Shown here piece by piece: positions 1 to 53,797 of a stretch of 53,797 nt of DNA. Source of the DNA: Candidatus Rokuibacteriota bacterium (lineage in GTDB: Bacteria > Methylomirabilota > Methylomirabilia > Rokubacteriales > CSP1-6); the NCBI GenBank assembly GCA_003220595.1, contig QHSZ01000086.1:1-53797 (forward strand). The letters are read 5' to 3'. Every line of letters begins with the position of its first letter. Within the stretch, counting starts at the first letter, position 1. The translations under genes and the position numbers were made by a program. Below the pieces are notes generated by a model, which was not told the DNA's origin, ran no database searches, and saw only the letters and a program-made list of their open reading frames with translations.

Positions 1-617
1 ATCCGGGCGTGGCCGGCTCCGCGGGCCTCGAGACGCTGGAGGACGTGTTCGACCTCACGCTGGCCTACGAGGAGCTGCTGGACGCCCTCGGCATCGGGAC
101 CGTGTCCCTGGTCGGCCACTTCTTCGGTGGGATGGTCGCCGCCGAGCTGGCCGCGGTCTTCCCCGAGCGCGTCGGGCGCCTGGTCCTCGTGTCGCCCCTC
201 GGCCTCTGGCGCGACGATGCGCCGTCGGAGGACCTCCTCATCCTCCCGCGCGAGGACCTGCCCGCCGTGCTCTTCCGCGATCCCGCCTCCGAGGCCGCAC
301 GGCGGTGGGCCGCGGGGCCCGCGAGCGAGGAGGAGAATCTCGCGGCGCAGATCGAGTCCATCCAGCGGCGCGCCGCGATGGCGAAGTTCGTCTGGCCGAT
401 CCCCGACAAGGGGATCAAGAAGCGCCTGCACCGGATCGCGGCGCCGACGCTCGTCCTCTGGGGCGACGCCGACCGCGCGAACCCGGTCGTGTACGCGGAG
501 GCCTGGCAGCAGCGCATCAAGGGCGCGGCGCTCTCGCTCCTGCCGGGCGGCCACATGGTGCTCCACGAGACGCCCGACGTCGCCGCCGCGGCGGTCGCGG
601 AGTTCGTCGGACGATGA
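1..617 (+). CDS. alpha/beta-fold hydrolase (5'-truncated by window edge)
   Basis: VGHFFGG nucleophile-elbow-like motif (usual Ser replaced by Phe), PTLVLWGDAD, GGHM C-terminal His; reading frame is open to the window start. Confidence 0.8.
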   Translation, partial: PGVAGSAGLETLEDVFDLTLAYEELLDALGIGTVSLVGHFFGGMVAAELAAVFPERVGRLVLVSPLGLWRDDAPSEDLLILPREDLPAVLFRDPASEAARRWAAGPASEEENLAAQIESIQRRAAMAKFVWPIPDKGIKKRLHRIAAPTLVLWGDADRANPVVYAEAWQQRIKGAALSLLPGGHMVLHETPDVAAAAVAEFVGR

Positions 618-1399
618 GTCTCGTCCCCGGCGCGGCCCTCGTCACCGGTGGCGGCTCGGGGATCGGGCGCGCAATCGCCGTGGCGCTCGGCGCCGCGGGC
701 GCGCCCGTGGCGGTCTTCGACCTCCTGCCCGACGGCGGGAAGGACACCGTCCAGGCGATCGAGGCCAAGGGCGGCCGGGCGTTCTTCGTCTCCGGCGACG
801 TCAGCCGCTGGGGCGACGTCGACGGCGCCGTCGCGGCGGCGGTTGGCCGGCTCGGCCCGCTCGCGATCATGGTGAACGCGGCGGGGATCCTCGACGGCTA
901 CGCCCGCGTCGACGAGCTGACGCCGGCCGTCTTCGAGCGCGTCGTCGCGATCAACCTCACCGGGACGTTCCACGGCTGCAAGCGCGCCCTCGCGGAGATG
1001 GCGCCGCGCGGCGCCGGGCGCATCGTCAACATCGCCTCGGTCGCCGGGCTCATCGGCGACGGCGGCGGCCCCGCCTACGTCGCCTCCAAGCACGGGGTCG
1101 TCGGGCTCACGCGCGTGCTCGCCGCGACCCACGCCGCCCAGGGCGTCACGGTGAACGCCATCTGCCCCGGCCCGATCGCGACGAGCCTCCGGCAGAATTC
1201 GACGCGGATCCTGGGGGCCGGGGCGCCGGTGATGCGCGGCATCGGCGGCGACGAGGCCGCCATCAAGGCCGTGACGCCGGCCGGGCGGCGCGGGACGGTG
1301 GAGGAGATCGCGGCGGCGGCCTGCTACCTGGCGAGCGAGGAGGCCGCCTACGTCACGGGACACACGCTCGTCATCGACGGAGGATGGACAGCGCGATGA
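614..1399 (+). CDS. SDR family NAD(P)-dependent oxidoreductase
   Basis: TGGGSGIG, VNAAG, YVASK catalytic motif, VNAICPG; ATGA overlap with the upstream gene. Confidence 0.92.
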   Translation: MSLVPGAALVTGGGSGIGRAIAVALGAAGAPVAVFDLLPDGGKDTVQAIEAKGGRAFFVSGDVSRWGDVDGAVAAAVGRLGPLAIMVNAAGILDGYARVDELTPAVFERVVAINLTGTFHGCKRALAEMAPRGAGRIVNIASVAGLIGDGGGPAYVASKHGVVGLTRVLAATHAAQGVTVNAICPGPIATSLRQNSTRILGAGAPVMRGIGGDEAAIKAVTPAGRRGTVEEIAAAACYLASEEAAYVTGHTLVIDGGWTAR

Positions 1400-2538
1400 T
1401 CAAACGATTCCACGTGCTCTACGTCGGCCAGGTCGAGCTCGACAACATCGGGTTGCAGGGCACGCCCGCCGATGCGCGGCGCTACGACAACGAGCGGCTG
1501 AGCGCGCCGTTCTTCGCCGCGCGCGACGTCGCCCAGCTGATGGACGAGCTCGGGTACTACGCCCTCTGGACGGCGGAGCACCACTTCCAGCGCGAGGGCT
1601 ACGAGTGCTTCCCGAACCTCATCCAGCTCTCGCTCTGGCTCGCCACCCTGACGCGGCGGCTCAAGCTCGGCTGCGCCTTCAACGTGGTCCCGATGTGGCA
1701 TCCGATCCGCCTGGCCGAGGACTACGCCATGGCGGACATCGTCACCGACGGGCGCGTGATCATGGGCGTGGGCCGCGGCTATCACTCGCGTGAGGTGGAG
1801 ACGTTCGACGCGCCCGTCATCGACCAGGCGGCGAACCGGGAGCTGTTCGAGGAGCAGATCGACCTCCTGCTCAAGTGCTTCAACGAGGAGGCGTTCAGCC
1901 ACCACGGCAAGCGCTACGACTGCCCGCCGGCGGTCGACTACCGCGGCTACCAGCTCACCGAGATCACGTGCGTGCCGCGGCCGAAGCACCTGCCCGTGGA
2001 GATCTGGATGCCGATCGCGAGCAGCAAGTCCATCGACTACATGGCGAGCAAGAACTTCAAGGCCATGGTGACCCTCAACGGCGAGAAGATCCTCGACGAC
2101 ATGGTGAAGGCGTACCGCGACGCCTGCGCGAAGCACGGCCATCGCAAGCAGCTCGGCGAGGACATGATCTGGGGCGCCGGGCTCTACCTCGCCGACACGC
2201 CCGAGGAGGCCAAGCGGCGCGTCGAGCCCTCGCATGACGAGCGCTACAAGTGGTTCGCGCCGTTCGGCTTCGTGCGCTACGCGGACGAGCAGGGGCGCAC
2301 GTGGGGCACGCCGGGCGCCCCCGCGCGCGTGCCCACGCTCGCCGACGGCATCAAGCAGAAGGCGTGGTTCTGCGGGCCGCCCGCGCACGTCATCGAGGGG
2401 ATCAAGTCCATCGAGGCGAAGTACCCGGGGCTCGAGGACTTCATGATCCACTGGGCGGAGGGCATCCCGCCGAAGGAGTTCAAGGAGCAGCTCCGCTGGT
2501 TCGCGCGTGACGTGATGCCCGCGTTCGACCGACGCTGA
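1396..2538 (+). CDS. LLM-class flavin-dependent oxidoreductase (luciferase-like monooxygenase)
   Basis: WTAEHHF, HPIRLAED, GRVIMGVGRGY motifs; ATGA overlap. Confidence 0.9.
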   Translation: MIKRFHVLYVGQVELDNIGLQGTPADARRYDNERLSAPFFAARDVAQLMDELGYYALWTAEHHFQREGYECFPNLIQLSLWLATLTRRLKLGCAFNVVPMWHPIRLAEDYAMADIVTDGRVIMGVGRGYHSREVETFDAPVIDQAANRELFEEQIDLLLKCFNEEAFSHHGKRYDCPPAVDYRGYQLTEITCVPRPKHLPVEIWMPIASSKSIDYMASKNFKAMVTLNGEKILDDMVKAYRDACAKHGHRKQLGEDMIWGAGLYLADTPEEAKRRVEPSHDERYKWFAPFGFVRYADEQGRTWGTPGAPARVPTLADGIKQKAWFCGPPAHVIEGIKSIEAKYPGLEDFMIHWAEGIPPKEFKEQLRWFARDVMPAFDRR

Positions 2539-2567
2539 CCACAGGCCGGGCGGCGTCGCGTGGCCTC

Positions 2568-2584
2568 ATACCCTCTGGGGGTAT
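2568..2584. promoter_or_regulatory. palindromic operator-like site ATACCCTCTGGGGGTAT (CsoR/RcnR-type resemblance)
   Basis: ATACCC...GGGTAT inverted repeat with a G/C tract; related half-site ATACCCCCTAGGG at 2654-2666. Confidence 0.4.
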
Positions 2585-2709
2585 TTCCCGGACGGCGGAG
2601 GACCCCCAAGCGATGGTGTTTTTTTCTTGCCTCCCCTCGTACATGTGGTAGTAATACCCCCTAGGGAAGTCAGGGTGCGGATGCCCGACCACCAAAGGAG
2701 GAGGAGGAC

Positions 2710-2868
2710 ATGGCGAAGGGCAGGAAGGCGTTCGGCGGGTACGCAATCAGCTTCAAGGGCTGCAAGGACTCCGTGGAGAAGGTCTTCGGGAGCGCGGCGA
2801 TCGGGCCGTCCGTGATGACCAAGAAGCTCTGGGCCTACGTGAAGCGGAAGAGGCTCGGCAAGAGGTAG
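2710..2868 (+). CDS. 52-aa basic small protein, partial SWIB/MDM2-like
   Basis: Strong SD (AAAGGAGGAGGAGG), GC3-rich codons and a downstream terminator; MAKGRKAFGGYAISFKGCKDSVEKVFGSAAIGPSVMTKKLWAYVKRKRLGKR; absent from the ORF track because it is short. Confidence 0.8.
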   Translation: MAKGRKAFGGYAISFKGCKDSVEKVFGSAAIGPSVMTKKLWAYVKRKRLGKR

Positions 2869-2890
2869 ACGGACGCCGTTCCACCGTCTC

Positions 2891-2924
2891 GGGCGGCTCG
2901 CGGTCGGCGAGCCGCCCTTTCTTT
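2891..2924 (+). terminator. intrinsic terminator
   Basis: Perfect 11-bp stem GGGCGGCTCGC/GCGAGCCGCCC followed by TTTCTTT. Confidence 0.85.
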
Positions 2925-2931
2925 GTGCCCT

Positions 2932-3582
2932 CTAGAGCGGGAGCTCGGCGAGGCTCGTGACGATCACATCGGCGCTGAGGCCGAGCTCCTCCGCGGGCGC
3001 GTCCTGCCGGTTGCACCACGCCACGCGGTAGCCGAACGCCTTCGCGCCCGCGACGTCCCACGCGTTCGACGAGACGAAGAGGAGCTCGCTGGCGGGGAGG
3101 GAGAGCGCCCGGGGCCCAAGCGCGTAGACCTGCGGCGCGGGCTTGTACGTCTTGACCGCGTCCACGGAGAGCACGTGCTCGAGGTGGCGACCGAGGCCGC
3201 TCGAGCGCACCGCGGCCTCGAGCATGGCCGGCGAGCCGTTCGAGAGGATCGCGCGCGGGCGCCCCGCCAGGCGCTCGAGGGCCGGCCTCACCTCGGGAAA
3301 GCACGCGAGCGAGTGATACGCCTCCATCAGCCGTCGCACGTCAGCCTCGCCCGCCTTCAGCTCGAGGCGCCGCAGCGTCCAGCGGAGCGCCGCCTCGGTC
3401 ACCGCGCCGAAGTCCTCGTAGCGCCCCATGAGCGCCCGGAGCCACGTGTACTCGAGCTGCTTCTGGCGCCACGTCGCCGAGAGCGCCGCCGGGTCGCGCG
3501 TGACCGCGCGCCCCGCCTCGACGACCGAGTGGACGTCGAAGAGCGTGCCGTAGGCGTCGAAGACGTAGCCGCGCACGGTCAC
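2932..3582 (-). CDS. haloacid dehalogenase type II (HAD superfamily)
   Basis: VFDAYGTL, WRQKQLEYTW, LSNG, YKPAP, VSSNAWD motifs. Confidence 0.92.
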   Translation of the reverse strand: MTVRGYVFDAYGTLFDVHSVVEAGRAVTRDPAALSATWRQKQLEYTWLRALMGRYEDFGAVTEAALRWTLRRLELKAGEADVRRLMEAYHSLACFPEVRPALERLAGRPRAILSNGSPAMLEAAVRSSGLGRHLEHVLSVDAVKTYKPAPQVYALGPRALSLPASELLFVSSNAWDVAGAKAFGYRVAWCNRQDAPAEELGLSADVIVTSLAELPL

Positions 3583-4496
3583 GGCGAGGCGGCGGCGCGG
3601 CGCCTGCGGGCGGGCTTCTTGGGCGGACGCTCACGCTCCTCGGGTGCCTGCTCGAGCCCGGTCTCGACGAACGCGTAGTGCAGGAGCTTCTTCGCGTCGA
3701 GGAACGACAGCCCGCGCGTACGCGAGCCGAGCACGATCATGACGAATTGCTGTTGACCCCGCCACACCGAGACGGCCAGGTTGTAGCCCGCCTCGCGCGT
3801 GAAGCCGGTCTTGAGCGCCTGGACGCCGACCGGGTCGTTGAAGAGCGGGATGTGCCGCACGTGGACGCGGCCGTTGAAGACGAAGGTCTGGCCCCCGAGC
3901 AGGATGCGCGCGTCCGGATAGTCGTGGAGGAGGCGCGTGGTGAGCACGGCGAGGTCGCGGGCGCTGCTGCGCTGGGACGGGTCGGGCAGCCCGTGGGCGT
4001 TCGCGAACCGCGTGGCCGGGAGGGCGAGTTCCCGGGCCTTCGCGTTCATCCGCTCGACGAACGCCGCCTCGTCGCCCGAGAGGCGCTCGGCGAGCGCCGT
4101 CGCGGCGTCGTTCGCCGACGCGATCGCGACCCCCTCGAGCAGGACGCGCAGCGGCACCCACGCGCCCGCGCGGAGGCCCATGCGGTACTTCGGCGTCATC
4201 GCGGCGTAGTGGCTGACCTGGACCGGCTCCTCGATATCCACCTTGCCGCGGTCGAGGTCCTCGTAGGCGAGGTAGAGCGTCATGAGCTTGACGAGGCTCG
4301 CCGGTGCCCGCTCGTCCTCGGCGTTCTTGGCGAAGAGCACGCGTCCCTCGGGATCGACGACGAGCGCCGAGCCGGCGCTGACTATGACGGGGCGGCCGTT
4401 GGGCGAGGGCGGCTGGAGGGCCTGTGCAGACGCGAGGAGAGGAGCCAGGAGGGCGGCGAGCGCCACCAGCACGGCGAGTGATCGTGTCGGAGGCAC
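3579..4496 (-). CDS. D-alanyl-D-alanine carboxypeptidase (peptidase S11)
   Basis: Signal peptide; SLVK (SxxK), SAN (SxN) and KTG motifs. Confidence 0.9.
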   Translation of the reverse strand: MPPTRSLAVLVALAALLAPLLASAQALQPPSPNGRPVIVSAGSALVVDPEGRVLFAKNAEDERAPASLVKLMTLYLAYEDLDRGKVDIEEPVQVSHYAAMTPKYRMGLRAGAWVPLRVLLEGVAIASANDAATALAERLSGDEAAFVERMNAKARELALPATRFANAHGLPDPSQRSSARDLAVLTTRLLHDYPDARILLGGQTFVFNGRVHVRHIPLFNDPVGVQALKTGFTREAGYNLAVSVWRGQQQFVMIVLGSRTRGLSFLDAKKLLHYAFVETGLEQAPEERERPPKKPARRRRAAASP

Positions 4497-4501
4497 CTCG
4501 T

Positions 4502-4771
4502 TCAGCGGACCGCCTGCTTCAATTCCTTCGACGGCTTGAAGCGCGGCACGCGGCCGCCGACGGTGACGGACTGGCCCGTTCTTGGATTTTTCGTCGTGCG
4601 CGGCTTGCGGCGAGCGACGGAAAAGGTGCCGAAGCCGACCAGGGTCACGGAGTCGCCGCGCTTGAGCGAGGCGCGCACGCCCGCGAGCATGGCCCGGACG
4701 GCCCGCTCCGTCGCCGCCTTCGGCCAGCCCGCGGCCTGCGCCATCCGCACGACGAGATCGGCCTTGGTCAT
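4502..4771 (-). CDS. hup: HU family DNA-binding protein
   Basis: MTKADLV...VTLVGFGTF...KNPRTG...PRFKPSKELK. Confidence 0.92.
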   Translation of the reverse strand: MTKADLVVRMAQAAGWPKAATERAVRAMLAGVRASLKRGDSVTLVGFGTFSVARRKPRTTKNPRTGQSVTVGGRVPRFKPSKELKQAVR

Positions 4772-4775
4772 CCCG

Positions 4776-5273
4776 CTACATGCCGAACGTGGCGCGCGCC
4801 TCGTCCAGCACCGCCTCGGTGATGGACGCGTGGCCCTTGTCCTCGGCGTACCGCTCGATCGCCCGCCGGGCCATCGGCCGGATGAACGACGGTATGCGCT
4901 CGATGCGCGCCTCGGCCTCGGGTGTCCACACGACGCCGGACGGCGCCGCCGCGGCGCCCTCGTTGAGCGTCGCCGCGAAGGGGCAGCTCGGCCCCTCGCT
5001 CGCGGCGCCACCGGCGGGCGTGCCCTCGAACGCGTCGGGCCGCGCGTGCGCGAGCGAGCTCCGCAGGTGCTCGAACGGCTCGACGGGCGCGGCCCGGCCG
5101 CCGACCTTCACGCCGAGGCTTCGCACCATCTGCGTCTCGAACGGATTCGTGAGCATCGCGACGCGGAAGCCGCACTCCGGACAGCGGAACGTGACGCTGA
5201 GCGAGCCCTCCTCGGGTCCCTCCGTCGAGTGGAGCTTCATCGGTTGGTCGCAGTCGAGGCATAGGAACTTCAT
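4776..5273 (-). CDS. Zn-ribbon protein with C-terminal PCP_red-like domain
   Basis: CLDC and CPEC pairs; C-terminal WTPEAEARIERIPSFIRPMARRAIE resembles the BchB/ChlB C-terminal (PCP_red) domain. Confidence 0.7.
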   Translation of the reverse strand: MKFLCLDCDQPMKLHSTEGPEEGSLSVTFRCPECGFRVAMLTNPFETQMVRSLGVKVGGRAAPVEPFEHLRSSLAHARPDAFEGTPAGGAASEGPSCPFAATLNEGAAAAPSGVVWTPEAEARIERIPSFIRPMARRAIERYAEDKGHASITEAVLDEARATFGM

Positions 5274-5285
5274 GACCGCGCCATT

Positions 5286-5597
5286 CTAGCAGAAGCGGTC
5301 GCCGCGTGTCCGGCCGGCGCGGAGCGGCGGCCACGTCCGCCGCGCGGCGGCCGTCTGCATGAGCGCGACGGCGAGCGCGGCGAACGTGAACGCGAGCCAA
5401 TGACGCGTGAGCACGCCGCGCAGCGCGACCACGGAGAGGAACACGTACGCGGCGAAGCGCGCGCGGGGATGGCGACGCCAGAGCAGGAACGCGATCACCG
5501 GCGCCGCGAGCCCCGAGACCCACCAGCGCGCGAGGCCGAGCGCGAGGACCGCGTAGACGAGCAGCGCCGCGGGGAGGAGGCGGACGACGGGGCCCAC
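5286..5597 (-). CDS. small membrane protein
   Basis: Several hydrophobic segments; TATACT lies 7 nt upstream of the GTG. Confidence 0.6.
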   Translation of the reverse strand: MGPVVRLLPAALLVYAVLALGLARWWVSGLAAPVIAFLLWRRHPRARFAAYVFLSVVALRGVLTRHWLAFTFAALAVALMQTAAARRTWPPLRAGRTRGDRFC

Positions 5598-5673
5598 CGG
5601 CAGCAGTATACGCGTCGCCCGGCCGGCCTCGCCTGGCGGGCCCGCACCGAATGCTTTATAGTGAGGCTCCGGT

Positions 5674-5748
5674 GCCGGTGTAGCTCAGTGGCAGAGCAGC
5701 TGATTCGTAATCAGCAGGTCGCGGGTTCAAGTCCCGCCGCCGGCTCCA
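5674..5748 (+). tRNA. tRNA-Thr (anticodon CGT)
   Basis: GCCGGTG/CGCCGGC acceptor stem, AGCTCAGTGGCAGAGC D arm, anticodon arm CTGATTCGTAATCAG with CGT in the loop, GGTTCAAGTCC T arm, encoded CCA. Confidence 0.97.
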
Positions 5749-5925
5749 CCCCCCCACCGCTCCTCCCTTGGACCGTCCGGACGAAGAATTCATCGTTTCA
5801 GCGAGCGACACGCAGCGTAAGGTGGTCCCATCCGCATCCCGCTGGATGCGTGGCGGCTCAATAGCCCGGAGTTGGCGTGGCGTAGTCATGCGGCGCGCGA
5901 CGTCGCGTGACGGAAGGGAGACCAC

Positions 5926-6129
5926 ATGGCATACGGCAAGACGCGAAGCATGGCGGCGCGGGTGGCGGCGTTGCTCGGGTGCCTGTGCGGAATCCTGGGG
6001 TTTCTCGCGGGAGCGACCGAACATACGTGGAAGTTGGGCCTCGTGGGTTGGTTCTTGGGCGGGGCCCTGCTCACGCTGCTGGGGGTGTTCATGCTGATCG
6101 ACGGTGCCGTCGCCGGTCAGCGTCGGTAG
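5926..6129 (+). CDS. 67-aa two-TM membrane protein
   Basis: SD GGAAGGGAG; two hydrophobic helices. Confidence 0.6.
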   Translation: MAYGKTRSMAARVAALLGCLCGILGFLAGATEHTWKLGLVGWFLGGALLTLLGVFMLIDGAVAGQRR

Positions 6130-6236
6130 GATTCGAGCATCGGGGGTTGCAGTTCTCGCCCGGATCTGCCACGTTTTCGCAGGGGCGCGGCTCCAGATCA
6201 GACGCGCGCGTCCACTCCCACCGCACGGAGCGAGAG

Positions 6237-6638
6237 ATGAGCGATCTGGGTCGTCGCGAAGAGATCAGGGTTCCGGGGATGTCCGAGCCCATCAGCCACT
6301 TCACCCACGTCGTCAAGGCGGGGCGCCTCGTCTTCGTCTCGGGCTGCGTCGCGACGGACGCCCAGGGGCGCACCGTCGGCGGCGGCGACGTCCTCGCACA
6401 GGCCCGCCAGGTGCACGAGAACCTCAAGACGTGCCTCGCCGCGGCGGGCGCCACGTTCGCCGACGTGTGCAAGGTCACCGTCTTCCTCAGGAACGTCGCC
6501 GACCGGGAGAAGGTCAACGTCGTCCGTCAGGAATACTTCGGCGCGCACCGCCCGGCCAGCACGCTGGTCGAGATCTCACGCCTCGTGCGTGAGGACCTGC
6601 TGGTGGAGATCGAGGCGACCGCCGTGTTGCCCGGATGA
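6237..6638 (+). CDS. RidA/YjgF family protein
   Basis: LVFVSG, KVTVFL, RPASTLVEISRL...LVEIEATA. Confidence 0.9.
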   Translation: MSDLGRREEIRVPGMSEPISHFTHVVKAGRLVFVSGCVATDAQGRTVGGGDVLAQARQVHENLKTCLAAAGATFADVCKVTVFLRNVADREKVNVVRQEYFGAHRPASTLVEISRLVREDLLVEIEATAVLPG

Positions 6639-8521
6639 GCGGCGAGGTCGCCCCGCTCCTCGGCCGGGCGCGTGCGCTCGCCGCGCAGGGGCGCTGGGGC
6701 GACGCCGAGGCGGCGTTCCGCGAGGCGCTCGCTCGCCGGCCCGACGATGCCCCGGCGCACGTGGGGCTCGGCCTCGCCCTGCGCCGTCAGCGCCGCGCCG
6801 ACGAGGCGGAGGCCGCGTTTCGCCGCGCGGTGGCGCTCGCGCCCCGGAGCGCGTCGGCGCACGCCGAGCTCGGCGGCGCCCTCTTCGAGCAGGCGCGGTA
6901 CGCCGACGCGGCCGCGGCGTTCACGGAAGCCGCCCGCCTGCGCCCCGATTTCGTGAAAGCGCACGTGAGCCTGGGCCTGGCGCTCGCGCGTCAGGCGGCC
7001 TGGGCTGCGGCCGAGACGGCGCTCCGCGAGGCGCTCCGCTTGAAGCCCGGCGATCGGACGGCCCGCGCCAACCTCGGGACGGTGCTGCGCCGCCAGCGGC
7101 GCCCGGCGGAGGCCGAGGCGATCCATCGCGACGCCGCGCGGCGCGACCCGGCGGCGCGGGTCGAGCTGGCCGTCGCGCTCTACGAGCAGGGACGGTACGC
7201 CGAGGCCGCCGTGACGTTCCGCGAGACGCTCAGCGAGCGGCCGCGCGACGCGAAGGCGCGCCTCGGCTGGGGCCTGGCTCTCGAGCGGCAGGGCCGCCTC
7301 GTCGAGGCGATCGCCGCGTACCGCGAGGCGGTGCGCCTGCGTCCCGACGCCGCGCACCTCCACCAGCGACTCGGCCTGGCGCTCCGACGCTGCCACCGCT
7401 ACGCCGAGGCCGTGACGGCCTTCCGCGAGGCGACCCGCCGCGCGCCGCGCGACGCGCGCTCCCACCACCACCTCGCCGTGGCGCTCGAGCGTCACGGCCG
7501 TTACGACGAGGCGGCCGCGGCGTTCCGCGCGGCGATCCGGCTCCGTCCCGGGCACGTGCCCTCGTACGTTGGCCTCGCGGTGACGCTGCGGCGACAGGGC
7601 CGATGGGCGGAGGAGGCGGCCACGTACGCGGAGGCGCTCCGGCTCGAGCCCGACGACGCCGATCTGCTCACGGGCCGCGGGCTCGCGCTCGGCGCGGCCG
7701 GCGACTACGCGGCCGCCGCCGAGGCGTTCCGCCGGGCGCTCGGGCTCCGACCCGACGACGGCGACCTCCACTACGAGCTCGGCGTGGCCCTCGGTCGCCA
7801 GGGACGACACGCGGACGCGGAGACGGCGCTGCGCGAGGCGGTGCGCCTGCGGCCCGAGTCGCTCAAGGCGCGCGCCAACTTCGCGCTCGGCCTCGGGCGG
7901 CAAGGCAAGCACGCCGAGGCGGAGGCGGCCTACCGCGAGGCGCTCGGGCTCCGGCCGCGGCACCCCGTGCTCCACCGCGGGCTCGGCGTGTCGCTCTACT
8001 GGCAAGGACGCCACGACGAGGCGGAGCGCGCGTTCCACCAGGCGATCCAGCTCAGGCCCGCCTACGTGCGCGCCCACTGTGACCTCGGCGAGATGTTCGT
8101 CGAGCGCCAGCGCTGGGCGGAGGCCGAGGCCGCATACCGAGCCGCCGTGCGCATCAAGCCCGCGTCCGTGACGGCGCAGGCGGGGCTCGCCGGGGCGCTC
8201 CTGGCGCTCGGGCGCGCCGACGAGGCGGAGGCCGCGTGCCGCGAGGCGCTCCGGCTCGACGGGGACGAGGCGCGCGCGCACTTCGTCCTCTGGGACGCGC
8301 TCGAGGCGCAGGGGCGCTTCCGCGAGCTCGGCGAGGCCGCGCGCGCCGTCCTGGGGCGCCGGCCCGATCACGCCGACGCCCACGCCCGGCTCGGGCGCGC
8401 GCTCGACGAGGAGGGACGCTGGGACGAGGCGCGCGCGGCGTACGAGACGGCGGTGCGCCTCAATCCTGGCGTGACGCGGTTCCGCGAGGGGCTCGCGCGG
8501 GTCTCAGCGAAGCTGAAGTAG
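6635..8521 (+). CDS. tetratricopeptide repeat protein
   Basis: Continuous ~34-aa repeats of the form LGxALxxQGRxxEAxAAYREAxRLRP. Confidence 0.92.
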   Translation: MSGEVAPLLGRARALAAQGRWGDAEAAFREALARRPDDAPAHVGLGLALRRQRRADEAEAAFRRAVALAPRSASAHAELGGALFEQARYADAAAAFTEAARLRPDFVKAHVSLGLALARQAAWAAAETALREALRLKPGDRTARANLGTVLRRQRRPAEAEAIHRDAARRDPAARVELAVALYEQGRYAEAAVTFRETLSERPRDAKARLGWGLALERQGRLVEAIAAYREAVRLRPDAAHLHQRLGLALRRCHRYAEAVTAFREATRRAPRDARSHHHLAVALERHGRYDEAAAAFRAAIRLRPGHVPSYVGLAVTLRRQGRWAEEAATYAEALRLEPDDADLLTGRGLALGAAGDYAAAAEAFRRALGLRPDDGDLHYELGVALGRQGRHADAETALREAVRLRPESLKARANFALGLGRQGKHAEAEAAYREALGLRPRHPVLHRGLGVSLYWQGRHDEAERAFHQAIQLRPAYVRAHCDLGEMFVERQRWAEAEAAYRAAVRIKPASVTAQAGLAGALLALGRADEAEAACREALRLDGDEARAHFVLWDALEAQGRFRELGEAARAVLGRRPDHADAHARLGRALDEEGRWDEARAAYETAVRLNPGVTRFREGLARVSAKLK

Positions 8522-9235
8522 CCGGTGGAACTCCTCGAGGTCGCGCCGCGGCGCGTCGGGGCGCTTGCGCACGAGCTCGTAGACGCCGGCCGGATCGTTC
8601 TCGATCCCCCGGCTCGCGCGCGCGAAGACGCGGACGAGGAGCCGGGCCTCCTTCTCGGCCTTCGCGGCCGCCGCGGCCTTGGCGAAGCGCCCCGCCCACT
8701 CGAGCAGGCGGCTGTCGAGCTTCACGAAGCCCGTGACCGTCGTCGTGATGAGGCTCCGGCTGTCGGGCGCCGGCTGTGCCACGTACTCGATGACGACCAC
8801 GGCCTGACCGTTGATCGTCGGCAGGAGCCAGGGCTTGTACTGGCCGCGTGCGTACATCACCCGCGTCCCGTTCGTCGCGTGCACGACCGAGAAGCGGCCC
8901 GTCGCGCCCCAGCCGTCGTCGAGCCAGAGGCCGTCGTCCTCGCGCCAGATCCGGTAGCGCGCGAGCTTCAGCGCGCGCGTGACGTGGGTCGCGAGCTCGG
9001 GATGGTCGAGGAGGTACTCGAAGACGTCGCGCCGCGTGATGAAGGGCTCGCCGTCGGCGCGCGTCGCGACCGACGCCTGCTCGGTGACCTGCTGGAGCTG
9101 CAGCCGCTCGGCCGGGGGCAAGTCGGCGGGCAGCGTGGGGGCGGGCCGGGCCGCGAGCGCGCTTCCCGCGAGGCCCAGGAGCGCCGCGGCGCCGGCGAGC
9201 AGGAGGTGGAGCCTCGGGCGGCGCCGGTTCGGCAC
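8504..9235 (-). CDS. exported hypothetical protein
   Basis: Signal-peptide-like N-terminus, globular composition, typical codon usage. Confidence 0.7.
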   Translation of the reverse strand: MPNRRRPRLHLLLAGAAALLGLAGSALAARPAPTLPADLPPAERLQLQQVTEQASVATRADGEPFITRRDVFEYLLDHPELATHVTRALKLARYRIWREDDGLWLDDGWGATGRFSVVHATNGTRVMYARGQYKPWLLPTINGQAVVVIEYVAQPAPDSRSLITTTVTGFVKLDSRLLEWAGRFAKAAAAAKAEKEARLLVRVFARASRGIENDPAGVYELVRKRPDAPRRDLEEFHRLLQLR

Positions 9236-9261
9236 GGTCGAAGCCCATTATGTCATGGCGC

Positions 9262-9290
9262 TTGACGCGGCATCGCCCCGTCCGTAGGCT
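9262..9290 (+). promoter_or_regulatory. putative sigma70-type promoter
   Basis: TTGACG-N17-TAGGCT upstream of the gene at 9356. Confidence 0.5.
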
Positions 9291-9355
9291 CGGGACCACG
9301 CCCGAGAGCGTTCACCACGATTCGGCGCCCCGGTCGGGGCCGAGAGGGCAGGGCG

Positions 9356-10048
9356 ATGTACCAGCACCTGTTCGCCATCGTCGAGCGCCTGCCGGCGTTC
9401 TGGAGCCCGCCCGCGTCCTCCCTCGGCCCCGTCGCCGTGCACCCCGTGGACGAGCTCCAGCTGATCGCGAGCCCCTGCGACGGGCCGCCCGACGCCAACG
9501 CGCGCGCCCTCGGGAGCCACCACGACGTCGTCCGCTCCACGCTCGATGCGGCCGCCGTCCTCCCGTTCCGCTTCGGCACCGTCGTGCCGGCCGCGGAGCT
9601 CCCCGACTGGCTCGAGGCGCACCGGGCGCGCATCTGCTCGACCCTGGCCGAGCTGCGCGGCCGCGTGGAGATGAGCGTGAAGCTCTTGAGACTCCATTGC
9701 GGGCACGGCGCGGACCGCGTGTGCCGCGAGTGCGCCGGGGGCGCGCCCGGGGTGGCGGAGCTCGGCGACCTGGCCGAGCTCCTCGTCGAGCGCGCGGGCG
9801 TCGCGCGTTGGCGGTTTTCCTCCTCGGCGCACGGCGACAACGTCGCCGGCGCGGTCGCGTTCCTCGTCCCACGGCCCGAGGTGCACGCCTTCCTCGCGCG
9901 CATCGCGCCGGTCGCGTCGCGTGCCTCGGGCATCGCGGTCGTCCCGACGGGACCGTGGCCCGCCTACTCGTTCGCCGGGAGCTTCGATCGCCTCCCAATC
10001 GCGTGGATGCCCGCGACGCCGCCGCCGCCGGCGCGGTGGTTCGGCTAG
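9356..10048 (+). CDS. GvpL/GvpF family protein
   Basis: HHDVV...AVLPFRFGTV, LRGRVEMSVK, AFLVPR, TGPWPAYSF signature. Confidence 0.8.
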   Translation: MYQHLFAIVERLPAFWSPPASSLGPVAVHPVDELQLIASPCDGPPDANARALGSHHDVVRSTLDAAAVLPFRFGTVVPAAELPDWLEAHRARICSTLAELRGRVEMSVKLLRLHCGHGADRVCRECAGGAPGVAELGDLAELLVERAGVARWRFSSSAHGDNVAGAVAFLVPRPEVHAFLARIAPVASRASGIAVVPTGPWPAYSFAGSFDRLPIAWMPATPPPPARWFG

Positions 10049-10160
10049 CGCCGGCCGGCGACGCCCTGGCGGCGCCCGCCGCCGACCTGCTCGCGGGGCG
10101 GCGCGCGCCTTGCCCCGCCGTGCCCTTGTGGGATAGGCTTGGCGCCCCAGGAGGGTGGAC

Positions 10161-10358
10161 ATGACGCGGCTGCCGCGCGCCGCCGTCGAGGAAATGATGG
10201 ACACGCGCCCGGAGACGACCCTCGAGGCGGCGCTCGAGGTGTTCGAGGTGTTCGCGAGCGGATCGCTCACGGACGAGGTGTACATCCTGGACGACGTCGG
10301 CGGGAAGCGCATCGCGATCGCGCCGGCGGCGCTCAAAGAGAAGTACCGGCGGGGGTGA
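10161..10358 (+). CDS. small hypothetical protein (65 aa)
   Basis: SD-like AGGAGG upstream; GC3-rich codons; followed within 3 nt by the next gene (alternative start GTG 10155). Confidence 0.7.
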   Translation: MTRLPRAAVEEMMDTRPETTLEAALEVFEVFASGSLTDEVYILDDVGGKRIAIAPAALKEKYRRG

Positions 10359-10361
10359 GCC

Positions 10362-11189
10362 ATGGCCATACTCGTGATCTCGCACCAGATGGGCGCGGGC
10401 GGCCCGGAGATCGGCATGGCGCTCGCGCAGCGGCTTGGCTATCGCTACGTGAACCAGGAGCTGCTGCTCGACGCCGCGCGCCGCTACGGGCTCGCCGAGG
10501 AGCGGCTGTCGCATCTCGACGAGTCGAAGCCGACCCTGTTCGAGCGGTTCGACACCGAGACGCGCCACCACATCACCGTCCTCCAGACCACGCTCCTCGA
10601 GTTCGCCGAGCAGGACAATTGCGTGCTCATGCGCGGCGGCGGCCAGTGGCTCCTGCGCGGCGTGCCGCACGCGCTGCGCGTGCGCCTGATCGCGCCGTTC
10701 GAGCATCGGGTGAAGCAGTGGATCAAGCGCACCGCCGAGATGACGGGCGAGACGCCCACGCACCGCGCGGCCGCCGACTTCGTGCGGCGCGACGACGCGG
10801 AAAAGGCGGGCCGGATGCGCTACCTCTACGAGGTCGACATCTCGGACCCGAACCTCTACGAGCTGATCGTGAACGTCGAGAAGCTTCCGTACGACGCCGT
10901 GGTCGAGATGCTCGCGGGGCTCGTGCGCCGGCCGGAGTTGGCGACGGCCGAGGATGGGCGACGGCTCGTCGCCTCGCGGGCGCTGGCCTCGCGCGTGCAG
11001 GTGGCCCTCGCCACGCACCCGGAGACGCGCCGCTACCGCATCACCGTGGACGCGCAGGGGGGCGTGGTCACGCTCGAGGGCACGGCCGCGCTCGACCGGG
11101 CCGTCGAGGTGGCGCGCGCCGTCCCGGGCGTCAAGCAGGTGAAGACCCAGCAGCTGGAGATCCCGCCGATCCCCCCGTTCGTCGCCTAA
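10362..11189 (+). CDS. cytidylate kinase-like family protein with C-terminal BON domain
   Basis: ISHQMGAGG degenerate P-loop, MRGGG, VRLIAP; C-terminal ITVDAQGGVVTLEG...ARAVPGVKQV BON motif. Confidence 0.85.
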   Translation: MAILVISHQMGAGGPEIGMALAQRLGYRYVNQELLLDAARRYGLAEERLSHLDESKPTLFERFDTETRHHITVLQTTLLEFAEQDNCVLMRGGGQWLLRGVPHALRVRLIAPFEHRVKQWIKRTAEMTGETPTHRAAADFVRRDDAEKAGRMRYLYEVDISDPNLYELIVNVEKLPYDAVVEMLAGLVRRPELATAEDGRRLVASRALASRVQVALATHPETRRYRITVDAQGGVVTLEGTAALDRAVEVARAVPGVKQVKTQQLEIPPIPPFVA

Positions 11190-11194
11190 TTGAA

Positions 11195-11300
11195 CATGGG
11201 GGCCCCGACATGGCCCCCAAACCCCCCGGGTGGCTCGGGACGCCCCGGCGGAGCCGTGGCGCCCCTCGATAACCCGACGGGCCCCGACATGGCCCCCATG
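11195..11300. repeat. structured interspersed repeat, family B (plus partial second copy)
   Basis: 11195-11270 matches the reverse complement of 38609-38689; GGGCCCCGACATGGCCCCC is repeated at 11279-11297; outer 10-bp inverted repeat CATGGGGGCC/GGCCCCCATG. Confidence 0.85.
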
Positions 11301-11311
11301 CGGACGGTCCC

Positions 11312-12496
<1,185 letters not shown>

Positions 12497-12546
12497 CGGG
12501 GACCGCCTTCCGGAATGCGTTCGCGCGGGGCGCGGCGGCGTTGTGG

Positions 12547-12609
12547 ATCTTAGCGGCCGAAACGGGCGAGTGTCAAGGAAACTATTGCAATCATGTATTT
12601 TCCTTGACG
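12547..12609. promoter_or_regulatory. divergent promoter region (degP / polysaccharide operon)
   Basis: Minus strand TTGACA-N18-TAAGAT; plus strand TTGACG at 12604; 10-bp inverted repeat GTCAAGGAAA/TTTCCTTGAC; AT-rich. Confidence 0.6.
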
Positions 12610-12665
12610 CTCGGAAGCCCGAAAAGAGAAAATGGCACAATCGGGGCCAATGGCCTCGAGCCACG

Positions 12666-14216
12666 ATGAAACGGCACATCTTTCGCAGGGCTCTGAGCGC
12701 AACACTAATCATGTCCCTGCTGGCGCCCGTCCCAGGGTTCGCGCAGCAAGGGGCGACGGGTCCGCCGGCCGCGCCTCCGGCCGTTCCCGCGCGACCGGTG
12801 CTGCCGGCCGCGGCGCCTCCGCCCCCGAGCCGCATCATTCCGGGCCCTGAGTACCGGGTGGGTCCCGGCGACATCCTCGACGTACAGATCGCCGGCCGCC
12901 TCGAAGTGATCCGCTCCCAGGTCGCCGTCGACCTGGAAGGCGCCGTCAACATGCCGCCCCTCGGCTCGATCCCGCTCTCGGGTCTCACGTTGCTCGAGGC
13001 CCACCGGCGCATCGCCGCACGCGCGCACGCGATCTACAAGTTCGTGGACGTGACGGTCGCCGTCGTCGCGCCCCGCACCTTCGAGATCACCGTCTCGGGC
13101 GAGGTCGAGCGGCCAGGGACGATGACGGTGAGCGCCACGCGGCGGCTCCACGAGGTCACCCTCGAGGCGGGCGGCGTCACGCCGCGCGGCAGCCTGCGGC
13201 GCGTCCTCGTGGCCAGGAAAAGCGGTCAGGCCGAGATGGACCTGCTGCGCTTCGAGCTCAGGGGCGATCTCTCCCAGAACCCGTTCGTCGAGGAGGGTAT
13301 GAGGATCCTCGTGCCCCCGAAGGGCCCCTCGGTCATGCTGGCGGGCGCCGTCCGCCGGCCCGGGGAGTATGAGATCGGTCCCGACGGCTCGCTCGCGGCG
13401 CTCCTCGACCTCGTCGGGGGCCTGAGCCAGGCCGCGGCGGGGGCCGAGGCGCGGCTCACGCGCGTCGGCGCCGATGGCCGCAAGGAAACGCTCACGCTCG
13501 ACCTCCACACCGCGCTCCGGGCGCCGGCCGACGTGCCGCTCCAGCCCGGCGACGCGCTGTTCGTGCCGCCGCTTTCCGTGCTCCAGGACGTCGTCGAGGT
13601 GCGCGGCGCCTTCACCGGCACGCCCGAGTCCAGCAAGACGAGCGTGGCCGGCAAGGCGACGATCGTGCAGCGCTTCGAGCTGGCGCAGGGCGACCGCGTC
13701 CGCGACGTCGTCGTCCGCGCCGGCGGCGCGGCGGCGTACGCCGACCTGCGGCTCACGGTGATCGAGCGCAGCGGCCAGACCGGGCCGCGGCAGCGGATCC
13801 CCGTCGACCTCCACCGGTTGCTCGTCGAGAAGGACGAGACGCAGAACGTCCTGCTCCAGAACGGCGACGTCGTCCTCCTGCCCATCGTCGAGGACAAGGT
13901 CTACGTCGTCGGCGAGGTCAGGACGCCCGGCGGTCTGGACTTCCGGCCCGACCTCACGCCGCGGGAGTACGTCACGCTCGCGGGCGGGCCGACCAACCGC
14001 GCCAAGCTCCCCGGGACGGCCGTGACCTTCCGCAACGGCAGGACCTACGCGATGGCCGATGCGCCGCCGCTCGAGCCGGGCGCGGTCGTCACGGTGCCCG
14101 AGGTCGCGGTGAAGTGGTGGCAGGACTACCTGCAGATCGCGTCGGTCCTCGCCGGGCTCGTCACCGCGTACACCGGCGTCTACATCCTCTTCAACGGCCC
14201 GTTGTCGAGGCCCTGA
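12666..14216 (+). CDS. polysaccharide export protein, Wza/SLBB-domain family
   Basis: Signal peptide, YRVGPGDIL Poly_export motif, repeated SLBB motifs (GEVERPG, GAVRRPG, GEVRTPG), C-terminal hydrophobic helix. Confidence 0.88.
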   Translation: MKRHIFRRALSATLIMSLLAPVPGFAQQGATGPPAAPPAVPARPVLPAAAPPPPSRIIPGPEYRVGPGDILDVQIAGRLEVIRSQVAVDLEGAVNMPPLGSIPLSGLTLLEAHRRIAARAHAIYKFVDVTVAVVAPRTFEITVSGEVERPGTMTVSATRRLHEVTLEAGGVTPRGSLRRVLVARKSGQAEMDLLRFELRGDLSQNPFVEEGMRILVPPKGPSVMLAGAVRRPGEYEIGPDGSLAALLDLVGGLSQAAAGAEARLTRVGADGRKETLTLDLHTALRAPADVPLQPGDALFVPPLSVLQDVVEVRGAFTGTPESSKTSVAGKATIVQRFELAQGDRVRDVVVRAGGAAAYADLRLTVIERSGQTGPRQRIPVDLHRLLVEKDETQNVLLQNGDVVLLPIVEDKVYVVGEVRTPGGLDFRPDLTPREYVTLAGGPTNRAKLPGTAVTFRNGRTYAMADAPPLEPGAVVTVPEVAVKWWQDYLQIASVLAGLVTAYTGVYILFNGPLSRP

Positions 14217-14220
14217 ACTA

Positions 14221-15027
14221 ATGTACGAAGCGTACTGGGAGCTCGCCGAATCACCATTCGACAACTCGCCGAACCCGAAATTCTTTTACCTCTCGCCGGA
14301 CCACGAGGAAGCCCTGGTGCGGCTCGTGTACACGGTCCGCCACCGCAAGGGCTGCGGGATGCTCACGGGCGAGTACGGGTGCGGCAAGACCACGCTGTCG
14401 CGCGCCCTCATCCAGCGGCTCGAGGCCGACCGCTACGAGATCGGCCTCCTGACCAACCCGAGCTGGACCCCGGTCGAGTTCCTCCGCGAGGTGCTCTACC
14501 AGCTCGGTGTCGAGACGGACGAGAAGAACAAGCCCGAGCTTCTCCATTTGCTGAACGACGCCTTCTACCGGAACTTCCAGGCCGGACGCGACAGCGTCGT
14601 CATCGTGGACGAGGCGCAGCTGATCGACGACGACGCCGTCTTCGAGGAGCTCCGGTTGCTCCTGAACTTCCAGACCGACGAACGCTTCCTCGTGACGCTC
14701 CTCCTCATCGGCTCGCCCGAGCTCGCCGTCAAGGTGCGGCGGATGAAGCACCTCGACCAGCGGATCACGCTCCGCTACCACCTGAACACGCTCGACTACA
14801 CGCACACGGCGAACTACATCGCGCACCGCCTGACGATGGCGGGCCAGACGAGGCAGCTCTTCACCGAGGGGGCGATCAAGCTCATCTTCGACTTCACGCG
14901 CGGGACGCCGCGCGAGATCAACAACCTCTGCGACGTCGCCCTGCTCGTCGGCTTCTCGAAGCGCGCCACGGAGATCGGGGACAAGATCATCGCCGAGGTC
15001 ATCAAGGACATGGTGGGCGTGTCCTGA
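14221..15027 (+). CDS. ExeA/GspA-like AAA ATPase
   Basis: MYEAYWELAESPF, GEYGCGKTT Walker A, IVDEAQ Walker B, GTPREIN. Confidence 0.9.
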   Translation: MYEAYWELAESPFDNSPNPKFFYLSPDHEEALVRLVYTVRHRKGCGMLTGEYGCGKTTLSRALIQRLEADRYEIGLLTNPSWTPVEFLREVLYQLGVETDEKNKPELLHLLNDAFYRNFQAGRDSVVIVDEAQLIDDDAVFEELRLLLNFQTDERFLVTLLLIGSPELAVKVRRMKHLDQRITLRYHLNTLDYTHTANYIAHRLTMAGQTRQLFTEGAIKLIFDFTRGTPREINNLCDVALLVGFSKRATEIGDKIIAEVIKDMVGVS

Positions 15028-16142
15028 TGGTACGGATGAGCGACCTCGTGCGTGGCACCGTCGTCGCCCCGAAGCCCGCGGCGGAGACGGACAAGGACAC
15101 GGCCGCCAAGCGGCCGGCCGCGGGAGCCGGCGTGCCGCCGGCGCTCCCCCGCACGCGCCTCGCCGATCTGACGCCGCCGCCACCCGCGCCGCCGAAGCAG
15201 GCCGAGCCCGCGCGGCCTGCGCCGGAGACGCGCGCGCGAGCCGAGGCGCCGGGCGAGAGCGCCGAGCCGCTGCTGGGTGAGCTGCAGGTGTGCATCGCGC
15301 GGGTGCGCGAGGTCGCACGCGCTGGCGGGCAGTTCCCGTGGGGCGATCTCGAGCGCCTGATCGTGCGCGTCGTCGGCTCGCTCGAGCGCGCCGGCGACCT
15401 GTTCTGGGCGGCCAACAACCCCGCGGCGCCGCCCGGCATCGATTACCTCGCGTTCCACCAAGCGCGCGTCGCGGTGCTCGCGATCCGCATCGGCATCGAC
15501 CTCGGTTACGAGCGCCGGCGCCTCATCCCGCTTGGCATCGCGGGGGCCCTCATCGACGTCGGGCTCTGGCAACTGCCCGAAGGCGTGCTGCGGCGGCTCG
15601 ACGCGCTCTCGCCCGAGGAGCAGACGCAGTATCACTCGCACCCGCGGCTCGGCGCCGACCTGCTTCGGCGCTTCACGCCGCCCCACGAGGGCATCGTCGA
15701 GGCGGTGTTGCAGCACCACGAGCGCGAGCAAGGGCAGGGCTTCCCCCAGGGGCTCGCCGCCGTGGCGATCCACCCCGACGCCAAGATCCTGGGCCTCGTC
15801 GACACGTATGCGGGGCTCACCGTCCCGCCGACCTCGCGGCCGCGCGTCCGCCCGCACGAGGCGATCCGCGACATCGTGCGGGGGAAGCACGAGTCCTTCC
15901 CGTCCGCGCTCGTCAAGGCGCTGCTCTCCGAGGTCTCGGTCTTTCCGCCGGGCACGCTCGTGCGCCTCAACACGGGCGAGATGGGGCGCGTCATCGCCGT
16001 GAACCGCAGCCATCCGCTCCGGCCCCGCGTCGAGATCATCGCCGACGGCAAGGGCCAGCGTCTCCCCGCGCCGAAGACGACCGACCTCGCCGAGGCGCCC
16101 TTCCTCTACATCACCGGTGCGGTCGCGGAGGGCGGGCACTAG
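15027..16142 (+). CDS. degenerate HD-GYP domain protein
   Basis: IDVG replaces HDIG; HHERE...GFPQG; C-terminal FPPGTLVRLNTGE; Pro-rich N-terminus. Confidence 0.8.
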   Translation: MVRMSDLVRGTVVAPKPAAETDKDTAAKRPAAGAGVPPALPRTRLADLTPPPPAPPKQAEPARPAPETRARAEAPGESAEPLLGELQVCIARVREVARAGGQFPWGDLERLIVRVVGSLERAGDLFWAANNPAAPPGIDYLAFHQARVAVLAIRIGIDLGYERRRLIPLGIAGALIDVGLWQLPEGVLRRLDALSPEEQTQYHSHPRLGADLLRRFTPPHEGIVEAVLQHHEREQGQGFPQGLAAVAIHPDAKILGLVDTYAGLTVPPTSRPRVRPHEAIRDIVRGKHESFPSALVKALLSEVSVFPPGTLVRLNTGEMGRVIAVNRSHPLRPRVEIIADGKGQRLPAPKTTDLAEAPFLYITGAVAEGGH

Positions 16143-19100
16143 TGGCACAGTACGAGATGAACCTCCGCGACTACTGGATGATCATCCACCGCCGGCGGGT
16201 GATCATCATCACCGCGACGGTGCTCGTCGCGGGGCTCAGCTTTTGGATCGCCAAGCAAAAGGTCCCGAACTACCAGGCGACGGCCGCGGTGAAGTTCGAG
16301 CAGTCCACTCAGCTCTCGGGCCTGCTCGTCGAGGTGCTCTCGTACTCCAGCGCGGACAACATCGAGACCCAGGTGACGCTCATCAAGAGCTACCCGATCC
16401 TCGAGGAAGCCGCGAAGCGGCTCGGCCGGCTACCGGAGACCGCCTCCGGCGAGGCGCTCCGCGAGGCGAAGAGCTACTGGGCCGCGCTCGACGCGATCGG
16501 CTCGAAGGTCAAGATCGCCCGGGTCCCGACCACGAGCATCCTCGAGATCACGGTGACCTCGACCAACCAGCGCGAGGCCCGGGACATCGCCAACACGGTC
16601 GCCGAGGTCTACCGCGACTACAACAAGGCCCAGCGCAACGTCCGGGTCACCGAGGCGCGCAAGTTCATCGAGAGCCAGCTGAAGGAGGTCGAGGGGCGCG
16701 TGAAGCGGGCCGAGTCCGAGGTGTGGGCGTTCCGCGAGGCCAACCGGATCATCTCGCCCGGCGCCGAGTCGTCGGTGCTGCTCTCGCTCTTCACGCAGGT
16801 GCGGGGCGACATCGAGAAGGCCCGCCAGCAGCGGACCGAGCTCGAGCTGGTGCAGCAGCGGCTCGTCCGGACCGACGCGGCCAACACGGGCGAGCGCGTC
16901 TTCGTCGACACGACGAACCCGGCCGTACAGCGGCTCCAGAGCATGTATTCGGAGCTCCTCCTCGAGCGCAACAACCTCGCGCTCGAGGTGACCGACAAGC
17001 ACCCGCGGCTCCAGGCGCTCGACGACCGTATGCGCGAGGTCCGCATGGAGATGCGGCGCGAGGTCGGGGCCCAGATCGCCGCCCTCCGCAGCCGCGAGGA
17101 GATCCTCAACCGGCAGATGGGCGAGCTCCTCCAGAAGAACCGCGAGATCCCCGAGGTCGAGCTGACGATGCAGCGACTCCAGCGGGAGGCGAAGAACAAC
17201 GACGACCTCCTCACGCTCCTGAAGACGAAGCACCAGGAGGCGCTCATCAAGGAGTCGGAGAAGATCGAGGAGGTGACGATCGTCCGGCCGGCCATCGAGT
17301 CCGACACGCCCATCGGCGCGGAGATGCTGAACACCGTCCTCGTGGGCGCGATCCTCGGCCTGTCGCTCGGGCTGGTCCTCGCCTTCGTGCAGGAGACGCT
17401 CGACACCTCGATCGGCACGATCGAGGACATCGAGGCGTACCTCGAGGTCCCGGTCCTCGGCGTGGTGCCGCACATCGACGCGCGGGCGACGGTCCAGAGC
17501 ATCCTCGCGCGACGGCCCGCGCTGGCGCAGATGGAGCCGGACGCGCTCCTGAGCCACTCGCTGCTCATCACCCACTTCGACCCGAAGTCGCCGGTTGCCG
17601 AGGCGTTCCGCACGCTCCGGACGAACATCCAGTTCGCGCGCCTGGAGCGGGCGGGAAAGCTCCTCGTCGTGACCAGCGCGACCCTGCAGGAAGGCAAGAC
17701 GACGACGATCGTCAACCTGGCGATCACGATGGCGCAGAGCGGGCAGCGCACGCTCCTCGTCGGCTCCAACATGCGCCGCCCGAGCATCCATCGCTTCTTC
17801 GGCATCGAGCGCGAGCCCGGGCTCTCCGACATCCTGGTCGGCAGCGTCCAGTGGCGCGACTGCATTCGCACCGTCGCGGACATCCTCATGGGCCGCTTCG
17901 AGATGGAAGACATCATGTCCGCGCCGGGCCTCGACAACCTGCACATCATCGAGGCCGGGCCGATCCCGGCGAACCCCTCCGAGCTCCTCTCGACGCCGGC
18001 GATGACCGCGTTCCTCCAAGCCGTGCGCGAGGAGTACGACATCGTCCTGATCGACACGCCGCCGGTCCTGCCGGTCACCGACTCGGCGATCGTGGCGTCG
18101 CAGACGGACGGCGTGATCCTCGTCTACCAGGCGGGCAAGGTGGGGCGCCTCGTCCTGAAGCGCGCCAAGGTCCATATCGAGAACGTCGGCGGCAAGGTCT
18201 GGGGCGTCGTCCTCAACGACGTCAAGAGCGAGATCGCCGGCTACGCGTACACGCACTACTACACGCACTACTACGGCGAGGAGACGGTCGTCGACGCCCG
18301 CAAGGAGCAGCTCCAGCGGGTCGGCGGCTTCTTCCGTAAGCTCTTCCGGCGCGGTGGCGGCAAGGAGACGACGATCGCCGAGCGCCCGGCCGAGGTGGCG
18401 GGCGCGTACGCGCCGGCCGCCGACGAGCCCGCGAGGGCGCGCCGCGGACCCCGCCGCGGCCTCCTGCTCGCGCTGCTCGTGGTCCTCGCGGGGGCCGCGG
18501 TCGCCGGGCTCTTCGCATGGCGTGCGGGGTGGCTGACGAGCGACCTCGGACCGCGGCAGCTCCTGCGCCAGAGGCTCGCGGCACCCCGGCCGGCGGCTCC
18601 GGCGCCGGCCAGCGCCGCGCCGCCCCCTCTCGTGGCGCCGGCGCCGCCTCCGGTCGCGCCCGAGTCGGTCGCGGCGGCCCCCGCGCCCGTTGCCCCGGCC
18701 CCCGCGCCGGTCGCCCCGGCCCCTGCGCCCGAGAGCGTGGCTCCCGCTGCGGCGGCTCAGGCGCCGGGCCCCCCGCCCGCGCCCGAGGTGCAGGCACCCG
18801 CGCCGCCGCCGCCGGCGGCGGCGGCCGCCGCGCGCTTCGCGCTGGAGCTCGGGCCGTTCACGAAGCGGGAGGACGTGGAGCGCGTCGAGCTCCAGCTGAG
18901 CCGGGCCGGCTACGCGACCGTCCGCTTGCGCCAGCGCGACACGGGCGCGGCCGTGTACGCCGTGCTCATCGAGCAGGTCCCGAGCGCCCGTGAGGCGCAG
19001 GCGGTCGTCGCCACTCTCCGTGAGCAGGGCTTCGGCGACGCGATGGCGCTGGGCGACGGTGAGCCGCGTGGCGTGCGCGTCGGCGCGCCGCTGCCGCTGC

Positions 19101-19288
19101 GCGGCGCGGTGCAGCTGGCCGAGCGGGTCCGCGCGGCCGGCTACCGCGTGCGCGTGGCCCTACAGCCGGGGGAGGCTCTCACGTTCACGCTGCGGCTCGG
19201 CAGCTTCGCGACGTCCGAGGAAGGCCAGGTGACGAGCCAGGAGCTGACGCGCGCCGGCCTCGCGAACCGGGTCGTCCGGGTGAAGTAG
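16142..19288 (+). CDS. wzc: Wzc-type polysaccharide co-polymerase/BY-kinase fused to TM-Pro-linker-SPOR domains
   Basis: Two TMs flanking a coiled coil, AEAFRTLRTN, EGKTT, IDTPP, Tyr cluster GYAYTHYYTHYYG, then a third TM, PAPV linker and SPOR-like LELGPF/LRLGSF repeats. Confidence 0.88.
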   Translation: MAQYEMNLRDYWMIIHRRRVIIITATVLVAGLSFWIAKQKVPNYQATAAVKFEQSTQLSGLLVEVLSYSSADNIETQVTLIKSYPILEEAAKRLGRLPETASGEALREAKSYWAALDAIGSKVKIARVPTTSILEITVTSTNQREARDIANTVAEVYRDYNKAQRNVRVTEARKFIESQLKEVEGRVKRAESEVWAFREANRIISPGAESSVLLSLFTQVRGDIEKARQQRTELELVQQRLVRTDAANTGERVFVDTTNPAVQRLQSMYSELLLERNNLALEVTDKHPRLQALDDRMREVRMEMRREVGAQIAALRSREEILNRQMGELLQKNREIPEVELTMQRLQREAKNNDDLLTLLKTKHQEALIKESEKIEEVTIVRPAIESDTPIGAEMLNTVLVGAILGLSLGLVLAFVQETLDTSIGTIEDIEAYLEVPVLGVVPHIDARATVQSILARRPALAQMEPDALLSHSLLITHFDPKSPVAEAFRTLRTNIQFARLERAGKLLVVTSATLQEGKTTTIVNLAITMAQSGQRTLLVGSNMRRPSIHRFFGIEREPGLSDILVGSVQWRDCIRTVADILMGRFEMEDIMSAPGLDNLHIIEAGPIPANPSELLSTPAMTAFLQAVREEYDIVLIDTPPVLPVTDSAIVASQTDGVILVYQAGKVGRLVLKRAKVHIENVGGKVWGVVLNDVKSEIAGYAYTHYYTHYYGEETVVDARKEQLQRVGGFFRKLFRRGGGKETTIAERPAEVAGAYAPAADEPARARRGPRRGLLLALLVVLAGAAVAGLFAWRAGWLTSDLGPRQLLRQRLAAPRPAAPAPASAAPPPLVAPAPPPVAPESVAAAPAPVAPAPAPVAPAPAPESVAPAAAAQAPGPPPAPEVQAPAPPPPAAAAAARFALELGPFTKREDVERVELQLSRAGYATVRLRQRDTGAAVYAVLIEQVPSAREAQAVVATLREQGFGDAMALGDGEPRGVRVGAPLPLRGAVQLAERVRAAGYRVRVALQPGEALTFTLRLGSFATSEEGQVTSQELTRAGLANRVVRVK

Positions 19289-19309
19289 CGCCAGGCTCCC
19301 CGCCGGCCG

Positions 19310-20629
19310 ATGGATTCCGCGTTCGTCCTGGCGATCGCCCTCGCCGTCTTCCTCGTCGTCTTCATCAAGACGGAGATCGGCCTCTACCTCGTCGTCTTCT
19401 CCATGCTGCTCTCGCCCCAGTTCGGCGCGGGCGGCGCGCTCGCCGAGGGCCGGCGGTTCGTCATCCGGAGCGAGGACATCCTGTTGCTCGTGGTCGCGCT
19501 GAGCTGGCTCGCGAAGACTGCGGTCAACAAGGAGCTCGGCCTCACGCTCAAGACGCCGCTCAATCGGCCGATCCTCGCCTACCTCGCGACGACCGCGCTC
19601 GCGACGCTCGTCGGCTACGCGACGGGCACGGTCCAGGGCCTCGGCGGCTTCTTCTACGTCTTGAAGTACGTCGAGTACTTCATCGTCTACTTCATGGTCG
19701 TGAACAACCTGGGGGACCGGCCGCAGGTGTGGCGCCTCGTCACCGCGGCGTTCCTCACGGCGGTCATCGTCAGCCTGATCGGCGCCTCGCAGATCCCGTC
19801 GGGAGAGCGCGTGTCGGCGCCGTTCGAGGGCAAGGAGGGCGAGCCGAACACCCTGGGCGGCTATCTGCTCCTGATGATGGCGATCGCCGGCGGCATCGCG
19901 CTCGAGACCACGCGCATCCGCGTGCGCGCGGTGTGCCTCGGCCTGGTCGCGCTGATGGGGCTGCCCTTCGCCTATACGCTCTCGCGCGCCTCGTTCCTCG
20001 GCGTGCCGTTCGTGCTCGGGACGCTGGCCGCGTTCTCCACGCGCCGGAAGGTCGTCACCCTCGCGCTGCTGCTCGCGGTCGTCGCCTCGCCCCTGACGCT
20101 CACGCTCCTGCCCACGCCGGTCGTGAACCGGCTCCTCTACACGTTCCAGCCGGAGACGGGCCAGGCGACGGTGAAGCTGGGGCGCGTCGCCTTCGACCCG
20201 TCGACGTCCGCGCGGCTGATCAGCTTCCAGTCGGCGCTCGCGGGCTGGGCCAAGCACCCGTTCCTCGGCTACGGCGTGACGGGGTTCGCCTTCATGGACG
20301 CCCAGTACGCGCGGACCCTCGTCGAGACGGGGATCATCGGCCTCGGCGCGTTCCTCTGGCTCGCCTGGTCCGTGTTCCGGGGCGGCGTCGGCTCGATCCG
20401 CTCGCTCGCGGACGGCGACGAGCGGGGCCTGGCGCTCGGCTTCGTCGCGGGCCTCGTCGGGCTCCTCGTGCACGCGATCGGCGCGAACACCTTCATCATC
20501 GTGCGCATCATGGAGCCTTTCTGGTTCTTCGCCGCCGTGGTCATCGCGCTCCCGGTCCTCGCGGCGCAGGAGACGGCGGCGCCGGCGCGTCCGCTGCGTC
20601 CGGTGCGTCCCGCCCGGCGCGTCGCGTGA
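19310..20629 (+). CDS. O-antigen ligase/Wzy-like polymerase
   Basis: Multiple TMs; EPNTLG, TLSRAS, HPFLGYG, ETGIIG motifs. Confidence 0.82.
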   Translation: MDSAFVLAIALAVFLVVFIKTEIGLYLVVFSMLLSPQFGAGGALAEGRRFVIRSEDILLLVVALSWLAKTAVNKELGLTLKTPLNRPILAYLATTALATLVGYATGTVQGLGGFFYVLKYVEYFIVYFMVVNNLGDRPQVWRLVTAAFLTAVIVSLIGASQIPSGERVSAPFEGKEGEPNTLGGYLLLMMAIAGGIALETTRIRVRAVCLGLVALMGLPFAYTLSRASFLGVPFVLGTLAAFSTRRKVVTLALLLAVVASPLTLTLLPTPVVNRLLYTFQPETGQATVKLGRVAFDPSTSARLISFQSALAGWAKHPFLGYGVTGFAFMDAQYARTLVETGIIGLGAFLWLAWSVFRGGVGSIRSLADGDERGLALGFVAGLVGLLVHAIGANTFIIVRIMEPFWFFAAVVIALPVLAAQETAAPARPLRPVRPARRVA

Positions 20630-21174
20630 GGCTCGCCCGTCGCGTGCTGGCGCGGGCCCGCCGGGTCCGGCTTCTCGTGATGGACGTGGACGGGGTGCTG
20701 ACGGACGGCCGCATGATCCTCTCGGAGCGCGGTGACGAGCTGAAGGCCTTCCACACCCGCGACGGAGTCGCGGTGGCGCTCGCCAAGCGCGCGGGCCTGC
20801 GCACGGCGATCGTGACGGGCGAGTCGAGCCCGATCGCCAAGGCGCGCGGGGCGAAGCTCGGCGTGGACTCGGTCGTCCTGGGTGCCCGCCGGAAGGGCGA
20901 GACCGTGGAGGCGCTCATGACCGAGTTCGGCCTGGCCGCCGACGCGGTCGCGTACCTCGGCGACGACCTCCTCGACATCCCGGCGATGCAGCGCGTGGGC
21001 CTCGCCCTCGCCGTCAGAGACGCGGCGGCGGCGGTCGTGGCGGTTGCCCACGCCGTCACGCGCGCCGCGGGCGGGCAGGGGGCGGTCCGTGAGTGCGTGG
21101 AGCTGATTCTGAAGGCCCAGGGGTCCTGGCAGCGGACCCTTCGCGGTTACGTGAGCGAACACGGAGGTCGATGA
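20626..21174 (+). CDS. KdsC-family HAD phosphatase
   Basis: MDVDGVLTDG, KAFHTRDG, YLGDDLLD, GGQGAVRE. Confidence 0.88.
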   Translation: MRLARRVLARARRVRLLVMDVDGVLTDGRMILSERGDELKAFHTRDGVAVALAKRAGLRTAIVTGESSPIAKARGAKLGVDSVVLGARRKGETVEALMTEFGLAADAVAYLGDDLLDIPAMQRVGLALAVRDAAAAVVAVAHAVTRAAGGQGAVRECVELILKAQGSWQRTLRGYVSEHGGR

Positions 21175-22622
21175 CGCCGGCCGACGCACTCGGGCTCCGC
21201 GGCCGCACCCTTCGCAGCTTCATCGTCCTCGCGGCGCAGCGGGTCGCGAGCCTCCTCGTGATCGCCGCGGGCGGCATCGCCCTGGCCCGGCTCCTCACGC
21301 CCGCGGAGTTCGGGCTCTACGCGATCTTCTCGTTCGTGATCGGCCTCGGCGTCACCCTCTCCGACCTCGGCCTCGGCGCGGCGCTGGTCCAACGGCGCGA
21401 TCTCGACCCCAGCGTGACGCTCGGGACGACGTTCACACTGAACCTCGCCCTCGCGAGCGTGCTGGCCCTCGGCGTCGTGGGGCTCGCGCCCGTGGTGGCG
21501 CGCTGGCTCGACCCCGCCGCCGACGTGGCCGCGCCGCTTCGCTGCCTGGCGCTGCTGATCGTGCTCGCGTCCCTGCGGATGCCGGCGGCGGTTCTCCTCG
21601 AGCGGCGGCTCGCGTATCTGCCGCTCGCCATCGCCGAGACCGTGGACACGGTCGTCTTTTACACGCTCGCCGTCGCCGCCGCCCTAGCGGGCGCCGGGCT
21701 CTGGAGCTTCGTCCTCGGCGCGCTCGTCGCGCGTCTCGCCAACGTCGCGATCGTCTGGAGCGCCGCGCCCGCGCGGCTGCGCCTGGCCTGGAGACCGCGT
21801 GAGCTCGCCCCGGTCCTCCGGTTCGGCCTGCCGTTCCAGGGGAGCGCCCTGATCGGGATCGCCCGCGACGCGAGCATGCCCACCATCGTGACGGCGTGGA
21901 GCGGCGTTGCGGCGGTCGGCTTCCTCAACTGGGCGTCGACGCTCGCCTTCCAGCCGCTCCAGCTCGTGGCGATCGCGGGCAAGGTGCTCTTCCCGGCGCT
22001 CTCACGCGTCCAGGACGATCGCGAGCGGTTCGGCCTGGCCACGGAGCGCGCGCTCAACCGGATCGCCACCGTGCTCTATCCGGCGGCGCTCCTGCTGCTC
22101 GCGGGCGCCGATCCGATCGTGCGGCTCGTGTACGGGGAAGCCTGGGCGCCGGCGATCCCGGCGATGCGGCTCTTCTGCGTCACCACGCTCCTCGGCGGCA
22201 CCTCGACGATCCTGGTCCACGCGCTCTACGGTCTGGGCCGGGCCGACCTCGTCTTCCGCCTGAGCCTCGGGTGGGCGGCGCTCGTCTGGGGCCTCACGCT
22301 GGCGCTGGTCCCCTGGCTCGGCTTCCTCGGCTTCGCCGTCGCGAGCGTCGGCGTGTCGGTCACGAGCGTGGCCCCGCTGCTCGTGCTGCGCCGCTCGGTC
22401 CCGATCCGCTTCCTGCCGGCGGTCCGCGTCCCGCTCGCCGCCGCCCTCGTGAGCGCGCTCGCGCTCGGCGCGCTGTCCGAGGTGTGGATCCACGACCTCC
22501 TCTCACTGCTGATCGGCGGCGGCGTGTCGTTCGCGGCCTACGTCGGTCTCGTCCTGCTCCTGGGCGGTGCGGCGTGGCGCGTCGAGCTCGTCGCCGACTG
22601 GCGCACGGCGCTCCAGGGATGA
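21171..22622 (+). CDS. wzx: oligosaccharide flippase (Wzx family)
   Basis: LARLLTPAEFG, DLGLGAALVQ, many TMs. Confidence 0.88.
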   Translation: MTPADALGLRGRTLRSFIVLAAQRVASLLVIAAGGIALARLLTPAEFGLYAIFSFVIGLGVTLSDLGLGAALVQRRDLDPSVTLGTTFTLNLALASVLALGVVGLAPVVARWLDPAADVAAPLRCLALLIVLASLRMPAAVLLERRLAYLPLAIAETVDTVVFYTLAVAAALAGAGLWSFVLGALVARLANVAIVWSAAPARLRLAWRPRELAPVLRFGLPFQGSALIGIARDASMPTIVTAWSGVAAVGFLNWASTLAFQPLQLVAIAGKVLFPALSRVQDDRERFGLATERALNRIATVLYPAALLLLAGADPIVRLVYGEAWAPAIPAMRLFCVTTLLGGTSTILVHALYGLGRADLVFRLSLGWAALVWGLTLALVPWLGFLGFAVASVGVSVTSVAPLLVLRRSVPIRFLPAVRVPLAAALVSALALGALSEVWIHDLLSLLIGGGVSFAAYVGLVLLLGGAAWRVELVADWRTALQG

Positions 22623-23404
22623 TCCAGGGCTACCCGCCGGAGTTCTTCGAGGGACTGCGGAAGACCGCCCGGCGCTCGGCCGAGCGCGTCGTGCCGCTGG
22701 TGCTCGAGCTCGTCTCCCCATCGAGCGTCGTCGACGTCGGGTGCGGCGTGGGCAGCTGGCTCGCGGTGTTCAGAGAGCGGGGCGTGCGGACGATCCTCGG
22801 GATCGACGGTGAGTACGTGGATCGCGGACGCCTCGAGATCCCGCACGAGTGCTTCCGCGCGCGCGACGTCACGCGGCCGCTCGACGTGGTCGAGCGGTTC
22901 GACCTCGTCGTCACGCTCGAGGTCGCCGAGCACCTGCCGCCGGAAGCCGCCGACGCCTTCGTGGGGTCGGTGACGGAGCTCGGGCCGGTCGTGCTCTTCT
23001 CCGCGGCCGTGCCGGGCCAGGGGGGCTTCCGCCACCTGAACGAGCAGTGGCCGCCGTACTGGGTCGAACGATTCGAGCAGCGCGGGTTTGTCCCGATCGA
23101 CGCGCTCCGGGACGAGCTGTGGGAGACCACCGAGGTCGAATGGTGGTACGCGCAGAACGTCCTCTTCTTCTGCCGGCGCGACCAGCTCGACCGGCACGCC
23201 GCCTTGAAACAGAGGTGGCTGATGACGGACCGGCGCCGGCTGTCGGTCGTCCACCCGAAGCTCTACACCGAGAAGTGCCGACTGCTGTCCGAGCTGTCCG
23301 ACCCGAGGAACCTCTCGCTGCGAGCGTCGCTCCGCGCGCTCCCGGGGCAGACGGCGCGCGCGCTGCGTGACGGGATCCGACGGCTCCGGGGGATGACGCC
23401 GTGA
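22619..23404 (+). CDS. class I SAM-dependent methyltransferase
   Basis: VDVGCGVG, LEVAEHL, SAAVPGQGG..HLNEQ. Confidence 0.88.
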   Translation: MIQGYPPEFFEGLRKTARRSAERVVPLVLELVSPSSVVDVGCGVGSWLAVFRERGVRTILGIDGEYVDRGRLEIPHECFRARDVTRPLDVVERFDLVVTLEVAEHLPPEAADAFVGSVTELGPVVLFSAAVPGQGGFRHLNEQWPPYWVERFEQRGFVPIDALRDELWETTEVEWWYAQNVLFFCRRDQLDRHAALKQRWLMTDRRRLSVVHPKLYTEKCRLLSELSDPRNLSLRASLRALPGQTARALRDGIRRLRGMTP

Positions 23405-24267
23405 GTGGCGAGGTGTGGTCCCTGTGGGTCGACTGCCGGCTCTGCGGCTCGCGCGATCTCCGCGTGCTGTTCACCGCGACACGCTCGGGCCGCCAGGTGG
23501 TCCGCTGCCGCGGGTGCGGCCTCGTCTTCTACGATCCGCAGCCGTCGCCCGCCCAGGCCGCCGCGCTCTATTCGAGCGACTATTTCGCGCGCGAGTACCC
23601 CGCGGAGACCGAAGAGGGGCAGACCCGGCTGGCCCACCGCCGTCTCACGAGGATCGAGATGGAGGCCGGCGTCGGGAGTCTCCTCGACGCGGGGTGCGGC
23701 GCGGGCCGCTTCCTCGCGGTCGCGCGCACGCGCGGCTGGAAGGCGGCGGGACTCGACGTCTCGCCCTCCGCGGTGCAGCTCGCCGCCACGACCTCGGGAG
23801 CTCCGGTGTACGAGGGCGATCTCGGGCGGCCGCTGCCGCCGGGTCAGGCACCCGTGGACGTCGTCACGATGTGGGACACGCTCGAGCACCTCGCCAACCC
23901 CGTCGCGGCGCTCGCCGAGACGACGCGCTGGCTCCGGCCCGGCGGGCTCCTCGTGATCCAGACCCAGAACGCGAACAGCGTGACCGCTGCGTGGATGGGC
24001 CGTCGCTGGGAACAGTTCGTCGAGTTCCACCTCTATCACTTCTCGCCGTGGGCGCTGCGCCTGGCCCTGGAGCGCGCTGGGCTCGCGGCCGTGCGCATCG
24101 AGGACGCGGACCAGTTCGGGGACGCCGGCCGCGCCTCGCCGTCGCCCGCCCACGGGTTCCGCGCGGTGCTCGGCCGGCTTCGGGATCGGGCCTGGGTGCT
24201 GGCGGGACACGACGCGTTCAACGTCATGATCGCGACCGCGCGCCGCCCGGCGCGGGGGACCGCATGA
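23401..24267 (+). CDS. class I SAM-dependent methyltransferase with N-terminal Zn ribbon
   Basis: CRLC...CRGC, LDAGCGAG, WDTLEH, LRPGG. Confidence 0.88.
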   Translation: MSGEVWSLWVDCRLCGSRDLRVLFTATRSGRQVVRCRGCGLVFYDPQPSPAQAAALYSSDYFAREYPAETEEGQTRLAHRRLTRIEMEAGVGSLLDAGCGAGRFLAVARTRGWKAAGLDVSPSAVQLAATTSGAPVYEGDLGRPLPPGQAPVDVVTMWDTLEHLANPVAALAETTRWLRPGGLLVIQTQNANSVTAAWMGRRWEQFVEFHLYHFSPWALRLALERAGLAAVRIEDADQFGDAGRASPSPAHGFRAVLGRLRDRAWVLAGHDAFNVMIATARRPARGTA

Positions 24268-25163
24268 AGCCGGACCCGGGCCGGCCACGGTTCTCCGCCG
24301 TCGTCGTCGCGCGGAACGAGGAGCTCAACATCCGCCGCTGTCTCGAGCACCTCGCCTGGTGCCACGAGCGGATCGTCGTGGACATGACGAGCGAAGACCG
24401 CACGCGCGAGCTCGCCGGCCCGCTGGCGACCGCGATTCTCCCGCAGGCGTGGATTCCCCACATGGAGTTCGCGCGGAATCATGGAATTGACGCCGCCACC
24501 GGCGAGTGGGTCCTGATCGTGGACGCCGACGAGCTGATCCCCGCGAAGCTCGTGCGCCGCCTCGAGGAGCACGTCGCGGCGAGCCCCGCGACGGCCGGCG
24601 TCTGGATCCCACGGATGAACTACTTCTTCGGGCTGCCCGTGCCGCACGCCGGGGGCTTTCCCGACTACCAGCTGCGTCTCTTCAGGCGCGGCGCGGGCCG
24701 CTATCCGGACCAGCTGCACAGCGCGGCCGTCATCGACGGCCCCGTGGCGTACCTCCCGGTCGAGGACGGCGCGTGGATCGTCCACGACCGCCAGGGCACG
24801 ACCCTCACCGACGTCGTCCTCAAGTTCGACACCTACGCGGGCAAGGAGGCCCGGACCAGGCTCGCCGGGGGCCAACCGTTCGGCGGGCCGCGGACGGCGC
24901 TGTGGGCCGGGCTCTCCGCGTTCTGGTTCCGCTTCATCACCGCGCGGGGATATCGCGACGGCATGGCCGGGCTGCTCCTGAGCGTGCTGTTCGCGTTCTA
25001 CCGGTTCCTGGTCGAGGCCAAGGCGTGGGAGCTCTCCGGATTCGAGTCGCGCTGGGACCCCGACGCGCGGCGGCTCGGCTCGTTGAGGCATCTCGCCTGG
25101 GCGCTGACGACGGGAGGCGTCCGGCGGCTCCTCAGGCGGACGCGTCCGACGCGCTCGCCATGA
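24264..25163 (+). CDS. glycosyltransferase family 2 (WaaE/KdtX-like)
   Basis: VVVARNEE, ARNHG, LIVDADE, PDYQLRLF. Confidence 0.88.
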   Translation: MKPDPGRPRFSAVVVARNEELNIRRCLEHLAWCHERIVVDMTSEDRTRELAGPLATAILPQAWIPHMEFARNHGIDAATGEWVLIVDADELIPAKLVRRLEEHVAASPATAGVWIPRMNYFFGLPVPHAGGFPDYQLRLFRRGAGRYPDQLHSAAVIDGPVAYLPVEDGAWIVHDRQGTTLTDVVLKFDTYAGKEARTRLAGGQPFGGPRTALWAGLSAFWFRFITARGYRDGMAGLLLSVLFAFYRFLVEAKAWELSGFESRWDPDARRLGSLRHLAWALTTGGVRRLLRRTRPTRSP

Positions 25164-25924
25164 TGAGCCAGCTCGTCCGCTACGCGCCGGTCATCCCGCT
25201 CATCGAGGGAGGGCGCCCGCGGCATATCCTCGAGGTCGGGCCGGGCTCGGAGGGGCTCGCAAAGTTCCTCACGCGGCGCTTCGTCGGCGCCGAGACGGAC
25301 TTCTCGGACTACACGGGCGCCGCGCGGCGCCCGAGCGCCCAGATGCTCGCGGTGCGCGCCGACGGCGCGGCGCTGCCCTTCGCCGCGGACGCCTTCGACC
25401 TCGTGCTGATGATCGACGTCCTGGAGCACGTGGCGCCCGGCGCGCGCGCCGGGATCGTCCGCGAGTGCGTCCGGGTGGCGCGCGGCACGGTCGCCATCGG
25501 GTTTCCGGCCGGGGCCTCCGCCGAGGCGCACGACCGCGAGTACGACCGCTGGCTCAGGGCGCGCGGGCTCCCACGCCCGGGCTGGCTCGCCGAGCATCTC
25601 GCGCATCCGTTCCCCAGCACGGGCGAGGTCGCTCCCGCCCTCGACGGCGCGCGCTGGGCCGCCCTCGACAACGCCTGGCTGCCCGCCCACCGCGTCGTCA
25701 TGCGCTGGGAGGCGCGGGCTCGCGGCGCGCGCTACTCGGCGCTCCTCGCCGACCTCCTGGCCCCGACCGCCTGGGACTGGTGCTCACACCGCGCGCTCAC
25801 GAACGCGCTCCGTGTGATCGCGCGGCCGCTCCGGCCGCTGCTCAGGCTGCTCGACCGCCGGCCCGCGTACCGGACGGTGATCGTGGTCGAGAAGGCACGC
25901 GCGCGCGAGGCCCGGCCCTGCTGA
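25160..25924 (+). CDS. class I SAM-dependent methyltransferase
   Basis: LEVGPG, ADGAALPF...FDLV...DVLEH. Confidence 0.82.
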   Translation: MMSQLVRYAPVIPLIEGGRPRHILEVGPGSEGLAKFLTRRFVGAETDFSDYTGAARRPSAQMLAVRADGAALPFAADAFDLVLMIDVLEHVAPGARAGIVRECVRVARGTVAIGFPAGASAEAHDREYDRWLRARGLPRPGWLAEHLAHPFPSTGEVAPALDGARWAALDNAWLPAHRVVMRWEARARGARYSALLADLLAPTAWDWCSHRALTNALRVIARPLRPLLRLLDRRPAYRTVIVVEKARAREARPC

Positions 25925-26814
25925 GCGTCGGCGTCGTGATCCCGACGTACAATTCGGCGGCCACGGTGACGGCGGCGATCGAGAGCGCCCTCGCCCAGGA
26001 GCCGGCGCCCGCGCACGTCGTCGTCGTGGACGACGGCTCGACCGACGGGACCGCCGACGCGTTGCGGCCCTTCGCGGGGCGGATCACGGGCGTGACCCAG
26101 ACGAACCGGGGCCCGGCCGCGGCCCGCAACGTCGGCCTGGCCCGGCTCTCTACGGACGCCGTGGTGTTCCTCGACGCCGACGACCTTCTGCTCCCGGGCG
26201 CCCTCGCGTGCCGCGCCCGGCTCCTCGCCAGCGCCGACACGGTCTGGGCCCACACCGACGGCTGGCTCGAGGACCCGACCCTCGTGCGGCAACGCTTCTC
26301 CGCGTGCTACCCGCCGGTCGACGACCGGGTCGAGGGATGGATCTTCACCGGGCTCCTGCGCCGGAACTTCATCACGGCCGACGCCGTCATCGCGCGTCGT
26401 GACGTCGTCAGCGGGCTCGGCGGCTTCGACGAGACGATCCGCGGCACGGAGGACTGGGAGCTCTGGCTCCGTCTCGCCGTTCGTCACGCGGTGGCCCACA
26501 GCGCCGAGCCGACGTTCGTCTACCGGGCGCGCCCCCGGACGCTCTCGAGCGACCGCGCGCGCATGGACCGGATGCGATACCTGACGCTCGTGACGGCGCA
26601 CCGTTTGTTCCCCGCGGCCGTCCGTGAGGCCGGCGTGCCCGCCCGCCGCTCGGTCGCCGACGCGTACAACGGCCTCGGCGACGCGCTGGCGGCCGAGGGG
26701 CGCTGGCGCGAGGCCGCGGGATACTTCGCCGCGTCGCTCCGGCTCTGGCCGCTGCAGCGCGGCGCGTGGCTCAGGTGGCTCCGCGGCCGCGCCGCCGCCC
26801 CGTCGGGACCATGA
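25921..26814 (+). CDS. glycosyltransferase family 2 (start uncertain, possibly CTG)
   Basis: SVGVVIPTYN, VVDDGSTD, GPAAARN, FLDADD, EDWELW. Confidence 0.85.
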   Translation: MSVGVVIPTYNSAATVTAAIESALAQEPAPAHVVVVDDGSTDGTADALRPFAGRITGVTQTNRGPAAARNVGLARLSTDAVVFLDADDLLLPGALACRARLLASADTVWAHTDGWLEDPTLVRQRFSACYPPVDDRVEGWIFTGLLRRNFITADAVIARRDVVSGLGGFDETIRGTEDWELWLRLAVRHAVAHSAEPTFVYRARPRTLSSDRARMDRMRYLTLVTAHRLFPAAVREAGVPARRSVADAYNGLGDALAAEGRWREAAGYFAASLRLWPLQRGAWLRWLRGRAAAPSGP

Positions 26815-27749
26815 CCGAGATGGCGGTGGTCGTGGTGAGCTACAACACGCGCGAGCTGACGCTCGCGGCGCTCGCCTCGGCGCGGGTCGCGACGGACGGG
26901 CGCGACGCCGTCGTCGTCGCCGCGGACAACGGCTCGGGCGACGGCACGTGCGCGGCGGTGCGGGCCGCGTTCCCCGACGTCGTGCTGCTGGAGAACCCCG
27001 ACAACCCCGGCTATGGCCCTGCCATCAATCGGGCGGCGGCTCTCCACCCGGCCGTGTACCTCTGCGCGATGAACGCCGACGTGATGCTCGCGCCGGCGAG
27101 CCTCCAAACGCTGCGCGCCTACCTCGCGGGCCATCCGGAGTGCGCACTCGCCGGGCCTGCGCTCGCCTATCCCGACGGAACGCCGCAGCGGTCGTGCAAG
27201 CGCTTCCCCACGCTCGGTCAGGCACTGGGCGAGCTCCTCGGCGTCCACGCGCTCCTGCCGGAGAACCGCTGGGTGCGGAGGTTCTACTACGCGGACCGCG
27301 ACCTCTCGCGCGACACGCCGGTAGACTGCGTGTCGGGGGCGGTGATGCTGATCCGCGGCGACGCCTTCGCCCGCGTCGGTGGCTTCGACGAAGGCTTCAG
27401 GATGTACTTCGAGGAGACGGACCTCTGCCGGCGCTTCCGCGCCGCCGGGCTCGGCGTGGCCTTCTGCCCCGACGCGCGCGCCGTCCACCACCTCGGCGCG
27501 AGCACGCGAGAAACGTCGGCGCGGCAGGTCGAGTACTACCTGAGCTACGTCCGCTACTTCCGCAAGCACCACGGCCGCGCGGCCCGGGCCGCGCTCACCC
27601 TGGCCGTCGTGCTCGGCACGCTCGGCCGGATGGCGGGCCTGCCCGTGCGCTATCCGCCGCTCGACCGGCGGCGCGCGGCCCTGCTCCGCGCCAAAGAGGG
27701 CGCGTGCGCGCGGCTCCTGCGCGCCCTCGGGCCGTCGGCGGCGGTGTAG
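26811..27749 (+). CDS. glycosyltransferase family 2 (WbbL-like)
   Basis: VVVVSYN, DNGSGD, NPGYG, MNAD, GGFDEGFRMYFEETD. Confidence 0.88.
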   Translation: MTEMAVVVVSYNTRELTLAALASARVATDGRDAVVVAADNGSGDGTCAAVRAAFPDVVLLENPDNPGYGPAINRAAALHPAVYLCAMNADVMLAPASLQTLRAYLAGHPECALAGPALAYPDGTPQRSCKRFPTLGQALGELLGVHALLPENRWVRRFYYADRDLSRDTPVDCVSGAVMLIRGDAFARVGGFDEGFRMYFEETDLCRRFRAAGLGVAFCPDARAVHHLGASTRETSARQVEYYLSYVRYFRKHHGRAARAALTLAVVLGTLGRMAGLPVRYPPLDRRRAALLRAKEGACARLLRALGPSAAV

Positions 27750-27765
27750 GGATCGAGCGGCCGCC

Positions 27766-28899
27766 GTGAAGGTCGCCATCGTCGAGACGGGGGGCTGGGG
27801 CGGCATCGCGCACTATGCCTTCAATCTCTGCAACGCGCTCAGTGAGTGCGGCGCCGAGCCGTGGCTGCTCACGAACGTCCGGTACGAGCTCGGCGAGCTC
27901 CCGCGCGCGTTCCGCGTGGAGCGATGCTTCGACGGGCGCCACGGGTACCCGCGCGCCGCCGGCCGGCTCCTCAGGCACCTCGCCGCGCTGGGCCCCGACG
28001 TCGTCCACGTCCAGAGCCTCCTCTCGACGCGCTTCGACGGGTGGCTCTGGCCGCTCGTCCGGCGGCGCCGACCGCTCGTCGGCACGGTCCACAACGTGCG
28101 GAGCCACGAGAACGTGCGCTGGGAGGACTGGACGTGGTGGCGCGTGCTGCGCGCCGCCGACGCGGTCGTCGTCCACACGCAGGAGGCGGCCGCGCTCGCG
28201 GCGCGACGGCTCGGCCCCGCGGCGCGGATCAAGGTCATCCACCACGGGGACTATGGGTTCTTCGCGCCCGGCGGCGGCGTCGATCGCGCGCGCGCGCGCC
28301 GTCGCCTCGGCCTCGCGGCGGGTGGCCGTCTCGTCCTGGCGTTCGGCGCGATCCGACCGTACAAGGGCATCCTCGAGCTGATCGGCGCGTGGGCGGCGGT
28401 GCGTGCGCGTCATCCCGACGCCAGCCTCGTGATCGTGGGGCCGCTCCTGGTTGGCAGCGAAGCCGCGTATCATCGGGCGATCGAGGGCGCCGGCGTGGCC
28501 GACGCCGTGACGTTCCGTCCGACCTACGTGCCCCACGCGGAGGTCGCCCTCTACTTCGGAGCGGCCGACGTCGCCGTGTATAACTATCGTGAGGTGACGG
28601 ACAGCGGGTCGCTCCGCATCGCCTGCAGCCTCGGGACGCCTGTCGTGGCGACCGCGGTGGGCGCGTTCCGCGAGTTCCTGACGGACGGCGTGAGCGCCAG
28701 GCTCGTGCCTCCCGGCGACGCGGCGGCGCTCGCCGCGGCGCTCGGCGGGGTCCTCGAGGATCCCGCGGGCGCGGCCCGCATGGCGGCCGCGGCGCGCGAC
28801 CTCGTGACGGCCCGCTGGTCGTGGGCCGTCAGCGCTCAGGCGACCCTCGAGCTGTACCGGACGGTGGTCCGTGAGCGCGCCGGAGATCGGACCGGGTGA
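27766..28899 (+). CDS. glycosyltransferase family 4
   Basis: GGIAHY, FGAIRPYKG, GTPVVATAVG. Confidence 0.88.
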   Translation: MKVAIVETGGWGGIAHYAFNLCNALSECGAEPWLLTNVRYELGELPRAFRVERCFDGRHGYPRAAGRLLRHLAALGPDVVHVQSLLSTRFDGWLWPLVRRRRPLVGTVHNVRSHENVRWEDWTWWRVLRAADAVVVHTQEAAALAARRLGPAARIKVIHHGDYGFFAPGGGVDRARARRRLGLAAGGRLVLAFGAIRPYKGILELIGAWAAVRARHPDASLVIVGPLLVGSEAAYHRAIEGAGVADAVTFRPTYVPHAEVALYFGAADVAVYNYREVTDSGSLRIACSLGTPVVATAVGAFREFLTDGVSARLVPPGDAAALAAALGGVLEDPAGAARMAAAARDLVTARWSWAVSAQATLELYRTVVRERAGDRTG

Positions 28900-30014
28900 G
28901 CGAGCCTCAGCCCGTCCTCCTCATGGCGAACTTCGCGGATCGGATCGGTGGCGGAGAAGAGAGCCTGCTCGGGTTGGTGCGCGGGCTCGACCGGCGGCGG
29001 TTCGCTCCGCACGTCCACGTGCCCGGGGAGGGCGGCATGGCGATCGAGCTGCGCCGCATCGGCGTCCCGCTCGCCCTCCGACCGCTCCCCACGGTGCGGC
29101 CCTGGACCCTCCTCGCGGGCGGTCGCGCGGTCCGCGACCTGCGCGCGCTCCTCTCCGCACGGCGCATTCGACTCGTCCACGCGCACGGGAGTCGTTCTGC
29201 CCTGTACGCCGGGCTCGCGGCCCGGAGATCTCGGATCCCCGTCATCTGGCACGTCAGGATCGTCGATCGGGACCCGTGGCTCGACGGTCTCCTGCTGCGG
29301 CTGTCGAGCGCCATCGTGGCGAACTCGGCCGCTGCCGCCGGGCGCTTTCGCGGGCGCGCCGGTGCGGGGACGAAGGTCCACATCGTTCCGAACGGTGTGG
29401 ACCTCGAGATGTTCAGCCCTGGGGCCCACGCCACGACGACGCCCGCGCCGTCGGCGGAGGGGGCGGTCGTCTACATCGGACGCCTCGAGCACGGCAAAGG
29501 TCCCGACGTTTTTCTCGAGGCGGCCCGGGTCGTCCAGCGGGCGCTGCCGCGGGTGAGGTTCGTCCTGGTCGGGGACGGTCCGATGCGCGCCGCCCTCGAG
29601 GCGGACGCGCGCGCGGCCGACGTGCGGGCCACGTTCGTCGGGCACCAGGCCGACCCCCGTCCGTTTCTGGGGATGGCCGAGGCGGTCGTCGTCCCGTCGA
29701 GGCAGGAGGCGTTCGGCCGCGTCCTGATCGAGGCCATGGCCGCCGAGGTCCCGGTCGTCGCCACGCGCGTGGGAGGTATCCCCGAGGTCTGCGTCGATGG
29801 TCGAACCGGGCTCCTCGTTCCACCCGAGGATCCAGGCGCGCTGGCAGGAGCGATCGTGAGCACATTGACCGATCCCGACGCCACGCGGGCCCGCGTCCGC
29901 GCCGCGGCGGCGGACGTGCGCGCGCGCTTCACGCTCGCCGCTCACGTCGCGCGCATCCAGCAGCTCTACGACGCGGTCCTCGCGCCGGGACGGGTCGATG
30001 GCGTCCCCCGCTGA
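28896..30014 (+). CDS. glycosyltransferase family 4
   Basis: GGGE, VPNGVD, GRLEHGKG, EAFGRVLIEAM. Confidence 0.9.
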   Translation: MSEPQPVLLMANFADRIGGGEESLLGLVRGLDRRRFAPHVHVPGEGGMAIELRRIGVPLALRPLPTVRPWTLLAGGRAVRDLRALLSARRIRLVHAHGSRSALYAGLAARRSRIPVIWHVRIVDRDPWLDGLLLRLSSAIVANSAAAAGRFRGRAGAGTKVHIVPNGVDLEMFSPGAHATTTPAPSAEGAVVYIGRLEHGKGPDVFLEAARVVQRALPRVRFVLVGDGPMRAALEADARAADVRATFVGHQADPRPFLGMAEAVVVPSRQEAFGRVLIEAMAAEVPVVATRVGGIPEVCVDGRTGLLVPPEDPGALAGAIVSTLTDPDATRARVRAAAADVRARFTLAAHVARIQQLYDAVLAPGRVDGVPR

Positions 30015-31590
30015 GGCGGAGGGCGGGGGCGGCCGGCGCGGGGACGGCCTCTGGCTCCCCGGGCTCATCCTCTCGGGGGCCGCGATCCTGCTCCGCCTGG
30101 CCGTCGCGAGTCGGCGCGAAGGGATCGAGGTGGACGGCATCACCTATCTGACCAACGCCCGTGCACTCCTCTCCGACTTCGGTGCGTTCACCGTGCTCCA
30201 CCCACCCCTCTACTCCATCCTCCTCACGCCGTTTCTCTGGCTCTCGGCCGACGCGGAATGGGTCGCGCGCGTCGTCTCGGCGGTGCTCGGTGGCCTGTGG
30301 GTGTGGCCCACGCTCTGGCTCAGCCGTGGAGCGACGGACGCGCGGGTCGCCTGGCTCGCCGGCCTGCTGGTGGCCGTGAGCCCGTCGGCGGTCGAGGCCA
30401 GCACCCGCGTGCTCTCCGAACCCATCGCCGGCCTCACCCTCACGACGTTCTTCGTCGTGCTCGTGCGCGCCCTGCGCACGGGATCGCTCGGGTCCGCGGC
30501 CCTCGCCGGGGTTCTCGGGGGGCTGACGACGTTGTCGCGCCCGGAGGGCATGGCCTACCTGGCGCTCGCCTGGGTCGTGCTGGCGCGGGCACCGCGGCTC
30601 GTCGCCTGGCGCGCGTCGCGCCACGTCCTGGCCGGACTCGGTGTGCTCACGCTCGTCTGGTGCGCGGTCTTGTTCCCGTACATGGCGCTCGTCAAGCGCG
30701 AGACGGGGCACTGGCACTGGAGCGGCAAGGTGGGACAGACGCTCGTGTTCGCCGAGAGCGTCGGCGACGAGCGTCCGGGCGCGGCCATGGAGCGTGCGAT
30801 CACGGACCCGGCGCCCGATGTCCCGCGGACGCTCCTCGACTACGTGCTCGCCCGCCCCCGGGAGGCCGTGAAGCGAATCGCGATCAACCTCCATCTGGTG
30901 GACAAGTATTTCGCGCCCGGGCTGCTCCAGTCGGGCGGGATCGCGCTGCTGGCCGTGGGCCTGGTCCAGCTCCAGTGGAGGCGCGGCCCGGCGCCGCCGG
31001 AGTGGTTTCTCGCGATCGCACCGTTGCCGCTCCTCGGTCTTTTGCTGTTCGTCCTCGACGCTCGCTACGGCACGCCCCTCGTGCCGGTGCTGAGCATCAT
31101 CGCGGCGATCGGCCTACGGCGTCTCGGACAGCCCGACGACCCGTCGCCGCACCTGTCGGTGCGCGCCCGGATCCTGCTCGTCGTCGTGCTGCTGAGTTTC
31201 GGCCCGTGGATCGCGCGCCCATGGTTCCGGCAGGACCCGGCCGCCGTCGAGAAGCAGGCCGGGCTCTGGATCCGTCGCTCCACCGGGCCGGGAGCCACGT
31301 TCATCGGACGCTATCCCGTGATCGCCCACTACGCGGAGGCCCGGGCGATCCCGTTCGGACAGCGCTCGCTCGACGCCGCGCTCGCCGAGGGACGGAGCCT
31401 CGGCGCGCGCTTCGTGGTCGCCGATAGCGTCCGCCTCCCGGAGTCGCGTCCCGACCTGCTGGGGCTCGTGGCGGGCGCTCGGGTGCGCCCGGACCTGGAG
31501 CTCGCCCACGTCGAGGAGGACCGGGCGGGCCGCCGCGTGGTGATCTACCAGATCCGGGACGCCGACGCTCGACGGGTCCGAACTCCGTGA
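29998..31590 (+). CDS. GT-C fold membrane glycosyltransferase (PMT/ArnT-like)
   Basis: EVDGITY first-loop acidic motif, HPPLY, LSE, LSRPEG; multiple TMs. Confidence 0.7.
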   Translation: MASPAEAEGGGGRRGDGLWLPGLILSGAAILLRLAVASRREGIEVDGITYLTNARALLSDFGAFTVLHPPLYSILLTPFLWLSADAEWVARVVSAVLGGLWVWPTLWLSRGATDARVAWLAGLLVAVSPSAVEASTRVLSEPIAGLTLTTFFVVLVRALRTGSLGSAALAGVLGGLTTLSRPEGMAYLALAWVVLARAPRLVAWRASRHVLAGLGVLTLVWCAVLFPYMALVKRETGHWHWSGKVGQTLVFAESVGDERPGAAMERAITDPAPDVPRTLLDYVLARPREAVKRIAINLHLVDKYFAPGLLQSGGIALLAVGLVQLQWRRGPAPPEWFLAIAPLPLLGLLLFVLDARYGTPLVPVLSIIAAIGLRRLGQPDDPSPHLSVRARILLVVVLLSFGPWIARPWFRQDPAAVEKQAGLWIRRSTGPGATFIGRYPVIAHYAEARAIPFGQRSLDAALAEGRSLGARFVVADSVRLPESRPDLLGLVAGARVRPDLELAHVEEDRAGRRVVIYQIRDADARRVRTP

Positions 31591-32975
31591 CGGTGGAGGC
31601 GCCACGGGACGTCCGATTCCTCGCGGCGACGGTGCTCGTCGCCGTCGCGCTCGCGTGGGCCTGCTTCGCGCGGGCGGCGCTGCCGACACGGGTGGAGGGC
31701 CTGCGGCTGATGGTGGCAAGCGTCCTCGCCGCCCTCGCGTTCACGCCCGTGGGTCCACGCCGGCGACAGGGGCTGCTCCTGGGGCTCCTGTCGGCCTGGC
31801 TGCTGCTGAACCTTTGGGACGCACGCTGGCTCTCGATCCTGACGACGAACTTCACCACGCCCGGTCGGTGGGCGAGCGCGCACACGCCCTCGAACGACTA
31901 CTGGGTCTTCTACCATGCGGCCCGCGACACGTACGTTCTCGGCGGATCGCCGTACGCGGTCGGTAACAACTTTCCGATCCCGACGTACTGGTTCATCCAC
32001 CTCCTCGCCGGTGCTGGCCGGCTGCCGATCGAGTGGGCCGGGAGCGTCCTCTGGGGCCTGAACCTCCTGATCCTCGCGGCGAGCCTCGGCGCCGCGGTCC
32101 TCCTGCTTCGCACGGCGCGCCCGGCGTCGAGCCTTGCGGGCGTCCTTCTGGTCCTGCTCCTCGTGACGACGAACCCCGTCCTGTCGGCGTGGGCGACGGG
32201 ACAGACGATCATCCTCGCTCTCGGCTTCTGGGTGCTCGGCGCCCTCGTCTGGGATCGGTGGCGTGGCCTCGGGCGTGAGGTCGGGTGCGCCGCGGCCCTC
32301 GTGATCGCCGGGATGATCAAGCCCCCGCTGCTGATCTTCCCGGCGGCGTTCGGGGTTCGGGCGCTGGGTGAGGCGGCCCTGGGCGGGCTGCGCCGGGGTG
32401 GGGGCCCTTCCCCCAGCGCCCGGGTCGGTTGGTGGTCGGTCGCGATCGTCGCAGCGTTCGTCGCCGTGGCGGTCGTGCTCCCAGGCGGCGTCACCTGGCA
32501 GACGCTGGGGCAGTTCCCGCAGATCGGGCACACGGCTCAGCTGACGATCGGCTACGAGCTGCGGTTCAACTTCAGCCTGCCCTTCATCCTGCTGCGAAAG
32601 CTCGAGCAACACGGCCTCCTGTCGCTCGGCCGATGGCTCGAGCCCTCGAACACCGTCCTCGGCAGTCTCGCGGCGGTCCTCTTCGCCGTGCGCCTCGGGC
32701 CGTGCCCGTCGGTGTTCCGCGACCTGGCGCCAGGCTTGTTGATTCCACCGCTCGTCCTGGGCGCCTTCGAGTCGTACTACGCGACCTGGTTCCTTCCGTT
32801 CCTGCTCTGGGTCGGCGCGCGGGCGGTGAACGGGACGATGCCGCCCCGCGCTCAGGCGCTCGCCTGGAGCGGGCTTGGCCTGGTCCAGGTCTTCACGAGC
32901 CCGCTCTTCCTCGTCGGCGTGGTCCTGCTGCTTCTGACCTCTGACGACGGCCGCGGTGAGGCCGGCGACCCATGA
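31587..32975 (+). CDS. GT-C fold membrane protein (GT87/DUF2029-like)
   Basis: NDYWVFY, SPY, FPIP, TGQ, IKP motifs; multiple TMs. Confidence 0.6.
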   Translation: MTVEAPRDVRFLAATVLVAVALAWACFARAALPTRVEGLRLMVASVLAALAFTPVGPRRRQGLLLGLLSAWLLLNLWDARWLSILTTNFTTPGRWASAHTPSNDYWVFYHAARDTYVLGGSPYAVGNNFPIPTYWFIHLLAGAGRLPIEWAGSVLWGLNLLILAASLGAAVLLLRTARPASSLAGVLLVLLLVTTNPVLSAWATGQTIILALGFWVLGALVWDRWRGLGREVGCAAALVIAGMIKPPLLIFPAAFGVRALGEAALGGLRRGGGPSPSARVGWWSVAIVAAFVAVAVVLPGGVTWQTLGQFPQIGHTAQLTIGYELRFNFSLPFILLRKLEQHGLLSLGRWLEPSNTVLGSLAAVLFAVRLGPCPSVFRDLAPGLLIPPLVLGAFESYYATWFLPFLLWVGARAVNGTMPPRAQALAWSGLGLVQVFTSPLFLVGVVLLLLTSDDGRGEAGDP

Positions 32976-34252
32976 GCTCCGTGTCGCCGGAGCTCGCCAT
33001 CGTCATTCCCGCGTGGAACGAGCGCGAGAATCTCGAGCTCCTGCTCCCCGCGCTACGGGAGACGCTCGCCGGCCTCGGCGTCGTGGCGGAGGTGGTCGTG
33101 GTCGACGGCGGCTCCGAGGACGGCACGCGCGAGGCGGCCCTGCGCCGCGGCGCGCGCGTCGTCGGCCAGGAGGTGCGCGGCTACGCGGGCGCGCTGCTCG
33201 CCGGCTTCGCGGCCACCAAGGCCGCCTACGTGGTCACCATGGACGCCGACCTGTCCCACCGGCCTCTCTTCCTCGAGAGCTTCTGGCAGCGAAGGGACGA
33301 AGGGGAGGTCCTCGTCGCCTCCCGCTACGTCGCCGGAGGGCGCGCCGACATGGGCTGGTTCCGGCGCCTCCTGAGCCAGATCCTCAACCGCGCGTACCGG
33401 CGGACGCTCTCCCTCCCGCTTCGCGATCTCTCGAGCGGATTTCGGATGTACCGTCGTGACGTGGTCACGGGGCTCACCCTGGAGGCCAGGGACTTCGACG
33501 TGCTCGAGGAGATCCTGATCCGCGTCCACGCCGAGGGCTGGCGTATCGTCGAGGTGCCCTTCCACTACATGGCGCGGGGCTCCGGCCGCTCCCACGCGCG
33601 CCTCGTCAAGTTCGGCTGGGCGTTCGCGAAGACCCTGGTGCGCATGTGGCGGCTGCGCAACTCCGTCGTCGCGGCGGACTACGACTATCGCGCGTTCGAC
33701 AGCCCGATCTGGCTCCAGCGGTACTGGCAGCGAACGCGCCACCGCATCGTGCTGGGCTACCTGGACGGCCGCGCCGGCGTCGTGGACGTGGGCTGCGGCT
33801 CGAGCCGGATCCTCCTCGACCTCGCCGACGCCGTCGGGATCGATATCCTCCAGAGCAAGCTGCGCTGGCTCCGGCCTCGCCACCGGCGGCTGCTCCGCGC
33901 GAGCGGCGACCGCCTGCCGCTGCGCCCGGCGAGCGTCGCCACGCTCATCACGTCGGAGGTGATCGAGCACGTGCCGAACGCCAGCGAGCATCTCGCCGAG
34001 GCCCGGCGCGTGCTGAAGCCGGGCGGGATCCTCATCGTCGGGACCCCGGACTACGGTCGATGGCTCTGGTGGGCGCTCGAATGGGTCTACGGCACGCTGC
34101 TGCCCGGCGCCTACGCGCACGAGCACATCACGCACTACTCGCGCGCCACGCTGTCCGCCGAGCTTCGCGCCCTCGGCTACGAGATCCTCGACTGCCGGTA
34201 CGTCGGCTTCTGCGAGATGATCTTCAAGGCCCAGAAGCCGGAGACGGCGTGA
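32972..34252 (+). CDS. polyprenol-phosphate sugar synthase-like GT2 fused to SAM methyltransferase
   Basis: IPAWNERENL, DGGSED, MDADLSH, ASRY, SSGFR; C-terminal VDVGCG, EVIEH, LKPGG. Confidence 0.85.
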   Translation: MSSVSPELAIVIPAWNERENLELLLPALRETLAGLGVVAEVVVVDGGSEDGTREAALRRGARVVGQEVRGYAGALLAGFAATKAAYVVTMDADLSHRPLFLESFWQRRDEGEVLVASRYVAGGRADMGWFRRLLSQILNRAYRRTLSLPLRDLSSGFRMYRRDVVTGLTLEARDFDVLEEILIRVHAEGWRIVEVPFHYMARGSGRSHARLVKFGWAFAKTLVRMWRLRNSVVAADYDYRAFDSPIWLQRYWQRTRHRIVLGYLDGRAGVVDVGCGSSRILLDLADAVGIDILQSKLRWLRPRHRRLLRASGDRLPLRPASVATLITSEVIEHVPNASEHLAEARRVLKPGGILIVGTPDYGRWLWWALEWVYGTLLPGAYAHEHITHYSRATLSAELRALGYEILDCRYVGFCEMIFKAQKPETA

Positions 34253-35358
34253 CGCTTGGCGTCCGGCTCGGCGTGGACGGCCGGGAGCTCCGCCCCGGGG
34301 TGCGCACCGGGATCCGTCGCTACGTCACCGAGGTGCTGCGCGCGGCGTCGCGCGCGGGCTGGCCGTGCGTCGTCTACGGCGACGGCTCGACGGTGGTCGA
34401 CGAGACACTTCCCGGCGTCGCCACGCGCGTCCTCGCGGGGCGCCTGACGCAAGTGTGGGATCAGGTGCGGCTGCCCCGCGCGCTCCGCGAGGACGGCGCG
34501 ACGGTCTTCCTGTCGCCCTACTACAAGGGCCCGCTCGCCGCGCCCTGTCCGGTGGTGCTCACGATCCACGACCTCTTCTTCATCGGCTACCCTGGCCGGC
34601 GCCGGAGGCTCCATGACGCGACGCTGATCCGGCTGGCGCGGCTCTACGCCCGCCGCGCCGCCGCGATCGTCACCGACTCGGAGCACTCACGGCGCGAGAT
34701 CGCGGCGCGTCTCGGGATCGACCCGGCGCGGGTGACGGTGATCCCCGTCGCGCTCGGCCCGGAGTTCAGGGCGCCGGCACCGCCCGCCCCCGGGCGCGAC
34801 GGGATCGCTTCCTCCTACATTCTCTACGTGGGGAACTTCCGGCCGCACAAGAACCTGCCCCGGCTGCTCGCCGCGTACGCGGCGCTGCCCGCGGCGCTCC
34901 GGGCGGCGCACGCCCTGGTCCTCGCCGGAGGCGACCGCGCGGGCCGGCCCCTCCTGGAGGCGCGCGCGCGCGAGCTCGGCGTGGCGGACCGCGTCGTGTT
35001 CGCCGGGCTCGTGGCGGACCGCGACCTCCCGGGCCTGTACGCCGGCGCGACGGTCGCCGTTCTGCCCTCGCTCGAGGAGGGGTTCGGCCTGCCGGCGCTC
35101 GAGGCGATGGCGTGCGGGACGCCCGTCGTCGTGTCGAACCGCGGCGCCCTGCCCGAGCTCGTGGCCGACGCCGGGCTCGTCGCCGACGCCGCGCGCCCCG
35201 AAGAGATCGCCGGGGCGCTGGCGCGCGTGCTCGCGGACGGGGGGTTGCGGGCGGAGCTCCGGCGGCGCGGCCTCGCGCGCGCCTCACTCTACACCGCCGA
35301 CCGTACCGCCGGGCGCGTGCTCGAGCTGCTCGCCCGGGTCGCCGGGAGCCCTCGCTGA
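34249..35358 (+). CDS. glycosyltransferase family 4
   Basis: TGIRRY, TIHDL, PHKNL, EGFGLPALEAMACG. Confidence 0.9.
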   Translation: MTLGVRLGVDGRELRPGVRTGIRRYVTEVLRAASRAGWPCVVYGDGSTVVDETLPGVATRVLAGRLTQVWDQVRLPRALREDGATVFLSPYYKGPLAAPCPVVLTIHDLFFIGYPGRRRRLHDATLIRLARLYARRAAAIVTDSEHSRREIAARLGIDPARVTVIPVALGPEFRAPAPPAPGRDGIASSYILYVGNFRPHKNLPRLLAAYAALPAALRAAHALVLAGGDRAGRPLLEARARELGVADRVVFAGLVADRDLPGLYAGATVAVLPSLEEGFGLPALEAMACGTPVVVSNRGALPELVADAGLVADAARPEEIAGALARVLADGGLRAELRRRGLARASLYTADRTAGRVLELLARVAGSPR

Positions 35359-38300
35359 TGTGCGGCATCGCCGGCGTCATCGGCGAGGCGCCGCCGGACC
35401 TCCTGCCGGCGATGCTCGACCTGCTCCGCCATCGCGGGCCCGACGACATGGGCGTCCACGCCGAGCCCGGCGTGGCGCTCGGCATGACGCGGCTCGCGAT
35501 CATCGACCTCGTCACGGGGCGGCAGCCGATGAGCGACGCCGACGAGCGCTTCTGGCTCGTGTTCAACGGCGAGATCTACAACTTCCGCGAGCTCCGGGCG
35601 GAGCTCGAGGCGCGTGGTCGGCGATTCCGGACGCAGAGCGACACCGAGGTGATCCTCCAGGCGTACGCCACGTTCGGCGAGGCGTGCGTCGAGCGCCTGC
35701 GCGGCATGTTCGCGTTGGCCCTCTGGGACCGCGCGCGGCGGGCCCTGTTCCTCGCGCGCGACCGCCTGGGCAAGAAGCCCCTCTACTACTGGCAGCACGG
35801 CGGCCTCCTCGCCTTCGCGTCCGAGCCGAAGGCCCTCCTCCGGCACCCCGCCGTGTCGCGCGACGTCGACTGGGCGGCCTTCCACCACTACCTCGCCTTC
35901 GGCTATACGCCCGGGCGTAGCTCGATCTACGCGGGGATGCTGAAGCTCCCGCCGGCCCACACGGCCACGCTCGTCGACGGGCGGCTGACGCTCTCCCGCT
36001 ACTGGCAATTGCCGCCGGGTCCGGCGGCGGTGCTCCCGGCGTCGATCGAGGACACGGCCGCGACGCTGCGCGAGCAGCTGCGCGACGCGGTCAGGCTGAG
36101 GCTCGAGAGCGACGTGCCGCTCGGCGTCTTCCTGTCGGGCGGCATCGATTCGAGCGCGGTCGTGGCGAGCATGCGGGAGGTCACGAGCGGGCGCATCACG
36201 ACCGTCTCGATCGGCTTCGCCCGCGCCTTCGCCTCTTACGACGAGCTGCCCTACGCGCGGCTCGTCGCCGAGCGCTTCGGCACCGACCACCACGAGGAGG
36301 TCCTGGAGCCGAACGTCGCCGAGCTCTTGCCCACGATCGTCCGCCACTTCGACGAGCCGTTCGCCGACTCCTCCGCGGTGCCGACGTTCGCGGTCGCCCA
36401 GGCGACGGCGCGACTCGTGAAGGTCGCCCTCTCGGGCATCGGCGGCGACGAGACCTTCGGCGGCTACCCGCGCTACTTGGGCGTCCGCGCCTCCGAGCTC
36501 TACGCGCGGCTCCCGCGCGCGGCGCGCCGCGCGGCGGGCGCGCTCGCGCAAGCCCTGGTTCGCGAGTCGCGCACCAGCCGGAACCTGGGCGGCTGGGTGC
36601 GCCGCTTCGCCGCGGGGGCCGAGGCGCCGCTGCCCGAGCGCTACCTGCGCTGGACGCGCTTCTTCGGCGACGAGGAGCTGGCGCGGCTCGCGACGCCCGC
36701 GCTCGGCGCGCTGCTGACGTCCTCCGTGGACGCGGCGCAGCGGAGCGCGTTCGAGACCCACGGCCACGGCGACCCGCTGGACGGGGCCTTCCGCATCGAC
36801 CTCGCGACCTACCTGCCCGACGACCTCCTCGTCATGGCGGACCGGATGAGCATGGCGAACTCGCTCGAGCTGCGGGCGCCTTTCTGCGACCACCGGCTCG
36901 TCGAGGCGAGCCTGGCCATCCCGCCCTCGGTGAAGATCCCGGGGCGTCGGCTCAAGGGGCTCCTCAAGACGGCGTTCGCGGACGTCTTGCCCCGGCCGGT
37001 GCTCGAGCACCGGAAGCAAGGCTTCATGATCCCGCTCGGCGCGTGGCTCACCTCTGATCTCCGGGCGACGCTGGAGGACCTCCTGGCGCCCTCGCTCGTC
37101 GCCGCGCGGGGCCTCTTCGAGCCCGCGGAGGTGGAGCGGCTCCGGCGCGAGCACGCGGGCGGCGCCCGCGACCACGCCGACCGCCTCTTCACGCTCATGA
37201 TGACCGAGCTGTGGATCCGCGAGTACCTCGATCGCGGCGGGCAGTGGTCGCTCGGAGGTGCCCACGCGCGCGGGACCCGGGCGGGGCGCCCGGTGGTCGC
37301 GCGCCCGCGCACGCTCCGGATCCTCATGGTGTCCGACGTCTCACCCGCGCGGCCAGAGGGCGGGGCAGAGCGGATGCTCCGGGAGCAGGCGTCGCGGCTC
37401 GCCGCGCTCGGCCATCGCGTGCGCGTGGTCAGCCGTGCGCATGCGGACGGCGGTCAGGCGCCGCTCGACCTCGCCGGCGTTCACGTCCGCCACTTCCCGA
37501 TGGATCACCGGTCGGTGGCGGGCTTCGTCCGGACCTCGATCCTGGCGGCGCGGCGCGCGACGTCGGCGGACCTCGCCGAGAGCCCCGCGGACGTGCTGCA
37601 CCTCTACCAGCCGCTCGCGGGCTACGGCGCGCTGCTCTCGCCCGCGGCGCGTCGGCTCCCCATGCTCTACACCTTCCACTCGCCAGCACCCCTCGAGTAT
37701 CGCGCGCGCCACGGGATGACCCGCCGCCACCGCGGCGGCCTCGCGGGCGGCTTCGGCGCCGCCGCGCTCTGGCTGGTCGAGCGCGCCTGCCTCCGGCGCG
37801 CGCGCCTGATCCACGTGCTCAGCGACTTCTCGGCGGGCCAGCTCGAGACGCTCTACCGCATCCCGCCGGAGCGGATCGTGAAGATCCCGGGCGCGGTGGA
37901 GCTCGAGCGGTTCCGTCCGGCCGCCGACCGCGCCGCCGTCCGTCGGGCGCTCGGGCTGCCCGAGGGCCGCCCGCTGCTCCTCACCGTGCGGAACCTCGAG
38001 CGCCGCATGGGGCTCGACCTCCTGCTGCGCGCGATGGCGCGCGTGAAGGCACGCGTCCCCGAGGCGCTCCTGCTGCTCGGCGGCGCGGGCTCGCTCCGGG
38101 GCGAGCTCGAGGCCCTCGGCGCGGCCCTCGGGCTCGACGGCCACGTGCGCTTCCTCGGGTTCATCCCGGACCGCACGCTGCCGGCCTTCTACCAGGCCGC
38201 CGACGTCTTCGTCCTGCCGACGCGGGAGCTCGAGGGCTTCGGCCTCGTCACGGTCGAGGCGCTCGCGTGCGGGACGCCCGTCCTCGGCACGCGCGTCGGG

Positions 38301-38528
38301 GCGACGCCGGAGATCCTGGCGCCCCTCTCGCCCTCGCTCATCTTCCGCGGCCTCGCGCCGGAGACGCTGGCCGACGACCTCACGGGCCTGCTCGAGCGGC
38401 TGACCGACCCCGCGGACGCGGCCCGGCTGCGCGCGGAGTGCCGCCGGCACGCCGAGGCGCACTACGGGTGGGACCGCGCGATCGCCGCCCTCGCCGAGGC
38501 CCTCGAGCGCGTCGCGGGGATGCAGTGA
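35358..38528 (+). CDS. asparagine synthase-like glutamine amidotransferase fused to GT4
   Basis: MCGIAG, HRGPD, FNGEIYN, LSGGIDSS, GGDE, ELRAPF; in-frame C-terminal ILMVSD...GGAE...EGFGLVTVEALACG. Confidence 0.88.
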   Translation: MCGIAGVIGEAPPDLLPAMLDLLRHRGPDDMGVHAEPGVALGMTRLAIIDLVTGRQPMSDADERFWLVFNGEIYNFRELRAELEARGRRFRTQSDTEVILQAYATFGEACVERLRGMFALALWDRARRALFLARDRLGKKPLYYWQHGGLLAFASEPKALLRHPAVSRDVDWAAFHHYLAFGYTPGRSSIYAGMLKLPPAHTATLVDGRLTLSRYWQLPPGPAAVLPASIEDTAATLREQLRDAVRLRLESDVPLGVFLSGGIDSSAVVASMREVTSGRITTVSIGFARAFASYDELPYARLVAERFGTDHHEEVLEPNVAELLPTIVRHFDEPFADSSAVPTFAVAQATARLVKVALSGIGGDETFGGYPRYLGVRASELYARLPRAARRAAGALAQALVRESRTSRNLGGWVRRFAAGAEAPLPERYLRWTRFFGDEELARLATPALGALLTSSVDAAQRSAFETHGHGDPLDGAFRIDLATYLPDDLLVMADRMSMANSLELRAPFCDHRLVEASLAIPPSVKIPGRRLKGLLKTAFADVLPRPVLEHRKQGFMIPLGAWLTSDLRATLEDLLAPSLVAARGLFEPAEVERLRREHAGGARDHADRLFTLMMTELWIREYLDRGGQWSLGGAHARGTRAGRPVVARPRTLRILMVSDVSPARPEGGAERMLREQASRLAALGHRVRVVSRAHADGGQAPLDLAGVHVRHFPMDHRSVAGFVRTSILAARRATSADLAESPADVLHLYQPLAGYGALLSPAARRLPMLYTFHSPAPLEYRARHGMTRRHRGGLAGGFGAAALWLVERACLRRARLIHVLSDFSAGQLETLYRIPPERIVKIPGAVELERFRPAADRAAVRRALGLPEGRPLLLTVRNLERRMGLDLLLRAMARVKARVPEALLLLGGAGSLRGELEALGAALGLDGHVRFLGFIPDRTLPAFYQAADVFVLPTRELEGFGLVTVEALACGTPVLGTRVGATPEILAPLSPSLIFRGLAPETLADDLTGLLERLTDPADAARLRAECRRHAEAHYGWDRAIAALAEALERVAGMQ

Positions 38529-38758
38529 GCGACGCGCGCCTCGCTCGGGCCACCCACGGTGCACGCCGGCCTCGCGGACCCCGCTACAAATTGACCGGCG
38601 CGCGCCTGGTCGAGGAGCGCCACGGGTTTCCCGGGGCGCTCCGAGCGTGGGGGGGTCTGGGGGGCCATGTCGGGGCCCCCCACGTCGACCGATACGGCGC
38701 GCGCCTGGCTCAGGCCACCCACGGTGCACGCCGGCCTCGCGGACCCGGTTACCAGTGA
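38525..38758 (+). repeat. family A repeat copies with nested family B element; forms a 77-aa open frame coupled at both ends
   Basis: A copy 38525-38590, A 5' fragment 38591-38609, B element 38609-38689, A copy 38695-38758; GTGA overlaps at 38525 and 38755. Confidence 0.9.
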
Positions 38759-39915
38759 GCCTGCGCGTCCTGCACGTGATCACGCGCCTCACGCTCGGCG
38801 GCTCGTCGGAGAACACGCTGGCGTCGATCGTGGCGCTCCAGCGCGCGGGTCACGAGGTGGCGCTGGCGGTCTCGTTCCGTGAGTCCGACCCCTCGACGCT
38901 CGAGGCCGCGCGGCGGCGCGGCGTGCGGCTCGTCGACGTCCCGGCGCTCGGCCGCGCCGTGGCGCCGCTCCGTGACCTCGGCGCGCTCCTCCGGCTTCGC
39001 CGCATCATCGCCGCCGAGCGGCCGCACGTCGTCCACACGCACACGTCGAAGGCGGGCTTCGTCGGCCGGCTCGCGGCGCGGCTCATGCGGGTGCCCGCCG
39101 TCATCCACCAGCCCCACGGCCACGTCTTCTACGGCTACTGGGGGCGGTGCACGAGCGCGCTCTTCACGGCGCTGGAGCGGCGCGCCGCGCGCTGGAGCGA
39201 CCGGATCGTGACGCTGACGGACCGCGGCACCGAGGAGCACCTGGCGCGCGGCGTCGGGCGCCGGGCGCAGTACGTCAGCGTGCCGAGCGGCGTGCCGGTC
39301 GAGCGCCTGCGCGCGGCGGCGCCGTCGCGCGGGGCCGCGCGCGAGCAGCTCGGCCTTCCTCCGGCGGCGTTCATCGTCGCGGGGCTCGGCCGCTTCGTGC
39401 CGGTCAAGGGGTTCGACCTGCTCGTGGAGGCGCTGCCGGCTCTCTGCGCGGGCGTGCCCGCCGCGCACCTCGTGCTCGTCGGCGACGGCCCGGAGCGTCG
39501 GACGCTCGAGGCACGCGCCGCCGCGCTCGGCGTCGCCTCGCGGCTTCGGCTGAGCGGCGCGGTCGCAGATCCCACGCCGTGGCTCGCGGCTGCCGACGTC
39601 GTCGCCGCGCCCTCGCGCAACGAGGGGATGGGGCGCGCGATCGTGGAGGCGATGGCGCTCGGCCTCCCCGTCGTCGGCGCCGCGGTCGGCGGGATCCCCT
39701 CGGTCATCGTCGACGGCGAGAGCGGGCGCCTGGTCCCGCCCGAGGACGCGGTGGCGCTCGCGGAGGCACTCGTCGAGCTTGGCCGCGACGCGGGGCTCCG
39801 CGCGCGGCTCGGCGTGGAGGCCGTGGCCCGCGCGGAGGCGTTTTCGAGCGCGGTCGCCGACCGGAGGCTGTGTGAGGTGTACGCGGCGCTCGCCCGGGAG
39901 AAGCGGCTATCGTAG
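38755..39915 (+). CDS. glycosyltransferase family 4
   Basis: VLHVITRLTLGGSSENT, HTHTSKAG, PHGH, EGMGRAIVEAM. Confidence 0.9.
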   Translation: MSLRVLHVITRLTLGGSSENTLASIVALQRAGHEVALAVSFRESDPSTLEAARRRGVRLVDVPALGRAVAPLRDLGALLRLRRIIAAERPHVVHTHTSKAGFVGRLAARLMRVPAVIHQPHGHVFYGYWGRCTSALFTALERRAARWSDRIVTLTDRGTEEHLARGVGRRAQYVSVPSGVPVERLRAAAPSRGAAREQLGLPPAAFIVAGLGRFVPVKGFDLLVEALPALCAGVPAAHLVLVGDGPERRTLEARAAALGVASRLRLSGAVADPTPWLAAADVVAAPSRNEGMGRAIVEAMALGLPVVGAAVGGIPSVIVDGESGRLVPPEDAVALAEALVELGRDAGLRARLGVEAVARAEAFSSAVADRRLCEVYAALAREKRLS

Positions 39916-39959
39916 CGGGCACCGCGCGGCGTGGTCGGAAGGGTGCCTGGCGCCGCCGC

Positions 39960-41414
39960 GTGGCGCCGTTCGCCCTCCTGCTGCTCGGGGTCGCGCCCGC
40001 GGCCGCCGGCGGCGCCGAGTACGAGCGCCTGCCCGCGGTCCTCCACGTCCACTCCGACCTCACGACCGGCGATTTCCCGCTCGAGCAGCTCCAGACGATG
40101 GCGGAGAAGGCCGGCGTCGACGCGCTCCTGATGACCGAGAACTACCTGCTCCGCATCGAGTACGGGCTGCCGCCCTTCCGCGCGCTCACGCGGGTCGTGC
40201 GCGAGGAGCGCTCGGTCCTGGGCCTCGGGCTGGAGCACTACCTCCAGCGCGTCGCCGAGGCGCGCACCCGGAACCCGCGCGTCCTGCTCCTCCCGGGCGT
40301 CGAGGTGCTCCCGCACTACCACTGGACGGGCGCGCCGTGGCGGCTCGACATGGAGCTCCACGATACGCAGAAGAATCTCCTCGTCTTCGGCGTGACCGAC
40401 CCCGCGGCACTGCAGGCGCTCCCGGCCGCGAGCAACGCCGGCGCCGGCGCCTTCGACGCGGCGGCGGCGCTGGACCTCGTCCCCGTCCTCCTCGTCGTGC
40501 CCGGCGCGGTGCTCGTCGCGACGAAGCGTCGGGCCCTCGCGCGTGTCGGGCGCAGTGTCGTCGTCGTCCGCCGCCGGCGTCTCTTCCTGGGCGGGCTCCT
40601 GCTCGCCATCGGCGCGACGGCGTTCGTCCGCGCCTGGCCCTTCGTGACGGCGCCGTATCCGCCCTACCGCGAGCTCGGTTCCGGACCTCACCAGGCGCTC
40701 ATCGACTACGTGGAGCGGCTCGGGGGCGCCACCGTCTGGTCGTTCCCGGAGGCGCACGACAGCGGCGAACAGTGGGTCGGGCCCGTGCGGGTCTCCTGGC
40801 GGACGGACCCGTACACCGACGACCTCCAGCGGACCGCCCGCTACACGGCCTTCGGCGCGATCTACGAGGACACGACGCGCTTCGAGCTCCCGGGCGGCGG
40901 CTGGGACCGGCTCCTCTCGCAGTACACGGCGGGCGCGCGCAGCCGGCCCGCGTGGGCGGTGGGCGAGTCGGGCTTTCACGGATTGAGCGCGGGCAAGCGG
41001 GTGGGGCCGATCCAGACGGTGTTCCTCGTCGCCGAGCGGTCGGAGCGCGGCGTGCTCGAGGCCCTCCGGCAAGGCCGCATGTACGCGCTCCAGCGGTCCG
41101 CGGCCGCCGGGCTCGCGCTCGCCCAGTTCGCCGTGCGCGCGGGCGAGCGCGTCGCGATCTCGGGTGAGATGCTCGCCGCGCCCGCGGGGACCGCGCTCGA
41201 GGTCCACGTGGCCGTGGAGACGCTCGACGGCTCGGCGGGCGACGTGCGCGCGACGCTCGTCCGGAACGGCGCGGTCGTCGCGGTCTGGGCGGGGAGCACG
41301 CCCTTGCGCCAGGTCCATCGCGAGGTCTTCGACGGCGCGCCGGCCTTCTACCGCCTGGACGCGCGCGGGCCGGGCCGCCTCCTGTCCAACCCGATCTTCG
41401 TGAAGGCGCCGTGA
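39960..41414 (+). CDS. PHP-like metallohydrolase-domain membrane protein (start approximate)
   Basis: Signal peptide, LHVHSD, PGVEV, LEALRQGRMY, LSNPIF; two internal hydrophobic segments. Confidence 0.65.
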   Translation: MAPFALLLLGVAPAAAGGAEYERLPAVLHVHSDLTTGDFPLEQLQTMAEKAGVDALLMTENYLLRIEYGLPPFRALTRVVREERSVLGLGLEHYLQRVAEARTRNPRVLLLPGVEVLPHYHWTGAPWRLDMELHDTQKNLLVFGVTDPAALQALPAASNAGAGAFDAAAALDLVPVLLVVPGAVLVATKRRALARVGRSVVVVRRRRLFLGGLLLAIGATAFVRAWPFVTAPYPPYRELGSGPHQALIDYVERLGGATVWSFPEAHDSGEQWVGPVRVSWRTDPYTDDLQRTARYTAFGAIYEDTTRFELPGGGWDRLLSQYTAGARSRPAWAVGESGFHGLSAGKRVGPIQTVFLVAERSERGVLEALRQGRMYALQRSAAAGLALAQFAVRAGERVAISGEMLAAPAGTALEVHVAVETLDGSAGDVRATLVRNGAVVAVWAGSTPLRQVHREVFDGAPAFYRLDARGPGRLLSNPIFVKAP

Positions 41415-41445
41415 CGGGCGGGCCTCGCGCGGCCGAGGCTCGCCG

Positions 41446-42159
41446 GTGAAGGTCGCGATCCACCAGCCGCACTACCTCCCGTGGCTCGGCTACGTCGCCA
41501 AGTGGGCCGCCGCGGACTGCTTCATCTTCCTCGACACCGTGCAGTACGAGAAGAACGGCTGGCAGAACCGGAACCGGATCAAGACGAGCCAGGGCCCGCA
41601 GTGGCTGACCGTGCCCGTGCAGGCGCGCCTGGCGACGGCGATCCGCGACGTCGGCGTCGATGCCGCCCAGCCCTGGGCCGCCCGCCACCTGCGCGCGATC
41701 GAGCTCGGCTATGCGCGGGCGCCGCACTTCGCCCGCTACCGTGACGGCCTCGGCGCCTTCTACGCGCGCGCGTGGGACCGGCTGGCGCCGCTCGCGGCCG
41801 CGAGCGCCGAGTGGCTGGCGCGGGCGCTCGGGGTGACGACGCCGGTCACGCTCGCGTCGGCGCTCGACCTCGGCCCCGCACCGGTCGAGGACGCGACCGC
41901 TCGCCTCGTGGCCCTCTGCCGGGCCGTGGGCGCCGACACCTACCTCGCGGGGCGGGACGGCGCGCGCTACATGGATCTCGCCCAGTTCCGGACGGCCGGG
42001 ATCGCCGTGGAGGCCCAGGAGTACGCGCACCCCGTGTACGCCCAGCTCCACGGGGAATTCGTCACTGCTCTCTCGGCCCTTGACATATTATTGATGCACG
42101 GAGATGAGGCCCTCGCCATCCTGTGCCGCGGCAACGCGTGGGCGCGCCTCGCGCCCTGA
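41446..42159 (+). CDS. WbqC-like family protein
   Basis: AIHQPHYLPWLGY, WQNRNRI, WLTVPV, YAHPVYAQ, LSALDIL. Confidence 0.9.
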   Translation: MKVAIHQPHYLPWLGYVAKWAAADCFIFLDTVQYEKNGWQNRNRIKTSQGPQWLTVPVQARLATAIRDVGVDAAQPWAARHLRAIELGYARAPHFARYRDGLGAFYARAWDRLAPLAAASAEWLARALGVTTPVTLASALDLGPAPVEDATARLVALCRAVGADTYLAGRDGARYMDLAQFRTAGIAVEAQEYAHPVYAQLHGEFVTALSALDILLMHGDEALAILCRGNAWARLAP

Positions 42160-42169
42160 GTCCGCCTAA

Positions 42170-42784
42170 ATGAACATCCTCGCGCTCGGCGCCCACCCCG
42201 ACGACATCGAGTACGGCTGCGGTGGCATGCTCGCCAAGTACGCGCGCAAGGGGAACGGCGTCTACATGTTCATCGCGTCCGACGGCGCGCTCGGTGGCGA
42301 CGCGGAGGTGCGGCGCCGGGAGCAGAAGGATGCGGCCCGGACTCTCAGCGTCCGCGAGGTGTTCTGGGGCGAGTACCAGGACACCGAGGTGCCGCTCTCG
42401 CGCGAGCTGATCGTGCGCATCGAGGCGGTGATCCGGCAGATCGAGCCGCGGATGATCTTCGTGAACTCGCCCGAGGACACGCACCAAGACCACCGTCACC
42501 TGGCCCAGTGCGCCATGTCCGCGACGCGCTACGTCCCGAACTTCCTCTTCTTCGAGGTCCCGTCGACGGTCGAGTTCCGGCCGAACTGCTACACCGACAT
42601 CGCCGACGTGCTCGACATCAAGCTCGCGAGCCTCGAGGCCCACCGCTCGCAGGTGGCGAAGACGAACATCGAGGACCTCACCATTCTCGAGCTGGCGAAG
42701 TCGTCGGCTAACTTCCGCGGCATCCAGGCGCGGGTGAAGTACGCCGAGGCATTCCAGTCGGTCAGGCTGCTCCTCAACCTCTAG
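42170..42784 (+). CDS. PIG-L/LmbE family deacetylase
   Basis: GAHPDDIE, HQDH, HRSQ, AEAF. Confidence 0.9.
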   Translation: MNILALGAHPDDIEYGCGGMLAKYARKGNGVYMFIASDGALGGDAEVRRREQKDAARTLSVREVFWGEYQDTEVPLSRELIVRIEAVIRQIEPRMIFVNSPEDTHQDHRHLAQCAMSATRYVPNFLFFEVPSTVEFRPNCYTDIADVLDIKLASLEAHRSQVAKTNIEDLTILELAKSSANFRGIQARVKYAEAFQSVRLLLNL

Positions 42785-42794
42785 CCGGATCCCG

Positions 42795-43835
42795 GTGATC
42801 GCCCACTCGAGGCCCACGCTCAGCGAGGAGGACGTCGGGCGCGTGGCGCGTGTCGTCCGTTCGGGTCACCTCGCGCAGGGAGAGGAGGTCGCCGCCTTCG
42901 AGGGGGAGCTGGCGCCCCGGCTCGGCGTGCCGGCGGCCGCCGCGGTGAGCTCGGGCAGCGCCGCCCTCGAGCTGGCGCTGCGCGCCCTCGGCGCGGGCGC
43001 GGGCGATGAGGTCATCGTGCCCACCTACGCGTGCGACGCGCTCCACCACGCGGTGACCCGGTGCGGCGCGACCCCGGTGCTGGCCGACGCCGACCCCGAG
43101 ACGCTCGGCCTGTCGCCCAAGGACGCGGCGCGGCGCCGCACGCGACGCACCCGCGCGATCGTCGCCGTCCACCCTTTCGGGCTCGCGGTCGGCCTCGACG
43201 AGCTCCTCGCGCTCGGCGTCCCGCTCGTCGAGGACTGCGCCCAGGCGATCGGCGCGGTCGCCGACGGCCGGCCCGCGGGCTCCCGGGGCGCGCTCTCCGT
43301 GTGCTCGTTCTACGCGACCAAGCTTCTCACCACGGGCGAGGGCGGCGCCGTCGCCGGTCCCGCCGACCACGTCGCGCGGGTGCGCGACGCGCGCGACTAC
43401 GACGAGCGCGCGGACCTCGCCCCGCGCTTCAACTACAAGCTGACGGATATGCAGGCGGCCCTCGGCCGCGGCCAGCTCACCCGGCTCGACGCCTTCCTGG
43501 CCCGCCGACGCGAGATCGCCGCGCGCTACCGCGGCGCCCTCGCCGGGGTCGCCCGCTGCCGCGTGCCCGCCGACGCGGGCGCCCGCCACGTCTACCACCG
43601 GTTCGTCGTGCGCGTGGAGCGGCCGCTCGAGCGCGTCATCGAGGAGCTCGCCCGGCGCGGCGTGAGCGCGCGGCGCCCGGTCTTCCGCCCGATCCACCGG
43701 GCGCTCGGACTCGACGGTTACCGGGACGCCGAGCGGCTGTGGGAGACGTGCCTGTCGCTCCCGTGCTACCCGCTCCTGACCGACGCCGAGGCGGACGCGG
43801 TCGCGGCGGCGCTCGCGGCGGCGCTGGCGGCGTGA
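42795..43835 (+). CDS. DegT/DnrJ/EryC1/StrS family aminotransferase
   Basis: SSGSAAL, EDCAQA, SFYATKLLTTGEGG, NYKLTD. Confidence 0.92.
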   Translation: MIAHSRPTLSEEDVGRVARVVRSGHLAQGEEVAAFEGELAPRLGVPAAAAVSSGSAALELALRALGAGAGDEVIVPTYACDALHHAVTRCGATPVLADADPETLGLSPKDAARRRTRRTRAIVAVHPFGLAVGLDELLALGVPLVEDCAQAIGAVADGRPAGSRGALSVCSFYATKLLTTGEGGAVAGPADHVARVRDARDYDERADLAPRFNYKLTDMQAALGRGQLTRLDAFLARRREIAARYRGALAGVARCRVPADAGARHVYHRFVVRVERPLERVIEELARRGVSARRPVFRPIHRALGLDGYRDAERLWETCLSLPCYPLLTDAEADAVAAALAAALAA

Positions 43836-44953
43836 TCGATCGCTTCACGCTCCCCCGCCTCGTGCTCCCGGCGGTGCTCCTGCTGTCGCCGGTGCGCGAC
43901 GCGTTCGTGGCTGCGCGCCTGCTGTGGCTCTACCTCGCGCTGCTCGCGTGGGGCCTGGCGTTCTTCGTGACGCCGCTCGTGCGGGGTGTCGCCCACTGGC
44001 GGGGCGTGCTCGACCTGCCCGCGGAGCGCAAGGTGCACCGCGTCGCGACGCCGCTGCTCGGGGGCGTCGCGGTCTGGGCCGCGCTCGCGGCGACCGTGCT
44101 CGCCAACTTCGAGTTCTCGCGCGGCCTGAAGGGCGTCGCGGTCGGCGGGGCGATCGTCGTCGCCCTCGGTGTCCTCGACGACGTGTTCGACGTGCCCGCG
44201 CGACTCAAGCTCGCCGGCCAGGTGGCGGCGGCGGCGGCGGCGATCGGGTACGGCGTCGTCCTCGACGCGGTGCCGACCTGGGTCCCCGGCGTCGTCTGGC
44301 TGAACGTGCTCCTCACCACCCTCTGGTTCCTCACGGTGACGAACTCGATCCAGTTCCTCGACGGCATGGACGGGCTGGCCGCGGGCCTCGGCGTCATCGC
44401 CGGCATCTTCTTCAGCCTCGTGTCGCTCCAGACCGGACAGCGCTACCTCATGTTCCTCTCGGCGGCGCTCGTGGGGGCGTGCCTCGGGTTCCTTCCGTAC
44501 AACTTCCGGCCGGGCGGCGCCACGATCTTCCTCGGCGACAGCGGCGCCTCGTTCATCGGCTTCACGCTGGCGGGGCTCGCGGTGATGGGCGTGTGGGCCC
44601 AGAACAATCCCCTCGTGTCGCTGCTCACCCCCATGCTGATCCTGGGCGTGCCGCTCTTCGACATCGCCTTCGTCGGCGTCGGGCGCGTGGTCACCGGCAA
44701 GGTGCACTCCCTTGCCGAGTGGCTCGCCTACACGGGCAAGGACCACATCCACCACCGGTTCCAGGCCCTCGGCCTCACGAAGACCCAGAGCGTGCTGCTG
44801 ATCTTCTTCATCGCGGCGACGCTCGGCCTCTCGGCCATCCTCTTGAAGGACGCGGCTCCGCACGAGGTCGTGCTCGTGCTCGTCCAGGCGGCGTGCGTGC
44901 TGGCGATCGTCGCCATCCTCGAGGGGATCGGCCGCGTCCGCCCGCGGGACTGA
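43832..44953 (+). CDS. undecaprenyl-phosphate GlcNAc-1-phosphate transferase (WecA/TagO family)
   Basis: RKVH..ATPLLGG, GVLDD, FLDGMDGL, IFLGDSG, DHIHH. Confidence 0.9.
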   Translation: MIDRFTLPRLVLPAVLLLSPVRDAFVAARLLWLYLALLAWGLAFFVTPLVRGVAHWRGVLDLPAERKVHRVATPLLGGVAVWAALAATVLANFEFSRGLKGVAVGGAIVVALGVLDDVFDVPARLKLAGQVAAAAAAIGYGVVLDAVPTWVPGVVWLNVLLTTLWFLTVTNSIQFLDGMDGLAAGLGVIAGIFFSLVSLQTGQRYLMFLSAALVGACLGFLPYNFRPGGATIFLGDSGASFIGFTLAGLAVMGVWAQNNPLVSLLTPMLILGVPLFDIAFVGVGRVVTGKVHSLAEWLAYTGKDHIHHRFQALGLTKTQSVLLIFFIAATLGLSAILLKDAAPHEVVLVLVQAACVLAIVAILEGIGRVRPRD

Positions 44954-44978
44954 GCGCCCGCGTATGTATAATGTGCCG

Positions 44979-45845
44979 ATGAATGTCCGCAAGGGCGTGT
45001 TCCCGGCGGCGGGGCTCGGCACGCGCTTCCTGCCCGCGACGAAGGCGCAGCCCAAGGAGATGCTCCCGCTCGTCGACAAGCCGATGATCCAGTACGTCGT
45101 CGAGGAGGCGGTGGCCTCGGGGCTGAATGAGATCATCATCGTCACCGGCCGCGGCAAGCGCGCGATCGAGGACCACTTCGACGCTTCGTTCGAGCTCGAG
45201 TACTACCTGAACGACCGCGGTAAGACCGAGGAGCTCGCCCAGATCAAGACGATCTCCGAGCTGGCCTCGGTCTCCTACGTCCGGCAGAAGGAGCCCCTCG
45301 GCCTCGGCCACGCGATCCTCTGCGCCCGCGCGCTCGTGGGCGAGGAGCCCTTCGCCGTGTTCCTCGGCGACGACATCATCGGGGCGGCGCCGACCCCGTG
45401 CATGCGTCAGCTCCTCGACGCCTTCGAGCGTTTCGGCGGGCCCGTGCTGGCCGTCGAGCGCGTGCCGCGGGCGCGCCTCGGCCAGTACGGCGTGATCGCG
45501 CCGCGTCCGATCGGCGGCAACGTCTACGAGATCCTCGACCTCGTCGAGAAGCCGCGGCCATCGGAGGCGCCCTCGGACCTCGCGATCATCGGCCGCTACG
45601 TGCTGACGCCCGAGCTGTTCTCGATCCTGGCCGAGACGGCGGCGGGCAAGAACGGCGAGATCCAGCTGACCGACGCGCTCCGGACCCTGCGCGCGCGGCG
45701 CCCCATGTACGCCGTCGAGTTCGAGGGGCGGCGCTACGATACCGGCGACAAGCTGGGCTTCCTCAAGGCGACGGTCGAGTTCGCGCTGGCGCGCCCCGAC
45801 CTCGCCGACGAGTTCCGGACCTACCTCAAGGCGCTCAAGCTCTAG
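44979..45845 (+). CDS. galU: UTP--glucose-1-phosphate uridylyltransferase
   Basis: PAAGLGTRFLPATKAQPKEMLP, QKEPLGLGHA, VEKP, EIQLTDA. Confidence 0.95.
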   Translation: MNVRKGVFPAAGLGTRFLPATKAQPKEMLPLVDKPMIQYVVEEAVASGLNEIIIVTGRGKRAIEDHFDASFELEYYLNDRGKTEELAQIKTISELASVSYVRQKEPLGLGHAILCARALVGEEPFAVFLGDDIIGAAPTPCMRQLLDAFERFGGPVLAVERVPRARLGQYGVIAPRPIGGNVYEILDLVEKPRPSEAPSDLAIIGRYVLTPELFSILAETAAGKNGEIQLTDALRTLRARRPMYAVEFEGRRYDTGDKLGFLKATVEFALARPDLADEFRTYLKALKL

Positions 45846-45934
45846 CCTCTCGCGCGCGGCGCGTGGTTTGACTTGCCCCCGGGGTTCTGACACACTTTTC
45901 GGAACCTTCCGAGTACGGGAAGGCCGCACATATA

Positions 45935-47146
45935 ATGGCGAAGACCCCGAAGCGCCCGTTCCATACAGCCTCCGACGCCGAGATCAAGAGCGGCGAGGTC
46001 TCGGACGTCTACTTCGCCCGCACGGTCCAGATCCTGACCCACCGCAAGGACACGAAGCGCGTCAAGGCCGAGGTTTACCTCAAGTCCCTGCCCGAGGACT
46101 GGCGCTGGGGCGTCCTCGCCGGCGTCGAGGAGGCCGCGAGCCTGCTCGAGGGCCTGCGCGTGGACGTGCTGGCGATGGACGAGGGGACGCTCTTCGAGCC
46201 GTACCAGCCCGTGCTCCGCATCGAGGGGACCTACGTCGAGTGGGCGCAATACGAGACCGCGCTCCTCGGTCTCCTCTGCCAGGCCTCCGGCATCGCGACC
46301 AAGGCGGCGCGGTGTAAGAAGGCCGCGGGCGAGCGTCAGGTGATCTCGTTCGGCGCGCGCCGGATGCATCCGTCGCTCGCGCCCATGATCGAGCGCAACG
46401 CGTTCATCGGCGGCTGCGACGGCGTCGCCGTCACCAAGTCCGCCGAGCTGATCGACGCCGACCCGACGGGCACGATTCCGCACTCGCTCGTGCTCATGGT
46501 CGGGGACACGGTCGAGGCCCTGCGCGCGTTCCACGACGTCGTGGACACGAAGGTGCGCCGCGTGGCGCTCATCGACACGCTCCAGGACGAGAAGTTCGAG
46601 GCGATCCGCGTGGCCGAGGCGCTCGGCAAGGACCTCTACGCGGTCCGGCTCGACACGCCCTCGTCACGGCGGGGTGACTTCTACCGGATCATCGAGGAGG
46701 TCCGTTGGGAGCTCGACCTCCGCGGCTTCGGTCACGTGAAGATCCTGGCGTCGGGCGGGATCGACGAGTACGAGATCCTCAACCTGAACCCGGTCGTCGA
46801 CGGCTACGGCGTCGGCACCTCGATCGCCAACGCGCCGGTGCTGAACTTCGCGCTCGACATCATGGAGATCGAGGGGCGGCCCGTGGCCAAGCGCGGCAAG
46901 TGGTCGGGCGCGAAGGCGGTCTACCGCCGCCGCGGCACGAGCGAGACGCTCGTGCTGCCCGAAGGCAAGAAGCCCCCCGGGCGCGACGGGGCGACGTGGG
47001 AGCCCCTCCTCAAGCCGCTCGTCGCCGCGGGGCGCATCGCCCGCGACCTCCCGCCGCCGCGCACCCTGCGCGACTTCGTGCTGGACCAGCTCACGCGCGT
47101 GCCGCTCGACACGCTCCGACGCCAGGCACTCCGCCGCGACTTCTGA
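45935..47146 (+). CDS. pncB: nicotinate phosphoribosyltransferase
   Basis: DVYF, YETALLG, SFGARR, GTIPHS, VRLDT, ASGG, GVGT. Confidence 0.88.
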   Translation: MAKTPKRPFHTASDAEIKSGEVSDVYFARTVQILTHRKDTKRVKAEVYLKSLPEDWRWGVLAGVEEAASLLEGLRVDVLAMDEGTLFEPYQPVLRIEGTYVEWAQYETALLGLLCQASGIATKAARCKKAAGERQVISFGARRMHPSLAPMIERNAFIGGCDGVAVTKSAELIDADPTGTIPHSLVLMVGDTVEALRAFHDVVDTKVRRVALIDTLQDEKFEAIRVAEALGKDLYAVRLDTPSSRRGDFYRIIEEVRWELDLRGFGHVKILASGGIDEYEILNLNPVVDGYGVGTSIANAPVLNFALDIMEIEGRPVAKRGKWSGAKAVYRRRGTSETLVLPEGKKPPGRDGATWEPLLKPLVAAGRIARDLPPPRTLRDFVLDQLTRVPLDTLRRQALRRDF

Positions 47147-47168
47147 GCGCGGGTGTGCGTCTCACGCC

Positions 47169-47954
47169 ATGAGCATCCTCGACGACATCGTCCGCGACAA
47201 GCGCCAGGAAATCGCGCGCCGCCGGGCCGCGACCCCGCGCGCCGAGCTCGAGCGCCGGGTCGCGCAGGCCGGGCCCGCCCGCGATTTCGAGGGCGCGCTC
47301 GCAGGAAGGCCCGGGCGCGCGCGCCTGATCGCCGAGGTGAAGAAGGCGTCACCCTCCCGCGGCGTCCTCGCGGGCGACCTCGACCCGCTCGCCCTCGCGC
47401 GGAGCTACGCCGCGGCGGGCGCCCACGCGATCTCGGTCCTCACCGACGAGAAGTACTTCCAGGGGAGCCTCGACCTCCTCGCGCCGATCCGCGCGGCCGT
47501 GCCTCTGCCCCTCCTCCGCAAGGATTTCACGCTCGACGAGTACCAGCTCTGGGAGTCGCGCGCGGCCGGCGCCGACGCGGTGCTGCTGATCGTCGCGATC
47601 CTGGCGCCCGCGGGTCTGCGCGACCTCGTCGCCGCGGCGAAGGGCCTCGGCCTCGCGGCGCTGATCGAGTGCCACACCGCGGGCGAGCTCGACGCGGCGC
47701 TCGGCGCGGGCGCCCGGATCGTCGGCCTCAACAACCGCGACCTCCGCACCTTCGAGACGCGCATCGAGACGACGCTCGAGCTCCTGCCGTTGATCCCGCC
47801 GGGGCCGATCGTCGTCAGCGAGAGCGGGTTCTTCACCGGCGACCAGGTCCGGCGGGTGGTGGACGCGGGCGCCCACGCCGTGCTCGTCGGCGAGGGGCTC
47901 GTCCGCGCCGTCGACGTCGGGGCGAAGCTCCGGGAGCTCACGCTCGATGGTTAG
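47169..47954 (+). CDS. trpC: indole-3-glycerol phosphate synthase
   Basis: IAEVKKASPSRG, SVLTD, LRKDF, NNRDL, SESG. Confidence 0.95.
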   Translation: MSILDDIVRDKRQEIARRRAATPRAELERRVAQAGPARDFEGALAGRPGRARLIAEVKKASPSRGVLAGDLDPLALARSYAAAGAHAISVLTDEKYFQGSLDLLAPIRAAVPLPLLRKDFTLDEYQLWESRAAGADAVLLIVAILAPAGLRDLVAAAKGLGLAALIECHTAGELDAALGAGARIVGLNNRDLRTFETRIETTLELLPLIPPGPIVVSESGFFTGDQVRRVVDAGAHAVLVGEGLVRAVDVGAKLRELTLDG

Positions 47955-48594
47955 GGTCAAGGTCTGCGGGATCACGAACCTCGAGGACGCGAGGGTCGCG
48001 GTCGAGGCGGGCGCCGACGCCCTCGGCTTCATCTTCGTCGAGGGGACGCCGCGGTTCGTCACGCCCGAGCAGGCGGCGCCGATCATCCGCGCCCTGCCGC
48101 CGTTCGTCACGTCCGTCGGCGTCTTCTGGGATCACCCGGCGGGGCACGTGAAGGCCGTCGCCGAGGCGTGCGGGCTCCGCGCGCTGCAGTTCCACGGCGA
48201 CGAGCGGCCGGAGGACCTCGAGGGCTACGCGCTGCCGGTGATCAAGACCCTCAAGCTCGCGCCCTCGGACGCGCTCGGGGGTCGCCCACCGTGGACGCCG
48301 CTCATCGCCGAACGCTACCGGAAGTGCGCGGCGGCCCTCCTGCTCGACAGCGCCGCGCGCTGGAGCGAGGGTGAGCCGCGCCAGCCCATCGAGTGGACGG
48401 CGGCGCGCGACCTGACCGGCCACCGCTGGCGGGTCGTCCTGTCGGCCGGGCTGACGCCGGAAAACGTGGGGCGGGCGGTTGCGACGGCACGGCCGTACGC
48501 CGTGGACGTGAACTCCGGCGTGGAGACGCAGCCGGGACGCAAGGACCCGGACAAGGTCTGGCGCTTCGTCGCCGAAGCCAAGGGCGTGCGATGA
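47947..48594 (+). CDS. trpF: phosphoribosylanthranilate isomerase
   Basis: [36 protein letters not shown]. Confidence 0.92.
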
Positions 48595-48791
48595 GCGACG
48601 CGCCCCTGACTCGGGCCACCCACGGTTCACGCCGGCCTCGTGGACCCCGCTACCAAATGAGCGACGCGCGCCTGTTTCAGGCCACCCACGGTTCGCGCCG
48701 GCCTCGTGGACCCCGCTACCAAATGAGCGACGCGCGCCTGTTTCAGGCCACCCACGGTTCGCGCCGGCCTCGTGGACCCCGCTACCGATGA
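48591..48791 (+). repeat. three tandem 66-bp family A repeats forming a 66-aa ORF coupled to trpF and trpB
   Basis: Units start at 48591, 48657 and 48723; ATGA overlaps at 48591 (trpF stop) and 48788 (trpB start). Confidence 0.93.
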
Positions 48792-50005
48792 AGCGCGCGC
48801 GGCCTCGGCCCGCCGCCCTGCCCGACGCGCAGGGGCACTTCGGCCGGTTCGGCGGCCGCTTCGTGCCCGAGACGCTCATGGCCCCGCTCGTCGAGCTCGA
48901 GCGCGCGTACGCCCGGGCGCGCCGCGACCCCGCGTTCCAGGCGCGCCTCGCCGGGCTCCTCCGGGACTACGCCGGGCGGCCCACCCCGCTCTACTTCGCG
49001 ACGCGCCTCAGCGAGCAGGCCGGCGGCGCCCGGATCTACCTGAAGCGCGAGGACCTCTGTCACACCGGCGCCCACAAGATCAACAACGTCCTCGGCCAGG
49101 CGCTCCTCGCCGAGCGGATGGGCAAGCGGCGGGTGATTGCCGAGACCGGCGCGGGCCAGCACGGCGTCGCGACCGCGACCGCCGCGGCGCTCCTGGGCCT
49201 CGCGTGCGAGGTGTACATGGGCGCGGAGGATATCGAGCGGCAGGCGCTCAACGTCTTCCGGATGCGCCTGCTCGGCGCGCGCGTCGTCCCGGTCGAGTCG
49301 GGGAGCCGCACGCTCAAGGACGCGATCAACGAGGCGCTGCGCGACTGGGTCACGAACGTGCGCACGACCTACTACCTCCTCGGCTCGGCGCTCGGCCCGC
49401 ACCCGTACCCGGTGATGGTCCGCGACTTCCACGCCGTCATCGGCGCGGAGACGCGGCGGCAGGCCCGCCAGGCGCTCGGCCGGCTTCCGGACGCGCTGGT
49501 CGCGTGCGTCGGCGGCGGCTCGAACGCGATCGGGCTCTTCCACCCGTTCATCGGCGACCGCCGGGTCAGGATCATCGGCGTCGAGCCCGGCGGCGAGGGG
49601 CTCGCAACGGGCCGGCACGGCGCCTCGATGACCGCGGGGCGCGTGGGGGTGCTGCACGGCTGCATGAGCTACCTGCTCCAGAGCGACGACGGTCAGATCG
49701 CCACCGCCCACTCGATCTCGGCGGGGCTCGATTACCCGGGCGTCGGGCCCGAGCACGCCTACTACCGCGACGCGGGCCGCTTCGAGTTCGTGGCCGTGAC
49801 GGACGAGGAGGCGCTCGAGGGCTTCGAGGCGCTCACGCGCCTCGAAGGCATCATGCCGGCGCTCGAGTCGGCCCACGCCGTCGCGCACGCGATGCGGCTC
49901 GCCAAGACCCTGCCGCGCGCGAAGGCGATCGTCGTGGGCCTCTCCGGGCGCGGCGACAAGGACGTGCACGTCGTCGCCAAGGCCCTCGGCACGGAGGTCA
50001 AATGA
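48788..50005 (+). CDS. trpB: tryptophan synthase beta subunit
   Basis: [50 protein letters not shown]. Confidence 0.97.
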
Positions 50006-50067
50006 GCGACGCGCGCCTGGCTCAGGCCACCGACGGTGCACGCCGGCCTCGCGGACCCCGCTACAAA
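50002..50067 (+). repeat. family A repeat fused in frame to the 5' end of trpA
   Basis: ATGAGCGAC...CCGCTACAAA encodes [22 protein letters not shown], followed by TTG ACC CGC of TrpA. Confidence 0.92.
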
Positions 50068-50871
50068 TTGACCCGCCTTGGCGAGACCTTCGAGGGCCTC
50101 CGGGCCCGCGGCGAGCGCGCGCTCGTCGCGTACCTGACCGCGGGCGACCCCTCGCTCGCCGACACGCGCCGGCTCGTGCTCGAGGCGGCGCGGCGCGGCG
50201 CCGACGTGGTCGAGCTCGGCGTGCCGTTCTCCGATCCGCTCGCCGACGGGCCCGTCATCCAGCGCGCGGCGATGCGGGCCCTGGACCGCGGGACGACGCT
50301 GCCGCGGGTGCTCGAGACCGTCGCCACGCTCCGGGCGGAGACCAACGTGCCGATCGCGCTGCTCACGTACTACAACCCCGTCCTCGCCTTCGGCCTGAAG
50401 GCCTTCGCCCGCACCGCGGCCGACGCGGGCGTGGACGGTGTGATCGTCGCCGACCTGCCGCCCGAGGAGGCGGACCCCCTCGCGGCGGAAGCAGAGGCGG
50501 CGGGCCTCGACCTCGTCGCCATGGTCGCGCCGACGTCGACGCCCGAGCGCGTGCGCCTCATCGCGCGCCGGAGCCGCGGCTTCATCTACCTCGTCGCGCT
50601 GACCGGCGTGACCGGCGAGCGGCGGGAGGTGCCGCGCGATCTGGCGGCGCAGATCCGCGCGCTCCGGCGGGTCACGCGCATGCCCGTGTGCGTCGGCTTC
50701 GGCATCTCGCGGCCGGAGCACGTCGAGGCCGTGGGGCGGCTGGCGGACGGCGTGATCGTCGGCTCGGCGATCGTGCGCCTCGTCGAGGAGCGGGCCGGGT
50801 CGGCCGGCCTCGTGGAGGCCGTCGGCGACTTCGTCGCGGCGCTGAAGGCGCCGCTCCGTGGGCCGAGGTAG
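50002..50871 (+). CDS. trpA: tryptophan synthase alpha subunit (22-aa repeat-derived extension; alternative start TTG 50068)
   Basis: [43 protein letters not shown]. Confidence 0.95.
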
Positions 50872-50874
50872 GCC

Positions 50875-51735
50875 ATGGCGTGGTTCAAGCGGAAGACCGA
50901 CGGGTCGGAGGGCAAGGCGAGCCGCGTCCACATCGCCGAGGGCCTCTGGATCAAGTGCGACTCGTGCAAGGAGATCATCTATCGCGCCGAGGTGGAGCGC
51001 GCCGGGCGGGTCTGCCCCAAGTGCAACTACCCCTTCCGCATCTCCGCCCGCGAGCGCATCACTCTCCTGGCCGACCCGGGCTCCTACGAGGAGCGCGACA
51101 CGACCCTCGAGACGACTGACCCGCTCGCCTTCAAGGACACCAAGAAGTACAGGGACCGCGTCCGGGCGGCCATGCAGAAGACGCGCGCCGACGAGGCGGT
51201 GGTCTGCGGGCTGGCGCGGATCGGTGGGCTCCCCGCGGTGCTCTGCGTGTTCGAGTTCGGCTTCCTCGGGGGCAGCATGGGCTCGGTCGTCGGCGAGAAG
51301 CTCACACGCGCGATCGAGCTCGCGATCGACAAGCACGTGCCGGTCGTCATCGTCTCGGCCTCCGGCGGCGCACGGATGCAGGAGGGGATCCTCTCGCTGA
51401 TGCAGATGGCGAAGACCTCGGCGGCGCTCCAGCGGCTCGGCGAGCGCCGGCTCCCGTACGTCTCCGTCCTGACCGACCCGACGACCGGGGGCGTCACGGC
51501 GAGCTTCGCGATGCTCGGCGACGTGATCATGGCCGAGCCGCGCGCGCTCATCGGTTTCGCCGGGCCGCGCGTCATCGCCGAGACGATCCGCCAGCCGCTC
51601 CCCGAGGGCTTCCAGCGCTCGGAGTTCCTGCTGGAGCACGGGCAGCTCGACCTGATCGTGGACCGGCGCGACCTCAAGGAGACGCTGCGCCGGATCCTGG
51701 CCTTCTTCGCGGACCAGCCGTCCCAGCCGGGTTAA
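50875..51735 (+). CDS. accD: acetyl-CoA carboxylase carboxyltransferase beta subunit
   Basis: GLWIKCDSC...CPKC, GGSMGSVVGEK, SGGARMQEG, PTTGGVTASF. Confidence 0.96.
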   Translation: MAWFKRKTDGSEGKASRVHIAEGLWIKCDSCKEIIYRAEVERAGRVCPKCNYPFRISARERITLLADPGSYEERDTTLETTDPLAFKDTKKYRDRVRAAMQKTRADEAVVCGLARIGGLPAVLCVFEFGFLGGSMGSVVGEKLTRAIELAIDKHVPVVIVSASGGARMQEGILSLMQMAKTSAALQRLGERRLPYVSVLTDPTTGGVTASFAMLGDVIMAEPRALIGFAGPRVIAETIRQPLPEGFQRSEFLLEHGQLDLIVDRRDLKETLRRILAFFADQPSQPG

Positions 51736-51742
51736 CCCGCCG

Positions 51743-53059
51743 GTGACGTACGCCGACGCGGTCGCCCGGCTCACCGCCCTGCGCGGCGGCGAGCACGCAG
51801 GCATGCGTCCCGGGCTCGAGCGCATCGAGGCACTGCTCGCCGCGCTGGGCCATCCCGAGCGGCGCTACCGGCTCGTCCAGATCGGCGGCACGAACGGCAA
51901 GGGCTCGGTGGCGGCGCTGCTCGCCGCGATCCTCAAGGCGGCCGGTCACCGCGTTGGCCTCTACACGTCGCCGCACCTCGTCTCGTTCCGCGAGCGCATC
52001 CGCGTGAACGCCGAGGCGATCCCCGAGGACGGTGTCGTGGACGGCGTCGAGGCGCTCGGCACGCTCGTCGCGCGCCTCGACGCGACGATGTTCGAGGCGA
52101 CGACCGCGCTCGCGCTCGACCACTTCGCGCGTGAGGCGGTGGACGTCGCCGTGCTCGAGGTGGGGCTCGGCGGCCGGCTCGACGCGACGACCGTCGGCGT
52201 GCCCGCGGTGACGGTGATCACGCGCCTGGACCTCGACCACCAGCAGGTCCTCGGGCCTACGCTCGCCGCGATCGCGGCGGAGAAGGCGGCGATCATCCGG
52301 AGCGGCGTCGCGTTCGCCGCGGCCCAGGCGCCCGAGGCGACCGAAGTCCTCGTGCGCCGGGCCGCCGAGGTGGGCGTCCCGCTGCGCCTCGCGGGGCGCG
52401 ACCTCCACGTCTCGGTCGCGGGCCGCAGTCTCGACGGCCAGGTGATCGCGTGCGCGGGCCCGACCTGGAGGCTCAGGGACCTGCGCCTTCCCATGCTCGG
52501 CACGTTCCAGCCGGCGAACGCGCTGCTCGCCGTGGCGGCGGCACGCGAGCTCGACGTCCCCGAGGCGGCGATGCGCGAGGGTCTCGAGCGCGCGCGCTGG
52601 CCGGGGCGCTTCCAGGTCCTCCGGCGAGCCGACGGCGTCCTCGTGCTGGACGGCGCGCACAACCCGGCCGGCGCCCGCGCGCTCGCGAGCTCCCTCCGCG
52701 AGTTCTTCGCCGGATGCCGGGTCACGTTCGTGCTCGGGATCCTGCGCGACAAGGACGCCGCCGGGATCGTCGCCGAGCTCTCGCCCCTCGCGGACCGGCT
52801 CGTCCTGACCGCCGCCTCGAACCCGCGCGCCACCCATCCCGACACGCTCCGGGCGGCGGTGCCGGCCTCCGTCGGGCGCGTCGAGACGGCGCCGTCGCCA
52901 GCCGAGGCCCTAGCGCTGGCGGCCGGCGGCCGCTCGACCCCCATCGTTTGTGTCGCGGGCTCGCTGTCGTTGATCGGGGACGTCCTCCGCCACCTCGCCG
53001 GGGGCGATACCCCTTGCCCCATCGAAAAGGGGGCTGATAGCATGGGGCCCCTTTCCTGA
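51743..53059 (+). CDS. folC: folylpolyglutamate synthase/dihydrofolate synthase
   Basis: GTNGKGS, YTSPHL, EVGLGGRLDAT, WPGR, LDGAHN. Confidence 0.95.
   Translation: MTYADAVARLTALRGGEHAGMRPGLERIEALLAALGHPERRYRLVQIGGTNGKGSVAALLAAILKAAGHRVGLYTSPHLVSFRERIRVNAEAIPEDGVVDGVEALGTLVARLDATMFEATTALALDHFAREAVDVAVLEVGLGGRLDATTVGVPAVTVITRLDLDHQQVLGPTLAAIAAEKAAIIRSGVAFAAAQAPEATEVLVRRAAEVGVPLRLAGRDLHVSVAGRSLDGQVIACAGPTWRLRDLRLPMLGTFQPANALLAVAAARELDVPEAAMREGLERARWPGRFQVLRRADGVLVLDGAHNPAGARALASSLREFFAGCRVTFVLGILRDKDAAGIVAELSPLADRLVLTAASNPRATHPDTLRAAVPASVGRVETAPSPAEALALAAGGRSTPIVCVAGSLSLIGDVLRHLAGGDTPCPIEKGADSMGPLS
53014..53043 (+). promoter_or_regulatory. putative promoter for lptD inside the folC 3' end
   Basis: TTGCCC-N18-TAGCAT with an extended TGn. 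Confidence 0.4.
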
Positions 53060-53079
53060 CGAGGACTTTCCAGACACCG

Positions 53080-53797
53080 ATGAGGCGATTCCGCGCTGCG
53101 GTCGTGCTCCTGGCCGGCGCGCTGCTGGCGGGGCCCTCCCCGACGGCCGCCCAGGCGCCGACGACCGCGACCGTGAAGACCGCCGGAGGGGACGTGACGA
53201 TCATCGCCGACCGGCTCGAGCAGTCGGGGACCGACAACCTGATCGTGGCGACGGGCAACGTCGAGGTCACGCGCGGGACGGCGCGCTTGCTCGCCGACCG
53301 CGTCGAGATCAACCGCGAGACGGGCGACGCGACCGCGCTGGGGCGCGTGATCTTCTACGACGGCGAGGACCGCCTGACCGGCGACCGCGTCGAGTACAAC
53401 CTCAAGAACGGCACCGGCGTGGTCTACCAGGGGCGCCTGCAAGTCGCGCCGTACTACCGCATCGGCGGCGAGCGCATGGAGCGGCTCGCGGAGAGCGTCT
53501 ACCACGTCCGCCGCGGCGTCTTCACGACGTGCGAGGAGGACACGCCCGCGTGGTCGTTCAGGTTCGGCGAGGCGACCGCCGACCTCAACGAGCTGATCTA
53601 CGGCACGAACGTCTCGTTCTGGCTCAAGGACGTGCCCCTCATCCCGTTCGTGCCGTTCTTCGCCGCCGCGATCCGCCGCGAGCGCCAGACGGGTTTCCTC
53701 CCGCCGAACGTCGGGACCTCGACGCGCAAGGGCTTCTCCGCCCAGATCCCCTTCTTCTGGGCGATCTCCGACAGCCAGGACGCCACGTTCGCGCTGG
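53080..53797 (+). CDS. lptD: LPS-assembly protein LptD (3'-truncated by window edge)
   Basis: Signal peptide MRRFRAAVVLLAG; IIADRLEQ, ATGNVEV, LLADRV, FTTCEEDTPAW, RQTGFLPP; not in the ORF track because there is no stop in the window. Confidence 0.85.
   Translation, partial: MRRFRAAVVLLAGALLAGPSPTAAQAPTTATVKTAGGDVTIIADRLEQSGTDNLIVATGNVEVTRGTARLLADRVEINRETGDATALGRVIFYDGEDRLTGDRVEYNLKNGTGVVYQGRLQVAPYYRIGGERMERLAESVYHVRRGVFTTCEEDTPAWSFRFGEATADLNELIYGTNVSFWLKDVPLIPFVPFFAAAIRRERQTGFLPPNVGTSTRKGFSAQIPFFWAISDSQDATFAL

Follow-up and report, generated by a model that had tools for sequence, protein, structure and literature searches.

A probably MIRU-like short repeat family at stop/start junctions between Rokubacteria genes

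A short repeat unit that occupies the stop/start overlaps of three gene pairs in a 53,797-nucleotide stretch of Rokubacteria DNA (the window) appears to belong to a non-autonomous interspersed repeat family of this lineage that works in the manner of mycobacterial MIRUs. We put the probability of this reading at about 0.75. The family, called A here, has a defined unit anatomy, a genome-wide bias in strand and position, insertion polymorphism with a 4-base direct repeat, and variable copy number. Its units carry a putative relay ORF that leads from the stop of the upstream gene to the start of the downstream gene.

Six copies of the unit lie in the window at three loci (38525-38758, 48591-48791 and 50002-50067). 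All share the + strand with the flanking genes and contain no stop codons, in agreement with the earlier note that drew attention to them. A search of the window with the 66-mer matched 38525-38590 with 3 mismatches and 50002-50067 with 1 mismatch, and gave 0 matches in 100 shuffles. A profile made from 57 full-length genomic copies recovered all six copies (E 4e-14 to 7e-19). Its matches fall at 38526-38592 and 38695-38757 in locus 1 (the second with its 5' part replaced), at 48591-48657, 48657-48723 and 48723-48790 in the trpF-trpB junction, and at 50002-50069 in the trpB-trpA junction. The features of these loci are listed below, with gene calls and start codons taken from our own crude codon-bias caller and not from a standard annotator.

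35358..38528, + strand: asparagine synthase and GT4 glycosyltransferase fusion upstream of locus 1 (own gene call; Pfam Asn_synthase, GATase_7, Glycos_transf_1); stop TGA 38526-38528
38525..38590, + strand: repeat unit A1 of locus 1, opening with GTGA, its GTG being the relay-ORF start over the upstream TGA (profile E 7.6e-18)
38591..38694, + strand: U-family unit of 104 nt in the same reading frame (96.6% over 87 nt against the U reference from contig C123)
38695..38758, + strand: repeat unit A2 of locus 1, with altered 5' head (profile E 4.2e-14); terminal GTGA 38755-38758
38755..39915, + strand: GT4 glycosyltransferase downstream of locus 1 (own gene call; Pfam)
47947..48594, + strand: trpF (PRAI; own gene call; Pfam); stop TGA 48592-48594
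48591..48791, + strand: array of three A units, 66+66+65 nt plus closing ATGA (sequence, profile)
48788..50005, + strand: trpB (PALP; own gene call; Pfam); begins at ATG 48788, part of the array's closing ATGA, and ends with TGA 50003-50005
50002..50071, + strand: single A unit of 66 nt closed by TTGA, with ATG 50002 over the trpB stop; fusion class
50068..50871, + strand: trpA (Trp_syntA) from the homologous start TTG 50068 (own gene call; Pfam; orthologue comparison)

At all three loci the first unit starts at an RTGA whose TGA ends the upstream gene (38526-38528, 48592-48594 and 50003-50005), as had been proposed. The new RTGA overlap with the downstream start that was claimed for two loci is likewise present. 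A 77-codon relay ORF, joined by a -4 link at either end, stops at the TGA of GTGA 38755-38758, and the GTG of these four bases starts the GT4 gene; ATGA 48788-48791 closes the trpF-trpB array, which forms one 66-codon relay ORF from ATG 48591 to TGA 48789-48791. At the third locus the frame from 50002 runs on for 66 nt into trpA, again as first described. Read from ATG 50002, trpA has 22 extra N-terminal residues, and its Pfam Trp_syntA match starts at residue 30 of this long form. The picture of locus 1 as two plain copies needed correction: it does give two profile matches, but it is a composite of one A unit, a 104-nt unit of a second family (U) and a 5'-altered A unit. The TrpB encoded between the second and third loci is 88-90% identical to TrpB of named Rokuibacteriota MAGs.

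Comparison with relatives, which the earlier note had suggested for the two trp junctions, revealed a single RTGA at the empty orthologous junction for each of the three window loci. The trpF-trpB junction holds a single ATGA (L011) or GTGA (L012), the trpB-trpA junction an ATGA (L011, L067) or GTGA (L015), and in the same-genus genomes G001 and G002 the GT4 gene overlaps its upstream gene through a single GTGA. Because the relatives' orthologous junctions are empty with a single RTGA, the loci represent insertion polymorphism with a 4-base direct repeat at the element bounds. Ten further loci compared in relatives gave a single NTGA in 7 cases, CTGATG in 1, no RTGA in 1 and an uninterpretable site in 1. 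Locus 1 and a locus on contig C255 have GTGA at both ends despite the ATGA of the family consensus, which favours duplication of the target. An intergenic insertion (C348:15468) has an empty site without RTGA, so the RTGA may come with the element instead of being duplicated from the target. Copy number also differs between species, with 2, 1 and 0 units at junction C179:2346 in G000, G002 and G004, respectively. Identity between copies from different loci reaches 98%, compared with 77-89% for orthologous flanks between congeners.

We then consider the family across the whole genome, a MAG of 4.06 Mb and 70.7% GC in 380 contigs, scored 98.5% complete with 3% contamination. Family A has a consensus of 65 nt and gives 123 profile matches in 91 loci, 68 of which hold one unit, 14 two and 9 three; array periods are 65 nt (18 cases), 66 (7), 64 (3) and 62 (2). 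At 76 of 89 loci the units have the orientation of the downstream gene (binomial 5e-12), leaving 13 antisense, and at 70 of 87 they have that of the upstream gene (8e-9); at 8 loci they lie antisense between genes. Both neighbours are co-directional and on the strand of the repeat at 65 of the 91 loci. These 65 comprise 44 unbroken relay chains from upstream stop to downstream start, 3 in-frame fusions (trpA included) and 18 failures. Against the 44 intact chains, simulated deletions in the loci left 12 (1 nt), 17 (2 nt) and 43 (3 nt). A looser walk, in which a frame may resume as far as 15 nt beyond a stop, arrives at the downstream gene for 52 of the 65 loci; -4 overlaps make up 103 of the 122 links of those chains. 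In the purest arrangement, the first NTGA contains the upstream stop, the terminal NTG is the predicted start and nothing further intervenes; only 15 of the 91 loci show it. Random placement with respect to junction, strand and frame had been named beforehand as the outcome that would count against the proposal; the copies proved non-random in all three (76/89 sense; 44/65 chains).

A background of 696 co-directional spacers of 45-400 nt was used for comparison. Relay chains are present in 34 of 51 spacers with a sense unit versus 60 of 618 in which families A, U and D are all absent (odds ratio 18.6, p 7e-20). These tabulations support a strong bias to the sense strand and to stop/start junctions, and a genome-wide repeat that would not code for a function. 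Several points count against the relay reading, among them the 18 failures, the antisense loci and the small number of loci with the purest arrangement. By our estimate, a 22-codon frame would be open by chance about two times in three at 70% GC. Because the copies are young, they owe the relay property largely to their common consensus, and selection for it is not independently proven. Shine-Dalgarno motifs (GGAG/GAGG) precede 36.6% of native -4 starts, whereas of the 44 starts that follow the element only 2 have one (p 9e-7). The repeat family is found in 58 of 125 genomes of the same taxonomic family and in 0 of 75 genomes from 11 other families of the phylum, tallies that take in the unpublished genomes G010 and G122.

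These observations suggest how the element may be tolerated. Since each unit has an RTGA at either end and a length of 3n+2, the NTG of its first RTGA would open a frame of about 21 codons. The TGA of the following RTGA would close this frame, and the NTG of that same RTGA is the next start. Where a single unit, a tandem array or a composite with sister families occupies an RTGA start codon or the RTGA of a stop/start overlap, termination and reinitiation would take place several times in succession instead of once. Ribosomes would still reach the downstream gene even though it has lost a Shine-Dalgarno motif of its own, and the lack of that motif makes a ribosome relay the natural reading. 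Copies that landed elsewhere in genes would have been lost, which would account for the bias in strand, frame and junction. Judged from the sequence, the relay frame is probably translated and may preserve coupling, and the family would have spread by transposition. The relay mechanism put forward in the earlier note is therefore plausible in view of the junction and strand bias, the empty RTGA orthologues and the loss of Shine-Dalgarno motifs; its presentation as undescribed did not hold.

We asked whether the unit might instead be a structural element of the REP/BIME kind, with a hairpin selected as mRNA stabiliser, attenuator or protein binding site and with frame and RTGA ends as by-products. 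The unit is an imperfect palindrome over its whole length, and a core of about 40 nt is kept across genera while the 5' part varies. The genome contains other hairpin repeats. Both of its IS110-family transposase genes adjoin a unit, although IS110 copies do not contain units, and IS110 elements likewise adjoin REP sequences in the parts of the literature consulted (PMC1525189; bioRxiv 10.1101/2025.01.17.633520). However, the unit folds no better than shuffles (z -0.06 sense, -0.88 antisense), its consensus fold is weak (-6.4 and -11.6 kcal/mol) with no compensatory pairs among copies, and an Rfam search of the unit gave no match. A strand bias of 85% and base-exact bounds at stop/start codons are unexpected for REPs, and a search of the genome for the Y1/RAYT transposase (PF01797) gave 0 matches while controls responded. 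We consider selection on a hairpin unlikely. No transposase or mobilising enzyme tied to family A, and no parent autonomous element, was found in the genome.

Nearly all sense copies keep the frame open, with proper starts and stops, and it could be taken for a small protein or repeat domain, an Arg/Pro-rich peptide of 22 residues whose gene was duplicated around the genome. Among 5.8 billion proteins, three resemble the 66-residue array product, but these are the only matches and none is named. The repeat peptide is unconserved, with no constraint on its sequence: codon differences between units are 69 synonymous versus 133 non-synonymous, and variation is spread evenly over codon positions (79:54:85). 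Moreover, presence and copy number differ between congeners, and a Pfam search of the peptide gave no match, making a functional peptide very improbable. Misplacement of repeats at contig joins, as an artefact of assembly or binning, could be imagined for a MAG as fragmented and contaminated as this one, in which several units lie at contig ends (C156, C47, C23). Against this, the window loci lie well within a 53.8 kb contig and the genes on either side of them are intact, the family occurs with identical bounds in 58 other genomes, and alignments with relatives agree to the base at filled and empty junctions alike; we regard an artefact as the least credible explanation.

The relay reading of family A extends to its sister families. 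The clearest case is U, with a 104-nt unit running from ATGA to ATGA, also 3n+2 and of the same design. Units of family D (about 65 nt), read on the gene strand, reach the downstream start at 8 of 12 loci when the looser walk is applied, their link spacings being mixed. A, U and D units combine into composite relay ORFs. It is tempting, though we lean slightly against it, to suppose that several seemingly unrelated repeat families in one Rokubacteria family converged on an RTGA-bounded 3n+2 relay, with coupling junctions a general safe harbour for selfish DNA, units stacked into composites, copy number changing between species and array length a possible rheostat. Each extra unit would then be one more termination-reinitiation step, and array length could tune operon protein ratios in an evolvable way; together with MIRUs, such families would form a cross-phylum class of translation-adapted mobile repeats.

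MIRUs (Supply et al. 1997, Mol Microbiol 26:991) are to our knowledge the only repeats so far described as exploiting stop/start overlaps, and we know of no work that settled their mode of movement or the reason for their tolerance. An independent family built alike in an uncultured soil phylum would make the design a general solution and not a mycobacterial oddity. The many filled and empty pairs, with the sister families, offer material for comparative study of target choice, as well as natural systems in which to examine termination-reinitiation where no Shine-Dalgarno motif is present. In Rokubacteria genomes, such repeats fragment assemblies and yield spurious small ORFs and wrong start calls; they could also act as copy-number markers for population tracking.

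Family A resembles REP/BIME elements as a short, GC-rich imperfect palindrome that is abundant between genes, often in operons, and a target of IS110-family elements. It differs in its sense bias, weak fold, coding-frame logic at the bounds and a genome without a Y1/RAYT gene; membership was rejected, as neither a stable stem-loop supported by the copies nor a RAYT gene (PF01797, 0 matches) was found in the genome. Like bacterial MITEs such as Correia and ERIC elements, it is non-autonomous, insertion-polymorphic with short direct repeats and, by prediction, co-transcribed with its neighbours. In contrast to them, it is much shorter and has its position tied to stop/start codons; in place of clear terminal inverted repeats only the imperfect whole-unit palindrome was found, and no parent IS turned up. 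With Rickettsia palindromic elements, which occur as in-frame insertions within proteins, family A shares survival inside sequence that is translated (putatively so for family A). This precedent, invoked in the earlier note, is the poorer analogy, because the family A unit is 3n+2 long, forms a separate ORF and is fused in frame at only 3 of 65 loci.

The behaviour taken there to be undescribed is in fact that of mycobacterial MIRUs. According to the sections of two accounts drawn on here (PMC12548453, PMC3184786), these repeats are mobile, target start codons and contain an ORF in -4 nt coupling with a gene. As far as those sections go, MIRUs and family A are alike in being 40-100 nt long and present at tens of loci, in lying between co-directional operon genes in the genes' orientation, and in an internal ORF coupled at -4 nt to a neighbouring gene. 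They also share insertion at start codons, tetranucleotide direct repeats in filled versus empty sites, tandem copies of variable number, and no known transposase. Size and number of loci, orientation, the -4 coupled ORF, the direct repeat between filled and empty sites and the variable tandem number are thus all MIRU-type traits found in family A. The hosts differ (Actinomycetota versus Rokubacteria), and the likeness is drawn from descriptions of MIRUs. In this comparison, only the Rokubacteria genome was noted to have sister families A, U and D in composite relay ORFs, and its units, unlike MIRUs, have IS110-family elements at the unit boundary. Since its host is Rokubacteria and not Mycobacterium, we class the repeat as a MIRU analogue by function, not as a member of the strict MIRU family; it is a newcomer of the MIRU kind, probably with a convergent origin.

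The genome that contains the window as its contig C150 comprises 4,062,528 bases in 380 contigs with a G+C content of 70.7%, and the TrpB encoded in the window shares 88-90% identity with that of MAGs named Candidatus Rokuibacteriota. We made a profile from 57 full-length genomic copies of the interspersed repeat (family A). This profile retrieved the six window copies with E values of 4e-14 to 7e-19, in agreement with the repeat as the earlier note had described it. Pfam confirmed that trpF, trpB and trpA flank loci 2 and 3, and at locus 1 it identified an asparagine-synthase/GT4 fusion with a GT4 gene behind it. The fusion is a single ORF of 1056 residues (35358-38528) in which a glutamine-dependent asparagine synthase is joined to a GT4 glycosyltransferase. 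Elsewhere in the window, direct repeats recur every 102 and 204 nt within coding sequence at 6674-8455, an ordinary pattern typical of 34-residue TPR-like repeats.

The family A consensus is 65 nt long, and a second ATGA closes the unit. As this length is 3n+2, the ATG at position 1 starts a frame whose stop is the TGA within the following ATGA, and 4-base start/stop overlaps join unit to unit or unit to the next gene. In a 66-nt unit, by contrast, the frame carries straight on. Array periods were 65 nt (n=18), 66 nt (n=7), 64 nt (n=3) and 62 nt (n=2). The three window loci are built as follows:

38525-38758, locus 1, between the fusion gene and the GT4 gene: an A unit, a 104-nt unit of a sister family (U) and an A unit with an altered head; 234 nt, one 77-codon ORF from GTGA to GTGA
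48591-48791, locus 2, trpF/trpB: an array of 66+66+65 nt, one 66-codon ORF
50002-50071, locus 3, trpB/trpA: a lone 66-nt A unit, fused to trpA

Next, we examined how family A is placed across the genome. To call genes, we trained a codon log-odds model on long ORFs of high GC3; it gave 4213 genes (93% coding) and recovered the window genes that Pfam supports. The profile search found 123 copies at 91 loci (68 single, 14 double and 9 triple). The repeat lies on the same strand as the downstream gene at 76 of 89 loci (p 5e-12) and as the upstream gene at 70 of 87 (p 8e-9). At 65 loci it shares its direction with both neighbours, and at 8 it lies antisense between genes. Chains were then followed from the stop of the upstream gene, one small ORF to the next, with link spacings of -4, -1 and 0 to +2 allowed. 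At the 65 co-directional loci this yielded 44 relay chains arriving at a start in frame with the downstream gene, 3 direct fusions and 18 failures. A genome-wide tabulation of this kind had been proposed in the earlier note. At many of the failing loci, the array starts after an untranslated spacer yet ends on the downstream start. When a chain was allowed to restart as far as 15 nt beyond a stop, the downstream gene was reached at 52 of the 65 loci, and -4 overlaps made up 103 of the 122 links in those 52 chains. The pure textbook case, with A units alone between stop and start, occurs at only 15 of the 91 loci.

The relay, fusion and failure classes replaced a first chain test that was dropped as too lenient, because 21 to 37 of 65 frameshifted controls passed it, mostly as in-frame fusions. 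Under the stricter walk, random deletion of 1, 2 or 3 nt inside the array left 12, 17 and 43 relay chains, respectively. The loss upon 1- or 2-nt deletion, but not upon 3-nt deletion, indicates that the property depends on frame. As background, we took the 696 co-directional pairs whose spacers measure 45-400 nt. Relay chains were found in 34 of 51 spacers with a sense A unit, compared with 60 of 618 without A, U or the second sister family D (odds ratio 18.6, p 7e-20). For relatives' arrays (9 loci, under a rough ORF filter only), the upstream stop was seen inside the first NTGA at 3; a stretch from an unpublished genome (L005, genome G010) is among these arrays and is left out of every claim.

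Of native -4 starts, 36.6% have a GGAG or GAGG motif 5-20 nt upstream, as do 35% of starts after long spacers; among random 16-mers, 15% contain one. Only 2 of the 44 gene starts behind family A possess such a motif (p 9e-7), indicating that the downstream gene lacks a ribosome-binding motif. Such a gene would be served only by ribosomes terminating 1 base beyond its start codon. Motif loss at downstream starts thus makes a relay of ribosomes the likely mechanism. The translational coupling proposed in the earlier note, in which the repeat frame would be translated, stands as the best-supported reading. At least half of the words of the trp stretch were present in 19 DNA sequencing runs, with no RNA run among the matches listed.

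We asked what the junctions look like where the repeat is missing. It was absent from all 80 trp loci retrieved from other species, a comparison that the earlier note had suggested. The closest empty trpF-trpB junctions hold a single ATGA overlap (orthologous stretch L011) or GTGA (L012), and the closest empty trpB-trpA junctions a single ATGA (L011, L067) or GTGA (L015). At locus 1, both same-genus genomes (G001 and G002) have one GTGA, compared with GTGA, 226 nt and GTGA in the genome under study. Ten further loci compared with G001, G002 and a third relative (G004) gave 7 single NTGA, 1 CTGATG, 1 intergenic site without RTGA and 1 unreadable. Where both ends have -4 links (37 loci), the two tetranucleotides at the borders are ATGA/ATGA (24), GTGA/ATGA (7), TTGA/ATGA (2), GTGA/GTGA (2) and ATGA/GTGA (2). 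The GTGA/GTGA cases, in which the empty site also has GTGA, favour genuine duplication of the target; the intergenic site suggests that the element may bring an ATGA with it. At the empty site of C348:951 (L112, G001:C13:63230-63380), a natural ORF of 5 codons spans the stretch between one ATGA and the next, a minimal relay without a repeat.

Junctions also differ in what fills them. C179:2346 holds 2, 1 or 0 units across three genomes, and at C179:8226 the insertion lies at an ATGA start codon without any overlapping upstream gene. In G002 (L120, G002:C36:12080-12460), the junction at C300:4038-4171 contains three units of a variant that is longer and different; all that this variant has in common with the units of the genome under study is the 3' core and the ATGA ends. 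This implies that the junction was colonised more than once, or that copies were converted. Copies of family A are up to 98% alike, compared with 77-89% for orthologous flanks of congeners, so that either spread was recent or copies are being homogenised.

Both the encoded peptide and the RNA structure were considered. Codon differences from the A consensus are 69 synonymous and 133 non-synonymous, with variation by codon position of 79:54:85. Pfam found no family on two relay products, and the 66-residue array product had three unnamed matches in the protein database, too few to use. The A unit is an imperfect palindrome. Its single-sequence folding was no better than that of shuffles, and its consensus fold was weak and without compensatory pairs. 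With E values up to 1 allowed, an Rfam scan of 38300-50300 brought up nothing but a chance match to a microRNA at 50111-50160, and the repeat itself had no match.

The same genome holds two sister families, which join with A in frame. U is 104 nt (3n+2) and ATGA-bounded, forms tandem arrays and relay chains of its own, and was found in four relatives without family A (G003, G005, G008 and G014). D, about 65 nt long (about 60-70 nt), has a perfect 7-bp GC stem and occurs in both orientations. Under the looser test, D read on the gene strand led to the downstream start at 8 of 12 loci, the link spacings being mixed; in the other orientation it prolongs A-unit relay ORFs to the next ATGA. Two further repeats were noted, the G/C-rich palindromic core of U standing alone just beyond gene ends (convergent ends in 3 of 4), which looks terminator-like, and a fourth, intergenic hairpin repeat with a period of about 70 nt and a long perfect GC stem. 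The latter was not counted as the same design because only some copies start with ATGA.

U copies: window 38591-38694; C231:13137-13376, C325, C195, C280 and C74:4289-4382
D copies: C159:12656-12834, C61:3512-3606, C153, C151, C29:23351-23420 and others
Lone U core: window 11198-11218; C20:11198-11222, C371:3268-3288 and C50:28596-28616
Fourth hairpin repeat: C308:3495-3622, C129:3592-3792 and C10:5667-5787

Within the same taxonomic family, 58 of 125 genomes carry family A, compared with none of 75 from 11 other families of the phylum; a smaller sample gave 14 of 24 within the family and 0 of 16 outside. These tallies take in three unpublished genomes (G010, G024 and G122), without which they become 56 of 123 and 12 of 22.

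No Y1/RAYT transposase was found in the genome. Its only two IS110-family (DEDD) transposase genes both adjoin the 5' boundary of an A unit, a placement that looks like the IS110-type targeting known for REP sequences:

C156:1-1500: IS110 insertion between the ATGA and the remainder of an A unit
C75:1557-2968: IS end beside GTGA
C47:3483-3520: the same IS end beside GTGA

Adjoining the C156 insertion, C156:1493-1662 is a 170-nt copy, 99% identical, of window 38360-38529 (the 3' end of the upstream gene of locus 1); the gene that precedes it there, and to which it is joined, is unrelated. The repeat may have taken this piece along as a duplicate, or the assembly may be chimeric.

The observation of the earlier note is borne out. 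Its suggestion that the behaviour was undescribed does not hold, since PMC12548453 and PMC3184786 already portray mycobacterial interspersed repetitive units (MIRUs) as mobile repeats inserting at start codons, whose ORF is coupled at -4 nt to the gene. The open-access literature searched yielded no similar element outside mycobacteria, one apparent match being false (a species name). The MIRU account in PMC12548453 cites Supply et al. 1997. Delihas 2011 (PMC3184786) describes MIRUs as 40-100 nt long, present in 40-50 copies and associated with polycistronic transcription, with filled and empty sites, tetranucleotide direct repeats and ORF ends that overlap adjacent genes. Compared with these descriptions, family A agrees in all tested features and differs in host. 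Family A is an additional member of this known kind of element, probably by convergence, and not a kind of its own.

Follow-up and report, generated by a model that had tools for sequence, protein, structure and literature searches.

Three repeat units occupy the trpF-trpB junction

The window, by which we mean the whole analysed stretch of 53,797 nucleotides (contig QHSZ01000086.1 of Candidatus Rokuibacteriota bacterium, GenBank assembly GCA_003220595.1), carries the tryptophan genes trpC, trpF, trpB and trpA (Table 1). The 3' end of trpF reads GTG CGA TGA, and the terminal hexamer CGATGA is present twice, at 48589-48594 and again with an offset of 197 nt at 48786-48791, where it contains the ATG that opens trpB at 48788. 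Three units of 66, 66 and 65 nt lie between the two hexamers, and Tandem Repeats Finder reports them as one array (48591-48801, period 66, 3.2 copies, 93% matches, score 357). No difference exists between units 2 and 3 over 64 nt (100% identity), and unit 1 shares 92.4% identity with unit 2. Because unit 3 is one base shorter than the other two, the TGA at 48789-48791 comes into frame, and the final 66 codons of an ORF extending from 48393 to 48791 constitute a frame that stops there and shares one ATGA with the trpF stop and another with the trpB start. The duplicated hexamer and its spacing, the mini-ORF with an ATGA overlap at both ends and the identity of units 2 and 3 as opposed to unit 1 had been put forward in a preliminary description of the locus, and all three were confirmed in the sequence and in the list of ORFs. 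The trpB ATG is preceded by GACCCCGCTACCG, and no purine-rich run was found in the preceding 15 nt.

Table 1. Features of the tryptophan gene region and other copies of the repeat unit in the window
Feature	Position	Strand	Basis or remark
Single copy of the family	38525..38594	+	GTGA 38525-38528 overlaps the stop of a 1138-aa upstream ORF; 3' end TTGA 38591-38594
Single copy of the family	38693..38758	+	3' GTGA 38755-38758, its GTG in frame of a downstream glycosyltransferase-like ORF; 5' side adjoins another repeat motif, no NTGA
trpC (indole-3-glycerol phosphate synthase)	47169..47954	+	ORF; Pfam IGPS, E 1.7e-81; 8-nt overlap with trpF start
trpF (PRA isomerase)	47947..48594	+	ORF; Pfam PRAI, E 2.2e-34
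AAGGG, Shine-Dalgarno-like run in trpF end	48580..48584	+	6 nt before ATG 48591; putative role
5' ATGA (TGA, trpF stop; ATG, mini-ORF start)	48591..48594	+	Sequence, ORF list
Repeat unit 1, 66 nt	48591..48656	+	
Repeat unit 2, 66 nt	48657..48722	+	
Repeat unit 3, 65 nt	48723..48787	+	
Relay mini-ORF, 66 codons and stop	48591..48791	+	No Pfam family matched by the 66-aa product; no Trp codon
3' ATGA (mini-ORF stop overlaps trpB start)	48788..48791	+	Sequence, ORF list
trpB (tryptophan synthase beta)	48788..50005	+	ORF; Pfam PALP, E 3.2e-46
Single copy of the family, trpB-trpA junction	50002..50071	+	ATGA 50002-50005 overlaps trpB stop; 66 nt to TTG 50068
trpA (tryptophan synthase alpha)	50068..50871	+	Pfam Trp_syntA, E 2.8e-88

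The unit belongs to a family dispersed over the genome

The genome from which the window originates (hereafter G000) is a draft of 4.06 Mb in 380 contigs with a GC content of 70.7% and an estimated completeness of 98.5%. Iterated nhmmer searches detected the core of the unit, about 60 nt long, in 122 copies at 93 loci of this genome (72 single, 13 double and 8 triple). Within the window itself, a 40-mer of the core with up to 3 mismatches gave 4 matches as compared to 0 in 100 shuffled sequences. When the 122 copies are aligned, most of them are bounded by NTGA on both sides, and NTGA is present at both ends of 45 loci. Between one NTGA and the next the unit measures 65 nt, and where neighbours are fused in frame 66 nt. 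In arrays of period 65 each unit thus carries its own ORF of 22 codons, linked to the next by ATGA, and in arrays of period 66 the units are fused in frame. The frame of the copy at the trpB-trpA junction of the window runs into trpA, and could either provide a 22-aa N-terminal extension or permit a restart at TTG 50068.

Other short repeats were observed alongside this main family. A third motif, GTCGGGGCCCCCCACGTCGACCGA, lies directly 5' of six main-family copies in place of their 5' NTGA (window 38655-38692 and, given as contig or contig:position in G000, C123, C25:15535, C285:439, C3:1606 and C325:6288). A second repeat family is represented by 40 copies and displays a GC hairpin, CGGGGC-CCCA-GCCCCG, an example being found at 9050-9120 of contig C187 (locus L132, minus strand). 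A subset of about a dozen of its copies starts with TTGATCATAGG and ends with GCCATGA on a gene start, measures 65 nt from NTGA to ATGA (22 codons) and often lies directly 3' of a main-family unit; the remaining copies are without NTGA ends. Finally, four main-family copies (C190:15423, C187:10623, C348:15475 and C87:8712) end in ...CAAGGAG instead of ...CAATGAG, one base away, and in two of the four a Shine-Dalgarno-like AAGGAG is thereby located 7-9 nt before a downstream ATG.

The unit is present in 15 of 41 related genomes, a tally that counts G000 itself and takes in the unpublished genome G010. The same family-level group accounts for 12 positives among 24 genomes, and a sister family for 2 weak matches among 13. 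A search for the exact core pattern, using one genome per species, returned at least 89 stretches, and the 80 of them listed all bear Rokubacteria, Rokuibacteriota or Methylomirabilota titles and come from about 28 MAGs. Among these 80 listed loci of other MAGs we counted 131 copies in 98 clusters, of which 59 share the frame of the downstream gene and 4 do not; 15 lack an NTGA, 4 are opposed to the gene, 10 are not clearly followed by coding sequence and 6 lie near a contig end. The array periods among the same loci are 65 (11 arrays), 66 (19), 67 (2) and 68 (1). In G002, which belongs to the same genus as G000, the trpB-trpA junction carries a diverged copy of the main family at the place corresponding to window 50002-50071. 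This copy is read in a different unit frame, yet it is in frame with trpA, which suggests that an insertion of older date has become an N-terminal extension. The trpB-trpA junction is empty in G007 and G015.

Copies are aligned with the direction and the frame of downstream genes

Gene frames around the 93 loci were called with our own codon-usage scorer, which is not a gene finder; it was trained on 728 long ORFs of G000 and recovers the frames of trpF and trpB. The length of the longest ORF ending on the TGA at the gene start was uninformative, because at a GC content of 70% frames extend a long way upstream without a stop. Repeat and downstream gene have the same orientation at 76 of the 93 loci (Table 2). 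A terminal NTGA is present at 60 of these 76, and at 53 of the 60 its start codon lies in the frame of the gene, which is open, as compared to an expectation of one third (P=1e-18). Two genes are bridged completely at 26 of the 93 loci, the trpF-trpB junction being one of them.

Table 2. Gene context of the 93 loci in G000 and outcome of the relay walk at the 59 loci with a 5' NTGA
Category	Loci	Remark
Downstream: 3' NTGA start in frame, open	47	
Downstream: composite with second repeat, terminal ATGA in frame	6	
Downstream: 3' NTGA out of frame	7	
Downstream: co-oriented gene, no 3' NTGA	16	GGAG/GAGG within 25 nt in 10
Downstream: gene on opposite strand	8	
Downstream: not clearly coding	8	
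Downstream: too short to call	1	
Upstream: 5' TGA is the stop of the upstream gene	25	
Upstream: stop up to 30 nt before the element	21	
Upstream: read-through of the frame to a later NTGA, its stop	10	
Upstream: not clearly coding	23	
Upstream: gene on opposite strand	9	
Upstream: other	5	Too short, 2; read-through ending at another stop, 2; stop farther than 30 nt upstream, 1
Relay walk: chain ends on in-frame gene start	34/59	
Relay walk: in-frame fusion with downstream gene	4/59	
Relay walk: relay to start, no frame call	3/59	
Relay walk: run-on out of frame	7/59	
Relay walk: run-on, no frame call	5/59	
Relay walk: dead end	5/59	
Relay walk: relay to out-of-frame start	1/59	

At the 59 loci with a 5' NTGA, the succession of reading frames was followed by walking from start to stop to the next start (Table 2). 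Four of the seven out-of-frame run-ons (C187:9119, C29, C297 and C309:5062) precede a copy of the second repeat family and were counted as in-frame composites in the analysis of downstream starts; the composite at C187:9119, when translated, gives a 43-codon frame that ends on the ATGA of the gene. Not every copy follows the relay grammar, as out-of-frame, NTGA-less and opposed copies exist. Since the copies of a family share descent, and targeting is inseparable from selection in such a comparison, the P values given here describe a pattern and not a mechanism.

Empty sites, variation in unit number and origin of the array

The main family was found at none of the trpF-trpB junctions of 29 relatives, which include the unpublished genomes G010 and G024. 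As had been anticipated in the preliminary description, alignment of these junctions revealed the empty CGATGA: in the closest relatives the junction reads either gtgcgATGA (G002, G004, G007 and G023) or cggTGA, in other relatives trpF and trpB overlap by GTGA, and more distant ones display gtgggTAA. Out of 80 metagenome contigs encoding a TrpF relative, 68 hold the trpF-trpB junction, and at 66 of the latter it consists of an overlap or a short spacer with no insert. The ancestral stop/start overlap postulated earlier is thus substantiated by both data sets. One of the two remaining metagenome junctions carries an unrelated 52-nt spacer and the other, L186, carries the main family. The flanks of the L186 insert are 98.1% and 97.3% identical to the window, and the insert itself is one 65-nt unit and no more, preceded and followed by CGATGA and showing six differences relative to unit 1.

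The number of units at the trpF-trpB junction therefore varies between close populations, from one in L186 to three in the window, where no contig spans the array. Contigs from four public soil DNA runs of four different studies reach both outer junctions of the window array (48342-48618, and 48757-49000 with 0 differences), stop inside it and in no case span the three units. Of the copy-number and population-variation check proposed at the outset, the variation was thus found in L186, whereas the three-unit count is not spanned by any soil-run contig. In the same four soil metagenomes (runs X1-X4), the summed contig depth over window positions 48588-48780 exceeds that of the flanks 10- to 100-fold, which fits the presence of many family copies in those soil communities, and it is at the units that the public unitig-style contigs are interrupted. 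The only RNA run listed contained a fraction of 0.04 of the sampled words.

Empty sites were also found at other loci. Relatives display bare NTGA overlaps where G000 has units at C300:4045, C300:6499, C187:2147 and C187:9119, and the empty state at C348:961 reads TATAATGAGCC in relatives. At the non-genic locus C348:15475, the empty site of the relatives is without any NTGA, which implies that the element can bring along its 5' ATGA at the least. Three of the empty sites in relatives read GTGA and both ends of the filled site read ATGA, an arrangement predicted neither by simple target-site duplication nor by insertion after the target. In the 45 loci bounded by two NTGAs, the dinucleotide before them agrees between both ends in 12 cases as compared to 6.5 expected by random re-pairing (P 0.011); the two bases after NTGA likewise agree between junctions, and five loci exhibit direct repeats of 9-10 nt. 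The target-site duplication of CGATGA that had been proposed for trpF-trpB consequently stands in part: extra DNA does occupy a former overlap, but the array is one locus of a 122-copy family in which a matching CG before both NTGAs is not general.

The heptamer CTCGTGG occurs in all three units of the window and, by eye, in none of the other 119 copies of G000, nor is it found in L186. This shared private variant indicates that the three units were amplified or homogenised in place. The internal joints of the array, however, read CCAAATGA, as in the family consensus, and not CCGATGA, so that simple slippage of a single CGATGA-flanked unit such as the L186 allele cannot have produced them. Tandem expansion in 66-nt steps, as first envisaged, is accordingly supported by the conserved frame and the shared heptamer, but not in the form of simple slippage.

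These observations also bear on a purely local origin, in which the CGATGA overlap would have been duplicated once and then amplified in place. The hexamer at both ends, the identical units 2 and 3 and the private heptamer are all in line with such an event; it is contradicted by the recurrence of the core at 93 loci and in related genomes, by the consensus joints and by the lack of a general hexamer match between junctions. We find this scenario scarcely credible: family dispersal refutes it as a sole explanation, and in-place amplification remains as a second step.

Some junctions were hit independently by different repeat families

The trpF-trpB junction is occupied by the main family in G000 and by a different, 47-nt GTGA repeat in G001. 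In the latter genome, which is of the same genus, locus L014 is a tandem repeat whose first unit of 47 nt (16 codons) extends from GTGA to GTGA, and the contig ends inside the array. At the trpB-trpA junction of G017 (L027), an unrelated 66-nt repeat is present twice and forms one 44-codon frame from the ATGA of the trpB stop to the ATGA of the trpA start. A further junction, C300:4045, holds two 65-nt main-family units in G000 (C300:4030-4180). Its orthologue in G002 (L134) contains a 29-nt unit followed by three 86-nt units, with ATGA-linked ORFs of 10, 29, 29 and 29 codons, the orthologue in G001 (L135) retains an in-frame remnant of 33 nt, by which the downstream protein gains 11 residues, and in three other genera the orthologous junction is a bare GTGA. 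Some junctions have hence been hit independently by different families in sister genomes. The units of the unrelated families measure 65, 86, 47 and 29 nt, that is 3n+2, and others (about 66 nt) are frame-preserving. That all unit lengths are either 3n+2 or frame-preserving points to a strong translational filter.

DNA structure, peptide coding and transposase content

Several searches were conducted for features of known mobile or regulatory elements. The only inverted repeats of at least 6 nt in the unit, terminal or internal, were self-palindromic hexamers. Folding of the units on both strands was no better than that of shuffled sequences (z +0.57, +0.11, -0.01 and +1.20), the whole array gave z -0.44, and RNAalifold analysis of 86 distinct units on both strands yielded no usable consensus structure (-3.2 and -6.5 kcal/mol). 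No known RNA family was detected by Rfam in positions 48300-50300 at E up to 1, the two matches obtained being below threshold and attributable to chance (mir-6790, 25.7 bits for a cutoff of 78; ASdes, 18.8 bits for a cutoff of 40). A search for the Y1 transposase domain PF01797 gave 0 matches in the 98.5% complete draft of G000, the same search being positive in 6 of 14 control genomes. Variation among the copies is 0.111, 0.081 and 0.101 at codon positions 1, 2 and 3, respectively, and this equal distribution indicates that the DNA is conserved and not the peptide. A gene encoding a conserved peptide was ruled out on these grounds. A trp attenuator was ruled out as well, considering that the mini-ORF is without a Trp codon and that the family precedes many unrelated genes.

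The same data are pertinent to the possibility that the family is a selfish element of the REP/BIME or MITE type, mobilised by a Y1 (RAYT/IS200-like) or DDE transposase with a TGA-containing target, in which case frame and coupling would be incidental and without effect on expression. Its interspersed distribution in high copy number, its tandem clusters and its patchy occurrence among genera, in 12 of the 24 same-family genomes, would be typical of such an element. In addition, the reverse complement of the 3' end of the unit begins with GTAG, as REPs do, and the second repeat family of G000 does possess a GC hairpin. The main family nevertheless has neither inverted repeats nor a consensus fold, no Y1 transposase was found in G000, and it is hard to conceive without selection on translation how unrelated families would all come to have 3n+2 units and how 53 of 60 terminal starts would be in frame. 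We therefore judge this explanation unlikely.

A translational relay as the probable design of the family

Taken together, we consider it probable from these comparisons of sequence that the trpF-trpB array is one locus of an interspersed, variable-number family of translational-relay repeats, the units of which would have moved between junctions and would couple the translation of neighbouring genes. Each unit opens on an NTGA, in which a start codon overlaps a stop, continues with some 22 codons free of stops and closes at the next NTGA. Upon insertion, the ribosome-binding site of the downstream gene would be shifted 65n nt away, and termination-reinitiation at the -4 overlap would still deliver ribosomes to the start codon of this gene. 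At the locus studied here, the trpF stop, the 66-codon relay frame and the trpB start form one gap-free chain. In relatives with an empty site, the AAGGG run in the end of trpF lies 6 nt before the trpB start. In the window the same run now precedes the start of the mini-ORF, and ribosomes either ending trpF or loading at the old ribosome-binding site could translate the 66-codon frame, stop at the TGA within ATGA and reinitiate at the trpB ATG that overlaps it. The actual coupling that would keep trpB expressed is in this way deduced from the arrangement of the overlaps, and it would render the insertion nearly neutral. The same explanation has been offered for MIRUs, both in a 2025 review of translational coupling (PMC12548453) and by Delihas 2011 (PMC3184786).

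A regulatory role could be envisaged instead, with the Arg/Pro-rich peptide or the number of units acting as a leader or dial that tunes how many ribosomes reach trpB or the other downstream genes. The difference between one and three units in populations that are about 98% identical is what a dial might look like, 53 loci have copies immediately before start codons, and at the 23 loci where the upstream sequence is non-coding a unit would act as a leader ORF. We regard this role as very unlikely, given that there is no conservation at the peptide level, that the mini-ORF contains no Trp codons and hence is no trp attenuator, and that the downstream genes are unrelated to one another.

Under the relay reading, we infer that the observed distribution reflects insertion at NTGA junctions, or with microhomology to them, combined with selection against copies that break the frame. 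Insertion may thus need microhomology to the NTGA joint. A more speculative proposal is a dedicated start-codon-homing system, by which several short cassettes of Rokubacteria that are unrelated in sequence (65, 86, 47 and about 66 nt, all 3n+2 or frame-preserving) would integrate at NTGA overlaps through a shared route, one possibility being microhomology- or recombinase-mediated integration from a circular or tandem unit donor with the joint ...CAATGA(G/C)C. Such a system would explain the locus-specific direct repeats, which measure 4 to 10 nt, the existence of hot-spot junctions and the absence of inverted repeats, and although we hold it to be rather doubtful, this lineage would, if it were true, be the place to learn how MIRU-type elements move.

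Discussion

The closest counterparts of the family described here are the mycobacterial MIRUs (Supply et al. 1997), which are described as units of 40-100 bp present at tens of intergenic operon sites, often in tandem and in variable number (PMC3184786, PMC12548453). According to the same two sources, the small ORF of a MIRU is co-oriented with the flanking genes and its ends overlap the stop and the start of the neighbours by 4 nt, filled sites differ from empty ones by tetranucleotide direct repeats, and these interspersed relay repeats of mycobacteria insert at start codons and are rendered harmless by translational coupling. Each of these traits has its equivalent in G000: a short dispersed unit (65/66 nt, 93 loci), a co-oriented ORF with -4 overlaps (53 of 60 in frame, 26 of 93 full bridges), tandem arrays of one to three units that vary in number (one in L186 against three in the window, which no contig spans), and empty sites with short direct repeats (an empty NTGA at 5 loci, NTGA at both ends of 45). 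Differences exist too. MIRUs have imperfect terminal and internal inverted repeats (PMC3184786), whereas the Rokubacteria family is without them. This family also belongs to another phylum, Methylomirabilota/Rokubacteria according to record titles, reaches a higher copy number (122 copies at 93 loci in 4 Mb) and coexists with several families that are unrelated in sequence and share the same grammar. It may be said to work like a MIRU and is best filed outside the mycobacterial family, the likeness resting on described features and not on MIRU sequence.

Other classes of short repeats are less similar. REP and BIME elements resemble the family in being short, GC-rich, intergenic, high-copy and clustered; in contrast to REP/BIME with their RAYTs, the Rokubacteria family lacks a palindromic hairpin, the search for a Y1 transposase in G000 was negative, and both the orientation and the frame of its copies strictly follow the downstream start. 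Like MITEs, it looks non-autonomous, is short and interspersed and has short direct repeats at its ends, but it is devoid of terminal inverted repeats, is much shorter than most MITEs and has its junctions fixed on NTGA. Our literature searches found no report of such repeats in Rokubacteria or Methylomirabilota, and apart from the coupling review, searches for MIRU-like elements yielded only papers on mycobacteria or VNTRs.

The same relay design would thus be at work in an uncultured soil phylum, with a different sequence, more copies and several 3n+2 families extending from NTGA to NTGA. This supports the view that translational coupling generally filters the DNA that invades operons, or generally serves as its target. 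The 93 loci of G000 and the hundreds across MAGs, together with the empty/filled site pairs and the hot spots, constitute a large natural data set on element movement. In practical terms, the units are a source of spurious small ORFs, of genes extended at their N or C terminus and of interrupted contigs in MAGs. Populations of Rokubacteria could be studied with the units as variable-number markers.
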